From Desulfobacterales bacterium (GTDB lineage Bacteria > Desulfobacterota > Desulfobacteria > Desulfobacterales > JAUYIZ01), in assembly GCA_030688615.1 (NCBI GenBank), contig JAUYIZ010000069.1, positions 1,230 to 65,229 on the forward strand: a stretch of DNA of 64,000 bases, in the 5' to 3' direction. Within the stretch, counting starts at the first letter, position 1. Each line of letters starts with the position of its first letter. The position numbers and the translations under genes were made by a program. Shown piece after piece: positions 1-64,000 of the stretch. The notes beneath the pieces were generated by a model. That model was not told the DNA's origin and did not search any database. It saw only the letters and a list, made by a program, of their open reading frames with translations.

Positions 1-1065
1 AACTCCAATATTCTTTTTGCCAGCGTTGCAGCACTAGATGCCTGGAAAGATGCCGGATTTGAAGTTCCTTCTCCAAATTCGGAAACCGTCGATTGGGACT
101 GCGGCGCGCTGATTGGGACCGGAATAGGTGGGATGGATACGATTGGCGGACGCCTTGTCCCTATGACGGATGCCGGTAAGGTGCGCCGGCTAGGAAGCAC
201 GATTGTAGAACAAGTGATGATGAGCGGAATTTCAGCAAAGGTTGGCGGGTTGCTTGGATTGGGCGGCCAGGTCACTTCTAATAGCTGCGCCTGCAGTACC
301 GGGACCGAAGCCATTGCGGAAGCAGCACGGCGTATCGAACAAGGTTTAAGCGTTCGCATGTTGGCTGGAGGTTCTGAGGGTGTTTCGGTTTATGCGTGGG
401 CCGGTTTTGACGCGATGCGCGTCCTTAACAAGAATCACAATCAATTTCCAGAAAAGGCATCGCGACCCATGAGTGCCAGTGCTGGCGGCTTCATTCCTGG
501 ATCTGGCGCCGGAATTTTAATGCTTGAAAATTTAGAAAGCGCGGAAGCGCGCGGTGCCCGGATTTACGCGGAAATTATTGGAAAGGGTGTGAACTGCGGT
601 GGCCAAAGAATGGGAGGGAGTATGACCGCGCCGAATCCTACCGGGGTTGAACGCTGTATCCGGGAAGCTCTTAGGGATGCGGAAATCAGCGGTTCTGAAG
701 TCGATGCGATTAACGGACATTTGACCGCAACCTTTGCAGATCCTTACGAAATTAAGAATTGGCAGAATGCCCTTCAGGTGCCCGCTGAAAAATTTCCGCT
801 TATTCATGCGACGAAATCACTTATTGGACATGCCTTAGGCGCGGCTGGGGGATTGGAAGCGGTTGCCTGCGTCATCGAACTTTTCAAACAATTTATTCAC
901 GGCTCCGTCAATTGCGAGGACGTTCACGAAAATATTCGCGAATTTGAACGAAGTATTGTGCATGAAACACGCTATTTCCCCAGGCTTCGAATTATGGCCA
1001 AGGCGAGTTTCGGTTTTGGGGATGTAAACTCATGTTTGATTTTTAAAAAATGGGAACAAGAATAA
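1..1065 (+). CDS. beta-ketoacyl-ACP synthase, elongating KAS I/II type (FabF/FabB-like); 5' end cut by window edge
   Basis: Frame 1 is open from nt 1 into the listed ORF 133..1065, so the N-terminus lies upstream. A Cys-His-His KAS signature is visible: SNSCACSTGTEA (Cys), INGHLTAT (His), TKSLIGHALGAAG (His). Confidence 0.85.
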   Translation, partial: NSNILFASVAALDAWKDAGFEVPSPNSETVDWDCGALIGTGIGGMDTIGGRLVPMTDAGKVRRLGSTIVEQVMMSGISAKVGGLLGLGGQVTSNSCACSTGTEAIAEAARRIEQGLSVRMLAGGSEGVSVYAWAGFDAMRVLNKNHNQFPEKASRPMSASAGGFIPGSGAGILMLENLESAEARGARIYAEIIGKGVNCGGQRMGGSMTAPNPTGVERCIREALRDAEISGSEVDAINGHLTATFADPYEIKNWQNALQVPAEKFPLIHATKSLIGHALGAAGGLEAVACVIELFKQFIHGSVNCEDVHENIREFERSIVHETRYFPRLRIMAKASFGFGDVNSCLIFKKWEQE

Positions 1066-1084
1066 AATTCAGGAGGAAGAAACC

Positions 1085-1333
1085 ATGAAGCGTGAAGATG
1101 TCATTAAAAAGGTAATTGAAATGTTAACCAAGTATAAGAAGTCTGATTTGGTTGCCGAACAGATTACAGAGAAAACGACTTTGCTAAAAGATCTCAATAT
1201 GAATTCCGCGAGGCTGGTGGATGTCATTCTTGATTTTGAAGATGCTTTTAGTATTCAAATTAAAGATGAGGAAGCGGACTCCGTCAATACTGTTGGGGAT
1301 TGTGTCGAACTAATCTTGCGCAAGGCAGCCTAA
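1085..1333 (+). CDS. acyl carrier protein
   Basis: 82-aa acidic protein. ACP-type serine context LKDLNMNSARLVDVI. AGGAGGAAG Shine-Dalgarno about 8 nt upstream. Sits between the KAS and acyltransferase genes. Confidence 0.8.
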   Translation: MKREDVIKKVIEMLTKYKKSDLVAEQITEKTTLLKDLNMNSARLVDVILDFEDAFSIQIKDEEADSVNTVGDCVELILRKAA

Positions 1334-2097
1334 TGACAGAAGAAGCTATCAATCTTAATTTTTGGGACCGATTCGGGCTTTTTATTCAGGATCTTGCCGG
1401 TAAGATCACTTTTCCTGTCTGGGGCTCCTTTTTCTTTTTCCTTATTCGCGTGGTCGGCAGATACCGGATTGAACGCATCCAAGAAATCCGCAAACAATAT
1501 CAACAATTAATAAAGACCGCCCGAGGCCCGATCATTTTATGCGCCAATCATCTCACCAAAATCGATTCGGCATTAATCACTTGGAGTTTGGGATCGATTT
1601 GGTCCTATTTTCGTTCTTTCAGTCATTTTTCTTGGAATTTGCCCGAGCGCAGCCGGTATTTCAGCAATCGCCTTTTGCGGATTATTTGCTATTTGGGCAA
1701 GTGCATTCCAATTGATAGAGGAGGAGAGCGCGACCTTGTCAACCATTCCCTGGATAAAATACGTTATCTTTTGAAAAAAAGGAATGTAGTCACAATTTTT
1801 CCGGAAGGCAAAAGGAGCCTCGATGGGAAAATCGATGCTAAAGACTATTCTTACGGCGTTGGAAAACTTATCGGGGCTGTTAAAGATTGCAAAGTGGTGT
1901 GCATCTATTTGCGAGGTTATGGCCAAAAAAAATTCAGCAGCATTCCACGGTTAGGGGAAAAGTTCTACGTTGAAATGAAGCAGATTCAGCCCAGTTCCGT
2001 GCATCAAGGAATTCGCGCCGCAAGGGATTTAGCGGAACAGATTATCAACCAGCTTCGATGTATGGAGGAAAATTATTTTGCTTTATGTCGGCAATGA
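1333..2097 (+). CDS. PlsC/LPLAT-family acyltransferase
   Basis: HX4D box (CANHLTKIDS) and FPEGKRS box. The ATG at 1333 overlaps the ACP stop (TAATG). The ORF-track start at 1300 lies inside the ACP gene and was trimmed. Confidence 0.75.
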   Translation: MTEEAINLNFWDRFGLFIQDLAGKITFPVWGSFFFFLIRVVGRYRIERIQEIRKQYQQLIKTARGPIILCANHLTKIDSALITWSLGSIWSYFRSFSHFSWNLPERSRYFSNRLLRIICYLGKCIPIDRGGERDLVNHSLDKIRYLLKKRNVVTIFPEGKRSLDGKIDAKDYSYGVGKLIGAVKDCKVVCIYLRGYGQKKFSSIPRLGEKFYVEMKQIQPSSVHQGIRAARDLAEQIINQLRCMEENYFALCRQ

Positions 2098-2794
2098 TGT
2101 TGTGGATTTGAATGACGAAGAGGTTTTGAACAAACACTGCGATGCAAGATTCATAAGACGCGTGTTTGATCCAAACGAACAGCGCATGATTTCCCGGTCC
2201 GGAAATTCTTGTAGAACTCTTTGGATGATTTGGGCTTCAAAAGAAACCGCATATAAAATCTTGTCAAAAATCGCGTGGCGCGGTCCATTTTCCCCCCGAT
2301 TACTCCAAGTGGGTTCCATCATTTGCCTCAAGAAAGGCTTTTTCCGCACAAAAGTGAAGTGCCAAGAACGACAGGTTGACGTCCATATTGACTGTCAGCA
2401 GGATCGCATCCATGCTGCCGGACGCGCTGGGGTCCGGGGAACTTCTGTTGAAAATAATGAATGCTTCGCGATGGCTGCAGAGCGTCAAATTCCTTCGGGA
2501 GGTATCGAAGACCTAAAAAAATCCTTCACGGACGACGAGTTGAAATCGATCCAGAGCCAGGAATCCGCATGGGTAAGGCATTTTGCGAAGAAAGACCTTA
2601 CCAAACAATTGAAAATTCCCTACGCTGAGCTTTCCATTATCCGGCGGCGAGAAGACTTCAAGTGGGGTCCGCCACAGGTCTATCGGAACAATGCGGTGCT
2701 AGCCATTGATATCAGCCTTTCGCATCACGGAAAATGGATCGCTTGGGCATGGAGCGGTCCCACGATAAAAAAACGCCACGAAGCAGGATGCTAA
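2078..2794 (+). CDS. 4'-phosphopantetheinyl transferase
   Basis: Motifs VGNDVVDL, WASKETAYK and ISLSHHG are typical of PPTases. TTG start lies 9 nt after GGAGG. Overlaps the end of the acyltransferase gene. Confidence 0.75.
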   Translation: MLYVGNDVVDLNDEEVLNKHCDARFIRRVFDPNEQRMISRSGNSCRTLWMIWASKETAYKILSKIAWRGPFSPRLLQVGSIICLKKGFFRTKVKCQERQVDVHIDCQQDRIHAAGRAGVRGTSVENNECFAMAAERQIPSGGIEDLKKSFTDDELKSIQSQESAWVRHFAKKDLTKQLKIPYAELSIIRRREDFKWGPPQVYRNNAVLAIDISLSHHGKWIAWAWSGPTIKKRHEAGC

Positions 2795-3429
2795 TGAAAA
2801 TTCAAACGCGGGGGGAAGAAATTGCGAATAGCATTACTCATGGCATTGCAACACTGCTGAGTATCGCGGGGCTGGTTATTCTTCTTGTTGTATCGGCAGC
2901 CGCGGGGAGTGTTTGGGCGGTTACAAGCCTGAGTATTTTTGGAACTTCGCTCATCATTTTGTACTTGGTGTCCACGCTCTATCACAGTATTACCCATATC
3001 GGCGCGAAACGCGTTCTAAAGATTCTCGATCATAGCAGCATTTATCTTCTCATTGCCGGCAGTTATACTCCCATCGCACTGGTAATTCTGCGCGGACCGT
3101 GGGGCTGGTCCCTCTTTGGAATAATTTGGGGCATGGCACTGCTGGGTGTGTGCTTGCATGTCTTTGCATTAGACCGGTTCAAGATTTTGTCAATTCTCTC
3201 GTACCTGATCATGGGCTGGCTGGTTGTGATCGCGATTAAACCGTTAACTGAGTCTTGCGAGAAGGGACTTATTTTCTGGCTCCTGACCGGGGGGCTTGCC
3301 TACACTTTTGGAACCATTTTTTATTCGTGGAAAAAACTTCCTTACCATCACACGCTGTGGCATCTTTTTGTGATTGGCGGGAGTATTGCCCATTTTTTCG
3401 GAATGCTTTTCTATATCGCACCAGGTTAA
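2788..3429 (+). CDS. hemolysin III / PAQR family membrane protein
   Basis: Multi-TM protein with EEIANSITHGIA, LDHSSIYLLIAGSYTP and HLFVIGGSIAHFF motifs. Candidate ATGs at 2788/2794 abut the upstream stop codon. Confidence 0.8.
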   Translation: MLMKIQTRGEEIANSITHGIATLLSIAGLVILLVVSAAAGSVWAVTSLSIFGTSLIILYLVSTLYHSITHIGAKRVLKILDHSSIYLLIAGSYTPIALVILRGPWGWSLFGIIWGMALLGVCLHVFALDRFKILSILSYLIMGWLVVIAIKPLTESCEKGLIFWLLTGGLAYTFGTIFYSWKKLPYHHTLWHLFVIGGSIAHFFGMLFYIAPG

Positions 3430-3447
3430 ATTTCGAGCTGACTGAAC

Positions 3448-4698
3448 ATGAAACGATCGGCACAATTTGCATCAGTGTCCACCCTTTACCCTCTTTTAAC
3501 CCGACCTGACCGGTTGTTCCTTGACCGGATTTCCCAGGAATACTGTTTTACATTTCAGGAATTAAAACTGCTCGCTGAAGCGGCGCGCGATCTGGAAATG
3601 TGGGAAGAGACGCCGCTGGAAGATTTGTGGGAAGCATTGAAAAAAGACATTCCCGATAAAATGGATGGGTCGCAGCAGAAGAAAAAAATAATTCAGGGTT
3701 TACGGGCTGTGATGCATCGCCTCAGGAGCGGTCTGAGCGACTATTCTGAAATCTCGGAAAAACCGAACCGGTCACGCAGCTTTCCGATGATTATTCGTGA
3801 TGAAGAGTTTAGAAAGCCGTTCGGCGAATGTCCCGCATTCTCGTATGAGACGCTCTGCTGCAAGCTGAAGACCATTGACGCCGTTGAAAACTGCGCTTTC
3901 CATTGCAATTACTGCGCTGTTCAAACGTTTTATGGAGAGCGCATCACTGTCAACCGGGCGCTGAGGGAAAACTTAAAGCATTTAAAAATAAATCCTGATG
4001 CATTTTACCATTTCGGAACGGGGCAGTCTTCGGATTCGCTGGCCTTGGGAAATGCTTCAGGTATTCTCGACGATCTTTGCGAATTTGCGGGGCGTCATCC
4101 TAATGTGATGCTTGAGCTCAAAACCAAATCGAAGAACATTTCTTATTTTTTAAACCGGCCGATCCCGAGGAATATCGTTTGCAGCTGGAGTTTGAATACC
4201 AAAGCGGTTATTTGCCATGAAGAATACGGGACTGCCAGCCTATCGGAGCGGCTTGAAGCAGCAAAGCAGCTCACCGGGCGAGGCGTTAAAGTGGCGTTTC
4301 ATTTTCATCCCTTGATTGCTTATAAGAATTGTGTTCAGGAATATCGGGATGTGGCTGGAAAAATTCTTAGCTTGTTTAACCGTAATGAGGTTGCTTTTAT
4401 TTCATTCGGCGCGTTAAAATTCAGCAAGAGTGTCATACAACATATCCGAAAAACAGGCGGCAGTACAAAAATCCTGCAAATGGAAATGGAAAAAGATTCA
4501 GGGGGGAAACTCACTTATCCATTCGCTAGAAGACATCGTCTATTCGAATCTCTTTATCAAGCATTCGCATCATGGCATTCAAGCGTTTTTATATATTTAT
4601 GCATGGAAGATGCTCCTATGTGGGACAGAGTTTTTGGTTGGCATTACGAAAACAATGATGATTTCGAAGCGGGGTTTAAAAAAATATTATGCCGTTAA
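3448..4698 (+). CDS. radical SAM protein (SplB/COG1533-like) with long N-terminal extension
   Basis: CX3CX2C box CAFHCNYCAVQ. General resemblance to photoproduct-lyase-like radical SAM enzymes. The N-terminal ~120 aa are of unknown function. Confidence 0.6.
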   Translation: MKRSAQFASVSTLYPLLTRPDRLFLDRISQEYCFTFQELKLLAEAARDLEMWEETPLEDLWEALKKDIPDKMDGSQQKKKIIQGLRAVMHRLRSGLSDYSEISEKPNRSRSFPMIIRDEEFRKPFGECPAFSYETLCCKLKTIDAVENCAFHCNYCAVQTFYGERITVNRALRENLKHLKINPDAFYHFGTGQSSDSLALGNASGILDDLCEFAGRHPNVMLELKTKSKNISYFLNRPIPRNIVCSWSLNTKAVICHEEYGTASLSERLEAAKQLTGRGVKVAFHFHPLIAYKNCVQEYRDVAGKILSLFNRNEVAFISFGALKFSKSVIQHIRKTGGSTKILQMEMEKDSGGKLTYPFARRHRLFESLYQAFASWHSSVFIYLCMEDAPMWDRVFGWHYENNDDFEAGFKKILCR

Positions 4699-5771
4699 CT
4701 ATTGAAAACCTTATAGCACAGGCTCGTGAAGGCCGTGGGTTATCCTCAGATGAAGCCGCGTTTTTTATAGATCATGCGAGCTGCGATCAATGGCAGGGAG
4801 CGTTCCGTATTGCGAAGTTGCTCACAGCATCTCGTTTCCAACAAAGACTTCATTTTTTTGCACCGCTTTATTTTTCGAGTTTTTGCGTTAACGATTGTAC
4901 TTATTGCGGGTTTCAGGCAGGTAATCGTCTTTTAAAGAGAAAGGTCTTAACAGAAGACGAATTTCTTCAGGAAGCCCGCTTTTTATGGAATGAGGGCCAT
5001 CGTACGCTTCTTTTGATCGCAGGCGAGCATCCGTTATATTCGGGAGTTGGACAGATCGCTTCTTATGTGGCCGCACTTCGCCGGGCAGGGCTTGATTTCT
5101 CTCTTATAGTCGAGGTCGGCCCGCTTTCACTCGAAGATTACGGAATCCTGCATGAGCTGGGAATCAACCATTGTCTATTATTTCAAGAAACCTATCACCG
5201 AGAGACTTATACACAGGTTCATCGCGGCAGGAAAAGAGACTTTGACTGGCGGCTTCGTGCCATGGAACGGGCGCTGTCGGCAGGCATTGAGAAAGTTGGG
5301 GTGGGTATTTTGTTGGGGCTTGGATCCTGGCAGTTCGATTTAATCAGACTGATCGATTATGCTTACAAAATTAAAGAAGAGTTTGGGTCCTTTCCGGCCA
5401 CGTTTTCATTCCCCCGAATGAGGCCGGCAAATGGTACGGCATTGTTTCAGAATAACGCGGTTTCTGACGGAGACTTTCAAAAAATATTGGCGATAAGCCG
5501 GTTAACCTGTCCTACGGTGGGCCTTGTTCTGACAACGAGAGAATCTCCTGATTTCCGTAGGAAATTACTGGAGAGAGGTTTGGGGATTACGCACATAAGC
5601 GCCGGTTCCAGTACCACGCCGGGAGGATACACATTAAAAAGCAAGTCTGGTGATGATGGGCAGTTTGAGCTTGCGGATCATCGTCCGCTTCTCAAGGTGG
5701 TGAACGAAGTCCTAAAACTCGGCTATCAACCGGTTATGAGTTCCAGCCTTCAAAGGGAATTAAGGGTATGA
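4689..5771 (+). CDS. ThiH/HydG-like radical SAM enzyme
   Basis: Radical-SAM box FCVNDCTYCGF as in ThiH/HydG-type enzymes. 360 aa. Start overlaps the upstream gene by 10 nt. Confidence 0.6.
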   Translation: MPLTIENLIAQAREGRGLSSDEAAFFIDHASCDQWQGAFRIAKLLTASRFQQRLHFFAPLYFSSFCVNDCTYCGFQAGNRLLKRKVLTEDEFLQEARFLWNEGHRTLLLIAGEHPLYSGVGQIASYVAALRRAGLDFSLIVEVGPLSLEDYGILHELGINHCLLFQETYHRETYTQVHRGRKRDFDWRLRAMERALSAGIEKVGVGILLGLGSWQFDLIRLIDYAYKIKEEFGSFPATFSFPRMRPANGTALFQNNAVSDGDFQKILAISRLTCPTVGLVLTTRESPDFRRKLLERGLGITHISAGSSTTPGGYTLKSKSGDDGQFELADHRPLLKVVNEVLKLGYQPVMSSSLQRELRV

Positions 5772-7054
5772 GCAAAAAACCGCTATGGGCTGCAATTTGT
5801 CGGTTTTTGGAAGAGCCTTACCGGATATTTTTTCCTCTAGCGATTCTCTGCGGAATGCTGGGAATCGGTCATTGGCTTGCCTATGCAGCAGGCTGGATCG
5901 ATCGTTATTCAGGCTTCATGCACGCTTCGATTCAGATGCAGACGTATATGATTTGCTTTATCGCAGGATTCCTCATGACGGCGATGCCCCGGATGAGTGC
6001 TAGTGCGCCAGCTTCTTGGGTTGAAACGTGCGGTCTTATGGGTTTGATCTCGGGAATTTTGATATCGCTTAGTCTTTCGAACTGGCGCGTGGCCAATCTG
6101 TTGTTTGTCGCGGCTCTTGTTTGGCTGGTTCTTTTTGTGATTCGCCGGGTGAGGGCATGCCATGGTGAAACTAAAATAAAACCCCCTGTAGAATTTATTT
6201 GGGTTCCCATTGCATTGGTCCATGGAATCCTTGGAAGTGTGCTGCTTATGGCTGGCAACTCGAAAATAGCAGGATCTTGGGCTGTGATATCCGGGAAGTC
6301 GATGGTACAGCAAGGCTTCGTTCTCGCCATTGTTTTAGGGGTTGGCGGTTTTTTAGCGCCCAGACTGATGGGCACTTTTAAAGTCACTAAATCTGCAAGT
6401 AGTCCGTGTTGTGAAATCAAGCAGACACAAGATCGCAAACGGTATCAATTACTTCATCTCCTCTTCGGACTTGTTCTTTTATCATCATTTTTCCTGGAGG
6501 GTTTTGGCTTGGTCAGGATAGCTTACGGGACTCGAGCGTTTTTAATAACCGGCATGATGATTTGGACGCGAAGCTTGGTTTTTAAACCCCTCATGCATGA
6601 ACAGTACGTACGTTTGGTTTGGCTCTCTTTCTGGATGGTCTTTTTAGGTTCTTGGTCCGTATTTTTCTTTCCAGAGTATCACGTAGCGATGCTGCATCTC
6701 GTTTTTCTTGGGGGGTACAGTCTCATGACTTTTTCGGTTGCCACCATGGTTATTTCAAGTCATGCGGGTAGAAAAGAAAAGCTGCAGCGGCCCTCAAAAG
6801 TTTTGACCTTTCTTGCCTTTTCCGTACTCGCAGCTACAATTCTCAGAGTGATAAGCGCCTTCATGCCGGATCGTTATTTTCTGCTTTTGGGTTTGTCCGC
6901 TTTATCCTGGTTGATGGGAGCTTTTATTTGGCTGCTTTCTATCGGCCCTTTAATTTTCGTGTTCCCGGAGTGGGAAGCAATTTCCCGTATTCATAAAGAT
7001 GCAAAAAGAGCTGTTTTAAAAATGAAGGGAGCGGAAGTGGAGCCGTCTCGCTAG
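5768..7054 (+). CDS. NnrS-family polytopic membrane protein
   Basis: 428 aa, about a dozen hydrophobic segments, N-terminal PYRIFFPLA...GHW pattern typical of NnrS. ATGA overlap with the upstream gene. Confidence 0.55.
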   Translation: MSKKPLWAAICRFLEEPYRIFFPLAILCGMLGIGHWLAYAAGWIDRYSGFMHASIQMQTYMICFIAGFLMTAMPRMSASAPASWVETCGLMGLISGILISLSLSNWRVANLLFVAALVWLVLFVIRRVRACHGETKIKPPVEFIWVPIALVHGILGSVLLMAGNSKIAGSWAVISGKSMVQQGFVLAIVLGVGGFLAPRLMGTFKVTKSASSPCCEIKQTQDRKRYQLLHLLFGLVLLSSFFLEGFGLVRIAYGTRAFLITGMMIWTRSLVFKPLMHEQYVRLVWLSFWMVFLGSWSVFFFPEYHVAMLHLVFLGGYSLMTFSVATMVISSHAGRKEKLQRPSKVLTFLAFSVLAATILRVISAFMPDRYFLLLGLSALSWLMGAFIWLLSIGPLIFVFPEWEAISRIHKDAKRAVLKMKGAEVEPSR

Positions 7055-7120
7055 CAAACATACTGGCTTTGTTGATATTTATGCCGATGTGAGCTACCTT
7101 TCATATAGAAAGTAGCCTTT

Positions 7121-7501
7121 ATGGATTCGAAAGATTCTAAGAAGAAAATACTCGTTTACTCATGTTCAGGCTGTTCCTCCGTGGCGCAGCTGGCGAACAC
7201 GATTGCGGTGCGGCTTGATCGTGAAGGTATCGCGGATATGTCTTGTATCGCAGGTGTGGGAGGAGGCGTTAACGGCCTTGTGAAATTGGCTGAATCTGCC
7301 GATGTGATTATCGGGATTGATGGCTGCCAGCTGAGTTGTGTCGAGGCATGTCTTAGACAGCGGGGCTTAAAGCCAACCTACCACTATGATCTTTCCCGTT
7401 TAGGAATTGCGAAGAAATTTCATCAGGATCCTTCCCCTGACGACGTTGAGAACCTCTATCAGACAATCGTGCAGGATTTAAGAACGAAGTGTATTATTTG
7501 A
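7121..7501 (+). CDS. DGC-domain (putative zinc-binding) protein
   Basis: 126 aa with the YSCSGCSS ... GIDGCQLSC cysteine pattern characteristic of the DGC domain family. Confidence 0.55.
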   Translation: MDSKDSKKKILVYSCSGCSSVAQLANTIAVRLDREGIADMSCIAGVGGGVNGLVKLAESADVIIGIDGCQLSCVEACLRQRGLKPTYHYDLSRLGIAKKFHQDPSPDDVENLYQTIVQDLRTKCII

Positions 7502-7546
7502 TCCCGACGAAATTATGGTCTTGTGACGGCCTTATCTGAAATGTGA

Positions 7547-8092
7547 CGTAGATCACAGCGGGGCAAGGTGCTACGTGGCGTGAATATCATGCGCACGAAT
7601 CAGGTTTGGAGCATGGACATCACTTACATCCGTCTCAAGCAAGGCTTCGTGTATTTGGCGGCGGTGATGGACTGGAAAAGCCGGTACGTGCTCGCTTGGA
7701 AAATTTCCAACACGCTGACCAGTGATTTCTGCGTGGAAGCCTTGAAAGAGGCGCTTGAGTACGGGACGCCTGAGATTTTCAACACGGACCAGGGCTCGCA
7801 ATTCACCAGTGAAGATTTCGTAACCGTTTTGAAAGACCGCGGCATTCAGATCAGCATGGACGGCCGTGGCCGTGCGCTGGATAACATTTTTGTGGAAAGA
7901 TTGTGGCGCAGCGTCAAATACGAGAATGTTTATCTGAAAGGCTACGAAACGATTCCGGACGCAGAGGCAGGGCTCAAAGAATACTTCGACTTTTACAATT
8001 TGCAGCGGCACCATCAATCACTGAATTACAAAACCCCGTGGCTGATTTACTCGGGGCTGGAGGTGGCCCAGAATCCCAACCCGGTAGCATAA
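7547..8092 (+). pseudogene. IS3-family transposase OrfB (rve/DDE integrase core), N-terminally truncated relic
   Basis: NQVWSMDITYI ... FNTDQGSQFTS ... ERLWRSVKYE ... YNLQRHHQSLNYKTP is the DDE core of IS3-family OrfB. There is no OrfA and no OrfB N-terminus upstream; an in-frame stop lies at 7544. Confidence 0.85.
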
Positions 8093-8120
8093 AAAATCTA
8101 TCTAAAACCGATACAAAAAA

Positions 8121-8146
8121 CGGTCTAGACAACCGGGGCCACTATA
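8121..8146. repeat. candidate right terminal inverted repeat of the IS3-family relic
   Basis: cggtctagacaaCCGGGGCCActata lies 29-54 nt after the transposase stop. CCGGGGCCACTATA is the exact reverse complement of 36028..36041. It ends in CA if trimmed to ...GGCCA, as in IS3-family termini. Confidence 0.35.
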
Positions 8147-8169
8147 TCCTTTGTGGCAAAAAGGGGAGG

Positions 8170-8694
8170 ATGCCGAAAATGCCACCTATCAGATCAGTCG
8201 CAGAGAAGGTTGGGAAAGGCAGAGCGTTGAAGGATATTTGTGGGAAAGAAAGGGAATGCTTATTAGAGAAAGTTGAATTATTGGATAGTTCATGTCAAAA
8301 GCTTTATTTCGAAGGGAAACTTAATATTGGAAAAAACATAAAGGATGTGTGGAAACTGGCAAATTTCTTTTGCGGAAAAATCAAAGAATATATCAAGATG
8401 GAAGAAAAAGCGATTTTCCCATTAGTTGAGAATCGTTTGCCACAATATGGCTGCATGCTTCTCCACTTTCGTGCGGAGCACAAAACCATTTTGAATGAAT
8501 TTTCCCGGCTCAGGCGTTTGTTGCGGTCGTTGAAGAAAGAGACGCGAAGTGCTAAAAGTCCTCAAACAATAAGACGGGTTCATCAAAGCGGCTTGTATGT
8601 GAGTCATCTGCTGCGGTACCATTTAAAATCCGAGGGAGATTATCTGAGCAAGGCGATCCATGATGAGCTTGCTCCTGAAAACGGGAAAAAATAA
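8170..8694 (+). CDS. hemerythrin-like (HHE cation-binding) domain protein
   Basis: EEKAIFPLVE ... LLHFRAEHKTILNEF pattern. ATG at 8170 lies directly behind AAGGGGAGG. The ORF-track extension back to 7903 overlaps the IS relic and was trimmed. Confidence 0.55.
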   Translation: MPKMPPIRSVAEKVGKGRALKDICGKERECLLEKVELLDSSCQKLYFEGKLNIGKNIKDVWKLANFFCGKIKEYIKMEEKAIFPLVENRLPQYGCMLLHFRAEHKTILNEFSRLRRLLRSLKKETRSAKSPQTIRRVHQSGLYVSHLLRYHLKSEGDYLSKAIHDELAPENGKK

Positions 8695-8827
8695 CAGCGC
8701 GGTTAAGAGCACTGTGAGGACGGTTACGAGGAAAAAGTAGCAGAATCAGAGAGAAAAGAAGATAATGGCACATTCGATCGATGTTTAGAATCGACGGAAT
8801 ATCAGCTTCTTCTTAAGGGAGAGAGAG

Positions 8828-9040
8828 ATGGAAAACAGCATTTTAAGTTTGCCAATTCTGATGATTTCCATGCCCGGTCCGCTGGAACTTGTCCTTATTC
8901 TTTTGGTGGTGCTTCTCCTTTTTGGGGCCAAGCGCCTTCCGGAAATCGCCCGAGGCATGGGCGAAGCCATCCGCGAGTTCAAGAAATCCATTTCCGGTAA
9001 CAAGGATCATAAAAGGGATTCCGATTTCGATGAATCCTAA
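8828..9040 (+). CDS. tatA: Sec-independent (Tat) translocase subunit TatA/E
   Basis: [39 protein letters not shown] is the canonical TatA TM plus amphipathic helix. ATG 8828 has a GGGAGAGAGAG SD. Internal ATGs at 8861/8870 are alternative starts. Confidence 0.85.
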
Positions 9041-9074
9041 AACACTAAAAGTAGAAAGCGCAAAAGGCGTTTGA

Positions 9075-9791
9075 ATGTCTCTCTGCGGTAAAAGTTTTCA
9101 AAGCTGCCGGTTGTGCCAGTCGTTTGAAAGCGGTATATTTTCCGACCTTCCCGAAAAAGACCTCAAGCTGTTGGAACAGTGCAAAACCGCCAATCACTAT
9201 AAAAGGAAGCAGGTTATTTTTTATGAAGGCAATCCCGTTGTCGGACTCTATTGTATCCAGTCAGGGAAGGTGAAGCTTTATAAAACAAGCGGCGGAGGGA
9301 AACAGCAGATTTTGAAAATTGCGCAGGAGGGCGATATTCTTGGCCATTCGGCTTTATTTACCGAGACGCCTCATATGGCGACAGCAGAAGTGATGGAGGA
9401 AGCCAATATCTGCTTCTTGGACAAGACAAGGTTTATTTTAGTCCTTCAGACTAATCCGTCTGTCTCCTTAAAACTCCTCGGTCAGTTGAGCCGCGAGTTA
9501 AACCGGGCAGAGGAACAAGTGTTGGATCTTGCCTACAAATCCGTGCGTGTCCGGCTTGTGGAGTTTTTGCTTACCCTCAAACAAAATTTCGGTGTTTACG
9601 AACAGGGCGTCTATAGGCTGCAAATCTCTTTGTCGCGGGAGGAATTAGCGCAGGCCATCGGCACGACGGTGGAGACCGTCGTACGTCTGTTGACCGAATT
9701 TCGAACCGAAGGGTTGATTGAAGTCGAGAAGAAAAGTATTGCCATTCGAGAACCCGAAAAACTCCTCGAATTTATCGAAGCTCCCTATTAA
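9075..9791 (+). CDS. Crp/Fnr-family transcriptional regulator (FNR-like N-terminal cysteines)
   Basis: cNMP-binding beta-barrel (VIFYEGNPVVGLYCIQSGKVKLYK) plus C-terminal HTH (REELAQAIGTTVETVVRLL). N-terminal C4/C11/C14 cysteines resemble an FNR-type cluster site. Confidence 0.85.
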   Translation: MSLCGKSFQSCRLCQSFESGIFSDLPEKDLKLLEQCKTANHYKRKQVIFYEGNPVVGLYCIQSGKVKLYKTSGGGKQQILKIAQEGDILGHSALFTETPHMATAEVMEEANICFLDKTRFILVLQTNPSVSLKLLGQLSRELNRAEEQVLDLAYKSVRVRLVEFLLTLKQNFGVYEQGVYRLQISLSREELAQAIGTTVETVVRLLTEFRTEGLIEVEKKSIAIREPEKLLEFIEAPY

Positions 9792-9836
9792 TCTTCCCCT
9801 CCGCAGAGGTTAGAAAAGGGCAGTGGTGCCACCGCT

Positions 9837-11213
9837 ATGTTAAAGAGATTAATTCTGCCGTTTTTATTTATCTTATTCGCGCAGCCATCTTTTGCAGGGC
9901 GAGAGGCTCAAGTTGATCCTGCTTTCGAGAGCATGAGGAACCGGTTTGATGAAATCCTCGAAAGAGCAGGGACTCCTATTTCATTCGATGAGGAGGGGAA
10001 AATTCAACTTGAGTTCGACGGGGAGTTTCGTTACCGCTTGGAATACCGGGATGATTTTAATTTCAATAATGCCACATTCGAAGATGATGCGGTCAATCTT
10101 CTGCGGACACGTCTGGGGATGGGCCTTAAGTTATGCCCCTCTTTTCAGGTTTATGCTCAGGGGCAGGACGCCGAGAGTTTTGCAGACCGACAGGCTCACA
10201 AATCGAACGCTTTTGTCAATCGATGGGACCTTCGTCAGCTTTATGCGGAATTTCAGAGTCCGCGGGAAACGATTCCCCTATCGGCCAAAGTGGGAAGGCA
10301 GGAACTATCCTATGGCGATCAACGTTTCGTGGGAGCATTTGGGTGGTCGAATGTGGCCAGAGTTTTTGACGCGGCCAAGGTGATTTACACGCCTGTGGAT
10401 TGGTTCCAAGCCGATGCCTGGTTCAGTCAAGTCTTAAAAGTGAACCGAAGCCAGGCGGATTCCGGCCAGCACGATGATAATTTCTATGGACTCTACATGG
10501 TGTTAAAGTCCTTCCGGGATCATGTGCTGGATACCTTTCTTTTCCTCCGCCATAACCGCAACAATGAAATTGCCGGGGAAAAACCGGGCGAGCTGGGACA
10601 GCTTAAAGAATATACGGTGGGCAATCGTTTCAAGGGAGAGAAATGGAATTTCGATTATGGCATCGAATGGGCCGTTCAATTTGGCTCCAGGGCACATGAT
10701 GATATCGAGGCGTGGGCCTGGCACAATGAAATGGGATATACGTTCGATGTCTTGCTGTGGGATCCCCGGATTCATTTTGAATACAACCACGGCTCGGGGG
10801 ATAGTGATCCACGGGATGGGACATTCGAGAGTTTTGACAATCTTTTTCCGACCAATCACATTCATTACGGATATATAGATTTTGCCAGCCTTCGAAATAT
10901 GCGCAACATCAAGATTGGCGTTGGAGTCAAGCCTCACGAAGAAGTGAAATTTTCCGTGGATTACCACTGGTTCTTTCTTGATACGAATGGAAGCCCCTGG
11001 TTCCATGCCGGTCAAGCGGTCATTCGTCCAAAGACCGCCGGTGCCAGTACCACCCTGGGACAGGAATTGGATCTGCTTATGACCTGGAACCTGACAAAAC
11101 ACTTGAGCTTTTTGATTGGCTATTCTTATTTTCACGCGGGCGCTTTTGTCCGTGACAGCGGGACGACCGATGACGCGAATTTCTTTTATGCTCAAACCGC
11201 CGTTCGGATTTAA
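9837..11213 (+). CDS. outer-membrane beta-barrel porin (alginate-export/AlgE-like family)
   Basis: Signal peptide LILPFLFILFAQPSFA. Alternating amphipathic Tyr/Gly/Asp-rich sequence throughout. General resemblance to alginate-export-domain porins. Confidence 0.5.
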   Translation: MLKRLILPFLFILFAQPSFAGREAQVDPAFESMRNRFDEILERAGTPISFDEEGKIQLEFDGEFRYRLEYRDDFNFNNATFEDDAVNLLRTRLGMGLKLCPSFQVYAQGQDAESFADRQAHKSNAFVNRWDLRQLYAEFQSPRETIPLSAKVGRQELSYGDQRFVGAFGWSNVARVFDAAKVIYTPVDWFQADAWFSQVLKVNRSQADSGQHDDNFYGLYMVLKSFRDHVLDTFLFLRHNRNNEIAGEKPGELGQLKEYTVGNRFKGEKWNFDYGIEWAVQFGSRAHDDIEAWAWHNEMGYTFDVLLWDPRIHFEYNHGSGDSDPRDGTFESFDNLFPTNHIHYGYIDFASLRNMRNIKIGVGVKPHEEVKFSVDYHWFFLDTNGSPWFHAGQAVIRPKTAGASTTLGQELDLLMTWNLTKHLSFLIGYSYFHAGAFVRDSGTTDDANFFYAQTAVRI

Positions 11214-11386
11214 TTCTCGGCCAGAGCAAAGGAACCCCGCCCTCCGCTGATTTCTTGCACCCGTTACAGAAGCCGCCTATCCTTTTTTCATCCCACTCGG
11301 TAATGCCAAGAAGTTGATGAAGATCAACTTTATTCCTGACGGGGGTCATGGTCTTCTTTGCCCTTTTGGGCGATCATTTATAGCAA

Positions 11387-11743
11387 ATGGTCCGAAGAAA
11401 GCGCAAAATGGAAACTACAATCCCATTTTCTAAAGTCACGAAATATTTGGCTGAGCTGGTTCAAGCTGAAGAGCGTGTGAATTACAAATCGGGGCAAGCT
11501 TTATTTTACGAGAATCATAAGCCCTATGGGATTTATGTGCTACGGAAGGGCCGGATTCGGTTGTTTAAGAAAAAAAATGGTGGTGAGGAACTGCTAAAGA
11601 TTATTGAGCCTACGCAAATCCTTGGTGAAAGCGAGTTTTTGGAGGACCGGCCTTTTGACTACAGTGCAAGAGCGGAGACCGATGTTTCGGTCAGTTTTTT
11701 CAGCCGCGCTTTCATACAAGCGGAAAAAAGGAAAAAAGTATGA
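11387..11743 (+). CDS. stand-alone cyclic-nucleotide-binding domain protein (no HTH)
   Basis: LFYENHKPYGIYVLRKGRIRLFKKK ... ILGESEF is a Crp-type cNMP-binding barrel. Only 118 aa, with no DNA-binding domain. Its stop overlaps the next start (ATGA). Confidence 0.6.
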   Translation: MVRRKRKMETTIPFSKVTKYLAELVQAEERVNYKSGQALFYENHKPYGIYVLRKGRIRLFKKKNGGEELLKIIEPTQILGESEFLEDRPFDYSARAETDVSVSFFSRAFIQAEKRKKV

Positions 11744-13434
11744 AGTCAAGGATGAATGGAAGCGTGAAGTTTAAAACTTTCGTCTTCTTTTTCATGATCA
11801 TTGCAGTTGCAGGCGTTATGTTTTCTTTACAATTTTGGCAGGCTAATGCGCAATCGTTAGCACCTTCTGCATTAGAAAAGCCGGCATTGAGTGAACCCCT
11901 CTTTTTAAAAGGGAAAGCAGTTTATGAAAAGCAATGCGCTGTTTGTCACGGCGCGGCCGGACTGGGTGACGGGAAAGCTGCCTACCTGCTATATCCCAAA
12001 CCGAGGAACTTTGTCGAAGACAACTTCCGTCTGGTTTCCACAAGCAGCATGGAAGCGACAGATGAAGATCTTTTTAAGACCATCACCCGGGGAATGCAGG
12101 GATCTTCCATGCCATCGTGGGATTTTCTTTCCGAGGAGGAACGGTGGGGCGTGGTCTATTACCTTCGTTATCTTAAGAACCTTGCGGAAGCCAAAGAGAA
12201 AGGTGAAATCACAGACGAAACCGTTGAAAAGGGCTTGCCGTGGGATGTCCTCCGCAGGTTAGGTTCTTACGAAGTCGATCCGGAAGGCCGGCTACAAGTT
12301 CCCGCGGAGCTTCCTGTCACTGTGGAGGGAGTCTCACGGGGAAGGGACTTGTTTGTCAAGGCGTGCGCGGCTTGTCATGGTTTAGAGGGAAAAGGTGATG
12401 GCAAGCAGATGATGAAAGATACATTGGGATATCCTGTGAAGCCCCGGGACCTGACCGCGGGCATTTTAAAGGCGAGTGCCAGTTCCGAGGAATTGTTTTA
12501 CCGGATTGCCGGAGGACTGCCGGGATCCTCCATGCCGGGTTACAAGGATGCATTCACTGAAGAACAAATTTGGGATCTTATCCACTATGTCCAAACACTG
12601 CCGGATAGAGAAAAGAGCGTTGATGTCGGCCTCCGCCGGGGCCGTTTGACTGTCCATAAAGTTCAAGGTGATTTGGCAGCCGAATCGGGCGATAGCCGAT
12701 GGGCCGGGATAGAACCGGTTTTTATTCCTTTGACGCCGCTTTGGTGGAGAAACGACCGTGTCGAGGGCGTCCAAGTGAAGGCTCTTTATAACGAGAAACA
12801 ATTCGCTATTCATCTCGAATGGGAGGATGAGACGAAAGATGAATCTACGGTTGCGCCTCAGTCTTTCTCTGATGGCGCCGCCCTGCAGTTCACGGGTGAA
12901 GCATCACCTCCTATATTTGCTATGGGGGGCATGGATTCGCCCGTGACCTTGTGGCACTGGAAGGCTTCATGGCAGGAAGATGCGGTTTCATGGAAAGATA
13001 TTGAAACCAAGTATCCGCATGCCGCAGCGGATTTCTATGCGGCCCAAACCGATTATCAGCATGGGGCGCCTTTTGAGACGAGGGATTATAAGACAAGGGC
13101 ACATGATCCGCTTTATGCCACAGGCCGCGGGGCCGGCAATCCATTATCCGATCCTGAGAGAAGCTCAGGCGGAGAAGAGGCACGTGCGGCAGGGATCGGT
13201 TCTTTAACGACGATCAGACCGTCAATCGAAAAAGTGGATGTGAGAGGGAATTATCAAAATGGGAAATGGGAGGTCGTTTTCGTTCGGGAACTGAAAGTGA
13301 CGGATTCGGATCGTCTCGTATTTAAATTCGGATCACCCATGAATATTGCCTTTGCCATTTGGGATGGAGCCAAAGGCGACCGGAATGGGCAGAAAATGGT
13401 TTCTTTCTGGAATGAAATGGTATTTGAATCCTAG
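11740..13434 (+). CDS. dihaem cytochrome c fused to an EB_dh/DOMON-like haem-binding domain (NxrC/NarC gamma-subunit-like)
   Basis: N-terminal signal/anchor FVFFFMIIAVAGVMFSL. Two CxxCH motifs (CAVCHG, CAACHG). The C-terminal half (VQVKALYNEKQFAIHLEWED ... WHWKASW) resembles gamma subunits of type II DMSO-reductase-family enzymes. Confidence 0.65.
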   Translation: MKSRMNGSVKFKTFVFFFMIIAVAGVMFSLQFWQANAQSLAPSALEKPALSEPLFLKGKAVYEKQCAVCHGAAGLGDGKAAYLLYPKPRNFVEDNFRLVSTSSMEATDEDLFKTITRGMQGSSMPSWDFLSEEERWGVVYYLRYLKNLAEAKEKGEITDETVEKGLPWDVLRRLGSYEVDPEGRLQVPAELPVTVEGVSRGRDLFVKACAACHGLEGKGDGKQMMKDTLGYPVKPRDLTAGILKASASSEELFYRIAGGLPGSSMPGYKDAFTEEQIWDLIHYVQTLPDREKSVDVGLRRGRLTVHKVQGDLAAESGDSRWAGIEPVFIPLTPLWWRNDRVEGVQVKALYNEKQFAIHLEWEDETKDESTVAPQSFSDGAALQFTGEASPPIFAMGGMDSPVTLWHWKASWQEDAVSWKDIETKYPHAAADFYAAQTDYQHGAPFETRDYKTRAHDPLYATGRGAGNPLSDPERSSGGEEARAAGIGSLTTIRPSIEKVDVRGNYQNGKWEVVFVRELKVTDSDRLVFKFGSPMNIAFAIWDGAKGDRNGQKMVSFWNEMVFES

Positions 13435-13531
13435 TACTGTGTTTCATTTGATTTTGTTGGTTCACAGTACTGTGCTTACTTGAAATCGGAATCCCCAATT
13501 TCAAGTGGCAAAGCGCACTAGGAGAGATGCG

Positions 13532-16500
13532 ATGAGCAAGCCCAAGAAAAAAAAGAAGCAAGCCGGTGAGGCGGGTGTGAATGAATCGCGGCGGGATTTC
13601 TTAAAAATATCCGGTGTTACAGCCCTGACTCTAGCACTTTCAAGTAAACCGCTGTCGCTCTGGGCTCTCGAGCCTGTTGTGTCGGTCGAGAATCCTCTTG
13701 CGTATTATCCAAACCGCGATTGGGAAAAAATTTACAGGGATCAGTATCGCTACGATAGCACGTTCTCCTGGGTGTGCTCGCCGAACGATACGCATGCCTG
13801 CCGTGTGATGGCCTATGTTCGCAACGGCATTGTGATCCGTTCCGGCACGGAATACAACTACGAGTCCTATGCCGACCTTTACGGAAACAAGGCGACTCAA
13901 AACTGGAATCCACGCCAGTGCGCCAAAGGGTATACCTTCCACCGGCTGATGTACGGTCCTTATCGCCTTAAATATCCTCTCATGCGCAAGGGATGGCGCG
14001 AGTGGGCAGATGCGGGCTTTCCCGATTTAACGCCGGAAAATAAAACCAAATTCAGATTTGATGCGCGCGGTACAGACCAGCTGGAAAAGATCAGTTGGGA
14101 AGATGTGTACACCTACATTGCCAAGGGGCTGATGTCTATTGCGAAAAGATACAGCGGGGACGAGGGCAGAAAACGGCTTCTTGCGGAAGGTTACCCCGAA
14201 GAAATGCTTGCCCCAATGTATGGTGCGGGAACCAGGACGATGAAATTTCGCGGGGGAATGGGTCTGCTGGGGGTTTTTGGGAAATATGGTATGTACCGCC
14301 TGGCCAATACCATGGCCCTTCTTGATGCCCATCTCCGCGGTGTTGACGAGAAAGAGGCTATGGGAGGGAGAACCTGGTCCAATTACACCTGGCACGGGGA
14401 TCAGGCGCCGGGGCACCCCTGGGTACACGGGCTTCAAAACGCGGATTGCGATTTCAATGATCTTCGCTCCAGCAAACTCATCATTCAGGATGGAAAAAAT
14501 CTTGTTGAGAACAAGATGACCGACAGCCATTGGTTCATCGAATGTATGGAAAGAGGTGCCAAACTCGTGACGATATCGCCGGAGTACAGCCCGCCGGCCA
14601 GCAAGTCAGACTACTGGATTCCAATCCGTCCCCAAACAGATGCCGCATTATTCCTGGGGATTACCCGGTTGATGATGGACAAGGGGTGGTATGACAAGGA
14701 TTTTGTCACCAGGTTTACCGATTTTCCGCTTCTGGTGAGAACGGATAATCTCCGGCGGCTGCGGGCAGCGGACGTATTTCCGGGTTACAAACCGGGCCTT
14801 TCAAAGGAAGGTATCAGCTTCAAATACCAGGGATTAAAAGAAGAGCAATACGAAAAGCTCGGAGATTTTGTCGTTTGGGACGAAAAAACCGGCAAGCCCG
14901 TTGCCATTACCCGCGAAGATATCGGAAAAAAACTTGAAAAAAAAGAAATCCGTCCGGCCCTGGAGGGGAAGTATCAAATAAAAACTGTGGAAGGAAAAGA
15001 AATCGAAGTCGTGACTCTTTTCTCGCTCTACAAGATCCATCTTCAGGATTACGATTTGGACTCGGTCGTAGAAATTACCAAGGCTCCCAAAGATCTGATC
15101 GAGCAGCTCGCGACGGACATTGCGACCATCAAGCCCGTAGCCATCCATCAGGGAGAAGGAATCAATCACTGGTTTCACGCAACGGAAATGAACCGCGCGT
15201 CGTACTTACCGTTGATGCTGACCGGTAACATCGGCATTAAGGGAGCAGGCAGTTATGGCTGGGCGGGAAATTATAAGGCCGCCCTTTTTCAGGGCTCGGC
15301 ATGGACTGGCCCCGGATTTAAGGGATGGGTAGCGGAGGATCCCTTTCATCCGAATCTCGATCCGGATGCTCCCGGACGGGACATTAAAGTCAATCCGCGC
15401 TGCAAGGACGAGGAGCCGGCTTACTGGAATCATGGTGACCGTCCTTTGATTGTCGATACGCCGGATGAAGGCAGGAAAGTGTTTACCGGATCCACACATA
15501 TGCCGACACCCACCAAGGCTATTTTCTTCACCAATGTGAATCTTATCAACAACGCCAAGCACGCCTATGACATGCTTAAAAACGTTAATCCGAATGTGGA
15601 GATGATCTTATCCATTGATATTCAAATGACCGCCTCTATTGAATATGCGGATATCGCTTTGCCGGCCAACAGCTGGATGGAATTTGAAGGACTTGAAGTT
15701 ACCGCATCCTGCTCTAATCCTTTTTTGCAGATCTGGAAGGGAGGAATACCGCCGGTTTTTGACAGCCGGGATGATTTGGTCATTCTTTCACAGATTGCAG
15801 AAAAGCTCGGCGAGCTTACCGGGGACAATCGTTTCCGCGACTATTGGAAATTTGCCCTGGAAGGCAAACGGGAAGTCTATATCCAGCGGCTTTTAGATTC
15901 CTCAACAACGACAATCGGATATAAATTAAAAGATATTATGAAAGGCAAATACGGTCCTCCCGGCGCGGCGCTGATGCTGTTCAGAACCTATCCGAGAATA
16001 CCGTTTTGGGAGCAAGTGCATGACGATGAGCCTTTTCATACGGATCACGGACGGCTGCAGGCTTATACAGATGTGCCGGAAGCCATCGACTATGGTGAGA
16101 ACTTTGTGGTTCATCGTGAAGGTCCGGAGGCGACGCCGTTTCTTCCCAATGTGATCGTCAGCTCCAACCCTTATATCCGGCCAAAAGATTACGGCATTCC
16201 GATGAATGCAGAGCACTGGGATGAACGCACGATTCGCAATGTAAAACTTCCCTGGGCAGAAGTAAAAAATACCAAGAACTTTTTGTGGGAGAAAGGATTT
16301 CAATTCTACTGTTTGACACCTAAAAGCCGCCACCGTGTCCATTCTCTCTGGAGCAATGTGGATTGGCATCAAATCTGGGATTCTAATTTTGGGGATCCTT
16401 ACCGGATGGATAAACGGACGCCCGGAGTCGGTGAGCATCAAATTCATCTCAATCCCGAAGCGGCAAAAGACTTGGGCATCAACGATGGCGATTATGTCTA

Positions 16501-17017
16501 TGTGGATGCCAATCCTGCGGACAGGCCCTACCGCGGCGCCAAACCAAGTGATCCTTTTTATAAAGTAGCCCGGCTTATGCTGCGTGCCAAATATAATTCG
16601 GCCTATCCCTACCATGTGGCCATGATGAAACATGGAACCTACATCGCAACTGAAAAGTCGGTTAAAGCTCATGAAACCCGTGCAGATAAAAGAGCCCTGT
16701 CGGAGGGCGGCGCCTATCAAGCCAATTTTCGTTACGGATCCCAGCAGAGCGTTACTCGAAACTGGCATATGCCCATGCATCAAACCGACACGCTTTTCCA
16801 TAAGGCAAAAGTTTTTATGTCCTTCATCTTCGGAGGCGAAGCGGACAACCATGCGGTGAATACCGTACCAAAGGAAACATTGATCCGGATTTCAAAAGCG
16901 GAGGACGGGGGATTGGGCGGCAAGGGCGTGTGGGCACCGGCGAAAACAGGGTATACCCCTGCTAATGAGAATGATGTGATGAAACAATACCTGCACGGCG
17001 GATTTATTAAAACCTGA
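13532..17017 (+). CDS. nxrA: periplasmic NXR/NAR-type molybdopterin oxidoreductase alpha subunit (NxrA-like, type II DMSO reductase family)
   Basis: Twin-arginine signal SRRDFLKISGVTALTLAL. N-terminal FeS region YPNRDWEKIYRDQYRYDSTFSWVCSPNDTHACRV as recalled for Nitrospira/Nitrospina/anammox-type NxrA. ~1160 aa. ATG 13532 lies 5 nt after AGGAGAG. Confidence 0.75.
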   Translation: MSKPKKKKKQAGEAGVNESRRDFLKISGVTALTLALSSKPLSLWALEPVVSVENPLAYYPNRDWEKIYRDQYRYDSTFSWVCSPNDTHACRVMAYVRNGIVIRSGTEYNYESYADLYGNKATQNWNPRQCAKGYTFHRLMYGPYRLKYPLMRKGWREWADAGFPDLTPENKTKFRFDARGTDQLEKISWEDVYTYIAKGLMSIAKRYSGDEGRKRLLAEGYPEEMLAPMYGAGTRTMKFRGGMGLLGVFGKYGMYRLANTMALLDAHLRGVDEKEAMGGRTWSNYTWHGDQAPGHPWVHGLQNADCDFNDLRSSKLIIQDGKNLVENKMTDSHWFIECMERGAKLVTISPEYSPPASKSDYWIPIRPQTDAALFLGITRLMMDKGWYDKDFVTRFTDFPLLVRTDNLRRLRAADVFPGYKPGLSKEGISFKYQGLKEEQYEKLGDFVVWDEKTGKPVAITREDIGKKLEKKEIRPALEGKYQIKTVEGKEIEVVTLFSLYKIHLQDYDLDSVVEITKAPKDLIEQLATDIATIKPVAIHQGEGINHWFHATEMNRASYLPLMLTGNIGIKGAGSYGWAGNYKAALFQGSAWTGPGFKGWVAEDPFHPNLDPDAPGRDIKVNPRCKDEEPAYWNHGDRPLIVDTPDEGRKVFTGSTHMPTPTKAIFFTNVNLINNAKHAYDMLKNVNPNVEMILSIDIQMTASIEYADIALPANSWMEFEGLEVTASCSNPFLQIWKGGIPPVFDSRDDLVILSQIAEKLGELTGDNRFRDYWKFALEGKREVYIQRLLDSSTTTIGYKLKDIMKGKYGPPGAALMLFRTYPRIPFWEQVHDDEPFHTDHGRLQAYTDVPEAIDYGENFVVHREGPEATPFLPNVIVSSNPYIRPKDYGIPMNAEHWDERTIRNVKLPWAEVKNTKNFLWEKGFQFYCLTPKSRHRVHSLWSNVDWHQIWDSNFGDPYRMDKRTPGVGEHQIHLNPEAAKDLGINDGDYVYVDANPADRPYRGAKPSDPFYKVARLMLRAKYNSAYPYHVAMMKHGTYIATEKSVKAHETRADKRALSEGGAYQANFRYGSQQSVTRNWHMPMHQTDTLFHKAKVFMSFIFGGEADNHAVNTVPKETLIRISKAEDGGLGGKGVWAPAKTGYTPANENDVMKQYLHGGFIKT

Positions 17018-17028
17018 GGATAAGCATT

Positions 17029-17307
17029 ATGCCCAAAGATGAAATAGAACCAGATGATCCGATGGAGATTGTCGGGATCGAACTTCCCGGACAAAGTGAA
17101 GCGCAGCTTCGGGATATGACGCTTTGTTTCGCGGAAGAATTTGTGCGGGAAGGATACGATGAGGAAAAATTGTTTTCCCTTTTTAAGAATCCTTTTTATC
17201 AGGGACCTTATCTTGCCTGGAAACAAAAAGGGGACGACTATGTCCGGGCTGTTATTCAAGAGGCCATCCATATGTGGCGGCCCAATCCAGCAAGGAGGCC
17301 GTCATGA
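17029..17307 (+). CDS. small acidic protein of unknown function, inserted between the alpha and beta subunit genes
   Basis: 92 aa. GAGGA lies 8 nt upstream. Its stop overlaps the nxrB-like start (ATGA). No signal peptide and no recognisable motif. Confidence 0.55.
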   Translation: MPKDEIEPDDPMEIVGIELPGQSEAQLRDMTLCFAEEFVREGYDEEKLFSLFKNPFYQGPYLAWKQKGDDYVRAVIQEAIHMWRPNPARRPS

Positions 17308-18545
17308 ACAAGGTCTTTAACTGGCAGATCAATCGCGAAATGGAATATCCTCATGCCGAGCATCACCCTGACCGGCAATTTGCCTTTGTTTTTAATTTAA
17401 ACAGGTGCATCGGCTGCCAGACCTGTACCATGGCCTGTAAATCCACCTGGACATTTTCCAAAGGGCAGGAATTCATGTGGTGGAACAACGTGGAGACCAA
17501 ACCGTACGGGGGGTATCCTCAATCCTGGGATGTAAAGATCTTGAAGCTTCTGGAGGAAGCCAACCCGGGAGGCCAGAAGTGGAAAGACGGGACTTTTAAG
17601 GGAAAGACCATTTTTGAGGCCGGGCCAAAGAACATCGGGGATGAGCCGCAGCGCGTACTCGGTTATCTCCCGACCGACGAAGAGTGGCGTTTCCCCAACA
17701 TTTATGAAGACAATGCGGTCGGGCCCAAAGGGAAGGAGTCCTCTTATGTCCCCGAGGGCGCGAAACTTCCGGAACACAAGACCTGGTTTTTTTATTTGGC
17801 GAGGATTTGTAATCATTGCACTTATCCGGGATGCCTTGCCGCGTGCCCGCGAAACGCTATTTATAAGCGCCCTGAAGACGGAGTCGTCCTCGTCGATCAG
17901 GAACGATGCCGCGGGTACCGGAAGTGTGTCGAAGCCTGTCCCTATAAAAAAGCGATGTATCGTCCCAGCACCCGCATTACGGAAAAATGCATTGCGTGTT
18001 ACCCTCGCCTTGAAGGGAAGGATCCTGAAACCAAAGGGCAGCCGATGGAAACACGCTGTATGGCGGCATGTATCGGTCAGATCAGGCTTCAGGGATTGGT
18101 GAAGATTGACAAGAAGACGGGAGAATGGGCGGAAGATCGTTACAATCCCATTTATTATCTTGTCAAAATTGCAAAGGTCGGGCTTCCGCTTTACCCACAA
18201 TTCGGTACGGAACCAAACGGATTCTATATTCCGCCGCGGTGGGTCCCGCGCGATTTCCTGAAACAAATGTTCGGGCCCGGAGTGGACCATGCAATTGATT
18301 CCTATATGGTGCCTGATCGTGAACTTTTGGCCGTCCAACAGCTCTTTCGAAAGACGAATCAAATTATTTTCAGATATGAATTAAAGGAAGGTCCAAAAGT
18401 CTTTGAGACCCAGATTCATGGGAAGCCGTTTACGATGTACAACGACACCATCATTGGATACAACCAGGCTGGGAAAGAAGTGGTCCGAACCCAAGTTGAG
18501 GAGCCTTTTCATGTCCGACCTAACATCCATCAAAACTCCATTTAA
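17304..18545 (+). CDS. nxrB: NXR/NAR-type 4-cluster FeS beta subunit (NxrB/NarH-like)
   Basis: Ferredoxin boxes CIGCQTCTMACK, CNHCTYPGCLAACP, CRGYRKCVEACP and CIACYPR. Length and the N-terminus QFAFVFNLNRCIGC are typical of NarH/NxrB. ATG 17304 follows AAGGAGG. Confidence 0.8.
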   Translation: MNKVFNWQINREMEYPHAEHHPDRQFAFVFNLNRCIGCQTCTMACKSTWTFSKGQEFMWWNNVETKPYGGYPQSWDVKILKLLEEANPGGQKWKDGTFKGKTIFEAGPKNIGDEPQRVLGYLPTDEEWRFPNIYEDNAVGPKGKESSYVPEGAKLPEHKTWFFYLARICNHCTYPGCLAACPRNAIYKRPEDGVVLVDQERCRGYRKCVEACPYKKAMYRPSTRITEKCIACYPRLEGKDPETKGQPMETRCMAACIGQIRLQGLVKIDKKTGEWAEDRYNPIYYLVKIAKVGLPLYPQFGTEPNGFYIPPRWVPRDFLKQMFGPGVDHAIDSYMVPDRELLAVQQLFRKTNQIIFRYELKEGPKVFETQIHGKPFTMYNDTIIGYNQAGKEVVRTQVEEPFHVRPNIHQNSI

Positions 18546-19299
18546 CGATTGCGGTGCCGAGCTTCTTGTCAGGAGCCAGGGCTACCGGTTGCTTGCTGTC
18601 CTTTTAAGGCATCCAGAGATAGGCGGGAAAAAAAATCTTACTCAAACATTGTTGAAAGACTACAAGAAACTGCTCGTCGACATTGAAGCGCCTTGGAAAA
18701 ACCGGTTGCTGGTGCACGTAAAAAAACTAGTTCCAATCCGCCCCCATATTTCTAAAAGTGAATGGATTGGAGAATATGAATATTGTTTTGGCCACACGGC
18801 GCATTCCAAAGTTTCTCCGTATGAATTGGAGTATGGCGAAGAACACAGTCATCGCGAGCCGCAGGAACTCGCAGACATTACTGCTTTTTATCAGGCCTTT
18901 GGATTACAAGTATCGGAAAAGTCCCGCGAAAGGGGAGACCATATTTCTATCGAGTTCGAATTGATGCATTTCCTCACTTTTAAAATGATTTATGCGCTTG
19001 AACGAGGGGAAAAGGAGCATGCCGTGGTTTGTGAAGAAGCTGCTTTACGGTTTCTATCCGATCATTTGGCGCGCTGGATACCGGCATTTGCGACGCGGCT
19101 TGCCCAAACCGCGAGATCAGACTGGATGAGGGCCATTGCCGATTTTTGTTTGGGTTTCATTCTCATAGAATGTGAGATCCAAGGGGTTGACGCAGGCGAT
19201 CAAAATTTACCCGTACGGGTCATCGAAGAAAAACTGGAGACAGGTTGTGTTTCCTGTCATCTTTCTCCTTTTGCCAAAGATAGCGGGAGCAGCTCGTGA
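18511..19299 (+). CDS. TorD/NarJ-family molybdoenzyme maturation chaperone
   Basis: YRLLAVLL ... ITAFYQAFGL ... DHISIEFELMHFL pattern of the TorD/NarJ/DmsD family. ATG 18511 was chosen; the ORF-track start at 18403 lies inside nxrB. Confidence 0.7.
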   Translation: MSDLTSIKTPFNDCGAELLVRSQGYRLLAVLLRHPEIGGKKNLTQTLLKDYKKLLVDIEAPWKNRLLVHVKKLVPIRPHISKSEWIGEYEYCFGHTAHSKVSPYELEYGEEHSHREPQELADITAFYQAFGLQVSEKSRERGDHISIEFELMHFLTFKMIYALERGEKEHAVVCEEAALRFLSDHLARWIPAFATRLAQTARSDWMRAIADFCLGFILIECEIQGVDAGDQNLPVRVIEEKLETGCVSCHLSPFAKDSGSSS

Positions 19300-19307
19300 G
19301 AGACTTT

Positions 19308-20216
19308 ATGAAACTGACTTTCGAATCTGATTTTGTTGAAAGCGCTGTCTTTCTAGCCATTCGGCAGAACGAAGCAGAGGGTTCAGGTGGATCTGCGAAG
19401 CAGTGGCATACGCAAAGAGACAAAATTTACGCCGTCAAGGATACCCAAAGCCGTGCGAAGGCATTTCGCGAGCTGGATGAAGAATGGTTTATTCGTCTCG
19501 GATTAAGGCAAAGATTTGACTCCCTGCTTAATGTCTTTCCCATCCTCGAGGATACCTCTTTAGTTATCCGCATCCGCCGTGCCCTCTCCCGGAAGGATGA
19601 AGGATCAGAGCTTTACATTCAGGGAAAGGTGAAGACAAACCTGATAAAATTTCAGACGGTACGGTTATTTGAAGCTGATTATTTGGAAAAATTTCTGCAT
19701 CATGAATGGCTGCGTGTCTCGGATATGCTGGACCCCGTATTTCAGTACTCTCCTCATGCGGCTTTGAGCGGCGCAAGTGAACTCGAGGATAATCTGATTC
19801 GTGATCGGTACCGTCTCTTATGGGAGTTTTATGTAAGTATCAGACTTTTAAAAATGGGATTTCGCATCTTGACTTCTTTAACCCGGCAGAAGCAGCTTAT
19901 GGACCGAGCTTTTTCAAAATGGACGGCAGAGGCACGAGAGAAGATACTCTGGGAAATTGCGAATCAAAAACACCAGACACAATCCGATTTTCTCAAATTG
20001 GCGAAAGATGAAAAACTCATGGTTCCGTTGGGACAAGGGGGGCTCCTTTGCCCTCTTTGTCATTTTACAAGTTTTGATCCGGCGGATCTTTCTTTTCAGC
20101 AGAATCCCATGGTTATCGAGGAGATCAAGAGAGATCATCCTAACTGGAACATCGACTGGGGTATTTGTCAGAACTGTTTTGATCTTTATCAATCAAAACC
20201 GAGGGTCGCAGTATGA
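19308..20216 (+). CDS. hypothetical protein with C-terminal CxxC...CxxC zinc-ribbon-like motif
   Basis: Uninterrupted ~300-aa ORF adjoining the chaperone gene. CPLCHF ... CQNCFDLY at the C-terminus. No family recognised. Confidence 0.5.
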   Translation: MKLTFESDFVESAVFLAIRQNEAEGSGGSAKQWHTQRDKIYAVKDTQSRAKAFRELDEEWFIRLGLRQRFDSLLNVFPILEDTSLVIRIRRALSRKDEGSELYIQGKVKTNLIKFQTVRLFEADYLEKFLHHEWLRVSDMLDPVFQYSPHAALSGASELEDNLIRDRYRLLWEFYVSIRLLKMGFRILTSLTRQKQLMDRAFSKWTAEAREKILWEIANQKHQTQSDFLKLAKDEKLMVPLGQGGLLCPLCHFTSFDPADLSFQQNPMVIEEIKRDHPNWNIDWGICQNCFDLYQSKPRVAV

Positions 20217-20370
20217 TCCCATCACCTGCTTTTCTGCCGTTTCTTTCAGATGGATGGATAATTGAAACGGCAGAATGTTTTTCAGAAATAATCCTATCGC
20301 CTGCATATCCGTCGAAGACGGATTGGCCTTTGGACCAAATGCAGGCGACAGGATTAAAGCAGGTGATGGG

Positions 20371-20778
20371 ATGAAGGCGCAGGAGACAGTAGCCCAAATC
20401 AATCGCAGAGAATTTTTAAGGGAACTGCCCCGGCATTTGCTTCAGAAGTTTGTCGCCGTTGCGAGGGAGGGTATCTTCGCATTTTCTCCCAGGACAGAAG
20501 AAAAGGTTCCTGCGCAGGATCTTGTGGCGCAGGTTGAGATTTCACGCTGCCATGCCTGGAGCGGACTGATTTGCCAGCAGTGTTATCTTGCCTGCCCGAA
20601 ACGCGATCAGTCGATCGAAATGCGGGACCAGAAGCCGGTGATCATGGCTTCTGTTTGTGACGGCTGTGCGATGTGTGTCAGCGCCTGCCAAACGGTCAAT
20701 GACTTGACGGCCATTCGGATGGTCTCCCGCGTGCCTGCATCCCTCAATATCGGGATGGCAAGGGAGGTGATGTCATGA
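20371..20778 (+). CDS. 2x[4Fe-4S] ferredoxin with N-terminal RREFLR motif (NapF-like)
   Basis: CxxCxxxCP (ICQQCYLACP) and CxxCxxCxxxC (CDGCAMCVSAC). There is an N-terminal twin-arginine motif NRREFLRELP with no obvious hydrophobic h-region, as in NapF-type maturation ferredoxins. Confidence 0.6.
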   Translation: MKAQETVAQINRREFLRELPRHLLQKFVAVAREGIFAFSPRTEEKVPAQDLVAQVEISRCHAWSGLICQQCYLACPKRDQSIEMRDQKPVIMASVCDGCAMCVSACQTVNDLTAIRMVSRVPASLNIGMAREVMS

Positions 20779-20930
20779 GTATGCCGGGACCTTTAGAGCT
20801 TGTTGTGATTTTCTTAGTTGTCCTTTTGATCTTCGGACCCAAACAGATTAGCGGGATTGCAAGAGGGTTGGGAGAAGGTATTAAGGAATTTAAAAAAGCT
20901 ATCAGCTTTGATGATAAAAAGCAAAGCTGA
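20775..20930 (+). CDS. tatA: second TatA/E paralog (51 aa; below the ORF-track length cut-off)
   Basis: Hand translation gives [51 protein letters not shown]. The ATG overlaps the ferredoxin stop (ATGA). It is closely parallel to the TatA at 8828. Confidence 0.75.
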   Translation: MSMPGPLELVVIFLVVLLIFGPKQISGIARGLGEGIKEFKKAISFDDKKQS

Positions 20931-20952
20931 ATCAATCTAACGGAGGGAATCT

Positions 20953-21666
20953 ATGAGAAGCATTCATAAAGTGCTTACGGTGTTCGGACTATTCTTTCTG
21001 ATCACGGTACTCGGTGACGCCGGTTATGCTGCCACGATTTCGGGCAAGGTCCTATTTGAAGGAACGGCACCGGAAGCTACGAAGCTGGATATGGCGGCAG
21101 ATCCCACTTGCGCAGCGCTTCACCCGGGTGGTTTGGAATCGGAGGAAGTTATTGTGAATCCAAGCGGAACGCTCAAAAATGTTTTTGTCTATGTCAAACA
21201 AGGTCTGGAGGGTCAAACTTTTGAGCCGCCCAAGCAGCCCGTTGTCCTAGATCAACAGGGATGTCACTATATTCCCCATGTTTTTGGGGTACAGGCAGGG
21301 CAGCCCCTGGAAATTATGAATAGTGATGCAACGCTTCATAATGTCCATGCCCTTGCAACGGCGAACAAGGAATTCAATCTCGGGATGCCGATCCAAGGCA
21401 TGAGACTCAAAAAGACATTCGACAAACCCGAGGTCATGGCCAAATTCAAATGCGACGTTCATCCGTGGATGTCGGCTTATGCCGGGGTGCTCGACCACCC
21501 CTTTTTCGGCGTCACAAATGAAGAAGGCGCATTTATCATCAAGGATCTTCCTCCGGGAAGTTATGTTTTGGCGGCCTGGCATGAGAAATATGGGTCGCAG
21601 TCGCAACCGGTAAGTGTCGGAGAGGACGACATATCTGACTTGTCGTTTCAATATTCAGGGTCCTGA
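20953..21666 (+). CDS. secreted cupredoxin-like protein (C-x2-H-x2-M site) with carboxypeptidase-regulatory-like domains
   Basis: Signal peptide VFGLFFLITVLGDAGYA. Candidate type-1 Cu ligand pattern LHNVHA ... KCDVHPWM. The C-terminal GAFIIKDLPPGSYVLAAWHEKYG is an Ig-like/CarboxypepD_reg-type strand pattern. Confidence 0.5.
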   Translation: MRSIHKVLTVFGLFFLITVLGDAGYAATISGKVLFEGTAPEATKLDMAADPTCAALHPGGLESEEVIVNPSGTLKNVFVYVKQGLEGQTFEPPKQPVVLDQQGCHYIPHVFGVQAGQPLEIMNSDATLHNVHALATANKEFNLGMPIQGMRLKKTFDKPEVMAKFKCDVHPWMSAYAGVLDHPFFGVTNEEGAFIIKDLPPGSYVLAAWHEKYGSQSQPVSVGEDDISDLSFQYSGS

Positions 21667-21678
21667 AGGAGAAGCGTA

Positions 21679-22074
21679 ATGATGCAGTGGGATGAACGGT
21701 ATGCAACGGGCGAAGAGACGATTGATTCTCAGCATAAACTGCTTTTCAAATTTCTTAATGATTTAAAGCGTGACATTCTGGCGGGGAAATCTCCCCATGA
21801 TTTTGAGGATCACATCGGGTTTTTGTCTAATTATGCCAAATCGCATTTCTGTTATGAAGAATCGTGCATGGACCGGTACCAATGTCCAGCTGCTCAGAAA
21901 AATAAAGAAGCGCATAGGGAATTTATGGAATTCTATAGCGCTTATGAAAAGAAAATTAAAAGAAAAGGCTATGCGCCGGGGGACATTGCGGAGCTCTGTC
22001 ACTTTATTGAGGAGTGGATTGTCCGGCACATTCAGAGGATTGACGGCCAATTAAAACCATGCATCCGGTCCTAA
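21679..22074 (+). CDS. bacteriohemerythrin
   Basis: MQWDERYATGEETIDSQHKLLFKFLNDL ... HFCYEE ... HIQRID is the classic hemerythrin His/Glu/Asp ligand pattern. 131 aa. Confidence 0.85.
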   Translation: MMQWDERYATGEETIDSQHKLLFKFLNDLKRDILAGKSPHDFEDHIGFLSNYAKSHFCYEESCMDRYQCPAAQKNKEAHREFMEFYSAYEKKIKRKGYAPGDIAELCHFIEEWIVRHIQRIDGQLKPCIRS

Positions 22075-22134
22075 AGCAGTCACAAGATCCGCCCTTTGTT
22101 TGGCAAATGTTGCAGGATGATAAGGAGCCGCAGC

Positions 22135-23133
22135 ATGATCACGAGTGAAACGGAAAAACCAAGATTTGAATATGATTCGAGAGTAAATCCCTATTTCCCG
22201 CATCAGGTTTTGATGGAAACGACCAGTGCGTGTCAGCTCCGGTGCGTTATGTGCGCCCGGGAACAGGCGCTGATGAAAGGGACTTTGAAAGTGGATCATA
22301 TGGAAGAGTGGCTTGCGATGAAAATCATCGAGGAAATCGCGGCGGTTAATCCCAAAACGCGTTTCTGGTTCTGTTTCTTTGGAGAGCCGACTATTTCCAA
22401 ACAAATATGGCGGCGGGTCAAGATTGCCAAAGAAAAGAAGATCGAAACAACCATCATCAATAGTAACGGGAATCTCTTAACCCCTACCATGTGTGACCAG
22501 ATTATCGAATGCGGACTGGACGAAATCTATGTGGGACTTGATGCTGCAACCTCGGAGACCTATTCGCGGGTTCGCGTCAGGGGGAATTTTGAGAAGGTCG
22601 TACAGGGAGTCCACTATCTGCTCAAACATAAGGGAGACAATTTGAAGGTTACGGTTCAGTTCGGCGTTTATGATGAGAATGAACACGAGCTTGAGCAGTT
22701 TAAGAAATATTGGACGGATTTGGGGGTTCCTATTTTCGTGCGTCCCAAAATGACGTGGCTGGGTTATTTATCGGAACATTATCATACAGACGAAAACCGA
22801 TATCCTTGTCCCTGGATTCTTGACAGTCTTCCCATTTATTACAATGGGCTCGTTCCTTTTTGCGTCGTCGATTGGGATAACCGCATGCCCGTCGGTGATA
22901 TTAAAAAGCAGAGTATTACGGAAGTCTGGCAGACGTCCTACCGCAAATGGCAAAACCATCATTTGGCTGGAAAGTTTAAGGAGCTTCCTAAATTTTGTCG
23001 GCAATGCCGGGACTGGCAGACCAAACCTCTGCGTGGTCAGGTCAAGAACCTCTTCGGGGAAAAGAAAACGTTTGACGACATTCATATGGCTAAACCCGAT
23101 TTTGTGAAAACAACGGATTTTTTCGAATCATGA
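22135..23133 (+). CDS. radical SAM / SPASM-domain protein
   Basis: Radical-SAM box SACQLRCVMCAR. C-terminal Cys-rich SPASM/twitch-like region (CPW ... FCVVDW ... CRQCRDW). Confidence 0.7.
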   Translation: MITSETEKPRFEYDSRVNPYFPHQVLMETTSACQLRCVMCAREQALMKGTLKVDHMEEWLAMKIIEEIAAVNPKTRFWFCFFGEPTISKQIWRRVKIAKEKKIETTIINSNGNLLTPTMCDQIIECGLDEIYVGLDAATSETYSRVRVRGNFEKVVQGVHYLLKHKGDNLKVTVQFGVYDENEHELEQFKKYWTDLGVPIFVRPKMTWLGYLSEHYHTDENRYPCPWILDSLPIYYNGLVPFCVVDWDNRMPVGDIKKQSITEVWQTSYRKWQNHHLAGKFKELPKFCRQCRDWQTKPLRGQVKNLFGEKKTFDDIHMAKPDFVKTTDFFES

Positions 23134-23987
23134 ACATTTGTACTTATCAAACAGCAGAATTTAATTATGAATGCGGCCTAAAGGCTCTGCCCGGTAAGTC
23201 AATGTGCTTTTGGCATACACCAAAAGGGGATATGAAGACGGTAGATCTTTACCGTCAGTATCTACGGCATGAAGAAAAACTTACGGATGCGCTCCACGGC
23301 TTTCCGGAAAAGAAATTGATCGGTTTTCAACTTCCGCGCGTTACATTGAAGGGAACGGACTTTTTTCGCTTTGATTTCAGTCTTGTCAACCTGTCCCATA
23401 GTGATTTTTCCCATGCCTTTCTCAGGGAGACTCGTTTTATGAAAATCGTCGGTCAAGAAGGATGCTTTGATAAAGCGAATTTCAATCGATCCTTATTGAA
23501 TGACTCTAACTGGGAGAGAGCGTCTTTCCGCGAAGCCTATTTGAATGAATGTGAGATCAAGCGGTGCGAAGTGTCCGGAGCAGATTTCACATTTGCACAG
23601 ATCCGGAATTCCTGCCTAGACGGCTCCCGGGGCAAGCAGCTTAAAATGGATGAAGCTAATTTTACAGAGACAAGCTTTAAGTCCGTTGATTTAGAGGATA
23701 TTTCGTGCCGGATGTCCCAATTATTGAACGCAAAGTTTCTGGAAGCGCGGATAAAAAATGCGGTTTTTGATGAATCCACCCTGATAGGAGCTCAGTTCTT
23801 AAAGGTTGTTTTTGAAAATGTCCGGTTCCATGAGGTGAATATGCGCCGTTGCGAAATACGAAACTCGGTTTTCAGGGCGTGTGAATTTCGTAATGTTGAT
23901 TTTTCTGAATCTCAATATGAGGACAATGTATTTGAATCCTGCCATTTTATAGAATGTAAAAAACCGGCTTTAGCTGTAGCCGGATGA
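23130..23987 (+). CDS. pentapeptide-repeat protein
   Basis: Long run of A(D/N)LXX-type quintets (LSHSDFSHAFLRETRF, ANFNRSLLNDSNWERASFREAYLNECE ...). ATGA overlap with the radical-SAM gene. Confidence 0.75.
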   Translation: MNICTYQTAEFNYECGLKALPGKSMCFWHTPKGDMKTVDLYRQYLRHEEKLTDALHGFPEKKLIGFQLPRVTLKGTDFFRFDFSLVNLSHSDFSHAFLRETRFMKIVGQEGCFDKANFNRSLLNDSNWERASFREAYLNECEIKRCEVSGADFTFAQIRNSCLDGSRGKQLKMDEANFTETSFKSVDLEDISCRMSQLLNAKFLEARIKNAVFDESTLIGAQFLKVVFENVRFHEVNMRRCEIRNSVFRACEFRNVDFSESQYEDNVFESCHFIECKKPALAVAG

Positions 23988-23993
23988 TGTGCA

Positions 23994-24122
23994 TTCTCCG
24001 ATTTCAGAGACCTAAGGCTTAAGGTCGAGAGCTAGGGTTCCTGAAACACGAGGGTTATTCTGGAAACGGAATAGCCTCCCGAATCCGCCGCGATTACTGG
24101 CGGACGAATTGGAAAGGAGAGA
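23994..24122 (+). ncRNA. candidate Moco (molybdenum cofactor) riboswitch
   Basis: The leader contains tCTCCGAtttcagag, GGAAACGG, AGCCTCCCGAATCC, the hairpin GCCGCgattactgGCGG and a terminal GGAAAGGAGAG that doubles as the SD. It has the same element order as the moaA leader at 30066..30188. It resembles the Moco RNA motif as I recall it. Confidence 0.45.
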
Positions 24123-24126
24123 AAAA

Positions 24127-24309
24127 GTGCTATCCGAACCACTTGTCGACTCTTTGGGTCGACGGATTACTTATCTTCGAATTTTATCCAAGGATCTCTG
24201 CAGTTTTCGTTGCATTTCTTGCCTGCCGTTGTCTTTGCATGTGAACCGGTTCCTGCAGGTCCCGCAGAGATTCTCCTTTCTTTCTGGTGAAGACTTTTAT
24301 AAACTGTGA
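24127..24309 (+). pseudogene. moaA 5' remnant (first ~60 codons only)
   Basis: VLSEPLVDSLGRRITYLRILSKDLCSFRCISCLP parallels the intact MoaA N-terminus ([27 protein letters not shown], 30192..). It keeps CX3CX2C but terminates after 60 codons, just before the next gene. Confidence 0.65.
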
Positions 24310-24337
24310 CATTGGAATTGATATTGGAGATTGTTTT

Positions 24338-25393
24338 ATGGTGATTCGTCTTCATAGAAAAGCACTCATTAACGGGGTCTTGGCAAGCGCCATGCTTGCC
24401 GTGCTGATTTTTGTCGGTTCTAGAAGATTGCTTTATTTTGATGCGGTTTTGATACCCTATCTTTTTGCCACGATTTTTGCGGTTATGGGAATCGTTTACC
24501 GGTATACCGTATGGCTGGATCGCCCGCCCACCAGGAGGTTATGGAAGCGGAGTGTGGCAGCATTAAAGAGCAGGGGAGTTTTCAAAGAGATTGCCGGCAT
24601 TGGCCGGGGCATCATCCAGCATGTTATTTTGCAACGTTTTATCCGGAACCGGAGCTTTTATCGGTGGATCATGCACTTTTCTTTGGCATGGGGCACACTC
24701 ATCGCATTCGCGATTACTTTTCCTCTGGTTTTTGGCTGGCTTCATTTTGAGACGGTTTCCGCTACTCCAAAACTTTATCAGCTTTATGTCTTTGGATTCC
24801 CACAGCTGATTTTTCATCCGGATGAAATCATTGGCTTTTTCTTTTTCAATGCGCTGAACTTTTGCTCCCTATTGGTTATTCTGGGGACTGTCATGGCGTT
24901 TACACGCCGCATCCTTCGTCCGGATGTGGTTGCCGGCCAGAGTTTTGCGAATGACATGCTTCCGCTTCTTATTTTATTTGCCGTTGCCGTTACCGGACTT
25001 TTTTTGACATTCAGTGCGCGTTTTCTGGACGGTGAGCATTACCGGGTGCTCTCGACGCTTCATTGTTTTACCGTCGTTGTTTTTCTTGTTTATCTGCCCT
25101 TTGGCAAATTCTTTCATATTTTCCAGCGGGGCGCCCAGCTCGGAGCGTCTATCTATATCCGGGAAAGATCATCCGGTGAAAAAGCCGTATGCCCAAAATG
25201 TCAGACCTCTTTCACAAGCCGTATGCAGATGCAGGATGTGAAGGAAACTCTCCATGAAACGGGGTTCCGGTACGGGGATTCGAATGAAGCGCCTGTTCAG
25301 GATCTTTGCCCCCTATGCCGGCGCAAGCTTTTGATGTGGTCTCAGCACCGGCAGTTACGGGGTCATTTTGACCGTGAAAAGGCAGGTAAGTGA
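24338..25393 (+). CDS. NarI/DsrM/HdrE-like polytopic membrane protein with C-terminal CxxC...CxxC tail
   Basis: Several TM segments. [13 protein letters not shown] and the [10 protein letters not shown] motif are typical of NarI-like b-type cytochrome subunits. The cytoplasmic tail carries CPKC ... CPLC. ATG 24338 follows GGAGA. Confidence 0.5.
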
Positions 25394-25394
25394 T

Positions 25395-27581
25395 ATGGCA
25401 GATCTTCCAATTTCAAAAGAAAAGATAGAAAAACAGTTTGGCCCCCATTTAAAATTTGAGCCTCCAGGGGGATGGGAGATGGCTTCCGAAGAGCCGGACG
25501 CGCGCGTCAAAACCCATTGCTGTTTCTGCGGGCAGGGCTGCGGCATTATTCTGAAGATCAAAAGTAATCAGGTTATTGGGTTCGATCCGTGGGAAGAATT
25601 TCCTTTTAATGAGGGTAAGCTGTGTCCCAAGGGTGTGAAACGTTATATGCAGGGCAGTCACCCGGACCGGCTGATGTTTCCGCTCGAGAACCGGCCGGGG
25701 AAAGGCTACGAACGCATTGATTGGAATACCGCGTATGACCGTGTGGTCGAGGCTATTCATAAAATTCAGAAAGTGTACGGAAAGGACAGCTTCGCTCTTT
25801 TGTCCGGTGTTTCGCTGACGAATGAAAAATCCTATCTTATCGGCAAGTTTGCCCGCGTGGCACTACAAACCGCCAATCTCGATTACAACGGGAGGCTTTG
25901 CATGGTCTCGGCCGGGACAGGAAACAAGAAGGCTTTCGGGGTGGACCGTGCGGCCAATTCCTGGGCCGATATTCTGGAGACTGATTTGATCCTTTGCGCG
26001 GGCACGAATGTTTCGGAATGCGCGCCGATTACAACCGATTATATCTGGCGGGCCCGTGACCGCGGCGCCAAACTGATTGTGGTCGACCCGCGTATTACGC
26101 CGATTGCCAGAACCGCTGACCTGATCCTTCCGGTCCGGCCAGGCACCGATTCGCATCTTTTTAATACGCTCCTTCATCTCCTTATACAAAACGGAAAAAT
26201 TGATGAAAAATTTATCCGGGATCACACGCTGGGCTTTGATGAAGTTAAAAAGACAGTGGCTTCCTACACTCCGGAAGCGTGTGAAAAAATTACGGGGGTT
26301 CCAGCCAAGAGTATCCGTCTGGCTGCCCAGTGGTGGGGAGAGGCCAAGCGCAGTTTTCTTCTGCATGCCCGGGGCATTGAGCATCATACAAAGGGTGTCG
26401 ACAATGTTTTGTCCTGCATTAATCTCGTCCTCGCAACCGGTCGTATCGGCAAGCCCGGATGCGGTTACGGTACCATTACCGGTCAGGGCAACGGTCAGGG
26501 CGGGCGCGAACACGGACACAAGTGCGACCAACTCCCCGGGAACCGGGACATTACCAACCCAGAACATCGTAAGCATATTGCCGGAATCTGGGGCATTGAC
26601 GAAAACGACCTTCCGGGAAAAGGGCTTTCGGCGCAGGAAATCATGAATGAGATCCACGCCGGGAAAATCAAAGGTCTTCTGAGTATTTGTTTCAATCCTG
26701 CCGTAAGCCTGCCGGACGCCCGTTTTACGGAGGAGGCTTTAAAGAAGCTCGAGTTTTATGTGGTGATCGATTTTTTCATGAACGAGAGCGCGCGTTTTGC
26801 CAATATCATCCTGCCGGGATCCCTGCATGAAGAAGATGAAGGTACTGCCACCACAGCCGAAGGCCGTGTCATTCGAATCCGCAAGGCGGTCGACACGCCG
26901 GGCGAAGCCAAGGTGGACTGGCACATTTTTCTGGACTTGGCCAAAAGGCTGGGAAAAGAAAAATATTTTAATTATTCCTGCGCGGAGGATATTTTTAATG
27001 AATTGCGTGTTGCTTCAAAAGACAGCACAGTGGATTACTACGGGATCACTTATGAGAAGATCGAAAAAAACATGGGCATTTTCTGGCCCTGCCCATCTTT
27101 GGACCATCCCGGAACGCCCAGGCTTTTCGAGGGCGGAAAATTTGCGCATCCGGACGGCAAAGCACGATTCCTTTCAGTTGAGTACCGGCCTTCAGCCGAT
27201 GAAATTAATGAAGAGTATCCAGTTTATCTGACGACCGGACGTGTTATTTATCATTACTTGTCGGGCACCCAGACCCGCCGGATTGGTTTTCTCAACCAGG
27301 AATGTCCCGATCCCTATCTTGAGGTCCATCCCAAATTAGCCCAAAAATACGGCCTGGCGGAAGGTGATTCTGTCAAAATTACTTCGCGGCGCGGCAGTCT
27401 GGTTCTCAAGACGAAGGTGGTGAAAACAATTCGTCCCGATACGGTCTTTATTCCTTATCACTGGGCGGATGAGAAATCGGCAAATATTCTGACTCAGAGG
27501 GCACTGGACCCGCTTTCGAAAATACCGGAGTTTAAATTCAGCGCGGTCCGGATCGAGAAGGTGAATCATGCCATTTCCTGA
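25395..27581 (+). CDS. molybdopterin (bis-MGD) oxidoreductase catalytic subunit, NasA/NarB/NapA-like, no signal peptide
   Basis: N-terminal 4Fe-4S box [10 protein letters not shown] ... GKLCPKG. Cys Mo-ligand context [11 protein letters not shown]-terminal MopB barrel ([20 protein letters not shown] ... FIPYHW). Confidence 0.8.
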
Positions 27582-28191
27582 ATCATCTGGCGATCCGGAG
27601 AACGATTTTTTTGTGGATCCCCAAAGATGTATTGGCTGCCAGGCGTGTGTCGCCGCCTGTGCCGAATGCAGTACCCACAAGGGTGTGCCCATGATTCATC
27701 TGGATTTCTTCGACCGGGCGCAATCGGTTAAGACTGCCCCGGTTGTATGCATGCACTGTGACCTTCCGTCATGCGCGGCAGCCTGCCCGGCGGATGCGAT
27801 CAAACGTACCGAAGACGGAGTGGTTCAATCATCGCTGAGTCCCCGTTGTATCGGGTGTTCTAATTGTGAAGTGGCCTGTCCTTTTGGTGTCCCGAAGATT
27901 ATGCAGGAATCCGCCCAGATGATGAAATGCGACATGTGTTATGATCGGACTTCTGCCGGTCTCAAGCCGATGTGTGCGACAGTATGTCCGTCGCAGGCGC
28001 TTTATTTCGGGCCGCGCACGGAAATTGAAAAAAATAGACAAAATAAACCGGTAAACACCTTTCAATTTGGTCGTCAAATGGTCACGACAAAGGTTTATCT
28101 GATGACTGCGGATGCTGATGCGCCTCTGGATCTCGATGTTGTTGATTTTATCAGCCAGCCGGAGTTGGGCGAAGAAGCGCCATGGGCCTAG
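27568..28191 (+). CDS. 4x[4Fe-4S] ferredoxin-type electron-transfer subunit (DmsB/HybA-like)
   Basis: [37 protein letters not shown] and CDMCYDR ... CATVCP. Overlaps the catalytic-subunit stop. Confidence 0.8.
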
Positions 28192-28208
28192 TGACGTGAG
28201 GGAAGCAA

Positions 28209-28733
28209 ATGAATAGCTCAAAAGAAAATCAGTGTCCCAAAGAATCTTTGACGCCCAAGTGGAAGGAAGATTTTCCTGTCGATGTGGATCAGGATGCTCA
28301 TATTGCCAGGCGTGACTTTATCCGTTTTCTGTTTCTTGTATCGCTTGGGCTTTTTACGGGAACCTTGGGAACTTTTTGGAAAGGCCTTTTTCGTTCGGAT
28401 CGAAAAATCAAACCCTTCAGGATTCTTGGTAAAGAGGACGTAGAGGTCGAGGGCTCGTACGTCTTTCAACTTCCGGACGCCAAGGGGCCGGCCATCCTGG
28501 TCCGTTTGGGGACTGACGAATTCGTGGCGTACTCGCAGAAATGTACCCATCTGCAATGTCCTGTCATTTGGCGGAGCAAGGAGTCGAAACTGTACTGTCC
28601 CTGCCATCATGGAGCATTCAATGTCAAGACAGGTGATGTGCTTTACGGACCGCCGGACCGAGCGCTTCCTAGAATTCATCTTGATTTCCGTCCGGATGGT
28701 ATTTACTTCAAAAGCATGGACCCGGGGCTTTAA
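28209..28733 (+). CDS. Rieske [2Fe-2S] protein with twin-arginine signal/anchor
   Basis: CTHLQCPV and CPCHHGAF Rieske boxes. N-terminal ARRDFIRFLFLVSLGLFTGTLG is a Tat motif followed by a hydrophobic segment, as in AioB/PetA-type Rieske subunits. Confidence 0.8.
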   Translation: MNSSKENQCPKESLTPKWKEDFPVDVDQDAHIARRDFIRFLFLVSLGLFTGTLGTFWKGLFRSDRKIKPFRILGKEDVEVEGSYVFQLPDAKGPAILVRLGTDEFVAYSQKCTHLQCPVIWRSKESKLYCPCHHGAFNVKTGDVLYGPPDRALPRIHLDFRPDGIYFKSMDPGL

Positions 28734-28748
28734 CCTCTAGAGGATTTT

Positions 28749-29024
28749 ATGAGATTCAAAAATCGAAATACCGAAACAGTTCAAATGGTTGAAAACCTTT
28801 CCTTGATTCTAAGCCTGGGGGCGATCTTTATTCAAATTTGGGTACTGATGTGGGCCGTCGAGTCCTATCTTGCGGCCAGAACGGGGTTGCTCGGTTCCGC
28901 ACTTGTCTTGAGCGGTATGGCACTTGCCTGCTGTGCACTCACCGCCTGGACTACGACGTTGAACCCTTTGAATAAAAGAAGACACAAAAAAAGGGCCGGG
29001 GAGCCGCGACATGACTTTGTTTAA
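28749..29024 (+). CDS. small two-TM membrane protein, unknown function
   Basis: 91 aa with two hydrophobic helices and a basic C-terminus. Overlaps the start of the next gene. Confidence 0.4.
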   Translation: MRFKNRNTETVQMVENLSLILSLGAIFIQIWVLMWAVESYLAARTGLLGSALVLSGMALACCALTAWTTTLNPLNKRRHKKRAGEPRHDFV

Positions 29025-30060
29025 AACGTCGATCATCAAAGACCTTTCACCGGGCTATTTTGCCCTTGTCATGGCCACGGGCATTGTTTCGATTGCCGCC
29101 TCTTTGCTCAATCTTAAGAGTTTTGCGATTGGCCTATTTTGGATCAATTTAATTTCTTATGGTGTTCTTGTGGTTTTTACTTTGTTGCGGCTCTGCTTTT
29201 TTCTGCCACGTGTTTGCAATGATTTAACCGACCATGGGAGAGGGCCGGGTTTTTTCACCTTTATCGCTGGGTCTTGTATTCTGGGAGTTCAGTTTGTCCT
29301 TTTTCAAAGAAACTTTTTTGCCGCCGGTCTTTTGTGGGGTACCGGAATTTTGGGGTGGATCATCGTGATGTATGTTTTTTTCACGGCCGCTACGGTCAGG
29401 CGGGAAAAGCCGGATTTGGAGAAGGGAATCAACGGCGCGTGGCTGATCGCGATTGTGGCCACCCAATCGATTTCTGTTCTGGGGGTCTTCCTCGCGCCTC
29501 ATTTAATAAGGGGAAAAGAAGTCGCGCTCTTCTTCTGCCTTTGCATGTATCTTTTGGGATCAATGCTTTACGTTCTGATCATTTCACTTATTTTTTACCG
29601 GCTGATGTTTGTGAAGGTTGATCCAAGGGACATGACGCCTCTCTACTGGATTAATATGGGCGCTGTTGCGATCACGACTTTAGCGGGCGCCACCTTGATT
29701 ATCAATGTCTCCCTTTGGGCGTTTTTGGAGGAAGTAGCCGGTTTTTTAAAAGGATTTACGCTTTTTTTCTGGAGCACCGGCACCTGGTGGATTCCCATGC
29801 TCCTGATTCTGGGTTTTTGGCGCCATGTTTACCGGGGTGAGATGCTAAAATATGATCCCCAATACTGGGGAATGGTTTTTCCGCTTGGCATGTATACCGT
29901 CTGCACTTTCCGTCTGGCGGAAGCGCTCAAAATCGATTTTTTATTCTGGATTCCCCGGTATTTTATTATTTTGCCGTTAATTGCTTGGGGGATCACTTTT
30001 ACGGGAATGCTTGTGCATATGGCGTCGTCAATCTATAAAAGAAATCCTGAAGCATTGTAA
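29011..30060 (+). CDS. TDT (TehA/Mae1/SLAC1-like) family anion transporter
   Basis: ~10 TM segments. N-terminal LSPGYFALVMATGIVSIA and the overall pattern are typical of tellurite-resistance/dicarboxylate transporter family proteins. Confidence 0.6.
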   Translation: MTLFKTSIIKDLSPGYFALVMATGIVSIAASLLNLKSFAIGLFWINLISYGVLVVFTLLRLCFFLPRVCNDLTDHGRGPGFFTFIAGSCILGVQFVLFQRNFFAAGLLWGTGILGWIIVMYVFFTAATVRREKPDLEKGINGAWLIAIVATQSISVLGVFLAPHLIRGKEVALFFCLCMYLLGSMLYVLIISLIFYRLMFVKVDPRDMTPLYWINMGAVAITTLAGATLIINVSLWAFLEEVAGFLKGFTLFFWSTGTWWIPMLLILGFWRHVYRGEMLKYDPQYWGMVFPLGMYTVCTFRLAEALKIDFLFWIPRYFIILPLIAWGITFTGMLVHMASSIYKRNPEAL

Positions 30061-30065
30061 AAAAA

Positions 30066-30188
30066 TCTTCGATCACGGAAATTTAACGCATTGCGTGTTG
30101 CCATGAGTTCCGTGACGGGGTCATCCCGGAAACGGCGTGGCCTGCCGATCCCTCGCCGCTCTGCCGCGGGGTGAATAGCCAAGGAGAT
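30066..30188 (+). ncRNA. candidate Moco riboswitch upstream of moaA
   Basis: tCTTCGAtCACGG ... CCGTGAcgg, GGAAACGG, GGCCTGCCGATCCC, a GC-rich hairpin (cgccgctctgccgcgg) and a terminal AGCCAAGGAGatg. It is collinear with the element at 23994..24122 and sits at the classic moaA-leader position. Confidence 0.5.
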
Positions 30189-30191
30189 GAA

Positions 30192-31190
30192 ATGGAAACT
30201 GAGAAACTCTACGATTCTTTCGGAAGGCGTGTCCGCTCTCTTCGAATTTCTCTGACCGAGCTTTGTAATTTTCGATGCATTTATTGCACGACTTCGTCTA
30301 TTTCCATTCTCCCGTCTTCGCATTACTTAACTCGCTATGAGATCCACCGGTTCGTGTGCATTGCAAACAAGCTCGGGATCGAGAAAGTCCGCCTTACCGG
30401 AGGCGAGCCGATGCTGCGGGAAGATATTGTCGAGATTGTACAATCTGTAAAGACCACAGGAACGCAAGAGGTTTCCATCACGACCAACGGGAGCCGGCTT
30501 GCTCCGATGCTTTCGGCTTTAAAAAAAGCGGGACTTGACCGCATTAACATCAGTCTCGATAGCATGAATGCTGAGCGCTTCCGCGAAGTGACTTTAGTTC
30601 ATGCCTTCCGGGAAGTGATGCAATCTGTGTTTCTTGCCCTTAAGGCAGGTTTTCCCGTGAAGCTGAATATGGTGGCTTTGAAGGGATTGACGCGGGATGA
30701 GATTCTTGAGTTTGTCGGCCTCGCCCGGGATTGGCCACTTGATGTCCGGTTTTTAGAATTTATGCCCTTGTGCGGGGAGGCCTGGCGTCCGGACCTGGTT
30801 TTTCCCATCGGAGAGATCAGGAGCATTGTTCAAGATCACTTTCAGTTGGAAGAAATCCCTCGTGACGATGCGCCCGCTCAAACTTTCCGTTTGATTTCCG
30901 GGAAAGGGCGTGTTGGGTTTATCGGTTCTCTCACGGAATCTTTTTGTGATCAGTGTTCACGCATCCGCTTGACCGCGGACGGTAATATCAGACCATGCCT
31001 TTTTTCCGGGACCCAAGTCCCGATTAAAGCACTCTTGCGTGAAAATGCCCCCGACGCCGCGATTGCAGCCGCAATTCGGGAAGCGGTGCGGATCAAACCG
31101 GCCGGGAACGCCTTTCGCAATCAGTCTTTTGATTCGTCTGAAGAAACCTTGCGCGGTGCCGGCCCGGCCATTAGAAAAACAGGAGGGTGA
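30192..31190 (+). CDS. moaA: GTP 3',8-cyclase MoaA
   Basis: FGRRVRSLRISLTELCNFRCIYC radical-SAM box, RLTGGEPMLR, and C-terminal CDQCSRIRLTADGNIRPCLF auxiliary cluster motif. ATG 30192 follows AAGGAG. Confidence 0.9.
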   Translation: METEKLYDSFGRRVRSLRISLTELCNFRCIYCTTSSISILPSSHYLTRYEIHRFVCIANKLGIEKVRLTGGEPMLREDIVEIVQSVKTTGTQEVSITTNGSRLAPMLSALKKAGLDRINISLDSMNAERFREVTLVHAFREVMQSVFLALKAGFPVKLNMVALKGLTRDEILEFVGLARDWPLDVRFLEFMPLCGEAWRPDLVFPIGEIRSIVQDHFQLEEIPRDDAPAQTFRLISGKGRVGFIGSLTESFCDQCSRIRLTADGNIRPCLFSGTQVPIKALLRENAPDAAIAAAIREAVRIKPAGNAFRNQSFDSSEETLRGAGPAIRKTGG

Positions 31191-31191
31191 A

Positions 31192-32094
31192 GTGAAATCT
31201 GTTTCGGACAAAATTGAAACCTTAAGGACTGCGGTTGCCGTGAGCACGTTGCGCACGACACCTGACGCAATTGCCCGGCTGAAAACGAATGATCTACCCA
31301 AAAAAGACGCGCTGGTTGTAGCGCGCATTGCCGGGATTTCAGCAGCCAAAAAAACAAGTGATTTGATTCCGTATTGTCATCCCATTCCCATTGATGTGGT
31401 GGAAATTAATTTTGAGATTCTGCCTGAAAAAATTATCATCACATCGACGGTTGAATCCATCGCCAAGACCGGCGTGGAGATGGAAGCTTTGACCGGCGCT
31501 AGCATCGCGGCGCTTACCCTTTATGACATGCTGAAGCCGCTGGATCAGGAAATGGAGATTGTTTCCACAAAGCTTTTTTCTAAAAAGGGCGGCAAGTCGT
31601 CTCATAAGGAGTGGGTCCCCCAGGGGTTTCAGGCGGCCGTGATCGTGACTTCTGACGGCACGTTCGAGGGGAAGCGCGAGGATAAATCAGGGCAAATTAT
31701 CAAAGAACGGCTTGAAGCATATGGGATTACGCCCAGTTATATGATCCTTCCCGATGATAAAGATGCTATTTGCGCAAAGCTAAAAGAATTATGTTTGCAA
31801 GGTATCGCCCTTATTTTCACAACAGGGGGAACGGGTCTCGGCCCTCGGGATGTTACGGTTGAGGCAGCCCGCGAGATCATGGATCGCGATGTTCCGGGCA
31901 TCATGGAAGCTGCCCGCGCTTATGGTCAGAGACGGACTCCTTATGCCATGCTTTCCCGTGGTTTGGCGGCACAGAAAGGCAAGACTTTGATCCTGAATCT
32001 TCCCGGTTCCTCCAACGGTGTCCGGGAGACGTTAAATGCAATTTTTCCGGGTGTCCTGCATGCGTATGGAATGATGGAGGGAGCCGGGCATTAA
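31192..32094 (+). CDS. moaC: bifunctional MoaC (cyclic pyranopterin monophosphate synthase) - MoaB/MogA-like fusion
   Basis: N-terminal half has AKKTSDLIPYCHPIPID ... GVEMEALTGASIAALTLYDM (MoaC). C-terminal half has AAVIVTSDG ... IFTTGGTGLGPRDVT ... LNLPGS (MogA/MoaB fold). GTG 31192 follows AGGAGGG and abuts the moaA stop. Confidence 0.85.
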   Translation: MKSVSDKIETLRTAVAVSTLRTTPDAIARLKTNDLPKKDALVVARIAGISAAKKTSDLIPYCHPIPIDVVEINFEILPEKIIITSTVESIAKTGVEMEALTGASIAALTLYDMLKPLDQEMEIVSTKLFSKKGGKSSHKEWVPQGFQAAVIVTSDGTFEGKREDKSGQIIKERLEAYGITPSYMILPDDKDAICAKLKELCLQGIALIFTTGGTGLGPRDVTVEAAREIMDRDVPGIMEAARAYGQRRTPYAMLSRGLAAQKGKTLILNLPGSSNGVRETLNAIFPGVLHAYGMMEGAGH

Positions 32095-32097
32095 ACT

Positions 32098-32730
32098 ATG
32101 AAGAAGAGTGACATGAATCGTGTTTCCATTCATTACGGAAAGAAGGCACGGCATTACGACCACAGGTGGTCTGCTTATCTTCATGTCACACTGGGCGAGG
32201 CGCTTTCCGGCTTGCATCTTAGCGGTACGGAGCGGGTGCTTGACGTCGGTTGCGGGACCGGCGAGCTTGAAAGAATGGCCATTGAAAAATTTCCGCAGAT
32301 TGCCATCGTGGGCGTGGATATGACGGCGGCGATGCTCGAAAGGGCCCGTGAAAAGATGGCCGCTTTTCCCCGCATAAGGTTTGAAACCGGAGAGGCTGAG
32401 GCGCTTCCTTTTGAAGTCCAGAGCTATGATGTGGTTATCCTTGCGAATGTCTTTCACCATGTGAGGCATCCCGAAACCGTACTGGCCGAGTGCACACGGG
32501 TGCTGCGTTCCGGTGGAAAACTCGTTTTGGTGGATTGGTGCATGGACTTTTGGTTTCAGCGGTGGATGCATTATTGGCATCAGAGGACGAACCCCACTTA
32601 TGTCAAGACATACAGGGTGGCGGAAGCAGGCGAAAGGCTGCGGCAGGCCGGGTTTGTTGTTGAAGAAACACATCGTTTCATCGCGCCGCCTCTTTACGGA
32701 ATGATGAGACTTAGAGCGAGAAAAATATGA
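32098..32730 (+). CDS. class I SAM-dependent methyltransferase
   Basis: Motif I VLDVGCGTGEL and post-I/II pattern (VVILANVFHHV). 210 aa. Confidence 0.75.
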   Translation: MKKSDMNRVSIHYGKKARHYDHRWSAYLHVTLGEALSGLHLSGTERVLDVGCGTGELERMAIEKFPQIAIVGVDMTAAMLERAREKMAAFPRIRFETGEAEALPFEVQSYDVVILANVFHHVRHPETVLAECTRVLRSGGKLVLVDWCMDFWFQRWMHYWHQRTNPTYVKTYRVAEAGERLRQAGFVVEETHRFIAPPLYGMMRLRARKI

Positions 32731-33494
32731 CGGAAGCATTGACTCTCGATACTGGATACTGGCTTTGTCTCGCGTTTTTTTTGGTCGCTTTCCTTTACTC
32801 CATGGTGGGATTCGGGGGAGGATCGTCTTATTTGGCGATTTTAGTTTTGGCAGGTCTTCCTTATCAGAGTATTCCTGCGACAGCCTTGGTTTGTAACCTG
32901 ATTGTAACCTCCGGCTGCTGCTGGTATTTTTACCGCGCCGGTCATTTCAAGTTGAGAAATGTGCTTCCGTTTATTGTGTTGTCCATTCCCATGGCCTACG
33001 TTGGCGGCAGCATTTCCATCACCAAAGATTTCTTTTGTCTCCTTCTCGGGATCTCGCTTTTAGCTGTGGCGGTGAGAATGTTTTTACCGGCAGAGCGGTT
33101 TGAGGTCACCAAAGACATTTCATGGCAGCAGGCTTGGGCCGTAGGACTTCCCGCGGGGGCATTGCTTGGTTTTCTTGCAGGACTTGTGGGTATCGGCGGG
33201 GGCATCTTCTTAAGCCCTTTGCTCCTTTTTATGAGATGGGTCAACGTCAAGGAAGCCGCGGCAAGCGCCAGTTTTTTCATTATGGCTAACTCGCTCTCGG
33301 GATTGACCGGGCAGATGCAAAAAGGGACGGCCCATCTTGAGTGGATTTTTCCATTGGGTTTGGCGGTCTTCCTCGGTGGGCAGATCGGTTCAAGGATGGG
33401 TGCTTATCGAATCCCAAAATTGAGGTTGCAACAATTATTGGCGGGCCTGGTGCTTTATGTTGCCGTCAAATTACTCATGGAGGCAGCCGCATGA
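32727..33494 (+). CDS. TauE/SafE (TSUP) family anion exporter
   Basis: 8-TM protein with duplicated GxGGG motifs (VGFGGGSSYL; VGIGGGIFLSPLL) typical of the TSUP/TauE family. Confidence 0.75.
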   Translation: MTEALTLDTGYWLCLAFFLVAFLYSMVGFGGGSSYLAILVLAGLPYQSIPATALVCNLIVTSGCCWYFYRAGHFKLRNVLPFIVLSIPMAYVGGSISITKDFFCLLLGISLLAVAVRMFLPAERFEVTKDISWQQAWAVGLPAGALLGFLAGLVGIGGGIFLSPLLLFMRWVNVKEAAASASFFIMANSLSGLTGQMQKGTAHLEWIFPLGLAVFLGGQIGSRMGAYRIPKLRLQQLLAGLVLYVAVKLLMEAAA

Positions 33495-34717
33495 TTTCAT
33501 TCGAACAAGCGCGACATTTGATTGAAAGAAATATCCCGCGTTTGAGGAAAAAAACCGTAAAGATTCAGCATGCCCTTGGTTTTGTCCTGGCTGAGAATGT
33601 ACGTGCGCCGATCGATCTTCCAGTCGCGGATAATTCGGCGATGGATGGTTTTGTTCTGCGTTCCGCTGAAACACGGCATGCCCGGAGCGGGAAACCTGTT
33701 TCGTTTAGGATTCGTGGTGACATCAAAGCCGGAGATAAGCAAAATCGCAGGGTGAAAAAGCATGAAGCCTGCCGCATCATGACAGGCGCATTTATTCCAA
33801 AAGGCGCGGATACGGTGATCCCAAAGGAGGAGGCAATCGTCAAGGGCGACTCTCTTGTCATCGATCAGTGTATTCCCGCGGGACGTCATATCCGCTATCA
33901 AGGGGAGGAGATCGCCAGAGGCAGAAAAGTTCTGGATAAAGGTTCTCTGATTCATCCGGCGACGGTAGGGGTCCTGGCGATGCTGGGAAAAGATCAAGTG
34001 ACTGTTTTTGATAGACCCAAAGTTTCGCTGATCACAACGGGCAATGAACTTGTAAAGCCCGGTAGTTCGCTGAGACCGGGGCAGATCTACGATAGTAATT
34101 CCTGGATGATTCAATCCGCCCTCGAAAACATGGGGATTCCTCCGTTAAGAGTCAGCCGGGTCAAAGACAGCCGCGGAAAGCTGGGAAGTGCGGCAGATAC
34201 TGCGCTTAAGCAAAGCGACATTCTCATCCTTATGGGTGGCGTTTCGGTCGGAAAATATGACTATGTAAAAGATATTCTAAAAGAGGCCGGAGTCAGGAAG
34301 GTTTTCTGGAAGGTCAGTCAAAAGCCCGGCAAGCCGCTTTATTTCGGGAGAAAAGGGCAGACGATAGTTTTTGGCCTGCCAGGAAATCCCGCCAGTGTAT
34401 TTACGTGTTTTTATGAGTATGTATTTCCTGCACTTCGTCGCATGTCTGGCTTTCGCGGTTCTTACCCGCATCGGGAATTGGCCAGGATTCGGACGGCGGT
34501 AAAGCCGGATCAAAAAAAAACCCTGTTTTTGAAAGCGAAAATTACAATAAATGGAAAGGGAAAAACCGTCATCCCTCTCGGACGGCAGAGCTCCCATATG
34601 ATTTCATCTTTGCAGGACGCCAATTGTTTTATCGCGATTCCGCCGTCGCGGAGGACTGTCCGAAAGGGTCAAAGAGTCCGGGTTGACCTGTTACCTGCTA
34701 GGAACGGTGACTTATGA
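33491..34717 (+). CDS. moeA: molybdopterin molybdenumtransferase MoeA
   Basis: ADNSAMDGF, IMTGAFIPKGADTVIP, ITTGNEL, MGGVSVGKYDY and GLPGNPAS are canonical MoeA motifs. ATG 33491 overlaps the upstream stop. Confidence 0.9.
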   Translation: MISFEQARHLIERNIPRLRKKTVKIQHALGFVLAENVRAPIDLPVADNSAMDGFVLRSAETRHARSGKPVSFRIRGDIKAGDKQNRRVKKHEACRIMTGAFIPKGADTVIPKEEAIVKGDSLVIDQCIPAGRHIRYQGEEIARGRKVLDKGSLIHPATVGVLAMLGKDQVTVFDRPKVSLITTGNELVKPGSSLRPGQIYDSNSWMIQSALENMGIPPLRVSRVKDSRGKLGSAADTALKQSDILILMGGVSVGKYDYVKDILKEAGVRKVFWKVSQKPGKPLYFGRKGQTIVFGLPGNPASVFTCFYEYVFPALRRMSGFRGSYPHRELARIRTAVKPDQKKTLFLKAKITINGKGKTVIPLGRQSSHMISSLQDANCFIAIPPSRRTVRKGQRVRVDLLPARNGDL

Positions 34718-34959
34718 CTATTAAGATTCTTTTCTTTGCCCAGCTCAAAGATGCATTTGGAACGGGCGAGCGCACTATAGAGATCCAGGAGGGGCTAACG
34801 GTTGGTGAAGCAGTCCAAGCTTTATTTAAGGAGGCTGGGGTCTCTCGTTTGAAGGGGTTACCCGTCCTTTACTCGGTCAACGAAGACTTCACCGACGAAA
34901 ATCGGGAGTTGAAAGATAACGATACACTGGCCTTACTACCGCCCGTCGCTGGAGGATGA
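34714..34959 (+). CDS. moaD: molybdopterin synthase sulfur-carrier subunit MoaD
   Basis: 81 aa with a ubiquitin-like pattern, ending in ...LLPPVAGG (C-terminal Gly-Gly). Confidence 0.85.
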   Translation: MTIKILFFAQLKDAFGTGERTIEIQEGLTVGEAVQALFKEAGVSRLKGLPVLYSVNEDFTDENRELKDNDTLALLPPVAGG

Positions 34960-35390
34960 AAATGCATATTACCCATGAACCGATTTCCGTGGAGGCATTC
35001 CTTAAGGAAAAACCAGATGCTTCATGCGGGGCTTCCGTTCACTTTATCGGTACGGTCCGGAATCATCAGGACGGCAGGGCTGTCAAAAGACTCTATTACG
35101 AATGTTACGAATCTATGGCGGATAAACAGATCGCCGCGATCATGGATCGCGTAACCCGTACTTATGGTGTAGACCAGATACGGGTACTGCACCGCGTGGG
35201 ATGGCTCGAGGTTGGCGATGTGGCCATTATCATCAAAACGAGCTCGGCCCACCGTCAAGAAGCCTTCACGGCCTGCCGTACTGTGGTTGAGGAGATTAAG
35301 AAGAAAGTCCCCATCTGGAAGAAAGAAGTTTATGGAGATGGCACGAGTGAATGGATCCTTTGTTCTCATTCTGCAGAGGTGACTTCATGA
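34956..35390 (+). CDS. moaE: molybdopterin synthase catalytic subunit MoaE
   Basis: GASVHFIGTVRN ... LEVGDVAIIIKTSSAHRQEAF ... IKKKVPIWKKE are typical MoaE motifs. Overlaps the moaD stop. Confidence 0.85.
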   Translation: MKMHITHEPISVEAFLKEKPDASCGASVHFIGTVRNHQDGRAVKRLYYECYESMADKQIAAIMDRVTRTYGVDQIRVLHRVGWLEVGDVAIIIKTSSAHRQEAFTACRTVVEEIKKKVPIWKKEVYGDGTSEWILCSHSAEVTS

Positions 35391-36025
35391 AATTTCAAGG
35401 CATCGTATTGGCGGGTGGCAAAAGCAGCCGTTTTGGGGAAGATAAAGCCCTGGCTTTAGTTGATGGAATGCCAATGATCCAGAGGACCGTTAATCTTTTA
35501 ACGGAGCTTCAACTTGATCCGTGTGTGATTACCAATGCATCGCGGGATTATTCCTTTTTGACATGCCGGATCGAACGGGATTTGGTCCCGGACAAGGGCC
35601 CGATGGGAGGCCTTTACACTGCCGGCTGCCTATTCGAGGATTGCTCGCTTGTCGTCCTGACCTGCGATATGCCCGCATTGACGTCTGCATCTGTCAGATA
35701 TTTGATCGAGCGGCATAAGAAAGATAATGGAGCAACCGTCTATTCTTGCAAGGAAAATTTTAAGCACCCTTTTCCGGGTGTCTATGAAACATCACTGCGT
35801 GATTCGATTAGTAAGTTTATCGAAATAAAACAAATGTCCATGCAGGAGCTTTTCAAAGCCATTCCGGAAATAAACGTTCTTGGATTTCCGTTTGATCAAG
35901 GCATGCTCTCAAATATTAACGAAAAAAGAGATTTGAATTACCACCCTTTTTTGGAAAATAATTTCCTTCATACCAAGATCAAAGGTAAGAAGATTAGAAA
36001 TGTGAAGAGGGGATCTCGCTTTTAA
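35387..36025 (+). CDS. mobA: molybdenum cofactor guanylyltransferase MobA
   Basis: GIVLAGGKSSRFGEDKAL N-terminal nucleotide-binding motif, DKGPMGGL and TCDMP motifs. Confidence 0.8.
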   Translation: MKFQGIVLAGGKSSRFGEDKALALVDGMPMIQRTVNLLTELQLDPCVITNASRDYSFLTCRIERDLVPDKGPMGGLYTAGCLFEDCSLVVLTCDMPALTSASVRYLIERHKKDNGATVYSCKENFKHPFPGVYETSLRDSISKFIEIKQMSMQELFKAIPEINVLGFPFDQGMLSNINEKRDLNYHPFLENNFLHTKIKGKKIRNVKRGSRF

Positions 36026-36027
36026 CC

Positions 36028-36052
36028 TATAGTGGCCCCGGAATACTGGACC
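36028..36052. repeat. candidate IS terminal inverted repeat (partner of 8121..8146)
   Basis: TATAGTGGCCCCGGaatactggacc. The first 14 nt are the exact reverse complement of 8133..8146, and 6 of the next 11 positions also match. It starts TG if trimmed to TGGCCCC. It lies 3 nt after the mobA stop, at the edge of the mobile-element debris zone. Confidence 0.3.
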
Positions 36053-36271
36053 ATCGGCAAAATGATACGCTTTCTCGAAGCCGATATGCGGGACATGGTG
36101 AAGGTCATCTGGCGGCGCAAAATTTCAGCGGCGACGCTCATCCGTTTATGGGCGCGCGCGTTGCGGCGGAGCGCGCTGAGTCTCGAGGCCGGCCAATTCC
36201 GCGAACATGTGCATTATTTTTGAAACGCAACGGGCGCCGGCGGAAGCCCGCACAATCGTAAGGGGTACCTT

Positions 36272-36289
36272 AATACTTGAAATACTTGA
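36272..36289. repeat. tandem 9-bp direct repeat AATACTTGA x2
   Basis: Read directly: ttAATACTTGAAATACTTGAtaatt, about 55 nt upstream of the radical-SAM gene start. Confidence 0.6.
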
Positions 36290-36343
36290 TAATTCCGGCC
36301 GTTACATAGGGCTGGTATACTTTAGCCTGAGGGGGGGAATTTA

Positions 36344-37759
36344 ATGCGGAAGACCGTTGGTGAGATGTGCCGGGTCGGATTTATCTTTCCGAGCAGCGAT
36401 TACCTTTTTGATCCTTTCCGCGGGGACCCGCACACGCATTTTCAGATCCTCACGGTGCTGGAAGACCGATTTGGCAGCCGGGTTCAACTTTTTTTGCCGG
36501 ACCTGCGCGGCATCAAACGCGAATTTGCCCTCTACCATATTCCGGAATGTGATATTTATCTTTATTCCGTTTATTCCCTCGATTTCGAAGAGTTGAATTT
36601 TTTGGTTCAAGGCCTTCGGGAGCGCTACCCCAAAAGCAAACACATCGGAGGAGGCCCTCATGCGGCGCTTTTTTCGGAGGCCTGCCTGAAAATCTACGAT
36701 GCCTTGATTTTAGGGGAGGGCGAGGAAGTTATGGTCTCGGCGGTTGAGGATGTCATGACGTCGCGGGAGCTCAAGCCCATTTACCGGCAGGACCATCCCC
36801 TCGATATCAATCAATTTCCATTTCCGCGCAGGAAATACCTGCCCGCCGCCACGGTCGCCCGAAAAGGGCTGATGGCGATGAAAAAAAAGCCGGGTTATGA
36901 CCAACTGCTTTCGGCGACCGTGATGTTCAGCCGCGGCTGTCCCTATAACTGCGCCTTTTGTGCGATCCCGTCCGTCAAGAAATTCAGCCCCGGAATCCGC
37001 TACCGCAAGCCCCATCTGATCGAAGAGGAAATTCGTTATCTGATGCAGGCATACGGCATGCAGGGCATCAGCCTCTTGGATGAAATTGCGATCCCGCTGA
37101 AACGGGACGCGGCGATTGCGCATCTCGAGGCAATTGGAAAAACCGGCATCCGGTGGAGAGGACAGACGCGAGTTGACAGCCTGACTCCGGAAATCGCCCG
37201 GCTGGCGTGTGAATCCGGATGTCTGACGCTCAGCCTGGGCGTTGAAACCCCTTCCCAGCGGGCGCTCGACATCGTCCATAAAAATATCGATGTGGCGCGA
37301 TCCAAAGAGACCATTGCACTCCTCAAAAAAAACGATATTGAATGCCGCGTCTACTTGGTCAGCGGCATGCCGGGAGAGCCCGAAGACATTGTGGACCAGA
37401 CCATGGCCTTTCTTGAAGAGACCCAGCCGGACACGGTGATGGTTTCCCTGTTTACCGTCCGCCCCGGCACCGCAGTTTACGAGCATCCCGAGCGTTTCGG
37501 CATTAAACAGTTATTTACGGACTGGAAAAACATGATGAATCTCCAGAATCGATATGAATCCGAGGATATCAAGCTGACCTTTGAGTATGAAGAAAAAACC
37601 CCTTGGGGGAGGGGGTTCAGCCGGGAACAAATTATCCGGAATTTTGTCGAGCTTCAGAAAAGGATCCGGGAAAAGGGCATGAGCTCGGTGCTCTACAAGG
37701 GGCCGGGGGATGACGGAAGTGGTGCCCGCCGAAGCAGAGATCGTAAAAAAGATTTATGA
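36344..37759 (+). CDS. B12-binding-domain radical SAM protein
   Basis: Radical-SAM box FSRGCPYNCAFCAIP preceded by a ~170-aa Rossmann-like N-terminal region (HIGGGPHAALF), typical of class B (cobalamin-binding) radical SAM enzymes. Confidence 0.65.
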   Translation: MRKTVGEMCRVGFIFPSSDYLFDPFRGDPHTHFQILTVLEDRFGSRVQLFLPDLRGIKREFALYHIPECDIYLYSVYSLDFEELNFLVQGLRERYPKSKHIGGGPHAALFSEACLKIYDALILGEGEEVMVSAVEDVMTSRELKPIYRQDHPLDINQFPFPRRKYLPAATVARKGLMAMKKKPGYDQLLSATVMFSRGCPYNCAFCAIPSVKKFSPGIRYRKPHLIEEEIRYLMQAYGMQGISLLDEIAIPLKRDAAIAHLEAIGKTGIRWRGQTRVDSLTPEIARLACESGCLTLSLGVETPSQRALDIVHKNIDVARSKETIALLKKNDIECRVYLVSGMPGEPEDIVDQTMAFLEETQPDTVMVSLFTVRPGTAVYEHPERFGIKQLFTDWKNMMNLQNRYESEDIKLTFEYEEKTPWGRGFSREQIIRNFVELQKRIREKGMSSVLYKGPGDDGSGARRSRDRKKDL

Positions 37760-37871
37760 AATGTACCTCTCCAATAAATCTACGGTTAAATTGCGGGACA
37801 TTTTTATAAGCAAAAGGTCAAATTCCGGAGCGGTGGGCGATTTCATGCCAAGCTTATCTGCGATATTCTGA
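37710..37871 (+). pseudogene. large serine recombinase fragment (53 codons)
   Basis: MTEVVPAEAEIVKKIYEMYLSNKSTVKLRDIFISKRSNSG matches the conserved P-EAEIV--IF--Y segment of the recombinase domain of large serine recombinases. There is no catalytic N-domain or C-terminal domain. Confidence 0.5.
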
Positions 37872-38400
37872 AAATTAAGGCGTAACCGTTGAAAACATTC
37901 CGCAGCGCCTTGAGCAGCCCCCTGGATCCATCAACCACACACAACAATCCCTGGCGGTAATCAAACCCCCGCTCAATCAGGGTCTGAAAATATTCTGCCA
38001 TTGCAGCTTCTTTCTCCGTCGCCGCCTGCACAAAGCCAAGAATCCTTTTCTCTCCCTCAATCGTGATGCCCACCACCAGGATGATCCCGTCTTCCGAAAA
38101 ACTTTTCCCGTCCACAAAGAGCGCCACGAAATCATCCTGATTCAAGGGCCGGCTCATCAGTGCTTGAAGCTTCCGGGCGCTGGCACGGATGGTCCTCCGG
38201 GAAACCGTCGAACGGCTCAGCCCGAATGCCTCCGGAATATTCCGCGCTGTCTCTTCATACCTCCCGCAGCTCAAGCCCAACAACACTTTCTTCATCACGC
38301 CTTCATCAAGCTGCCGCGGCTTGTCGAATCTTTGGAAATTATAGTTGAGATTTTCTACCCGGATACATTTAAATTCGGTCATGAAGGCAACGGTTGGCAA
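37843..38400 (-). pseudogene. IS256-family (Mutator-type) transposase fragment
   Basis: GLSRSTVSRR ... FVALFVDGKSF ... VVGITIEGEKRILGF ... YFQTLIERGF ... LCVVDGSRGLLKAL is the N-terminal/middle part of IS256-type transposases. The C-terminal half of the DDE domain is missing. Confidence 0.8.
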
Positions 38401-38411
38401 AAGCTCTAAGC

Positions 38412-38986
38412 ATGACTCAGCTCATTTTAATTCGTCATGGAGAAACGCTTTGGAATGAACAAAAGAAATATCAGGGACATGCGGATATTGGATTATCGTC
38501 AAAAGGTAAGAAGAATATTCAGGCTTTATTGCATCGAGTCAAAACGGTGGGTATTGATTGCATCTACACATCGTCTTTGAGACGAGCTCGTCAATCCGCT
38601 AAAATCATCTCTAAAAAGTTAGGAATCAAACCTTACATTGACCCTCGATTAAATGAATTAAACTTCGGAAGTTGGGAAGGAAAAACGGCTGAACAGCTTA
38701 TCTATCAGAAGGACAAAAACTTTCTTTCATGGGCTAACGGAAAATGGAAAGCCCCACAGGGCGGTGAATCCATCTATTCCCTTCGACGGCGTGTCCGAGA
38801 ATTTTTGAAAGACTGTCTAAAAAAACACAAGGGTAAAAAATTGCGATTGTTTCTCATGGTGGTACGATAAGAATGATGACTCCTTTATCTCTACATCAAG
38901 GCCTTAAATCCCTTTTCTCTTTTGCCCTTGAGCCAGCCTCTTTATCTGTTTTGATGATTGATTCAAAGATCCTGGAAAATTTATAG
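38412..38986 (+). pseudogene. histidine phosphatase (phosphoglycerate mutase/CobC-like), disrupted by a 1-nt frameshift in an A6 run
   Basis: LILIRHGETLWN (catalytic RHG). After the A-run at 38835..38840 the frame yields ...KKLRLFLMVVR*. The -1 frame instead continues KIAIVSHGGTIRMM... (the conserved SHGG motif) to a stop at 38984. Confidence 0.75.
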
Positions 38987-39134
38987 AAGCCGGGCATTCT
39001 CATCCTTAAACGGGAGACTAAAATATAGAGATTGCCAGATCATTTTTTTATTTTGTGATAGCCGGTCTCTGCGACTATTCCCAGCTGGAAGTTATGATTC
39101 AGCGGCTTTTAGAAGAGTCCCAAGCATAATTTTT

Positions 39135-39168
39135 GTAACTGTTTCGCTTCTATCCGCTAAACAGTTAC
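39135..39168. repeat. perfect 10-bp inverted repeat with 14-nt loop
   Basis: GTAACTGTTTcgcttctatccgctAAACAGTTAC, read directly. Function unknown (hairpin, terminator or recombination-site remnant). Confidence 0.6.
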
Positions 39169-39169
39169 G

Positions 39170-39197
39170 TTGATTTGAAAATCGAGTTGAGTATAAT
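39170..39197 (+). promoter_or_regulatory. sigma70-like promoter (TTGATT-16 nt-TATAAT)
   Basis: -35 TTGATT (39170-75), 16-nt spacer, consensus -10 TATAAT (39192-97). It sits at the left edge of the GC-rich comEC fragment. Confidence 0.4.
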
Positions 39198-39395
39198 AGC
39201 CCCGCCGTAACCCGTCCTCGATTCACCCACCCGTCGTCAGGCAATTCCCTTGAAACAACTTGAGCTTTACCAGCGGCATATCCTGATGCTGCTTTTGGCG
39301 CTGCTCTTCCTATCGCTTGTCGTGCGCACTTGCGCGGCCGAGCTGCGCGTGGTTTCGCAAAGCGCTTCCCTTGAATATTCCGGCGAGTCCTTGCC

Positions 39396-40289
39396 GTGAA
39401 CACGGGGGACAATCGCGCGATCCCTTTTTCCTGGATGGGTCTGAGTCTGATTCTTGGGACGCTGGCCGGGACGTACGGCTCGGGTGCGCTGCCGCAGGGT
39501 CCAGGTTTATGGGGCACATTGGTTTTTTTTGCAATGCCACTCTGGCAATTCAGGCATCGCCGCGTTTTTATTCCTTTATTTCTGGCGACGCTGGCGCTTC
39601 TTGCGTTTTGGAATGCCGGCCTTGCGGCGCAACGGCCGGAGGACGCGATCGAGCGCTGGATTCCGGAACATACAGAAGCGGCGCGGCGCAAGTTTTACGC
39701 GGTGGAAGGAACCGTCGTCACGTTGCCGGAAGAAAAGCAAACCGGCCGCCGGCGCAATCTGGCTTTTATTTTGGAGGCGGAGCAGCTGACACGTTATGAA
39801 AACGGCGGGCCCGAAAATTTTCGTGTACGCGGGCGCACCCAGGTTTTTTGTTTCCAGCCCGCGGTTTTCCCGCGGCCCGGAGACCGTGTCCGGCTTTACG
39901 GGGATTTGCAGCGTCCGGCGCCGCCCGCCAATCCGGGGCAGTTTGATTATCGCGATTATCTCCGCAAGCGCGGTATCGAGGCGGTCCTGCAGGTTTATGG
40001 TCCGGCCAGTCTGCGGGTCGTCAAAAACGGAAATCCGGGCTGGGTTTTGCGCACGGCGCATGCCGCCCGCCAGGCCTTAGCGCAAAGAATCGAACGGCTT
40101 TTTTCCGAAAAGGCCGCGGCGCTTTTGAAGGCGCTCTTGATCGGCATGCGCCGCGAGTTGGACCCCGGCCTGCGTGATGACTTCATGCGCACCGGCACGG
40201 CACAAGTTCTGCCGACACCTATCAGGAAATGGGATCACAATCCGCTTGCAAGCCACTTTACCGCCCAAACAATCTCGTATCGCCTATAA
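39396..40289 (+). pseudogene. comEC/rec2 N-terminal fragment (DUF4131-type region), truncated
   Basis: TM-rich N-terminus, OB-like segment (FYAVEGTVVTLPEE ... PGDRVRLYGDLQRP ... NPGQFDYRDYLRKRGI) and ALLIGMRRELDP..F.RTGT as in ComEC. Similarity stops near 40211, before the competence-channel and beta-lactamase domains. This stretch is visibly much more GC-rich than its flanks. Confidence 0.65.
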
Positions 40290-40617
40290 AAACAAGGGGG
40301 TTAAGCGAAATCCGCGGACTCGTAGGGTTGTTGTAAATGCCTACTTTGGATTGCCCCAAGAGATATGCAAAAGGCTCGAAAACAGGGTTAAACAGAGCCA
40401 AAAAACACGGTCTCACATTGTAAAAGAGGCCCTGGATGCATATTTTTTGAGGGTCAATAAAGAGCCCCTTGATGTCCATCAAAGATGCGAAAAGGATCCC
40501 ATAATTGGTCTTAAAACGGTTTCTGTAACTATCCGTCAGGACCAGGGTGATTGGTTGAGAATAATGGCGGAAAAAACTGGCAAGAAAATAAGCCGGCTGG
40601 GCAGGGAAGCAATGTGA
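40174..40617 (+). CDS. ribbon-helix-helix (CopG-like) protein, possibly chimeric/orphan
   Basis: Two RHH-like units (VVVNAYFGLPQEICKRLENRVKQSQKTRSHIVKEALDAYF; TVSVTIRQDQGDWLRIMAEKTGKKISRLGREAM). The only in-frame start codons lie inside the comEC fragment, so the N-terminus is doubtful. Confidence 0.35.
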   Translation: MMTSCAPARHKFCRHLSGNGITIRLQATLPPKQSRIAYKNKGVKRNPRTRRVVVNAYFGLPQEICKRLENRVKQSQKTRSHIVKEALDAYFLRVNKEPLDVHQRCEKDPIIGLKTVSVTIRQDQGDWLRIMAEKTGKKISRLGREAM

Positions 40618-40653
40618 CGTGTTTTTATGGTAATGAGACAGAATTGAGGTAGG

Positions 40654-40992
40654 ATGAGAGTCACATTACCCGGGAGGAAGACGATGGAAGCGGCTGAGGA
40701 GAAGAAAGTGCGGCGGTATTTTAATGCGGAGCAGAAATATCAGATGTTGAAGGATATCGAGGGGTGCGGGACGCTGAAGGAAGGGCTGGCGAAATACGAT
40801 TTGCAGTACTCGGTATATCAGCGCTGGAAGCGGCAGCTGGAAGTGGGAGTGCGGCACAGTCTGCGCGGGGGTCGTCCGGCAAAGGATCCGGAGCAGCGGC
40901 GTCTTGCGGCGGAGAATCGTCGGCTGAAGGAAATCGTGCTCAATCAGAGCGCGATGATTTCAGATTTAAAAAAAGAGATGGGCTTGGATTAA
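40654..40992 (+). CDS. IS3-family transposase OrfA (HTH + leucine-zipper)
   Basis: RRYFNAEQKYQMLKDIE ... SVYQRWKRQL (HTH) followed by the RRLAAENRRLKEIVLNQSAMISDLKKE coiled coil. Confidence 0.8.
   Translation: MRVTLPGRKTMEAAEEKKVRRYFNAEQKYQMLKDIEGCGTLKEGLAKYDLQYSVYQRWKRQLEVGVRHSLRGGRPAKDPEQRRLAAENRRLKEIVLNQSAMISDLKKEMGLD
40968..40975 (+). promoter_or_regulatory. programmed -1 ribosomal frameshift site A AAA AAA G
   Basis: The zero-frame reading TTA AAA AAA GAG lies near the orfA end. A -1 slip joins ...ISDLKK to RDGLGLRRED... of the orfB frame. This is the classic IS3-family slippery motif. Confidence 0.7.
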
Positions 40993-41015
40993 GGCGTGAG
41001 GACCGGAGCCGGCTT

Positions 41016-42011
41016 ATGAAACCGCAGAAGCAGGAAATTCTGGAGTATGTGGGCCGCGAGCGCCAGGAAGGGCGTTCGGTGAGCGAGATTATCAAAGGCT
41101 TGGAACTCTCACGAGCCAGTTACTACCGGTGGGTGGATGAGGACGGAAAGAATTCATCCGCTGTTGAAATCAGGAATCCGTCGGTGCGTTGTTTGACTCC
41201 CGAGGAGCAGCGAAGAATTGATGACGTCAAAGCCGCGCATCCGGAGTACCGGCACCGAAGAATTCAGGGAGAACTACTCAAGGAGGGTTTATATCTGTCT
41301 CCCAGCAGTATTTACGGGCATTTGCTGGAGCTCGGACAGGTGGAGCCGTATGAGCGGCGGCCGAATCCGCTGAAAGAGCCGCGGTATGAAGTCTGGCAGA
41401 GGAACCTGATGTGGGGCAGTGATTGGACGAAGCTTTTGATCGGCGGGCTGCGGTGGTATTTAATCAGCCTGATTGATTTTTACTCGCGGCTTTTGATTGC
41501 CTTTGATGTGGTTTCATCGGTGCATGCCGGACATGTGACGCGGTTGTATCAACGCGGTCTGGAGCTCGAGAATTTGTCGGGCAAAGGCAGCCGGAAACCC
41601 GAGCTTCGTGTGGATCGCGGAAGCCCCAACACGTCCTGGATCACGAGGGAATTTTTCGAGACGCTGGGAGCGGAATTGTCGTATGCCCGGGTCCGAAGGC
41701 CGACTGATAACGCGATCACGGAACGTTTCTACGGGACGATCAAACAGGAGGAGATTTACCTGGTGGGCAACTATCCAGACCGTCAGTCAGCCGTTGAAGA
41801 AATCACTGGCTACACCTGGAAGTACAACATGGAGCGGCCGCACCAGTCGCTGTGGAATTTTCCACCGGCCCGGGTGCATGCGCTCAACAACAAAACAAAA
41901 CTGCTGCAGGAACTGGCTGAAATCAAGCGGCAAACTTTAGAAAACAGGAAAAAATACTGGAAAAATCACAAAACCAGTGACTCTCAAAATTCTTTGATTT
42001 TGTCTCAGTAG
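41016..42011 (+). CDS. IS3-family transposase OrfB (rve integrase core); probably expressed as an OrfAB fusion
   Basis: HPEYRHRRIQGEL ... LMWGSDWTKL ... LISLIDFYSRLL ... RVDRGSPNTS ... DNAITERFYGTIKQEE ... YNMERPHQSL (DDE triad context). The ORF-track start at 40764 is the frameshift overlap, not a real N-terminus. Confidence 0.85.
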   Translation: MKPQKQEILEYVGRERQEGRSVSEIIKGLELSRASYYRWVDEDGKNSSAVEIRNPSVRCLTPEEQRRIDDVKAAHPEYRHRRIQGELLKEGLYLSPSSIYGHLLELGQVEPYERRPNPLKEPRYEVWQRNLMWGSDWTKLLIGGLRWYLISLIDFYSRLLIAFDVVSSVHAGHVTRLYQRGLELENLSGKGSRKPELRVDRGSPNTSWITREFFETLGAELSYARVRRPTDNAITERFYGTIKQEEIYLVGNYPDRQSAVEEITGYTWKYNMERPHQSLWNFPPARVHALNNKTKLLQELAEIKRQTLENRKKYWKNHKTSDSQNSLILSQ

Positions 42012-42058
42012 AAAAAAACTGGACAATGGAACATTACTTCTCATGAAATCTTACTTGA

Positions 42059-42223
42059 TATGCAGAGGACGACATTCAACTCCCTATAAAATACCCAACG
42101 GTCAATTCCAGCCTTGCTGTTACTCAAATATATGCTCATTTCGCTCCTGTGTACGATGAAGACATAGAAAAACTTGCAATGCATCCTTTCGATCAATCTT
42201 CGCTCCGAATTGCCGCCTCTTAA
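42059..42223 (+). pseudogene. tyrosine recombinase/integrase C-terminal remnant
   Basis: ...NSSLAVTQIYAHFAPVYDEDIEKLA... matches the (H)SS--VTQ-YAH box carrying the catalytic Tyr of phage-type integrases. Only ~54 codons remain, starting ~50 nt after the IS3 element. Confidence 0.55.
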
Positions 42224-42230
42224 TCTCTGA

Positions 42231-42270
42231 TTGACTCGCTGTATTCAATCTGTATACTCCTGTATACATG
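42231..42270 (+). promoter_or_regulatory. near-consensus promoter plus palindromic operator; predicted leaderless lexA-like mRNA
   Basis: -35 TTGACT (42231-36), 16-nt spacer, -10 TATACT (42253-58), ATG at 42268 with no SD. There is a perfect inverted repeat TGTATAC-tcct-GTATACA (42251-68) and three CTGTAT copies (42239, 42250, 42260). Confidence 0.5.
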
Positions 42271-42888
42271 AAGCCCTTATCAAAAACTGAAATTCAGGCG
42301 TTGCGAATGATTCGTAATTCAATCGTTCACGAGGGCAATGTTCCATCGATTCGAGATCTTATGAGAGCTCTGGGTTATAAGTCTCCACGATCCGCCGCGA
42401 TGATAATTGCTTCTTTGATTGAAAAGGGTTTTTTGGGGAAGAAAACGGATAAGACTTTGATGCTAAGAAGCGAAGCGACGGCAGATAAGGGACACGTTCA
42501 AACTGTAAATGTGCCGTTGATCGGTACTGTTGCATGCGGTACGCCGGTTCTTGCAGATGAAAACATAGAAGCCATGATTCCTGTCTCAATAGACTTGGCG
42601 CAGCCGCAGCATCGTTATTTTTTATTGCGTGCTACAGGCGACTCTATGAACAAAGTTGGAATCCAGGAAGGTAATCTCCTTTTGGTTCGCCAGCAAACGA
42701 TCGCTCAGGATGGTGATACTGTCGTAGCGTGTATTGATGGTGAAACAACCGTGAAGGAGTTCCGAGCAAACAGCGAAGTTGTTATTTTGCAACCCAAATC
42801 CACCAATCCGACACACAAGCCAATTATTTTGAGTACCGAATTTAGCGTTCAGGGCATAGTTGTTAAAATAATCAAAGATTTTTTATAG
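42268..42888 (+). CDS. LexA-family repressor (winged-HTH + S24 self-cleaving peptidase)
   Basis: N-terminal LexA-type wHTH (PSIRDLMRALGYKSPRSAAMIIASLIEKGFL). Cleavage-loop GTVACGTP. Catalytic Ser in ATGDSMN and Lys in TTVKEF. Confidence 0.8.
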   Translation: MKPLSKTEIQALRMIRNSIVHEGNVPSIRDLMRALGYKSPRSAAMIIASLIEKGFLGKKTDKTLMLRSEATADKGHVQTVNVPLIGTVACGTPVLADENIEAMIPVSIDLAQPQHRYFLLRATGDSMNKVGIQEGNLLLVRQQTIAQDGDTVVACIDGETTVKEFRANSEVVILQPKSTNPTHKPIILSTEFSVQGIVVKIIKDFL

Positions 42889-42900
42889 AAGGATGTAAGC

Positions 42901-43983
42901 ATGGAGAAACCATTTCGAGTGCTTTGCATTGATGGTGGCGGCATGCGAGGTCTGTACAGCGCCGTATTACTATCGACCCTTGCACATCGTTTTGATGCCC
43001 GATTTGCCACCAATCCCCCTGATTTAGGGAAGGCTTTTGACTTAATATGTGGCACAAGTACGGGAGCGATACTTGCTTGCGGGTTAGCCGCTGGTGTGTC
43101 TTTATCTCAAATGGAAAGTCTTTATACCGATAATGGATTACAAATATTTCCTAACCCGAGTCCCACTAATGAGGGCCTTGGTATTTATGCTTGGGCTTGG
43201 AAATACAGAAACGGGCCAGCTGCGGATGCTTCAAAGTTAAAGGAAATTCTCGAAAAAGTATTTGGCTCCGAAACCATTAAGCAATTATATGAAAGGCGAA
43301 AAATTGCGATCTGCATTCCCGCAGTAGATGTTTCTACGTACAAAGCCTGGGTATTTAAAACGCCACACAACCCCGGCAAGCATCGAGATGATAACTATAC
43401 TCTTGCGCAAGCCTGCTTAGCATCATCTGCCGCGCCTCTTTTATTTCCCCTGGCTTGCATTGATCATCCCGAAAGAAAAGAAGATAAAGATTTTTTTGCC
43501 GATGGAGGTCTTTGGGCTAACAATCCAATCTTGGTGGGGCTCATCGAAGCGCTTGGATTAACAGCGGGAAAACAACCGATAGATGTTCTGTCTGTGGGAA
43601 CTTGTGATCGTCCGAATGGTGATCCAAATGCTATCAGCAATCCTAATTGGGGAGTGAAAAATTGGCGTGCGGGTATGAACATCATGGAAATGGCGATTTC
43701 TTCCCAATCTTTCGGCTATACGAATGCAGCCAGGTTTCTTGGAACGCAATTAACTAAGCTTGGAGCTCAAACCCGCGTTTTGCGTTTAGAGCAAACAAAT
43801 AAATCCCCCGAACAATACAGCGCCGTCAATATTGATCGTGCTGACGATGTTGCAATTAAAACACTTAAAAAAATGGCTCGGATGGATGCTGATGCTATTC
43901 ATAGCAAAGCTATCGGTTCTGACCCTGGAGATTTAGGGTTATTGAACGAAATCTTCGCTTGCTTAACTGCGCTGACCAAATAG
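42901..43983 (+). CDS. capV: patatin-like phospholipase, CBASS effector CapV-like
   Basis: Oxyanion GGGMRG, nucleophile elbow GTSTGA (GxSxG) and catalytic DGG (ADGGLWANNP). Sits immediately upstream of a CD-NTase, as in the Vibrio cholerae capV-dncV operon. Confidence 0.8.
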   Translation: MEKPFRVLCIDGGGMRGLYSAVLLSTLAHRFDARFATNPPDLGKAFDLICGTSTGAILACGLAAGVSLSQMESLYTDNGLQIFPNPSPTNEGLGIYAWAWKYRNGPAADASKLKEILEKVFGSETIKQLYERRKIAICIPAVDVSTYKAWVFKTPHNPGKHRDDNYTLAQACLASSAAPLLFPLACIDHPERKEDKDFFADGGLWANNPILVGLIEALGLTAGKQPIDVLSVGTCDRPNGDPNAISNPNWGVKNWRAGMNIMEMAISSQSFGYTNAARFLGTQLTKLGAQTRVLRLEQTNKSPEQYSAVNIDRADDVAIKTLKKMARMDADAIHSKAIGSDPGDLGLLNEIFACLTALTK

Positions 43984-43991
43984 GAGAATTT

Positions 43992-44996
43992 ATGGCAAAC
44001 GTTCAGAAATATTTTGAAACATTTCATAAAGAAATTCGGATGGATTTTGAACTTAACAAAGAATTAGCGGAAAAAAGAGATGTTATTTTCAACAAAATAA
44101 AAAAATCATTGGAAGAAAATCAGATGCCTTCTGTTTCAATCCTTCTTCAGGGTAGCTACATAATGAAAACCGGTGTTAAGCCTATCGAAAAGCTGGAACA
44201 CGATATTGATATTGGCCTGAAATTCTATATTGATAAAAATAAATTTACCGCCGCTGAAGTTCGCAAATGGGTGTTTGAAGCTATTAAAAAGCACACGAAC
44301 AATGTGGATGAAAAGGCTTCCTGTATTCGCGTTTCATATGAAAAAGGGTTCCATGTCGATTTGGTTGTATACGCGGTAGAAAAATCCGGATCGGATGAAA
44401 TATATAATTTGGCACATAAGGATAATGGCTGGAGACCTGCTGATCCCCCCAAACTGCTGAAACACGTAGAAAGCCTTAATGCAAAATATAAGGGAACGGA
44501 TGATCCTCTGACTTCAACAACACAATTTCGTCGAGTTATAAGATATTTGAAGCGTTGGGATGATGAAGCTGTGCCATATGAATCTAGCAGTAAACCAGCT
44601 GGGCTTGCCTATACGCTACTCTGCGGCGAATATTCAGCTGGGCCACATAAAAATGGAACTGACTCAAACGATTCTTCCATGCTTTACCAAATTGCGGAAA
44701 AAGTTTCAAACTTGTCCGGCCGCATTCAAATTTACAAGCCTACCCCTGAATATGAGGATTTGTTTTCGAAGCTTTCGGAAGCTGAAATGATTAAACTAAA
44801 ACAGCGGTTTAAAAGCTTGAAGGAAGCCCTCATGGAAGCTGACGTTGAACCAAGCGAGAGGAAGGCTTGCAAAATATTAAAGGAACAATTTGGACGTGAC
44901 TTTCCTGTTCCTGAGAAGGACGACGAAAAATCAATCCTAGGAGGCTTTTCTGTACGGACTGAAAAAACTCGAATAGATGGCAGTCGCTTTGCATAA
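43992..44996 (+). CDS. cGAS/DncV-like nucleotidyltransferase (CD-NTase, SMODS-type)
   Basis: Pol-beta NTase signature LLQGSYIMKTG (GS), HDIDIGL (DxD) and the third acidic residue in FHVDLVVY. 334 aa. AGGAG lies 6 nt upstream. Confidence 0.75.
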   Translation: MANVQKYFETFHKEIRMDFELNKELAEKRDVIFNKIKKSLEENQMPSVSILLQGSYIMKTGVKPIEKLEHDIDIGLKFYIDKNKFTAAEVRKWVFEAIKKHTNNVDEKASCIRVSYEKGFHVDLVVYAVEKSGSDEIYNLAHKDNGWRPADPPKLLKHVESLNAKYKGTDDPLTSTTQFRRVIRYLKRWDDEAVPYESSSKPAGLAYTLLCGEYSAGPHKNGTDSNDSSMLYQIAEKVSNLSGRIQIYKPTPEYEDLFSKLSEAEMIKLKQRFKSLKEALMEADVEPSERKACKILKEQFGRDFPVPEKDDEKSILGGFSVRTEKTRIDGSRFA

Positions 44997-45016
44997 AATG
45001 AGAGGATCTGAAAAAA

Positions 45017-47287
45017 TTGGACGCTACAACAATTCCGGATTCCCTTGTAAAAGCAAAGCAGGCTCTTAATGGCCTTGAAAACATTCAACTCCAATCGGAT
45101 TGGCAACGGTTTGATGGTAAAAAAAGTTGGATAGTAAAATGCCGCCTTAGGCGCAGCGGGCCATCATCATCCATAGTTCCCCAAGAGACTGAGTGGTATG
45201 TTGCTGTAGAGCCGAATTATCCCGCAGGGACTATTACATTCTACCCTTCAAAAGAAAATAGTATCACCGCTACATTTCCCCACCAGATGTTTAATGGAAG
45301 CATTGAATCTAATTACCCCTGGCGCGAAGGCCATATTTGCTTGGTCACCGGTCGAGCAATTCTAAAACGTCACGGAGATAACCCCGAGCCTTTAAGCGCT
45401 AATGATCGGCTTCATTGGCATTTTCTGCGAGCATTGGATTGGTTAAAGAAAGCTTCAAAAAATGAACTCACCAAAAAAGACGATCCGTTTGAAATTCCAA
45501 ATTTTCCAAGAGGTGCCAATGAGCCGTTAATTGTTTTTAATGAGGATGAAGTAAGTATGGCTTTTTGGAAAAAATCGAATCAAAAATATGGCTTATTAAA
45601 ACTTTCCAATCTAAAAAAGCATAAAGAAGTTTTTGTTGTAAGCGAGTTTCAGGATATTTCTTCAAATACGCTTTTTAAGCCGAGATGGGGCGAATGTACC
45701 GAGGAAATTCAAAAACCGATTTCTACCGCTCTTTGGCTCAAGCTAGATAAAATTCCGGTGATTGATCCATGGCAAGCTCCACTAATGTGGAAGGAATTGT
45801 TCGAAATATGTTCAAAGCAGGGCATCAACCTTTCGTACATATTATCTAAGCTTTTCCCTAAAATCAGAGACGGTGCGTTTCACATTGTTTTGGTGGGTTT
45901 CCCAATATCTGAAAAAATCGGCGGAGAAAATAAAAGAATATTCTGGATGCCCCTTCTTTTGCCAGCTTTATCTAAGAAGGGTGATATTCAAAACAAGTTA
46001 CTTCAAAACGAAGCTGGTTATTTTGGCCGGGATAGAAATCAAATAATTTCTGATGACCAAAAAATAGCATGGTTGTATTGCGAAAACTGGGAACGAGAAC
46101 AGCTTTTCTCACGCGGAGCTTTTTGTGAAGAGTTAAAAAGTAAAAGTTTTTTATTGATAGGTCTAGGAACCGTTGGCAGCCATGTTGCCGAGTATTTGGC
46201 CAGAGGAGGCGTAGAAAATATCACCCTGATTGATTCGGATGATTTAACGGCTGGAAATTTAACCAGACATATTCTGCTGCTTGAGAATGTTACCAAGAAG
46301 AAATCAGTTTGTGTCGCAGATAGGTTAAGGAGCATTAACCCATTTATTCGCGTGTCAAGTCATCCGTATTCATTTCCCCTTAAAGATGACTTGCTTAAAG
46401 ATGTGGATGTGATTATAGACTGCACAGCATCGAATGATGTTCTGCATTATCTGGATCAGGCTGATACAGGCAAAGGTGCGTTGCTTATAACATTGTCCAT
46501 TAGCATGGGTGCAAAGCGGTTATATATGTACTCCTGCTTTATGAAAAAATATACTGCCAAGGACTATTTTGATGAAATGCAGTACTGGTTTCGGAAAGAT
46601 CATGAAGAATTTCAACATTTAGAACTGCCACGCGAAGGAGTTGGATGCTGGCACCCGGTGTTCCCGGCCCTAGGAGTTGATGTTGTTTTGCTGGTTGCCA
46701 ATGCGGTAAAATTAATCGTGAATCAAATCGTGGCGAAGAAGGATTCTGGGTTGTTAGTTATTGAAAGAGGATCAGATTTGGGCGACGTTTTAGTTCATAC
46801 AATGGAAACGATAGAGTTCCAATCTAGGGATAAAAAATTTGGTTTGAAGATTAGGGCGAGCGATTATGAGCGCATTTTAAATTTATGCGCAAAAGCTGAC
46901 CACAAAGAAACAGGTGGGATTTTAGTTGGCTATTATACTGAGAAGCAAGACTTCGCTTGCGTTACTGACTTATCAGGGCCGCCCAAGGATTCCATCTGTG
47001 GAATCTCTTGGTTCTATAGAGGAATTAAAAATCTTCAGAAATGGTTAAATGTTCTTTGGCGGGATAAAAGAGCTTTTTATTTGGGCGAGTGGCATTACCA
47101 TCATCACGCATCACCCTATCCCAGCGATCCGGATATTAAGCAAACAATCCAAAACGCTAAGAATTCATCGTATCGTTGCCCTGAACCCCTTTTGCTTATT
47201 GTCGGAGGTAGTAAACAACAAGGCTTTTCATGTTCATTGCATGTTGTGAACGGTGAAGGGGTAAAGGTTGAGCTCTTACGCCGATAG
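45017..47287 (+). CDS. cap2: Cap2-Cap3 fusion: E2-like + E1 (ThiF/adenylation) + JAB/JAMM peptidase in one polypeptide
   Basis: E2-like Cys context WREGHICLVTG. E1 Rossmann LLIGLGTVGSHVAEYLARGGVENITLIDSDD. C-terminal JAB motifs ETGGILVGYY and GEWHYHHHASPYPSDPD. TTG start at 45017, 20 nt after the CD-NTase stop. Confidence 0.75.
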   Translation: MDATTIPDSLVKAKQALNGLENIQLQSDWQRFDGKKSWIVKCRLRRSGPSSSIVPQETEWYVAVEPNYPAGTITFYPSKENSITATFPHQMFNGSIESNYPWREGHICLVTGRAILKRHGDNPEPLSANDRLHWHFLRALDWLKKASKNELTKKDDPFEIPNFPRGANEPLIVFNEDEVSMAFWKKSNQKYGLLKLSNLKKHKEVFVVSEFQDISSNTLFKPRWGECTEEIQKPISTALWLKLDKIPVIDPWQAPLMWKELFEICSKQGINLSYILSKLFPKIRDGAFHIVLVGFPISEKIGGENKRIFWMPLLLPALSKKGDIQNKLLQNEAGYFGRDRNQIISDDQKIAWLYCENWEREQLFSRGAFCEELKSKSFLLIGLGTVGSHVAEYLARGGVENITLIDSDDLTAGNLTRHILLLENVTKKKSVCVADRLRSINPFIRVSSHPYSFPLKDDLLKDVDVIIDCTASNDVLHYLDQADTGKGALLITLSISMGAKRLYMYSCFMKKYTAKDYFDEMQYWFRKDHEEFQHLELPREGVGCWHPVFPALGVDVVLLVANAVKLIVNQIVAKKDSGLLVIERGSDLGDVLVHTMETIEFQSRDKKFGLKIRASDYERILNLCAKADHKETGGILVGYYTEKQDFACVTDLSGPPKDSICGISWFYRGIKNLQKWLNVLWRDKRAFYLGEWHYHHHASPYPSDPDIKQTIQNAKNSSYRCPEPLLLIVGGSKQQGFSCSLHVVNGEGVKVELLRR

Positions 47288-47416
47288 CAGATTTAGTAGC
47301 ATTTTGGCTGGTAAATTCTTGTTTCGGGAGAGTTCGGGGAGCCTGTCGAGGCTCGAACGGAAAGTATCCCGAATCTCACATAATCGTCGAGATGTGACTT
47401 TTCAAATTTGTTTTGC

Positions 47417-47444
47417 ATGGGCTCGATTCCCGTATCCCGCTCCA
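47417..47444 (+). other. tRNA (or tmRNA) 3'-end fragment: T-arm + acceptor 3' strand + CCA; candidate att remnant
   Basis: ATGGG-CTCGATT-CCCGT (T-stem/loop/stem, with loop position 54 C instead of T), then ATCCCGC-T-CCA. The complementary 5' acceptor strand GCGGGAT is not found within ~100 nt upstream, so it is a fragment and not a gene. Confidence 0.45.
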
Positions 47445-47587
47445 TCTCTTTTTTCCCAGTTTTAAATCCCTCAACACCTTACGAAAAATCAACCGTAACT
47501 CATTCATTTATCCTTTGTTACAATTCAAGGGTATACAAGTCAATCCAAGTTACCCAAAGTTCACTAAGTGCCCCTTTTCAGAAATTT

Positions 47588-47607
47588 AAGTGGCAAAAAA
47601 GTGGCAA
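47588..47607. repeat. direct repeat AAGTGGCAA x2 (11-bp period) upstream of the HTH gene
   Basis: ttAAGTGGCAAaaAAGTGGCAAgaa, read directly. It lies 23-42 nt upstream of the ATG at 47630, just before the AAGGAGGAG SD. Confidence 0.6.
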
Positions 47608-47629
47608 GAATTCACAAAGGAGGAGAATC

Positions 47630-48205
47630 ATGAATCCATACGAGAATTTGACCCCGGAGGAGCGGCTGGATCGGATATGTCAAATACTGGTCCGCATGAT
47701 CTACAGGGCAGAGGCTAAAAGAATGGCCAGGCCGGTGGGCAACCCCATACCGACGCCCCCAAAGCCGTATTACGGCTTAAAGGAGACGGCTCAGAAGCTG
47801 AGTGTGTCAAAAAGAACGGTTCAACGCTGGATAGCTACTGGCAAGCTGATAGCCGAGAAACGACCTGATGGGCATGTTCTGATCAGGTCACGGGAAGTGG
47901 ATTCACTTATAGATCAATCTGACATAAAAAAGCTCAGAACGCGTGATGCTGAGGCTAGGGCTGGTGGCACCGTGAACAAATTCATAGGGATTGAACCGGA
48001 CCAGTTAAAAGAGGTTGGTATTGTGGTTCGCGAGACAGTCAATCGGACAAGGAAAGTCCTTATTCTCAAGTGCCCCAATGATATGAAAGTCTTAGGTGAC
48101 TTACCAGACGACTATTTTGATGCTCCCGAGGGGAAAGATTATTACCGGAACAAGAGGAAAGTTCTGGTTCGCTGTTCTAAGTGTAAGCAAGTCATATTCT
48201 TCTGA
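47630..48205 (+). CDS. excisionase/MerR-type HTH protein with unknown C-terminal domain
   Basis: YGLKETAQKLSVSKRTVQRWIATGKLIAEKRPDGHVLIRSREVDSLI is an HTH_17/excisionase-family motif. The C-terminal ~90 aa carry KCP ... CSKC. ATG 47630 follows AAGGAGGAG. Confidence 0.65.
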   Translation: MNPYENLTPEERLDRICQILVRMIYRAEAKRMARPVGNPIPTPPKPYYGLKETAQKLSVSKRTVQRWIATGKLIAEKRPDGHVLIRSREVDSLIDQSDIKKLRTRDAEARAGGTVNKFIGIEPDQLKEVGIVVRETVNRTRKVLILKCPNDMKVLGDLPDDYFDAPEGKDYYRNKRKVLVRCSKCKQVIFF

Positions 48206-48393
48206 TCTTTAATATGGTGGCTCTTACTTCCCCCGCTCTTATTTCCAGGGTATTTATCCGGTCTTATTATTTTGAAAGTGAGACTTTCGGAATTTGATCC
48301 GGGGCTAAGGCATTTGCCTTGAGGTCGCTGTCGTCTGCTATGCAGAAGGCGACATTATAGTTACAATGTCACCGAATGAAGGAATTATAATAG

Positions 48394-49239
48394 ATGACAT
48401 TAGTCCGAATGCCTAATTCAGAATCGAATATCCATACTGCGATTTCCCCAGTATTTGCATGGAATGATAACAAAAGTCCTCGCGTTGTTGGCACAGCTAT
48501 TCTTTTAGGGCCGTGTCTCGCTTTAACGGCGTTGCATGTAGTCGAAGATTTTGTGTGCCGAAATAGGCAGGAAGCCGAGGTGAATGTCAATGTCGCCGTG
48601 TACCATGCTTTTACAGGTGCGGCATGGTATGTCAGAAGAACTTGGGCGACAACTCATACTGATGCAGCCTTCTTGGGGCTCAGGCCCCAAAATGATGCAG
48701 CAAAAAATTTTAAATGGCACCGTGTCGGAATAAATCTTCATTTACCAAAGCCCGGAGAAAAAATTTTTGCTGCAGGTTTTCGTCACTCTAAAATCGATGA
48801 TGTGGATGAGGGATTCAATCAGGAGGGAATTACTGTGGTTAAGGCTAGCTTAAGTCTTCAAACCGTGAATGGAACTGTGCGGGAGTCATACGGATCTAAG
48901 CATGAGGGCCATTTGGATTTCCCCTGTTTTCAGTGCAATGCGAAATTCGATTCACAGATGAGCGGAGGGCCGGTCTTGGATGAAAGCGGATACTTGCGCG
49001 GACTTGTGTGTACGAGCTTCGAGTTCGACTCAACCGATATGTCTGAACCGGTTTCCTTTGTCGCAGGCATTCTGCCTGTTATGGCTATTAAAATTGATCG
49101 AACTTTACCAGAGCTTAACGAAGTTTCCCCCTATCATGTTCTTGATTTGGCAAGGAATGGATTCTTACCAGTAATGGGCCATGAACGGGTAATGATAACG
49201 GATCTCAAAGAAGGGCGAACCAGAATAGAATTTAAATGA
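48394..49239 (+). CDS. cytoplasmic trypsin-like (S1/Trypsin_2) serine protease
   Basis: His in LALTALHVVED, Asp in HTDAAFLGL and Ser in SQMSGGPVLDESG (GDSGGP-like). No signal peptide. Confidence 0.65.
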   Translation: MTLVRMPNSESNIHTAISPVFAWNDNKSPRVVGTAILLGPCLALTALHVVEDFVCRNRQEAEVNVNVAVYHAFTGAAWYVRRTWATTHTDAAFLGLRPQNDAAKNFKWHRVGINLHLPKPGEKIFAAGFRHSKIDDVDEGFNQEGITVVKASLSLQTVNGTVRESYGSKHEGHLDFPCFQCNAKFDSQMSGGPVLDESGYLRGLVCTSFEFDSTDMSEPVSFVAGILPVMAIKIDRTLPELNEVSPYHVLDLARNGFLPVMGHERVMITDLKEGRTRIEFK

Positions 49240-49366
49240 ATGGCATAATCGTCGGTTCCCGACACCAAATCCCGCCCAAATGCTTTGTAGGGCTTTCCCC
49301 TGATTAATCCTTCAGACTTGGCTCTTTCTTTGTTATAATTTGTTTTTCTCTGGAAACTTCGTATAA

Positions 49367-49618
49367 ATGAAAAAAAATAGGCCGCAGCATTTTGCGGCGA
49401 CGGAGCGCATTATGAAGGCCGCCAAAACGGCAGAGAAGTGGTGGACAATTGACCAAATTGCAGACTATCTCCAAGTATCAAAGGAGAAAATCTACAAACA
49501 TTGCCAAAGGGGAAAGATGCCCGCTTCCAAATTCGGGGGACAGTGGCGGTTTGATAAAAAGGAAGTCGATGCTTGGCTAAGAAAACAACGTCCAAGCATG
49601 AATAAAAATAAGAAATAA
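49367..49618 (+). CDS. excisionase-family HTH DNA-binding protein
   Basis: WWTIDQIADYLQVSKEKIYKHCQRGKMPASKFGGQWRFDKKEVDAWL is the canonical HTH_17 pattern. 83 aa. Confidence 0.75.
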   Translation: MKKNRPQHFAATERIMKAAKTAEKWWTIDQIADYLQVSKEKIYKHCQRGKMPASKFGGQWRFDKKEVDAWLRKQRPSMNKNKK

Positions 49619-49785
49619 ATGGGGAAGAGATAATAATGAAAAACCCATTTTTTCGAAGCCACTTTTGAAGTCACCGCGCCGTCCGTCGACGGCTGTGCAA
49701 TCAAGACTGGGTGGTCACGTGGGGCCGGGCTGGCGATGTGGCGGAAACATCCGATAAGCCTGACTTCAACTTGTAAGGAGCAACA

Positions 49786-50301
49786 GTGCCAGAACCGATA
49801 CACGGCAAATTAAAACGATCTCTGGATGCGGCCGAAGGCTTGTATCACCGCCTTGTACTGCTTGTGGGTGAGGCAGGTTCCGGGAAGACTGGCGTTCTTC
49901 AGAAAGTTGCCGAAGAATTCGGGACATCTGTCGTCAATGTTAATCTGGCGCTTTCAAGCGAGATGCTTGATATGACGACGAAGCAGCGGTCACTGCGACT
50001 GCCGGGTATTCTCGACCAAATCGTGGCCAAACTTCGAGCACCGGTAGTCCTGGACAATCTCGAAATCCTTTTCGACAAGGACCTCAAGCAGGACCCATTG
50101 CGGTTACTTCAAGGGCTTTCAAGAAATCAGACTGTACTGGCTTCGTGGAACGGAACCTTGAACGGAGTGAGGCTGTTATATGCCGAAACAGGTCATCCCG
50201 AATACCGTAGCTACGACGCGGTCGATGCGCTGATCGTGGGCATGGATGGCGCTGCCACGGTCGTTTCGGCAAAAAACAATAGAGAGGCAGGCCAAGCATG
50301 A
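49786..50301 (+). CDS. brxF: small P-loop protein, BREX type 3 BrxF-like
   Basis: 171 aa. Walker [11 protein letters not shown], Walker B-like [13 protein letters not shown] start 6 nt after AAGGAG. Its stop overlaps the start of the large brxC-like ATPase (ATGA). Confidence 0.6.
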
Positions 50302-53300
50302 AATACGGAGACCTTATCCAATTCGACCCGATTGAGTCGGTCGTTCAGTTGCGTGACGCCGATAAATCGAGCGCGGCGCATCATTTGGTAAACACCTATG
50401 TCATTTCAGAAGAAATGGCCGAACGGCTCACGCAGCTTGTCATCCCTCAGATGCAGTTCGACCAGCCGGTTGACAATAAAGGCCTGCTGGTGGTCGGTAA
50501 CTACGGGACCGGTAAATCGCACTTGATGTCGGTGGTCTCCAGCATTGCTGCAGATGCCGCCCTGCTGGAAGAGCTGAAGAACGAAGGCGTCCGCGCTGCA
50601 GCCACCAAGATTGCCGGCCGTTTTAAAGTTATTCGTACTGAGATCGGTGCCACCACCATGTCTCTGCGCGACATTCTGGTAGCCGAGTTGGAAGAAAACC
50701 TCGAAAAGCTCGGTGTCGAATATGTTTTCCCTGAAGCGGGGACTATCACCAGCCACAAACGGGCATTCGAAGACATGATGGTCAAGTTCGGCCAGGTCTT
50801 CCCCGAACACGGCATGCTGCTGGTAGTCGATGAGCTGCTCGACTATCTTCGCACGCGCAAGGATCAGGAACTTATTCTCGATCTGAACTTTCTACGCGAA
50901 GTTGGCGAGGTCTGCAAGGATCTGCGCTTCCGAATCATGGCAGGTGTTCAGGAAGCCATTTTTGACAGCCCGCGCTTCGCCTTTGTCTCCGACAGTATCC
51001 GTCGCGTGAAAGACCGCTTCGAGCAGATCCTTATTGCCCGCAACGACGTCAAATTCGTGGTGGCTGAGCGCCTGCTCAAGAAGACCGCCGAGCAGCAGGC
51101 TAAGATTCGCGACCATCTCATTCCTTATGCTAAATACTACAGCGGGCTCAATGAGCGAATGGACGAGTTTGTCCGGCTCTTCCCGGTGCATCCCGATTAC
51201 ATCGATACCTTTGAGCGGGTCACCGTTGTGGAAAAACGAGAAGTACTCAAAACCTTGTCCATGGCCATGAAGGGCCTCCTAGGAAAGGCCGTGCCACAGG
51301 AGGAACCTGGCCTAATCGCATTCGACAGTTACTGGAAAACGCTCAAGCAAAATGCTTCCTTTCGAGCTATTCCAGAAATCAGAGCGGTCATCGATTGCAG
51401 CCAGGTGTTGGAATCCCGCATCGAGAACGCTATCAGCCGCAAGCAATACAAGCCGATGGCGCTACGCCTGATCTATGCGCTGTCTGTTCACCGCCTAACT
51501 ACCGGCGACATCTATGCGCCTATGGGTGCATCCGCCGAAGAATTTCGCGATCGCCTTTGTCTATTTGATCCGCTGATCGTTGAAATGGGCAGCGACGAGC
51601 CCGACAAGGATCTGCAGACCCATGTGGAAACGGTGCTGCGAGAGATTCATAAAACAGTCAGCGGCCAGTTCATCTCCTTCAATGCCGACAACAGCCAGTT
51701 CTATCTTGATCTTAAGAAGACTGACGACTTCGACGCCCTGATCGACAAACGGGCTGAGAGCTTGGGCCAAGCTCAGCTCGACCGTTTCTACTACGAGGCT
51801 CTCAAGCGGGTTATGGAATGCCAGGACACCACCTACGTGACTGGCTACAAGATTTGGCAGTACGAACTAATCTGGCAGGAACGCAAGGTAGCCCGTAGCG
51901 GGTACCTTTTTTTTGGCGCACCGAATGAACGCTCTACCGCCGTCCCGCAGAGAGACTTCTACCTATACTTCATCCAACCCAACGATCCGCCCCGTTTCAA
52001 GGACGACAAGGTCAATGATGAGGTTTTCTTCCGACTGAAAGACACGGATGAGGAATTCCAGACTGCGCTGAAGAGCTACGCTGCTGCCTTGGACCTTGCA
52101 GCCACCTCATCGGGCCACGCCAAAGCCACTTATGAATCCAAAGCCAACGGTTTTCTGAAGAAGATGGTCCATTGGTTGCAGAAGCACTTAACGGATGCCT
52201 TCGAGGTCAGCTATCAGGGCCGCACAAAATCCATGACGGAATGGACCAAGGGCAAAGCCATCCGCGACCTGGCTGGCCTTTCGCCCCAAGAGACTATTAA
52301 CTTTCGCGATATGGTGAGTACCGTTGCTGGCTTGTGCTTGGCGCCAAACTTCGAGAACCAGGCTCCACACTACCCTCTCTTTTCGGTCCTGATCACCGGC
52401 AACAATCGAGCCCAGGCAGCGCAGGACGCCCTGCGTGCCATCGCCGGGCAGAATCGCACCAAACAGGCCACTGCCGTGTTGGACGCACTGGAACTGCTCG
52501 ACGGCGAGAGGATCGACCCCTACAAGTCGAAATATATCAAGTTCATCATCGATGTCGTCAAGGCCAAGGGGCACGGCCAGGTGGTCAACCGCACCGAGAT
52601 AATCCAGGACGACCACGGTCTTGAGTATATGAACCCGGGAGGCTCGCGCCTGGAACCGGAATTGGTCATCGTCCTAGTGGCCGCGCTGGTTTACTCCGGC
52701 GATATTGTGCTCTCCATTCCTGGCAAGAAATTCGACGCCACCGGGCTACAGCAGCTTGCTGCGACCAACATGGACGAGCTAGTCCGCTTTAAGCACCTGG
52801 AACAGCCCAAGGAATGGAACTTACCCGCGCTTAAGGCACTGTTCGAACTGCTCGGCATGACGCCGGGTATGGCCCAGCTCATCACTCAAGGGAAGGATGA
52901 GCCGGTGCAGAATCTGCAACAAGCGGTGGGTAAGATCGTCAAGCGCATTGTCATGACCCAGCAGAGCCTACGCGAAGGACTTTCCTTCTGGGGCCTGGAT
53001 CTGTGCGCGAGTAGCGACCTGGCCAGCCGGGCCAACGGGCTGGATGATGCCAAAGGCTTCTTTGAATCGCTTCAGGTCTATTCATCTCCGGGCAAGCTTA
53101 AAAACTTCCGCTACAGCGCTCCCGAAGTTTTGGTCCACGAAAAAGCTCTCAAGGCTCTTGATGAACTGGACGCCCTGCGCGTGTTCATCATGGACCACAG
53201 TTCGACGGCGTCTTGGCTCTCTACTGCCGAAGCGGTGCTACCCGCCGACCATGACTGGGTGGATCGCACGAAGACCACCCGGCAGGATGTGCTGGATTCC

Positions 53301-54029
53301 CTCAAAGAGGTGGATCTGACCGAGCTGGCAAGCCGATCCCAAACCATTGGGGCCAAGATGCAAAAGCTGAAAAAGGATTACACCGTCGCCTATATCGGCC
53401 TGCACACCAAAGCCCGGCTGGGCGTGAACGACGACAAACGAAAAGCGGGCTTGCTTAACGATCAGCGGTTGCAAACCCTGCTCAAGCTTGCCGTGATCGA
53501 CCTGATGCCCAGGCAGCAGCTTACCGATTACCAGAACCGGCTGGCCGGTCTGAAGAGCTGCTTCACCCTGACCGAGCAAAACCTCGACGCAACGCCGATC
53601 TGCTCGCATTGTGGGTTCCGGCCTTCGGTAGAAACCGACGCGGCGGCAGGCACACAGATGATCGACCAGATGGATATCCAGCTCGACGCCATGGTGGCAG
53701 CTTGGACCTCCAGCATTCTCAGCAACCTGGAGGATCCGATCACTCAGGCTAACATGGATTTACTGAAGATCGACGACCGCCATCCGCTGGAGGTCTTCAT
53801 CAAATCAAAAGAACTCCCGGTGCCGTTGGACAGTAATTTCGTCCATGCCCTGAAGGAAGTACTCTCCGGTCTGGTCAAAGTGACCATCAAGGCTCAGGAG
53901 CTGCAACAGGCCCTGCAGGTCACCGATGGTACAGCCACTCCGGCCGAGATGAAGAAACGTTTTGATGCGTACATTGATCGGCTCATTAAGGGCAAGGATC
54001 CGGCAAAAGTACGGATAGTGGTGGAGTAA
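50298..54029 (+). CDS. brxC: large P-loop ATPase, BrxC/PglY-like
   Basis: 1243 aa. N-terminal [12 protein letters not shown] then Walker [12 protein letters not shown] and Walker [12 protein letters not shown]. The size, position after brxF and long helical C-terminus fit BREX BrxC-class proteins. Confidence 0.6.
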
Positions 54030-54031
54030 TT

Positions 54032-55918
54032 ATGGATATTGAGACATCCAGTGCTATCAGGCTGTTCTTTCCCAATCCATCACTGACATTGGTCTATTAC
54101 GAGGCCTTGGCGAATGCATTGGACGCTGGTGCAACAGAAGTATTTATCGATATAGAAGTGCAAGCATTTGATAAGCCCGATACGCTAAAAGTTACCGTTA
54201 CGGACAATGGCGATGGTTTCACCGATGTGAACTTTGACCGCTTTAAAACGCTGTTGAAACCCAGAGACAAGTTTCATAAAGGTTTAGGACGACTTGTCTT
54301 TCTCAACTACTTTGAGAGAGTCGAAATCACTAGCGTCTGGGGTAAGAAACAAAGAAACTTCACGTTTAAAAGTGGTTTCAGCGATAAGGCGCCTATTCAA
54401 GATGTACAGGTGAAGCAGCCAAACAAAACGTCATTAACATTTACCGGCTTTTCCAAAGAGCGAGTCAAAGCTTATGACGATCTTAAGCCGGATGCTCTAA
54501 AGCCAATGATCATCGAACAGTTTTTGCCTACGCTTGATGCACGTAAGCGAGAAGACAAGACATTTAAGATCGTCCTTAGCTTGGCAACCAATGAAGTTAA
54601 CTCACAGAAGGAATTCTTCCCTCACGAGACCACGATAACACCCGACGACTTGCCGTCGATGACTAGGGTAACAATCAAGGATGAAAGCCTGGACGCCATT
54701 TCGTCTATTGAGATGTTCTATCATATTAAACAGGTAGCCGGTAGAGGAAGTTCCCTCACTGCTTTCAGTATTGATGGGCGAACAATACCAGCAAGCCTGA
54801 TACCCGAATCATCATTCCCGCTAGGTTACTTTTGCGTTTTTCTTTTTGAATCGGAAATGTTTCACTCCAACACCGATGGTGCGCGCCAAAAGCTTGTGCT
54901 GCCTGATGGCTTGCAAGAAACACGCCTTTATCGCGTATTGAGCCGTGAACTCGGCAAGGTGTTGTCAGAGAATATTCCTCAGATTACCGAAAAAAACGAA
55001 AAGACCAAAGCGCAGTTCGAAGAAAGATTTCCGCACCTGCTCGGCTACTTTGAGAAGAATACCGTTGGTCTGATTGATCGGGACGACGCTTTGACTATTG
55101 CTCAACAAAAATTCTTTCGAGTTCAGAAAGAAGTGCTTCAATGCGAAACACTTAGTGAATCAGATTATGCGAAGTCACTTGAGCTGTCGTCTCGTACGCT
55201 GACGGAGTACATCTTGTATCGCGACAAAATTATTAGCCGCATGAAAACTATGACCGAAGACAATGCTGAGTCGGATATACACAACCTGATCGTTCCTCGT
55301 TACAAGGAATTTGCACAAGGCGCCATGCCATCAGAGATATATCAGAACAATGCATGGTTGCTTGACGACAAGTTTATGGTGTTTCAGACCATTCTCAGTG
55401 AGAAGAGAATGGATACCATTATCAACGCCATACGTCTTGATGAAGAAAGTGTCGGTGATACGAGCAGACCCGATATTACCATGATTTTTTCGGCAGACCC
55501 GGCTGATGTGAAGGCTGTTGATGTTGTCGTTGTCGAGATCAAAAAGAAAACGAACGATGAAAAAGAAAATCAATATGCCATCAATCAATTGCTTGATCGG
55601 GCTGTAAAGCTGGTTGAGCACTGCCCTCACATCCAAAGAATTTGGTACTACGCAGTCATCCAGGTCGGCGACACTATGGCAGTGCGCCTGCGCCAACAAA
55701 ACTGGGCACCGCTGTTCTCGATGGGAAAAGTATTCTATCAGGAGTTTAAAACTGCGCGGCAGGATGGAAGCCTAGTCCCAACACCAACATTTGTTATGTC
55801 GTTTGATGCCATCGTGGCAGATGCCAAGTGCAGGAATCACACTTTTCTCGAAATCTTGCGAGAAGGCATGAAGAAGTACGCTGAAGAACAGGATTCTGAT
55901 GGCTGGGGCAGAGACTAA
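54032..55918 (+). CDS. GHKL (Bergerat-fold, MORC/HATPase_c-like) ATPase with C-terminal PD-(D/E)xK-like nuclease motif
   Basis: N-box YYEALANALDAGA, G1 box VTDNGDGF, G2 KGLGRLVF. C-terminal ESDIHNLIVP ... RPDITMIF ... VDVVVVEIKKK ... QLLDRAV has an E/PD/ExK/Q arrangement, as in restriction-endonuclease-fold (Shedu/DUF4263-like) domains. Confidence 0.6.
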   Translation: MDIETSSAIRLFFPNPSLTLVYYEALANALDAGATEVFIDIEVQAFDKPDTLKVTVTDNGDGFTDVNFDRFKTLLKPRDKFHKGLGRLVFLNYFERVEITSVWGKKQRNFTFKSGFSDKAPIQDVQVKQPNKTSLTFTGFSKERVKAYDDLKPDALKPMIIEQFLPTLDARKREDKTFKIVLSLATNEVNSQKEFFPHETTITPDDLPSMTRVTIKDESLDAISSIEMFYHIKQVAGRGSSLTAFSIDGRTIPASLIPESSFPLGYFCVFLFESEMFHSNTDGARQKLVLPDGLQETRLYRVLSRELGKVLSENIPQITEKNEKTKAQFEERFPHLLGYFEKNTVGLIDRDDALTIAQQKFFRVQKEVLQCETLSESDYAKSLELSSRTLTEYILYRDKIISRMKTMTEDNAESDIHNLIVPRYKEFAQGAMPSEIYQNNAWLLDDKFMVFQTILSEKRMDTIINAIRLDEESVGDTSRPDITMIFSADPADVKAVDVVVVEIKKKTNDEKENQYAINQLLDRAVKLVEHCPHIQRIWYYAVIQVGDTMAVRLRQQNWAPLFSMGKVFYQEFKTARQDGSLVPTPTFVMSFDAIVADAKCRNHTFLEILREGMKKYAEEQDSDGWGRD

Positions 55919-58761
55919 TGGGGACGGACATGAGCATGGGTGATTTGTTCGAAGACCAGCTAGAAGAAAATCAAAAGATAAGGTCAGGACCGGTGACCTG
56001 CCTCGGCATGACTTTCGAAAACGACGAGGCACGCCGCATCCATTTTACCGAGGAACTGCGCAAGAAGCTGCAGGACCCGGAGTTTCGCAATATCGAAGGT
56101 TTTCCCATCGGCAGCGAGGAGGACATTTTGAACCTGAGCGATCCGCCGTACTACACCGTTTGCCCGAACCCGTGGCTCACCGACTTCATCGCCGAGTGGG
56201 CGGTGCAAAATCCGGAACAGCCCGACGGCTACCACTATCACCGTGAGCCATTTGCTGCCGATGTGAGCGAGGGGAAAAACGACCCAATTTACAACGCCCA
56301 TTCCTATCACACCAAGGTGCCGCACAAGGCCATCATGCGTTACATCCTCCATTACACACAGCCGGGGGACATCGTGTTTGACGGGTTCTGTGGAACCGGG
56401 ATGACGGGAGTAGCGGCGCAGATGTGCGGCAACCGCGAAGTAGTTATGTCTCTTGGTTACCAGGTGAAGCCGGACGGAACCATTTTGCAGGAAGAGACGG
56501 ATGAAGATGGTAAAAAGGTTTGGCGGCCGTTTTCGAGGTTGGGCGTTCGCCGAGCTGTACTGAATGATCTTTCACCAGCGGCAACCTTCATCGCCTACAA
56601 CTACAACACACCTGTTGATGTAAGTGTTTTTCAGCGTAGGTACAGAGAAGCCATAAGAGAGTTTAAGAAACAAACAAAATGGATGTGGGAAACTCTACAT
56701 TCAGATGGAAAGACAATAGGCAAAATTAACTATGTTGTATGGTCAGAGGTTTACTCATGTCCAGAATGCTTAAAAGAAATTGATTACTTCACGCATGCGT
56801 TCACAAATAGTGCTGATGGTTCATTTGAATACACACCGGAATTTGCTTGCCCCAATTGTGGATCTTTATGCGCAAAAAGTCCCACAAAAAAATCTTTGGC
56901 TCACAAGCTATCTAGGGTTAGGCAGACGCTGTTTGATGAGAAGCTTCAAGAGACGATAAGAACGCAAAAAAGATTACCTGTTCTTATAAATTACAGTATT
57001 GGCACGAAGAGATTCCAGAAATTATTAGATTTGTCAGATCAAGAAAATATTTTACGAATTGAACGGCTTTCTATTATCAATAATATTCCTATCGACAGGA
57101 TGCCTGAAGGAGATGAATCGCGTCGAAATGACGACGAGGGTATGAGTCACGTACATCATTTCTATACGAAGAGAATTTTGGCTTCGCTGTCAATTTTGGA
57201 GAAAGTCATCGGCGAAGATCCGCAGTTGAACTTTCTAATGGGGAGCACGCTACCGAAACTTACTATTTTAAATCGCTACATGCCGCAGCATGGTGGGCGA
57301 GCATTGGTGGGGCCGATGGCTAACACGCTTTATGTGCCACCTGTTGGTGTTGAAAATAATGTTATAGACCAACTTGAGTTTCAATCAAAAAAAATTATTC
57401 AGGCATTAACACCGCTCTCAGGATCAATTATCTGTACTCATGCAGCACAATCAGTGTCGATTCCGGAGGCTTCTGTGGACTATATATTTATAGATCCGCC
57501 ATTTGGAGCCAATATCATGTATTCGGAATTGAGTTTCATGAGGGAGGCTTGGCTAAGAGCTAAAACTAACAATAAGCCAGAGGCTGTCGAAAACAAAACC
57601 CAAAAAAAGGGGATTGATGAGTATCGTCATTTAATGACTGAATGTTTCGCATCGGCTTTCAAGTGCCTCAAACCTGGCCGTTGGATGACGGTCGAATTTT
57701 CAAACACAAAAGCAAGTGTTTGGAATAGTATTCAAAATTCGCTCTCTGATGCTGGATTCATCGTCGCATCAGTAGCAGCACTTGATAAAACCCGTGGTGG
57801 TTTGCACTCAATGCTTGGGCCTACTGCCGTCAAACAAGACCTAGTCATCTCGGCCTACAAACCCAATGGAGGGTTTGAAGAACGCTTTCAAAAGGAGGCG
57901 CAAACCGAAGAAGGCGTGTGGGTTTTTGTCCGAACGCATTTGAAGTATCTGCCGGTGACCAAGCAACAGGGAGCCTTACTGCAGTTCGTTCCGGAACGTG
58001 ACCCACGCATCCTGTTCGACCAGATGGTGGCCTTCTACGTCCGCAAGGGCTACCCCGTGCCAATTTCCAGCCAGGAGTTCCAGATCGGGCTCGCGCACCG
58101 CTTCATCGAACGTGACGGCATGTATTTCCTGCCGGATCAGGTGGCCGAATACGATCGCAAGAAAATGACAGCGGGTATTTCTGGTGAATATGTCGATGCA
58201 TTATTTGTTAAGGATGAATCTACAGCTATCGAATGGCTTAGAGCACGCATTCGCAAAAAGCCACAGACATTTTCCGACATTAACCCACAGTTCATGCAGC
58301 AGCTCGGCGGGTGGAGCAAGAACGAGGCTCAGCTTGACCTGCGCGAGCTGCTGAACCAGAACTTCCTCTGTTACGACGGCAAAGGCCTGGTGCCGGAGCA
58401 GATCCACGCCTACCTCTCCACCAACTGGAAAGAGCTGCGCAATCTGCCCAAGGATGCCCCAGCCCTGGTCGCTAAGGCCCGCGACCGTTGGTACGTTCCC
58501 GATCCCAACAAGGCCGGCGACCTCGAGAAACTGCGCGAGAAGGCCTTGCTCAAGGAGTTCGAGGAATACAAAGAGGTCAAGAAGAAGCTCAAGATCTTCC
58601 GTCTGGAAGCTGTCCGCGCCGGATTCAAGAAAGCATGGCAGGAGCGAGACTACGCCGTCATCGTTGCCGTGGCCGACAAGATTCCAAACAACGTCCTGGA
58701 AGAAGATCCCAAACTACTGATGTGGTACGACCAGGCGGTTACAAGAATGGGAGGAGAATAA
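55918..58761 (+). CDS. large N6-adenine/N4-cytosine-type DNA methyltransferase with internal zinc ribbon (PglXI-like)
   Basis: YHTKVPHKAIMRYILHYTQPGDIVFDGFCGTGMTG (motif X/I) and DYIFIDPPFG (motif IV) are separated by ~350 aa containing CPEC ... CPNC. The start overlaps the GHKL stop (TAATG). Confidence 0.7.
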   Translation: MGTDMSMGDLFEDQLEENQKIRSGPVTCLGMTFENDEARRIHFTEELRKKLQDPEFRNIEGFPIGSEEDILNLSDPPYYTVCPNPWLTDFIAEWAVQNPEQPDGYHYHREPFAADVSEGKNDPIYNAHSYHTKVPHKAIMRYILHYTQPGDIVFDGFCGTGMTGVAAQMCGNREVVMSLGYQVKPDGTILQEETDEDGKKVWRPFSRLGVRRAVLNDLSPAATFIAYNYNTPVDVSVFQRRYREAIREFKKQTKWMWETLHSDGKTIGKINYVVWSEVYSCPECLKEIDYFTHAFTNSADGSFEYTPEFACPNCGSLCAKSPTKKSLAHKLSRVRQTLFDEKLQETIRTQKRLPVLINYSIGTKRFQKLLDLSDQENILRIERLSIINNIPIDRMPEGDESRRNDDEGMSHVHHFYTKRILASLSILEKVIGEDPQLNFLMGSTLPKLTILNRYMPQHGGRALVGPMANTLYVPPVGVENNVIDQLEFQSKKIIQALTPLSGSIICTHAAQSVSIPEASVDYIFIDPPFGANIMYSELSFMREAWLRAKTNNKPEAVENKTQKKGIDEYRHLMTECFASAFKCLKPGRWMTVEFSNTKASVWNSIQNSLSDAGFIVASVAALDKTRGGLHSMLGPTAVKQDLVISAYKPNGGFEERFQKEAQTEEGVWVFVRTHLKYLPVTKQQGALLQFVPERDPRILFDQMVAFYVRKGYPVPISSQEFQIGLAHRFIERDGMYFLPDQVAEYDRKKMTAGISGEYVDALFVKDESTAIEWLRARIRKKPQTFSDINPQFMQQLGGWSKNEAQLDLRELLNQNFLCYDGKGLVPEQIHAYLSTNWKELRNLPKDAPALVAKARDRWYVPDPNKAGDLEKLREKALLKEFEEYKEVKKKLKIFRLEAVRAGFKKAWQERDYAVIVAVADKIPNNVLEEDPKLLMWYDQAVTRMGGE

Positions 58762-58764
58762 TAC

Positions 58765-60687
58765 ATGATTACTAAATGGAAGATTTTTAACTTTAAATCC
58801 ATTCGAGAGGAAACCGAGCTGGATTTGGGCCCGCTTACGATCTTTGCGGGTGCGAATAGCAGCGGCAAGAGCACATTTATTCAATCTATCCTACTTGTTG
58901 CCCAGACGTTGGCCCATAAAGTCGGATCTCGTTCCGTCGTATTGAATGGCGCCCTTACCAGCTTGGGCCAGTTTGATGACCTGAAATCTAGCGATAGCGA
59001 GTCGGATCAAATCACCATTAAATGCACCTGCCGCCCGACGTCGGGGCAGGAGACTGCAATTCCGAGGCGTTCCCAATTTGCTTCTCGTAGCGCTTTTTAT
59101 TACGGGCAGCGCGCCAATCAGCTGCAAGAAATCGCTTGTGAGATTTCTTTCGACGCTAATCCCTCAAGTTCTCAGCGTGATCTGCTTCAGATCCAACCTC
59201 GGCTTTTTGCTACGCAATTGAATTGCATATCAAGAGACGAAGATAACGTTGATCAGAAAGCGGACATCGCCATTCACCACTCCGACAAGGCCGTTTCCGA
59301 AATTGAAGGAGCTGATGGCATTGGTGAAATCGATGACCAGGTACGCGCCAGTTTAGCCTACGCCGTTGAACTAGACGAAAGCTCCATGGCCGAGGTCAAA
59401 GATGACTTTCGCTCGGCTAAGCCTATCGGCTGTATTTTGAGACACTTCCTTCCCGAGAGAATCATATACGCTATCGATACCGTTGAAGAGACTTCGAACG
59501 CCATTACGCTGGCACTCCAAGACGATGGTCGCCGCCCATTGGTCTTGCGCCGCATGATGGGCAGAGAGATTATTCTACCTAAAGAGATCATTGCGGTTTT
59601 GCGCGAAGTACTCGAAGGCACAATCGATTTGGATCAAACATTCAAGGACAAATATAAGCAGAAGTCATTGTTTGGTTCTGAGTCTGAAACTTTTACATAT
59701 CGGGCATGGCAAGAACATCTACGCAGCCTGCCACGCGAGGATCGCCTGAAGATTCAGCAGGTGCTGCGTGAGCGTGAGGATCTTTTTGCCCGCATTCATG
59801 AGGCCATGAAAGCATCAATGGCTGAGAAGTCAGAGACGCATGCCGTTGTCCAGCCTCGACCACCGCGCTTAATAACGGAAGCCACCTGGTACCTGGAAAA
59901 CTTCTTTGCCTCATCTTTGAAATACCTCGGACCATTGAGGGATGCGCCCAAACCGCTATACCCACTCGCACCAGGAGCTGACCCGTATGACGTAGGTCTG
60001 CGCGGTGAACACACAGCTTCCATTCTTGATTTGCACAAGAACAAAAAAGTCCGCTACATTCCATCGGTAAATTTCAAAGATCCGGTAATTGATCGCAAGA
60101 CGGTGACCCGGTCACTCGAAGCGGCGGTTATCGATTGGCTCCAATATCTGAGTGTGGCACGTATAGTAAATAGCCGGGACCGGGGTAAGCTCGGTCATGA
60201 ACTGAAGGTAGGCCTTTCTAATTCGGATAGCACATACGACCTCACGCATGTGGGCGTAGGCGTTAGTCAAGTTTTACCGATTCTCGTTATGTGTCTTCTG
60301 GCCGATGCCGACTCCACAATGGTTTTTGAGCAACCGGAGCTGCATTTACATCCAAAAGTTCAGACTCTACTAGGTGATTTCTTTCTTTCGATGGCGTTAT
60401 GCAACAAGCAATGCATTGTTGAGACCCACAGCGAATATATTATTGATCGCCTCCGTTTCCGAATTGCAGCGGCATCACCCAAGAAGGAGTTGAACAGCCA
60501 GACCAAGATTTATTTCGTGGAAAAGCCATCGAATGGGTCATCTTTCCGGGAAGTGGCGATTAACGAGTATGGAGCCATTTCAGAGTGGCCGGAAGGGTTC
60601 TTTGACCAGTCCCAACAACAGGCCGAAGAGATCCTAAGAGCGGCAGCGATGAAACGGAAAGCAAGCCGCGGGAAGAATGATGCATAG
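58765..60687 (+). CDS. ABC/OLD-type AAA ATPase (AAA_15/21-like) with DUF3696-like C-terminus
   Basis: Walker A FAGANSSGKST, Walker B/D-loop MVFEQPELHLHP, H-loop VETHSEY, and a C-terminal EWPEGFFDQ motif. Starts 3 nt after the methyltransferase stop. Confidence 0.65.
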   Translation: MITKWKIFNFKSIREETELDLGPLTIFAGANSSGKSTFIQSILLVAQTLAHKVGSRSVVLNGALTSLGQFDDLKSSDSESDQITIKCTCRPTSGQETAIPRRSQFASRSAFYYGQRANQLQEIACEISFDANPSSSQRDLLQIQPRLFATQLNCISRDEDNVDQKADIAIHHSDKAVSEIEGADGIGEIDDQVRASLAYAVELDESSMAEVKDDFRSAKPIGCILRHFLPERIIYAIDTVEETSNAITLALQDDGRRPLVLRRMMGREIILPKEIIAVLREVLEGTIDLDQTFKDKYKQKSLFGSESETFTYRAWQEHLRSLPREDRLKIQQVLREREDLFARIHEAMKASMAEKSETHAVVQPRPPRLITEATWYLENFFASSLKYLGPLRDAPKPLYPLAPGADPYDVGLRGEHTASILDLHKNKKVRYIPSVNFKDPVIDRKTVTRSLEAAVIDWLQYLSVARIVNSRDRGKLGHELKVGLSNSDSTYDLTHVGVGVSQVLPILVMCLLADADSTMVFEQPELHLHPKVQTLLGDFFLSMALCNKQCIVETHSEYIIDRLRFRIAAASPKKELNSQTKIYFVEKPSNGSSFREVAINEYGAISEWPEGFFDQSQQQAEEILRAAAMKRKASRGKNDA

Positions 60688-61729
60688 TCTGCCTAGCGTA
60701 ACAATTGACGCAGGCGTGCTCGCGGTGCCTCATATTAATTGTGCCAAGGATGACGCATTCCAGTATGTGGATACGCTCCTTGATTGGAGCAAGTTGCTTG
60801 ATGAACCGTGGGTCGCCATTTGCATGAGTGAGCTGGCCTCTGAGACTCTTCTCTCCGATGGCTTGTTCCCAATGAGAGAGCAACTCAGAGAACTATTCAA
60901 TGCTCATGGTATAGTGGAATACGATGTCAATACCGTCGCCAGAATTGCAAATCAGCTTCTAGCAATTACTCCATCCTTTGAGACCTACTATCGGATCAAG
61001 GATGTCTTGTCAGAGCATCTGGAAACAGATCCGGATGTTATTCGGCTTACAACTCATGCCGGGCTCCAATCTGATCTTGCCCGATGCATAACGCTGATCG
61101 CTGTCTTGCGGCGCCACTGCTCTCAACCTCTTGGCGGCCATTCACTCATACTGAGAGAGGCGCCCACGCAGGTGATCCAATTAAGGGCCCAGATCCACGA
61201 GCTCGAACATACCAGAGATGATATTCCTGCTTTGCCGTGCCCGCCAGAGTTCTTTGAAGGCGATGTGCTGGTCTGTGACAATTTTCATGGGCTTATCGAA
61301 TGTCTCGATGAGTCAGCAATACTAGTCGGAGCGTCTGATGCTGTTGGAATGAAGCTTGCCGTCCGAATTGCCCTGTTCAAGTATGCCATTGCGCAAGGCG
61401 ATACCCATGATTGGGACGGCGTGATTGTTCCAACCATAGGGCCTGAATTTCTGGAGTTGTGCCAGCAGGTTTGTTCAGAGCAAAGAGATTCATTGCCTCC
61501 AAAAATTCTCCGATCAATCGTAGAGGCCATCAATGGGTTAAACCTTCCGGCTGTGCACGCGCTCCGTACGGGATCGGGTGGTGGTGATCCGCAACGGTTG
61601 CGAGGCTTGGATAGGGCACAGCGTCGCGATATCGACAAGGAATTCCATCTCCATTACTGGGAATGCGCCGACGGGACAGTCGAATTGGCGTCAGTCGTTT
61701 ATCACAATGATTTTTCAATTCCTAGGTGA
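60677..61729 (+). CDS. 350-aa protein of unknown family, translationally coupled to the ATPase
   Basis: Overlaps the ATPase gene by 11 nt. I recognise no motif with confidence. N-terminal VTIDAGVLAV is reminiscent of a PIN-type first strand, and C-terminal RRDIDKEFHLHYWECADGTVELASVVYHNDF is reminiscent of a RelE/ParE-like fold. Both resemblances are speculative. Confidence 0.5.
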   Translation: MMHSLPSVTIDAGVLAVPHINCAKDDAFQYVDTLLDWSKLLDEPWVAICMSELASETLLSDGLFPMREQLRELFNAHGIVEYDVNTVARIANQLLAITPSFETYYRIKDVLSEHLETDPDVIRLTTHAGLQSDLARCITLIAVLRRHCSQPLGGHSLILREAPTQVIQLRAQIHELEHTRDDIPALPCPPEFFEGDVLVCDNFHGLIECLDESAILVGASDAVGMKLAVRIALFKYAIAQGDTHDWDGVIVPTIGPEFLELCQQVCSEQRDSLPPKILRSIVEAINGLNLPAVHALRTGSGGGDPQRLRGLDRAQRRDIDKEFHLHYWECADGTVELASVVYHNDFSIPR

Positions 61730-61734
61730 TGACG

Positions 61735-64000
61735 ATGCAGGATGACTGGCAATTCAGCACCGTTCATAACAGCGCCTGCAAGGTCATCGAAGAACAGACC
61801 TTGTGGGGGCAAACGGTTTGCCGTGTCTGGCTGCCGAACCAGGACACGGTGGTACGCGTGTCCCGCTCCGCCTTGCGACCGTTTAATACCGACCTGCAAC
61901 CGGAAATTGAGGCTGGACGGATTTCCTATGTGGCGGCTGCAGCCAAGGTGGCCGAAGTGCTCGAAGGTTCCACCCGCGCCAGTGACGGTCATGTGCTGCT
62001 AGCGCCCATGGAGTCCAATGTCATCCCGTTGCCGCATCAGATTCATGCGTTGTCTCGAGCGATCTCCGGTGATCGCGTGCGTTATCTACTGGCCGACGAG
62101 GTTGGTCTAGGTAAAACCATCGAGGCCGGTCTGGTCATGCGCGAACTCAAGCTACGCGGGTTGGTGCGCCGGACATTGGTTGTCTCACCGAAAGGTATCG
62201 CTACCCAGTGGGTTGCAGAAATGCATACCCACTTCAATGAACAGTTCCAGCTCGTTTTGGGTGACGATATCAGCACACTGCAACGCCTGACTCAAGGGGT
62301 TAATCACAGGAGCTCGGCCTGGTCGATGTTCGATCAGGTCATCGTTACTCTCGATTCAGTTAAGCCTATGGACAAGCGGCGCGGATGGACTGCGGAACGC
62401 GTTGCCGAATACAATCACAGTCGGTTTGAAGATCTGATTACCGCCGGTTGGGATCTGGTAGTGGTGGACGAAGCGCACCGTCTGGGCGGCAACACGGATC
62501 AAGTGGCCCGCTATAAACTCGGGAAAGGGCTGGCAGCGGCCGCGCCCTATGTGTTACTGCTTTCGGCCACGCCCCACCAGGGTAAAACCGATGCCTTCCA
62601 TCGTTTGATGAATCTGCTGGATGAGGATACATTTCCGGATGTCGAGAGTGTCTCCCGCGACCGGGTGGCCCCGTATGTCATCCGCACAGAAAAGCGCAAG
62701 GCCGTCGATATTGATGGCAAGCCGCTCTTTAAGTCCCGCCGCACGCAGATGGTGCCGGTGGCCTGGGAGAGTCGTCATCACCTGCAGCAGCTCCTTTATG
62801 AGGCTGTGACGGACTACGTGCGCGAGGGCTACAACCAGGCCCTGCGGGAGAAAAAGCGTCACATCGGTTTTCTGATGATCCTGATGCAGCGTCTGGTAGT
62901 CTCCAGCACCCGGGCGATCCACACCACACTTGAGCGACGGCTGGCGGTACTCAAGGATGGTGAGCAGCAAGCCAGTCTGCGCCTGGCGGCACTTGATAAC
63001 GACGGAGATAGCACGGAGAACTTCGATGAGTTGTACGATATGGATGGCCAAGAGCTTCTCGATGAGTTGCTGAAATCCCATGTGTCGGCACTGCAGAACG
63101 AAGGCAGCCATGTGGAGACTCTGCTTGAGGCAGCGGTCCGTTGCGAACAGACAGGACCGGACGCAAAGGCCGAGACGCTGATTGAATGGATTTATCAATT
63201 GCAGGCCGCGGAAAACGAGCCGGATCTGAAGGTGTTGATTTTTACTGAGTTTGTGCCGACCCAAGAGATGCTCAAGGAGTTTCTTGAAACGCGCGGCATA
63301 TCAGTTGCCACCCTGAACGGCTCCATGGATATGAAGAAACGCAAGCAGGCCCAAGATGCTTTTCGCAAGACACACCGTGCGCTCGTTTCAACCGACGCGG
63401 GCGGCGAAGGCTTGAACCTGCAGTTTGCCCACGTTATCATCAACTACGATATCCCCTGGAACCCGATGCGGCTGGAACAGCGGATTGGCCGCGTGGATCG
63501 TATCGGCCAGCCCAAGACGGTGCGGGCAATCAATTTCGTTTTTGAGGATTCGGTCGAGTTCCGCGTCCGTGAAGTGCTGGAGAAGAAGCTATTGGTGATC
63601 TTTAACGAGTTCGGTATCGACAAGACTGGTGACGTGCTCGACTCCGCCCAGGCTGGTGAATTGTTCGAGGGTGTATTCGCCTCTGCGATCCTGAATCCTG
63701 ATGGTATCGAGACATCTGTCGATCACATGGTAACCCGGATTCGGGATGAGATTCAACAGGCGCGCGAGTCGTCGGCCATCTATGGTATCTCCGAAGAACC
63801 GGATGTGCAGACCGCTGAACGTCTACGCTCTCATCCGCTGCCTCATTGGGTGGAGCAGATGACGGTAGGTTATCTCAACTCCCATGGTGGTGTGGCCAAC
63901 CGCAAGCGTTCCTGGTGGGAACTGCATTGGCCTGATGGTCAGGAATATCGCAAAGCTGTGTTCAACGCTCGGGAGGCGGATCGGCTGATCGATGCCACGT
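61735..64000 (+). CDS. SNF2/RapA-like superfamily-2 helicase (BrxHII-like), 3' end beyond window
   Basis: Hand translation is open from ATG 61735 to the window end. Motif I LLADEVGLGKTIEA, motif II VVVDEAHRLGG, LLLSATPHQGK, STDAGGEGLNLQ, and motif VI QRIGRVDRIGQ. It is absent from the ORF track because no stop occurs in the window. Confidence 0.8.
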   Translation, partial: MQDDWQFSTVHNSACKVIEEQTLWGQTVCRVWLPNQDTVVRVSRSALRPFNTDLQPEIEAGRISYVAAAAKVAEVLEGSTRASDGHVLLAPMESNVIPLPHQIHALSRAISGDRVRYLLADEVGLGKTIEAGLVMRELKLRGLVRRTLVVSPKGIATQWVAEMHTHFNEQFQLVLGDDISTLQRLTQGVNHRSSAWSMFDQVIVTLDSVKPMDKRRGWTAERVAEYNHSRFEDLITAGWDLVVVDEAHRLGGNTDQVARYKLGKGLAAAAPYVLLLSATPHQGKTDAFHRLMNLLDEDTFPDVESVSRDRVAPYVIRTEKRKAVDIDGKPLFKSRRTQMVPVAWESRHHLQQLLYEAVTDYVREGYNQALREKKRHIGFLMILMQRLVVSSTRAIHTTLERRLAVLKDGEQQASLRLAALDNDGDSTENFDELYDMDGQELLDELLKSHVSALQNEGSHVETLLEAAVRCEQTGPDAKAETLIEWIYQLQAAENEPDLKVLIFTEFVPTQEMLKEFLETRGISVATLNGSMDMKKRKQAQDAFRKTHRALVSTDAGGEGLNLQFAHVIINYDIPWNPMRLEQRIGRVDRIGQPKTVRAINFVFEDSVEFRVREVLEKKLLVIFNEFGIDKTGDVLDSAQAGELFEGVFASAILNPDGIETSVDHMVTRIRDEIQQARESSAIYGISEEPDVQTAERLRSHPLPHWVEQMTVGYLNSHGGVANRKRSWWELHWPDGQEYRKAVFNAREADRLIDAT

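Follow-up and report, generated by a model that had tools for sequence, protein, structure and literature searches.

Previously described GHKL ATPases with nuclease-like tails

Prokaryotic MORC-like proteins of the paraMORC3 group were described by Iyer, Abhiman and Aravind (2008; PMC2292703) as carrying a GHKL domain, an S5 domain and a conserved C-terminal globular tail of restriction endonuclease (RE) fold with an E-D-ExK signature. They are prevalent in proteobacteria and bacteroidetes and are often stand-alone, with no conserved gene neighbourhood; profile searches started from the paraMORC3 tail recovered RecB-family nucleases (PMC2292703). VcSduA of Vibrio cholerae, a "GHKL-Shedu" protein whose defence activity as a single gene has been validated by experiment, was reported by Adams et al. 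(PMC12137116), who equate VcSduA-like proteins with paraMORC3. The substitutions E27A and K557A abolish defence by VcSduA, and its nuclease was assigned by modelling and one mutant (PMC12137116). Canonical Shedu SduA (DUF4263), for which structures from Bacillus cereus and Escherichia coli are available, is also a single-gene system, in which a variable N-terminal domain controls a C-terminal PD-(D/E)xK nuclease; 602 cases of a Shedu gene within an R-M locus have been reported, and 87 within a BREX locus. A catalogue of the auxiliary nucleases of BREX exists (PMC12839542), and BxaP, which is embedded in type 3 BREX, acts independently (Duan et al., Nat Commun 2024, PMC10799925).

Here we compare with these systems a 628-aa protein encoded between brxC and pglXI of a type 3 BREX operon in the window, i.e. 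the whole 64,000-nt stretch of DNA that was analyzed. It is probably a paraMORC3/"GHKL-Shedu" protein (Shedu type I-D): an anti-phage nuclease that acts on its own, from a single gene carried as cargo in BREX-3.

Organization of the BREX-3 operon

All of the features described below are located on the + strand. A promoter-like site, TTCAGA-17-TATAAT with TG (49311..49339), lies 5′ of a small HTH gene and brxF and is the probable operon promoter; it is a consensus match only, in a region that has fewer such sites than shuffled sequences. The HTH gene (49367..49618) encodes an 83-aa HTH_17 protein (PF12728), and a similar small HTH_17 gene is present ahead of brxF in other BREX-3 loci, including L005 and L007. 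It precedes brxF, encoding the BREX-3 P-loop protein (49786..50301; NCBIfam NF033453, E 1.8e-57; PADLOC BrxF, E 7.7e-61), and brxC/pglY, encoding a DUF6079 protein of 1243 aa (50298..54029; Pfam PF19557, E 0; PADLOC BrxC, E 0).

The gene of the 628-aa protein is followed by pglXI, encoding the BREX-3 methyltransferase (55918..58761; PADLOC PglXI, E 0; Pfam N6_N4_Mtase). This gene is a mosaic, the centre of which (approximately 56770-57470) is low in GC and unmatched in close relatives. A second cargo pair could be distinguished between pglXI and brxHII. It comprises genes for an OLD-type ABC ATPase (58765..60687; AAA_15/AAA_21/DUF3696, NsnB-like, by Pfam and PADLOC) and for its partner, a 350-aa protein (60677..61729) that has no family match in Pfam, PADLOC or NCBIfam and whose stop codon overlaps the brxHII start (ATGA). 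The same pair was found in nine other loci (L045, L094, L104, L108, L117, L120, L126, L129 and L144). The brxHII gene (61729..64000), encoding an SNF2-type helicase, is intact as far as the window reaches and continues past its end; its product shares 52-55% identity with the BrxHII proteins of L001 and L005. Comparison of the locus with Escherichia coli genomes by megablast gave no match.

The 628-aa ORF and its junctions

The ORF at 54032-55918 (+) starts with an ATG and encodes 628 aa. As the earlier note on this DNA had stated, only 2 nt separate the TAA stop of the brxC-like ORF (ending at 54029) from this ATG, which is preceded at a distance of 8-14 nt by the Shine-Dalgarno sequence GGTGGAG. 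At the other end, the TAA stop (55916-55918) overlaps an ATG of the pglXI ORF at 55918 (TAATG). This claimed overlap with the methyltransferase gene is real as sequence, but translation may not begin at 55918, since the ATG conserved with relatives is the one 12 nt beyond, at 55930, which is preceded by GGGGA. The gaps flanking the gene are therefore 2 nt on the brxC side and at most 11 nt on the pglXI side. No + strand terminator or promoter was found between the gene and the flanking operon genes. Judging from this spacing, which bears out the physical packing into the operon proposed earlier, the gene would be co-transcribed with the BREX genes and is probably translationally coupled with them.

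The product contains the GHKL and tail motifs listed in the earlier note, namely YYEALANALDAGAT, VTDNGDGF, HKGLGRLVF, ESDIHNLIVP, RPDITMIF and VVVVEIKKK. It has no match to the PADLOC or NCBIfam BREX models, and its placement outside the canonical BREX-3 set is upheld. The lower GC content of the gene relative to brxC was also confirmed (45.0% versus 55.0%), and a difference of about 10 points is seen in most of 28 BREX-3 loci; by its composition, the gene appears foreign to the operon.

This foreign GC content, together with in-frame stops or splits in six related copies (L036, L037, L047, L070, L074 and L084), might mean that the gene is a passenger in decay, or a selfish gene maintained by addiction, and plays no part in the defence of this host. 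We regard that explanation as extremely improbable: the ORF in the window is intact and keeps every catalytic residue, a good Shine-Dalgarno sequence precedes it within the closely packed operon, and full-length relatives that are 73-86% identical to its product occur across many genera. A close homologue is also carried by Pseudomonas aeruginosa.

The N-terminal GHKL ATPase half

The GHKL (Bergerat-fold) ATPase domain occupies approximately aa 1-175 (54032..54556). Pfam HATPase_c matches the protein with an E-value of 4.7e-7, above the family cut-off. Motif I is formed by E24 and N28, motif II by D58-x-G60-x-G62 and motif III by G84-x-G86. Among 82 family members, with identities down to 23%, residues E24, N28, D58, G60, G62 and G84 are invariant, while G86 is conserved in at least 90% of the sequences.

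In a Foldseek search against the PDB, the AF2 model (pLDDT 91.4) matched Hsp90, SMCHD1, TRAP1, ParE, GyrB and the N-terminal domain of MutL (E 1e-12 to 5e-10, 360-430 columns). These alignments run well past the ATP-binding domain, and a transducer ("S5-like" middle) domain was therefore assigned to approximately aa 176-295 (54557..54916), with boundaries read from the model. It is followed by a helical linker of four long helices (approximately aa 296-405; 54917..55246), which contains conserved YPHL-GYF and SSR-L-EYILYR stretches and aligns with the equivalent region of VcSduA.

Sequence and model thus agree in identifying the protein as a GHKL ATPase with a Bergerat fold and a transducer, as had been proposed. 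The Bergerat fold and transducer are shared with MutL, MORC, SMCHD1, Hsp90 and GyrB, and in MutL, too, a GHKL ATPase is coupled with an endonuclease at the C-terminus. However, identities to these proteins are only 9-16%, their C-terminal domains are different, and the locus has no mismatch-repair or chaperone context.

Relationship to VcSduA, paraMORC3 and Shedu

A VcSduA family profile was built from full-length relatives retrieved with the first 399 aa of VcSduA. Its comparison with the profile of the window family by hhalign gave a probability of 100% and an E-value of 2.6e-46 over 553 columns, and the C-terminal domain alone aligned with the VcSduA tail at 97% (E 9.3e-11, 189 columns). 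In these alignments E24 corresponds to E27 of VcSduA, and K504 to K557. One member of the window family, ALFI_RS05020 of Alistipes finegoldii, is listed in the VcSduA hit table of Adams et al.; the window protein and its close relatives do not appear in this table, which covers the genomes that those authors searched and was compared over at most 400 aa per entry. On the strength of the profile alignments, we classify the 628-aa protein as a remote full-length homologue of VcSduA, and so as a member of a type of anti-phage protein known before.

Both proteins share one order of domains (GHKL, transducer, helical region, E-PD-ExK tail), and each is encoded by a single gene without a fixed partner, located beside other defence systems. 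They differ in sequence (approximately 21% identity), in length (673 aa for VcSduA, the window protein being about 45 aa shorter) and in setting, VcSduA residing in VSP-II beside GrwAB and the window gene in BREX. BLASTP with VcSduA picks up only the motif II-III region of similarity (E 1e-11). The T1-like phage range and the direct, non-abortive mode of action have been demonstrated only for VcSduA, and at approximately 21% identity the phage range and the trigger are not transferable to the window protein.

The protein can also be assigned the paraMORC3 architecture, based on the description by Iyer et al. and its equation with VcSduA-like proteins by Adams et al. The domain make-up, taxonomic spread and stand-alone habit of paraMORC3 all match those of the window family, whereas the 2008 description includes no BREX context. 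The pointer in the earlier note to MORC-like ATPases predicted to work with R-M systems was thus apt. Canonical Shedu SduA is a tetramer, and its N-terminal domain is unlike that of the window protein. Tetramer modelling is not supported for VcSduA (PMC12137116).

The C-terminal domain as a putative nuclease

The C-terminal domain (aa 406-628; 55247..55915) is a putative PD-(D/E)xK nuclease domain, distinguished on the basis of motifs, the structural model and the hhalign comparison with VcSduA. Its key residues are E413 (55268-55270), D481 of the P480-D481 pair (55472-55474), E502 (55535-55537) and K504 (55541-55543). All four are invariant in the 82 family sequences, down to 23% identity, a degree of motif conservation that is far above chance. 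In the AF2 model the tail has the topology helix (with E), strand (D), strand (ExK), helix; D481 is placed just ahead of a strand, E502 inside the next strand and K504 just past the end of that strand, after which a long helix follows. This order of secondary structures and the placement of the motifs fit the PD-(D/E)xK core (alpha-beta-beta-beta-alpha-beta), which has D at the start of strand 2 and (D/E)xK in strand 3. The E/PD/ExK layout read in the tail by the earlier note is a conserved signature, and the region bearing it shares homology with the nuclease domain of VcSduA, a Shedu-type protein validated by experiment.

Database comparisons of the tail gave weaker results. A Foldseek search of the PDB with the tail model (pLDDT 82, the first 80 residues being of modest confidence) yielded no match at E < 1e-3; the best matches were weak ones to proteins with the restriction endonuclease fold, i.e. 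McrC (7vsr_M; probability 0.6, E 0.066) and RPB5. Solved Shedu structures were absent from the top 50 PDB matches, which is weak negative evidence, and the isolated tail had no significant match in BFVD. No DUF4263 or PDDEXK match was found by hmmscan in the window protein, 32 family tails or 10 distant members, and the PADLOC Shedu models matched neither the window protein nor the family tails. Sequence searches of the PDB with the whole protein and with the tail profile retrieved nothing, and hhalign comparison of the tail with an alignment of YhcG PDDEXK proteins, taken from the cargo of the junctions, was null. However, the positive control VcSduA and four of its relatives likewise have no DUF4263 or PADLOC SduA match by hmmscan, so this method is too insensitive to decide on Shedu/DUF4263 membership. 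The structural and HMM comparisons thus brought no refutation of a nuclease fold and no significant Foldseek or Pfam match to one. Since Foldseek, Pfam and YhcG give no support, the predicted fold rests on the motifs, the topology and the homology to VcSduA.

Could the GHKL ATPase instead be joined to a C-terminal domain that binds DNA or serves as a sensor but has no catalytic activity? The protein might then, for example, compact DNA in the manner of MORC, sense in the manner of a chaperone, or regulate the operon. The missing Foldseek, Pfam, PADLOC and PDB-sequence matches would be compatible with this, as would the GHKL modules of MORC and SMCHD1 (the latter among the top structural matches), which function without a nuclease. 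We nevertheless find it very improbable, given that E413, D481, E502 and K504 are invariant and positioned as in a PD-(D/E)xK core, that the homologous tail of VcSduA loses defence through K557A, and that the paraMORC3 tail led Iyer et al. to RecB-family nucleases.

The GHKL gene as probable cargo of BREX-3

The BREX-3 loci most closely related to that of the window (L092-L095; BrxC 89-91% identical at the protein level and 84-86% at the DNA level) lack the GHKL gene. Their homology with the window ends at 54025-54031 and resumes at 55984-55990, leaving clean, gene-sized breakpoints. A survey of 56 sampled brxC|pglXI junctions (53 from metagenomes and 3 from plasmids) revealed no GHKL gene at this position, and it was missing from all seven plasmid BREX-3 loci; in one canonical plasmid BREX-3 locus, pglXI begins 36 nt after brxC. 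Other cargo of at least 1 kb was present at 30 of the 56 junctions, encoding Schlafen, YhcG PDDEXK, PD-T7-3/BxaP-like, AAA_13, OLD-ABC and other proteins.

Among the 80 closest species-level homologues, 46 have no BREX-3 gene nearby, while 34 are located at exactly the brxC|pglXI junction, in at least four clades. The latter count becomes 30 if five identical contigs are counted once, and the sample is biased towards relatives of a BREX-embedded query. Outside BREX, where most of the family diversity is found, the genes are often situated amid housekeeping genes, and no recurring partner was detected: 111 neighbours match 137 Pfam families, none of them more than three times. Some of these copies lie 0-35 nt downstream of genes of methylation-based systems (Type ISP, HsdR or an MmeI-like MTase). 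In locus L080 an intact GHKL copy is retained beside brxC remnants. Genes encoding 447-aa and 219-aa proteins, which follow the GHKL gene in L005, L010 and L002, were considered as obligate partners and rejected, as neither is found in the window or in most of the loci.

From this distribution, we assign the GHKL gene to cargo at the brxC|pglXI slot and not to the BREX-3 core. The proposal that the gene is integral to BREX and provides a missing effector is opposed by its absence from the closest relatives, the sampled junctions and the plasmid loci, by the unrelated defence genes that occupy the same junction, and by the many homologues that have neither BREX-3 nor a conserved partner. A precedent for autonomous cargo is provided by BxaP, also a rare gene inside the type 3 BREX operon that is found in R-M loci as well. 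It differs in being an unrelated protein (PD-T7-3-like, HEPN-type) that uses the pglXI|brxHII slot and acts by abortive infection.

A more intimate link with BREX-3 has also to be weighed, in which the protein would be an accessory effector, recruited to cleave DNA as an arm of the system or in reserve, under the licence of BREX components. It could respond to PglXI methylation, depend on BrxC for loading, or become active when BREX is inhibited, as PARIS does. Such coupling would agree with the translational packing of the gene between brxC and pglXI (the same in L007 and others), with the occurrence of homologues at this very junction in several clades although BREX-3 is rare overall (approximately 900 taxa; PMC12839542), and with the copies placed directly downstream of methylation-based systems; back-up effectors in BREX have been proposed (PMC12839542). 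One clade recurs in BREX-3 beyond what a random defence-island neighbourhood would give, which leaves room for functional cooperation. Nevertheless, we consider this explanation rather unlikely, because neither the closest BrxC relatives nor any of the junctions sampled carry the gene, most of the family lives outside BREX without a partner, the copy in L080 is intact beside a decayed brxC, VcSduA and BxaP act alone, and the sample in which the junction recurs is the biased one.

We therefore favour a stand-alone nuclease carried as cargo. This reading builds on what was observed or computed here, namely the motifs, the N-terminal fold, the homology with VcSduA, the breakpoints of the insertion and the distribution of the gene; for the nuclease chemistry, dimerisation, trigger and autonomy in this host, we infer the following scheme. 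Like other GHKL enzymes, the protein would dimerise, its N-terminal ATPase domains closing upon ATP binding, and the transducer together with the helical middle region may form a clamp that engages DNA. Binding and hydrolysis of ATP would then gate the C-terminal E-PD-ExK nuclease cutting the invading DNA, as the VcSduA mutants suggest. The gene would have landed in a brxC|pglXI slot used by many different defence genes, the GHKL protein working independently of BREX and BREX independently of it.

Implications for BREX-3 and for the family

The window subfamily comprises hundreds of clusters at 50% identity and was found in 378 species in one scan, yet the annotation of its members goes no further than "ATP-binding protein" or "sensor histidine kinase". 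It escapes PADLOC, Pfam and NCBIfam alike and is therefore undercounted in surveys of defence systems. If the protein is indeed an autonomous nuclease, the finding would be mostly of bookkeeping use in this respect. The cargo reading leaves the BREX effector question unsolved, and only functional coupling to BREX-3 would bear on it. It is conceivable, though quite unlikely in our estimation, that one clade of VcSduA-like GHKL nucleases has adapted specifically to type 3 BREX, landing time and again at the brxC|pglXI junction, and uses the state of PglXI methylation or the engagement of foreign DNA by BrxC to license cleavage. These BREX-3 loci would then possess a true restriction arm, which would offer a tractable handle on how BREX discriminates self from non-self.

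The present comparison documents that defence genes use the brxC|pglXI junction of BREX-3 as a cargo slot, a point to bear in mind wherever BREX-3 operons are cloned or deleted, because the phenotypes observed may stem from such passengers.

The GHKL gene and its operon

The GHKL gene (54032-55918, forward strand) starts with ATG and encodes a protein of 628 aa, in which all peptide strings quoted in an earlier note on this DNA were found. Three neighbouring genes on the same strand were identified as that note had called them: brxF by an NCBIfam match (BREX_3_BrxF, E 1.8e-57), brxC, a 1243-aa ORF with its TAA stop codon at 54027-54029, by DUF6079 and PADLOC BrxC (both E 0), and pglXI by PADLOC (PglXI, E 0). 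The brxC stop codon is separated by 2 nt from the ATG of the GHKL gene, which is preceded by GGTGGAG (8-14 nt upstream), and the GC content of the two genes differs (45.0% in the GHKL gene vs 55.0% in brxC). At the other end, the final A of the GHKL stop codon (TAA, 55916-55918) is also the first base of the ATG of the next ORF (TAATG). This overlap, reported previously, is real as sequence, but the functional start of pglXI may instead be the ATG at 55930, 12 nt downstream, since relatives (loci L045 and L094) conserve it as the pglXI start, with GGGGA upstream.

A candidate promoter (49311-49339) was distinguished upstream of brxF, preceding an 83-aa HTH_17 gene, and no terminator was found between it and the GHKL gene. 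Because the latter is so tightly packed in the operon, its co-transcription from the promoter upstream of brxF is likely. Three genes occupy the region upstream of brxF (47408-49618); their products are an excisionase-like HTH_17 protein of 265 aa, a Trypsin_2 protease of 281 aa and the 83-aa HTH_17 protein. In contrast to Pseudomonas loci, no BrxR/WYL regulator is present there.

Two further non-canonical genes are located between pglXI and brxHII (forward strand, from 61729 and past the window end). The first (58765-60687) encodes an OLD-type ABC ATPase (AAA_15/AAA_21/DUF3696; PADLOC NsnB, E 4e-77) and the second (60677-61729) a 350-aa protein without Pfam, PADLOC or NCBIfam matches. The same pair occupies this position in comparison loci L045, L094, L104, L108, L117, L120, L126, L129 and L144. 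Identity of the 350-aa partner falls to 22-24% in L094 and L129; this protein may represent an effector not described before. The pglXI gene is a mosaic: DNA homology to close relatives (L093, L101) is confined to 55984-56769 and 57471-58767, and the unmatched middle part has a low GC content (41-46%), consistent with a swap of an embedded target-recognition domain.

Protein family and predicted fold

Only the N-terminal ATP-binding domain of the 628-aa protein was recognized by Pfam (HATPase_c, E 4.7e-7); NCBIfam gave weak N-terminal matches (MutL and others) and PADLOC none. Among 1.84 billion cluster representatives searched, 833 relatives were identified (178 at E ≤ 1e-30); almost every complete one has a length of 610-660 aa and can be aligned over its full extent. 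This subfamily escapes PADLOC, Pfam and NCBIfam, and its annotation reads "ATP-binding protein" or "sensor histidine kinase", a new, if modest, observation.

Conservation was assessed in an alignment of 82 relatives, with identity down to 23%. Residues E24, N28, D58, G60, G62 and G84, corresponding to GHKL motifs I-III, are invariant, as is a second group composed of Y393, R397, E413, W442, D445, S456, D481, E502, K504 and A598. The AlphaFold2 model built on this alignment is of high confidence (pLDDT 91.4, pTM 0.81) and matched Hsp90, TRAP1, SMCHD1, GyrB, ParE and the N-terminal domain of MutL in the PDB (Foldseek, E 1e-12 to 5e-10) over 360-430 columns, which span the Bergerat fold plus transducer domain. 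The N-terminal half has the GHKL-transducer fold. Both catalytic centres are intact, and it is highly improbable that the gene is a dead passenger. In several other members of the family (L036, L037, L047, L070, L074, L084) the reading frame is broken by one in-frame stop or divided between two ORFs, reflecting either pseudogenes or assembly errors.

In the modelled C-terminal tail, the E413 helix is followed by short strands, a strand directly after P480-D481, the E502 strand (K504 lies just past it), then a long helix and additional strands. A PD-(D/E)xK core would show this order, and the fold is regarded as putative. With a separate model of residues 405-628 (pLDDT 82), no Foldseek match in PDB or BFVD reached an E-value under 1e-3; the most suggestive were McrC (probability 0.6) and RPB5. 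No nuclease family was found by hmmscan of 32 family tails, a PDB sequence-profile search with the tail was empty, and hhalign of the tail against a YhcG PDDEXK alignment gave a null result. DUF4263 was likewise absent from the family tails in hmmscan; as VcSduA and four relatives, used as a positive control, also lack this match, its absence says nothing either way.

Relationship to VcSduA and paraMORC3

VcSduA is a single-gene "GHKL-Shedu" defence protein of Vibrio cholerae, whose protective effect is abolished by the E27A and K557A substitutions (Adams et al., PMC12137116). It is reported to act directly on phage DNA. Its first 399 aa were used as a query to retrieve full-length family members, 18 of which were aligned for profile comparison. 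In hhalign, the window and VcSduA families matched with a probability of 100% (E 2.6e-46, 553 aligned columns) across residues 14-609 and 17-668, respectively, placing E24 on E27 and E502/K504 on E555/K557. The tail alone also matched the VcSduA family (97%, E 9.3e-11, 189 columns). Moreover, ALFI_RS05020 of Alistipes finegoldii, belonging to the window's family, is listed among the VcSduA matches of Adams et al. Judged from these profiles, the 628-aa protein is homologous over its full length, though remotely (about 21% identity), to a defence nuclease that has been validated as a single gene, and a non-nuclease role, which the null searches with the tail might suggest, seems very unlikely.

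Adams et al. (PMC12137116) equate VcSduA-like proteins with paraMORC3 and Shedu type I-D. The paraMORC3 family, which is common among proteobacteria and bacteroidetes and often encoded by stand-alone genes, combines GHKL and S5 domains with a conserved C-terminal domain containing E-D-ExK motifs (Iyer et al. 2008, PMC2292703), a description that fits the window's family.

The brxC-pglXI junction as a cargo slot

In a canonical plasmid BREX-3 locus (Leisingera), pglXI begins 36 nt after brxC, and the GHKL gene is absent from all seven plasmid BREX-3 loci. We also fetched 80 metagenome loci with the BrxC most similar to that of the window (51-91% identity). The brxC-pglXI junction was visible in 56 loci drawn from these 80 and three plasmid loci, and none of the 56 contains the GHKL gene. 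The gap is below 200 nt in 20, 200-1000 nt in 6, and filled with 1.3-7.8 kb of inserted genes in 30. Defence genes of various kinds make up the inserts: Schlafen/AlbA_2 (14 loci), the YhcG PDDEXK nuclease (PDC-S02; 6 loci), a DUF6978+DUF1828 pair, a PD-T7-3/BxaP-like protein, AAA_13 (PDC-S06), OLD-ABC and SMC-like ATPases.

The closest relatives, L092-L095 (BrxC 89-91% identical as protein, 84-86% as DNA), lack the GHKL gene: homology to the window ends at 54025-54031 and resumes at 55984-55990. In L093 and L094 the gene is replaced by a spacer of about 110 nt including an 11-bp perfect inverted repeat, AGCTTGGTCAC-N7-GTGACCAAGCT (L094, ~13760-13790; L093, ~8290-8320), which might form a hairpin with a regulatory role or mark the slot as a site of recombination. 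The window's whole layout is found only in L045 (Halioglobus). The GHKL gene is thus an insertion at a cargo slot, and this slot is a busy defence-cargo site, which is a new observation.

Distribution of the GHKL gene

Relatives of the GHKL gene were present in 378 species-representative genomes in one scan. Among the best 80, 34 copies lie between brxC and pglXI, or 30 if five identical 2.7-kb contigs are counted once. These contigs (L054, L056-L059; about 2.74 kb, with the 3′ part of the GHKL gene and the 5′ end of pglXI) come from five MAGs of different genera in one study, and probably represent binning contamination that inflates species counts. Co-cargo of the BREX-embedded copies is variable and consists of Schlafen on either side, of an AAA_15 pair, or of two genes for proteins of 447 and 219 aa. 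The 447-aa protein, without a family match, is encoded 4 nt after the GHKL gene in several loci inside and outside BREX-3 (L005, 11889-13884; L002, 11889-13232; L010; L014), sometimes with the 219-aa protein; it may act as a facultative partner or represent cargo in its own right.

No BREX-3 gene was found near the other 46 of the best 80; for 30 of these, the flanking sequence on each side extends for 3 kb or more. In a few non-BREX copies, the gene 0-35 nt upstream encodes a Type ISP enzyme, HsdR, an MmeI-like methyltransferase or a UvrA-like ATPase. No conserved partner emerged from Pfam analysis of 111 neighbours, which match 137 different families, each at most three times, many being housekeeping genes.

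L080, from a Thermodesulfobacteriota chromosome, is a decayed BREX-3 locus in which the GHKL gene was retained: the homologue, intact and 78% identical, is found immediately after guaA and is preceded by three short brxC remnants (9814-9976) matching window positions 50274-50352, 52893-52965 and 53997-54029. The gene also directly follows guaA in L011. Comamonas loci have retained the GHKL gene and a pglXI fragment. In most of 28 BREX-3 loci the GC content of the GHKL gene is lower than that of brxC and brxHII by about 10 points, a drop not seen for Schlafen cargo in these loci. In a neighbour-joining tree, BREX-embedded copies are spread over four or more clades, with non-BREX copies in between. 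One clade shows a marked preference for the brxC-pglXI slot, a further new observation.

The main alternative, to which we give a small probability in view of the strong and repeated association with precisely this junction, is that the BREX-associated clade cooperates functionally with BREX-3; cleavage licensed by BREX in the embedded clade is marginally less probable still. The earlier proposal that the gene supplies the missing BREX effector was not borne out, given its absence from the 56 junctions and seven plasmid loci and the 46 homologues without BREX-3.

Proposed function

We consider it quite probable that the GHKL gene is cargo encoding a VcSduA-like nuclease that cuts phage DNA autonomously from BREX. 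The GHKL domains would dimerise, driven by ATP, the middle region would capture DNA, and the E-PD-ExK tail would cleave phage DNA directly in an ATP-gated manner, as reported for VcSduA.

Comparable cases have been described. BxaP, a rare gene inside type 3 BREX, protects independently (PMC10799925), 87 Shedu genes inside BREX loci were noted in a Shedu classification study, and auxiliary nucleases embedded in BREX operons were catalogued in a 2026 survey (PMC12839542) that makes no mention of GHKL proteins. The architecture was already described in 2008 and the validation of a homologue followed in 2025; there are also precedents for Shedu-type genes in BREX loci and for cargo inside BREX-3. 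The novelty is modest, and lies in a subfamily unseen by PADLOC, Pfam and NCBIfam, in the preference of one clade for the brxC-pglXI slot, and in this slot as a site of defence cargo.

Follow-up and report, generated by a model that had tools for sequence, protein, structure and literature searches.

Within a type 3 BREX operon of a Desulfobacterales bacterium we found two overlapping genes, one for an OLD-type ABC ATPase and one for a protein with a predicted YafQ/RelE-like ribonuclease domain, which together probably make up a self-contained abortive-infection module with two components. The module would be of the Menshen NsnB–NsnC type, would do without the NsnA sensor and would be carried over long times as cargo between pglXI and brxHII. 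The window, meaning the whole stretch of DNA that was analysed, is 64,000 nucleotides long, and all features described below lie on its forward strand.

Results and Discussion

The operon and its cargo slot

The host operon, called BREX-like in the initial annotation, is a bona fide type 3 BREX by PADLOC, in which BrxF, BrxC, PglXI and BrxHII match their own models with E-values from 8e-61 to 0. It begins with brxF (49786..50301; BrxF, 7.7e-61), for which a promoter-like site was noted at 49311-49339, and continues with brxC/pglY (50298..54029; E = 0 for both PADLOC BrxC and Pfam DUF6079), the methyltransferase gene pglXI (55918..58761; E = 0), which forms the upstream border of the cargo slot, and the SNF2 helicase gene brxHII (61735..64000, cut by the window end; PADLOC BrxHI/BrxHII, E = 0), which forms the downstream border. 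Thus the first four genes of the BREX-3 order brxF, brxC, pglXI, brxHII, pglZ, brxA are present in the window. On an identical twin contig (L001) the full brxHII product has 961 aa. Then come pglZ and, where brxA is expected, a gene of 267 aa, which is brxA by position only.

The pair is placed between pglXI and brxHII with hardly any space on either side. Three nucleotides separate the pglXI stop codon (TAA, 58759-58761) from the ATG of the ATPase gene at 58765, with GGAGGAG immediately 5' of this ATG, and five separate the stop codon of the partner gene (61727-61729) from the brxHII ATG at 61735, both distances being as initially annotated. The two annotated open reading frames are also present, the first at 58765-60687 (ATG start, TAG stop at 60685-60687, 640 aa) and the second at 60677-61729 (ATG start, 350 aa). 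The second has two in-frame ATG codons, at 60677 and 60680, and as an identical recorded protein and nearly all homologues have 349 aa and start with MHSL, the true start is probably 60680; the described overlap of the two genes holds, and its length is therefore probably 8 nt and not 11 nt. Promoter- and terminator-like matches inside the operon are weak and rarer than in shuffled sequence. What stands of the statement that the pair is co-transcribed with the BREX genes is the layout itself, whose short junctions, gene overlap and weak internal signals fit such a transcript.

An NsnB-like ATPase

The product of the first gene (58765..60687) is an ABC ATPase of the OLD type that carries a DUF3696 tail at its C-terminus and is closest to Menshen NsnB. 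Pfam assigns AAA_15 (2e-25), AAA_21 (5e-19) and DUF3696 (PF12476, 5.8e-12) to it, and PADLOC ranks NsnB first (4.1e-77), followed by HEC-03B (1.5e-51), PDC-M55A (2e-42) and AriA (2.5e-29), with GajA, PtuA and Old, like AriA, among the weaker HMM matches. Among the PHROGs it matches phrog_21420 (1e-105), and the nearest solved relative by sequence is the OLD-family protein 6p74 (7e-8).

Motif positions and their invariance were taken from an alignment of 13 ATPase homologues (A6), in which all four motifs named at the outset were located. Walker A (GANSSGKST, residues 29-37, 58849..58875) has G29, N31, S32, S33, G34, K35 and S36 invariant and A30 and T37 nearly so. The signature-like sequence THVGVGVSQ (residues 494-502, 60244..60270), with GxG replacing SGG, is invariant except for the nearly invariant V500, and the same deviation has been described for Menshen NsnB (PMC12065111). 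In the Walker B region (FEQPELHLHP, residues 521-530, 60325..60354) an E-Q pair replaces the usual D-E dyad and E522, Q523, P524 and E525 are invariant; NsnB carries E-N at this dyad (PMC12065111). ATP hydrolysis could be poor with such a Walker B, so the switch may differ from that of PARIS or Septu. The H-loop ETHSEY (residues 553-558, 60421..60438) is invariant as well, and so is the motif GPLR392, where R probably replaces the Q of the Q-loop, assigned by position only. The tail that had been called DUF3696-like is indeed recognised by the Pfam model (residues 578-622, 60496..60630) and holds EWPEGFFDQ at residues 607-615. For Menshen, models of the complex predict that this tail clamps NsnC at its N-domain (PMC12065111).

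Between the conserved parts lies a variable insert (residues 89-365, 59029..59859) with a mean column identity of 0.50-0.59, compared to 0.79-0.84 for the ATPase lobes and the tail. It is the least conserved region of the protein and in part optional, as ATPase versions of about 500 aa in two loci (L048, L049) are without roughly residues 233-365. We regard this insert as a candidate sensor region.

An effector family with a predicted YafQ/RelE-like domain

The second gene (60680..61729, 349 aa; 350 aa if counted from 60677) belongs to a family for which no library holds a model. At E ≤ 1e-3 the protein has 641 database relatives, the best 120 of which are all more than 70% identical along the full length and come from many phyla, and the family is large and constant in length, with 807 clusters at 50% identity. 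A chance open reading frame or pseudogene is ruled out by this family-wide conservation. The protein from the window gave no match in Pfam, PADLOC (none at E ≤ 1), NCBIfam or PHROG, and 61 of its relatives searched against the same libraries hit no family model, giving just two isolated weak PADLOC matches, to TnsB and PDC-M04A. The PADLOC model of NsnC was matched neither by the protein nor by these relatives. Family-model searches also gave no HNH, TOPRIM or DUF4435 signature, in agreement with the initial annotation, which could place the protein in no family. The PADLOC run proposed there names the ATPase and leaves its partner without a model. A profile of the family found nothing meaningful among PDB sequences, and aligning it by hhalign with an approximate query sequence of YafQ gave no match. 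As these sequence comparisons came back empty, the link to YafQ is one of structure only.

The AlphaFold2 model of the protein (pLDDT 94.3, pTM 0.89) agrees with the RelE-like C-terminus proposed initially. Its best Foldseek match is YafQ (4q2u_B) with a probability of 1.00 and a TM-score of 0.67 over the whole target, and YoeB, HigB, ParE/ParE2, GraT and CdiA-CT are matched as well; a search against viral predicted structures (BFVD) found no match. The E-value of the YafQ match is weak (0.044) because only about 95 of the 349 residues align. The YafQ-type matches disappear when residues 1-245 are searched alone, and from the model the protein carries a YafQ/RelE-like (BECR) RNase domain at its C-terminus (about residues 251-349, 61430..61726). 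Here R315 and W327 are invariant across the family, and H293, R296, R308, R316, H325, Y326, E335 and H342 are each kept at 90% or more. Residues of catalytic type, His and Arg, take the most conserved positions of the family.

The RNase fold is well conserved and the N-terminal part is more variable. This part (residues 1-245, 60680..61414, pLDDT 93.2) is modelled as an alpha/beta domain with a Rossmann-like order of strands and helices, together with a beta-hairpin and a helical linker, and in 92% of sequences an acidic residue stands at the positions of D10 and E101. A PIN-like first strand had been suspected in it, an idea that the structure search did not confirm, as the domain modelled alone matched nothing in the PDB better than E = 0.58, neither a PIN domain nor any other fold with confidence. 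Docking to the ATPase, by analogy with the Menshen models, or target recognition is its probable role.

Linkage and distribution

In genomes found with a close alignment (A1), a sample biased to relatives mostly more than 55% identical, the ATPase gene is directly upstream of the partner gene in 45 of 45 testable GTDB loci. Adjacency and overlap are constant features of the two genes. The place of the pair, with pglXI on one side and brxHII on the other, is the same in about 36 loci from genomes and 10 from metagenomes. Its divergence across 33 loci follows that of BrxC, the ATPase with a Spearman rho of 0.94 and the partner with one of 0.83, and so tight a co-divergence at a fixed position could point to functional integration with BREX in place of independent cargo. 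Judged by these sequence comparisons, the pair has long resided in a single lineage of type 3 BREX and is not a one-off insertion.

The two genes also co-occur outside BREX, which had been proposed as a check. Within 10 kb of the pair, the distance over which absence was judged, six loci have no BREX gene (L031, L036, L041, L047, L049, L052), one has a type I restriction-modification system adjoining the pair and no BREX (L030), and two have PglXI-like matches without an intact BREX (L040, L048). The pair is also carried by 15 viral contigs, three of which have it directly behind gpA, a replication gene of the P2 type; on a further, 16th contig (L136) the long ATPase is encoded and no partner ORF was found. 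A tblastn search with the partner matched neither the plasmids of PLSDB nor the phages of INPHARED. An identity of 86% across phyla makes the cassette as a whole look highly mobile.

Conversely, most of the type 3 BREX loci that could be read (about 27 of 37) are without the pair, and their slot holds DUF3644, AAA_21 with DUF4276, GmrSD, other ABC ATPases or helicases, or is empty. Two loci with near-identical BrxC cores (90-91%; L054, L059) carry different cargo in it. In two further loci (L055, L100) the ATPase is 84% and 53% identical, the partner just 22-24%, with a different C-terminal motif, which may be seen as effector diversification by analogy with Menshen.

No NsnA (ParB-DUF262; DUF262/GmrSD_N) was found beside the pair among the scanned neighbours in the window, the stand-alone loci and the viral loci, and the gene upstream of the ATPase in the window is pglXI. 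A GHKL protein and a 381-aa protein on the twin contig were considered as substitutes for NsnA and rejected, as both are missing from almost all other loci of the pair.

Proposed mechanism and alternatives

The mechanism that we propose, with its predicted RNase activity, abortive phenotype and ATPase–effector complex, is modelled on the predicted NsnB4–NsnC2 complex and on the solved Septu, PARIS and Gabija assemblies. An oligomer of the ATPase would keep the effector inactive via paired DUF3696 tails until a phage cue shifts the nucleotide state or the conformation of the ATPase. As NsnA is absent, the cue would be sensed by the ATPase itself, most plausibly via the fast-evolving insert of 280 residues. 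The effector would then be released or activated and its RNase domain would cut mRNA or tRNA, so that translation stops and the infection is aborted. Within BREX the pair could serve as a second, suicidal layer upon BREX failure or inhibition. The idea of a nested ATPase–effector defence pair, already put forward in the initial annotation, is supported.

Another reading, which we consider unlikely, sees the pair as a functional part of its BREX lineage, with the methylation-reading PglXI, BrxC and BrxHII replacing NsnA and signalling to the ATPase to unleash the RNase. The constant position in the genome and metagenome loci, the short junctions, the divergence that tracks BrxC and the missing NsnA sensor all speak for it, and canonical Menshen often adjoins BREX and restriction-modification systems (PMC12065111). 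Yet the pair also exists with no BREX gene within 10 kb and after P2-type gpA on viral contigs, it is missing from most sampled type 3 BREX loci, BrxC cores as similar as those of L054 and L059 have other cargo, and any stably linked passenger would likewise co-diverge. If this reading were true, type 3 BREX would gain an RNA-directed effector arm. Its more specific form, in which BREX DNA-surveillance proteins stand in for NsnA and trigger the RNase, so that an abortive effector aimed at RNA would be under the command of an epigenetic system aimed at DNA, is quite unlikely; if true, it would help to approach the old question of how BREX stops phage.

Improbable, though close to the preferred reading, is a guard function as in PARIS, where the ATPase directly senses a BREX inhibitor such as an Ocr-like DNA mimic or a SAM lyase and the RNase fires only while BREX is disarmed. 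The ATPase also matches AriA, the pair resides inside BREX or, in L030, beside a type I restriction-modification system, and pairs of this family directly follow P2-type gpA on viral contigs. PARIS was found in a P2 prophage defence hotspot. A guard role has also been proposed for OLD-ABC dyads in BREX (PMC12839542). However, the partner is not a TOPRIM/DUF4435 AriB and the ATPase scores far higher for NsnB than for AriA; moreover, a guard would be a special case of the two-component module and no true alternative to it. We regard as highly improbable an addiction module in which the ATPase would be the antitoxin of a toxin of the RelE kind and whose main effect would be to stabilise the BREX island as a mobile element. 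Although the toxin fold, the overlapping genes with the putative neutraliser first and the apparent mobility of the cassette would suit it, a small labile antitoxin is absent, a 640-aa ABC ATPase with conserved nucleotide-binding motifs would be an atypical one and the relatives are found in surroundings typical of defence genes; one module could in any case serve for both addiction and abortive infection.

The analysis thus delimits a large effector family, which has no model in any library, and the long DUF3696 ATPase dedicated to it. The most that present tools would do is to name the ATPase; a system would go uncalled, since there is no NsnA and the partner has no match. If the pair is of the Menshen type, a transducer–effector core of this type can exist without its supposed sensor, which bears on phage sensing in Menshen itself, with the ATPase insert as prime suspect. 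In type 3 BREX, in turn, the space from pglXI to brxHII is an internal slot for cargo in which abortive or restriction modules gather. Many phyla have retained the pair in this slot, where it changes at about the rate of the BREX core, and this makes it a good test case for whether layered defences in one operon cooperate.

Comparison with known systems

YafQ/RelE type II toxins share with the partner the fold of the C-terminal 95 or so residues and conserved His and Arg residues at comparable places. They differ in being small stand-alone toxins with a small antitoxin, whereas the domain is here the C-terminal third of a 349-aa protein whose neighbours are the 640-aa ATPase and brxHII and not a DinJ-like antitoxin, and there is no sequence-level similarity between the two.

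PDC-M55 (A+B) and HEC-03 (A+B), both unvalidated PADLOC candidates, are likewise two-gene systems, and their ATPase components match ours. The partner family matches neither PDC-M55B nor HEC-03A. On the viral contigs, partners downstream of related, shorter ATPases do match PDC-M55B and fall in a 40-member BLAST cluster; PDC-M55B was matched by 23 of 61 scanned viral-contig proteins, a set that included upstream neighbours too. A profile–profile comparison (hhalign) of our partner family with this PDC-M55B-type cluster gave a probability of 0.1.

In PARIS, Septu (PtuA–PtuB), Gabija (GajA) and P2 Old an OLD-type ABC ATPase controls a nuclease effector as well, and the proposed logic of release or allosteric activation is similar. 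Unlike there, the predicted effector domain is a RelE/YafQ-fold RNase and not TOPRIM, DUF4435 or HNH, and a DUF3696 tail is not a named feature in the sources on those families considered here. Nor does the pair belong to PARIS, as AriA is the fourth-best match of the ATPase and the partner has no DUF4435 or TOPRIM domain.

OLD-ABC ATPases with non-TOPRIM nucleases, including 'PIN endoRNases', have been reported within BREX operons from 594 taxa and were read as backup suicidal effectors (Rakesh & Krishnan, NAR 2026, PMC12839542). Our pair is an instance of the same general phenomenon, an OLD-ABC ATPase with an alternative nuclease embedded in BREX. The text of that article is silent on BECR/RelE effectors, DUF3696, a link to Menshen, the pglXI–brxHII slot and co-divergence with the BREX core.

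The closest relative is Menshen (NsnA–NsnB–NsnC), described by Millman 2022 and analysed by Li et al. (NAR 2025, PMC12065111). NsnA, a ParB-DUF262 and ParBDB protein, is encoded directly upstream of NsnB in Menshen and has no counterpart beside the pair in the examined loci. As the census of Li et al. was seeded on NsnA, pairs without NsnA are outside their set. The ATPase, at about 640 aa, has an extra insert of about 280 residues against the NsnB model of 345 positions. The N-terminal domain of NsnC is an inactive PIN-like domain, and the likeness of our partner to NsnC may be one of analogy and not of homology, since it matches no NsnC model and its own N-terminal domain matches no PIN structure. 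These differences are set against a series of likenesses. NsnB is the top PADLOC match of the ATPase and both have AAA_15 with a DUF3696 tail, an altered Walker B dyad (E-N in NsnB, E-Q here), GxG for SGG and the GPLR motif. In both systems the gene of the downstream partner overlaps the ATPase gene and the partner ends in a BECR RNase domain, here a predicted one, whose nearest solved structure is YafQ, as described for NsnC from S. silvestris, and a BECR RNase related to YafQ is the most frequent C-terminal toxin domain of NsnC (PMC12065111). Both effectors diversify against a conserved ATPase, and both systems are often associated with BREX and restriction-modification loci. To call the pair possibly undescribed, as was done initially, was therefore too strong, as its ATPase falls in the NsnB/HEC-03B/PDC-M55A group, its layout resembles NsnB–NsnC (PMC12065111) and OLD-ABC dyads in BREX were reported in 2026 (PMC12839542). 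With this general theme already published in 2025-2026, the gain is one of definition and testability and not a new principle, and the pair is most likely an NsnA-less variant within the Menshen-like ATPase–RNase theme rather than a new class of system.

Results and Discussion

Both open reading frames were found on the + strand as initially annotated, encoding an ATPase of 640 aa (58765–60687) and a partner of 350 aa (60677–61729). Their spacing of 3 and 5 nt to the BREX neighbours also holds, with the pglXI stop codon at 58759–58761, the ATPase ATG 3 nt downstream and GGAGGAG just 5' of it, and with brxHII starting at 61735. The two genes do overlap, the ATPase stop codon TAG being located at 60685–60687, but the overlap is probably 8 nt and not the 11 nt given originally: the partner gene has two ATGs (60677 and 60680), and since the identical recorded protein, like nearly all homologues, has a length of 349 aa and the N-terminus MHSL, the start is probably 60680. 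The pair is hosted by a textbook type 3 BREX operon with brxF (49786–50301, PADLOC 8e-61), brxC (50298–54029), pglXI (55918–58761) and brxHII (61735 to the window end, PADLOC E = 0 for the latter three), and the sequence-identical contig L001 extends it through brxHII (961 aa), a 381-aa protein, pglZ and a 267-aa gene. A simple scan revealed a promoter-like site 5' of brxF (49311–49339) and two weak matches inside the pair, one promoter-like (9/12, 59437–59465) and one terminator-like (3 GC pairs, 60712–60730), such sites being overall rarer than in shuffled sequence.

The ATPase contains the Pfam domains AAA_15, AAA_21 and a C-terminal DUF3696. Its top PADLOC model is NsnB of the Menshen system (4.1e-77), followed by HEC-03B (1.5e-51) and PDC-M55A (2e-42) from two unvalidated candidate systems and by PARIS AriA (2.5e-29), and the closest solved structure by sequence is the OLD-family protein 6p74 (7e-8). 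In an alignment of 13 homologues the nucleotide-binding residues are conserved, the motifs GANSSGKST (Walker A, residues 29–37), GPLR392, THVGVGVSQ (494–502), FEQPELHLHP (521–530), ETHSEY (553–558) and WPEGFFDQ (608–615) being invariant or nearly so. In NsnB from S. silvestris Li et al. described a Walker B D-E dyad changed to E-N, SGG changed to GxG and an arginine in place of the Q motif (PMC12065111); the ATPase analyzed here shows the same peculiarities, with E-Q instead of E-N in the Walker B dyad. Compared to the 345-position NsnB model, residues 89–365 form an insert, which shows the lowest conservation within the protein (column identity 0.50–0.59 vs 0.79–0.84) and whose stretch ~233–365 is missing from the ~500-aa versions in two loci (L048 and L049).

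For the partner no family match was obtained in Pfam, PADLOC, NCBIfam or PHROG, nor did any family in these databases match recurrently among 62 members of its family. This family is nevertheless both large and real: 641 relatives were found at E <= 1e-3, the best 120 of them all >70% identical and ~349 aa long, and clustering at 50% identity yields 807 clusters, including 184 below 1e-30, with nearly all being full length. The AlphaFold2 model based on the 62-sequence alignment (pLDDT 94.3, pTM 0.89) gave, in a Foldseek search against the PDB, meaningful-probability matches exclusively to RelE-superfamily toxins with the BECR fold (a RelE/YafQ-like ribonuclease fold), the top match being YafQ (4q2u_B, probability 1.00, TM 0.67 normalised to target, 95 columns) besides YoeB, HigB, ParE2, GraT and CdiA-CT. 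The suspected RelE-like C-terminus is thus borne out at the structural level. As these matches are lost when residues 1–245 are modelled alone (pLDDT 93.2; best PDB match E = 0.58, a PIN domain not being among the matches), the YafQ-like domain is the C-terminal part, roughly residues 251–349, in helix-helix-four-strand order, whereas the PIN-like N-terminus suspected initially stays a tentative assignment. Conservation also peaks there (0.54 vs 0.36–0.41 elsewhere), with RNase-type residues among the conserved positions: R315 and W327 do not vary at all and H293, R296, R308, R316, H325, Y326, E335 and H342 are conserved at 90% or more, whereas the N-terminal part has only D10 and E101 as conserved acidic positions (92%). 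YafQ possesses a comparable His/Arg set, and the H-R-H triad described for the PB-BECR1 version of the Menshen protein NsnC (PMC12065111) is of the same kind.

By analogy, the pair would work like the NsnB-NsnC core of Menshen, with the effector being sequestered by an ATPase oligomer via the DUF3696 tails. As the ParB-DUF262 sensor NsnA is missing, the ATPase itself might sense a phage cue, most plausibly via its variable insert, and a nucleotide-dependent change could then free or activate the RNase, which would shut down translation and abort the infection.

In order to follow the linkage of both genes, one genome per GTDB species was scanned with the partner family. The 46 loci obtained belong to Lentisphaerota, Verrucomicrobiota, Planctomycetota, Bacillota, Myxococcota, Acidobacteriota, many Pseudomonadota and others, with identities of up to 87%, and adjacency is obligatory, an ATPase homologue being located directly upstream in 45/45 loci with that DNA present. 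In about 36 loci the pair is part of a type 3 BREX operon, where it occupies the interval from pglXI to brxHII or, if brxHII is missing, from pglXI to pglZ. The partner also accompanies the ATPase outside BREX, as the initial annotation had proposed to check: in six loci (L031, L036, L041, L047, L049 and L052) there is neither BREX nor a DUF262 neighbour, L030 adjoins a type I restriction-modification system, and L040 and L048 have nothing but PglXI-like matches nearby. The pair thus occurs with and without BREX, and we regard it as unlikely that its signal is supplied by BREX itself. Still less likely is a PARIS-style guard against BREX inhibitors, which would be a special case of the model outlined above, and a toxin-antitoxin-like stabiliser of the island is very improbable.

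When viral contigs were searched with the ATPase, 16 loci with long ATPases were obtained (514–667 aa, 15/16 above 610 aa), 15 of which are followed by a 332–348-aa member of the partner family (HMM E 1e-10 to 1e-30; hhalign probability 99.9). In three IMG/VR contigs (L140, L141 and L147, about 4596–9947) the pair directly follows a P2-type gpA replication gene, a position known as a defence hotspot of P2 prophages. A shorter ATPase with a partner of the PDC-M55B-type cluster is also found directly after P2-type gpA in the IMG/VR contig L198. Forty other viral loci encode shorter ATPases with partners forming one BLAST cluster; PDC-M55B matched 23/61 proteins scanned (a set including upstream neighbours), and with an hhalign probability of 0.1 against the partner family of the window these partners represent a different family.

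With type 3 BrxC as seed, 80 loci were obtained from metagenomes, in ~37 of which the DNA after pglXI was readable. Since its content varies among loci, the pglXI-brxHII slot is a cargo hotspot: ten loci carry the pair, in three pglXI abuts brxHII, and the remaining ones hold other genes, such as a DUF3644 protein of ~355–360 aa as sole cargo (L054, L075, L081, L123), AAA_21 plus DUF4276 (L063, L094), GmrSD-like proteins (L099, L131), and elsewhere other ABC ATPases and helicases. The BREX cores of L054 and L059 are 90–91% identical to that of the window, yet their slot cargo is different. As the pair, where present, has diverged very closely in step with BrxC (33 loci; Spearman 0.94 for the ATPase, 0.83 for the partner), it has been a stable long-term passenger of one BREX lineage and not a recent insertion. 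In L055 (18533–19606) and L100 (16104–17171) the partner is only 22–24% identical to that of the window against 84% and 53% for the ATPase; it belongs to the same family by HMM, and RRDID..HLHYW in the C-terminal motif is changed to FRTHL..LRLMFW. This looks like replacement of an effector subfamily against a conserved ATPase, a diversification of the same sort as in NsnC. brxHII is lost or truncated and the pair abuts pglZ in L014, L015, L024–L026, L028, L029 and L046, and therefore the helicase is dispensable for retention of the pair. Two Planctomycetota loci, L044 (2471–8097) and L045 (874–6473), have two tandem PglXI-like methyltransferases (~920–970 aa each) before the pair.

Other positions of the operon vary as well. 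Between brxC and pglXI the window encodes a 628-aa protein with an N-terminal GHKL (HATPase_c) ATPase domain (54032–55918, +), having no PADLOC match and a weak match to phrog_6203, which among >120 type 3 BREX loci recurs in L018 only (80% identity). Because many other type 3 BREX loci hold 1–6 kb of other genes there, a second cargo slot is suggested. The 381-aa protein between brxHII and pglZ in L001 (8299–9444) shows weak metallo-beta-lactamase-fold matches, and as it is missing from all other loci compared, the operon may vary at a third position here. A defence island makes up the right third of the window. Upstream of BREX it carries a type II CBASS operon (42901–47287, +) with a patatin-like CapV (42901–43983), a DncV-like CD-NTase (43959–44996) and a ThiF/E1 plus JAB Cap2 (45017–47287), preceded by an rve-family integrase (40764–42011) and a LexA-like repressor (42268–42888), and the GC content drops to 0.40–0.43 at 42–48 kb. 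The region between CBASS and brxF (47408–49239, +) encodes an HTH_17 protein of 265 aa and a 281-aa trypsin-like peptidase, which might be a regulator or accessory pair of one of the systems.

Conclusion

In summary, the two genes form a Menshen-like module which lacks NsnA, whose effector family is unmodelled and which is retained as long-term cargo of a hotspot in type 3 BREX. The partner protein rules out PARIS, Septu, Gabija, PDC-M55 and HEC-03. Menshen itself consists of three genes, the sensor NsnA, the OLD-ABC plus DUF3696 transducer NsnB and NsnC, which combines an inactive-PIN N-domain with a polymorphic C-terminal toxin, most often YafQ-like BECR; in the predicted NsnB4-NsnC2 complex the NsnC N-domain is held by paired DUF3696 tails, and 27.9% of the loci adjoin BREX or restriction-modification systems (PMC12065111). 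The pair falls outside Menshen on two counts, the defining NsnA gene and the NsnC models, and pairs without NsnA are absent from the Menshen census because it was seeded on NsnA (PMC12065111). More BECR effectors in Menshen-like loci have been described in a 2026 preprint (10.64898/2026.08.28.747851). Rakesh and Krishnan found OLD-ABC ATPases with HNH, REase or PIN nucleases within BREX loci of 594 taxa and read these dyads as backup suicidal effectors, their text mentioning neither BECR nor DUF3696 and citing Menshen in the reference list only (PMC12839542). The initial reading as a possibly undescribed nested pair is partly supported: the partner family is unmodelled, and both this family and its connection to BREX are clearly delimited and readily testable, but the general principle of an ABC ATPase plus nuclease in BREX is already in print.
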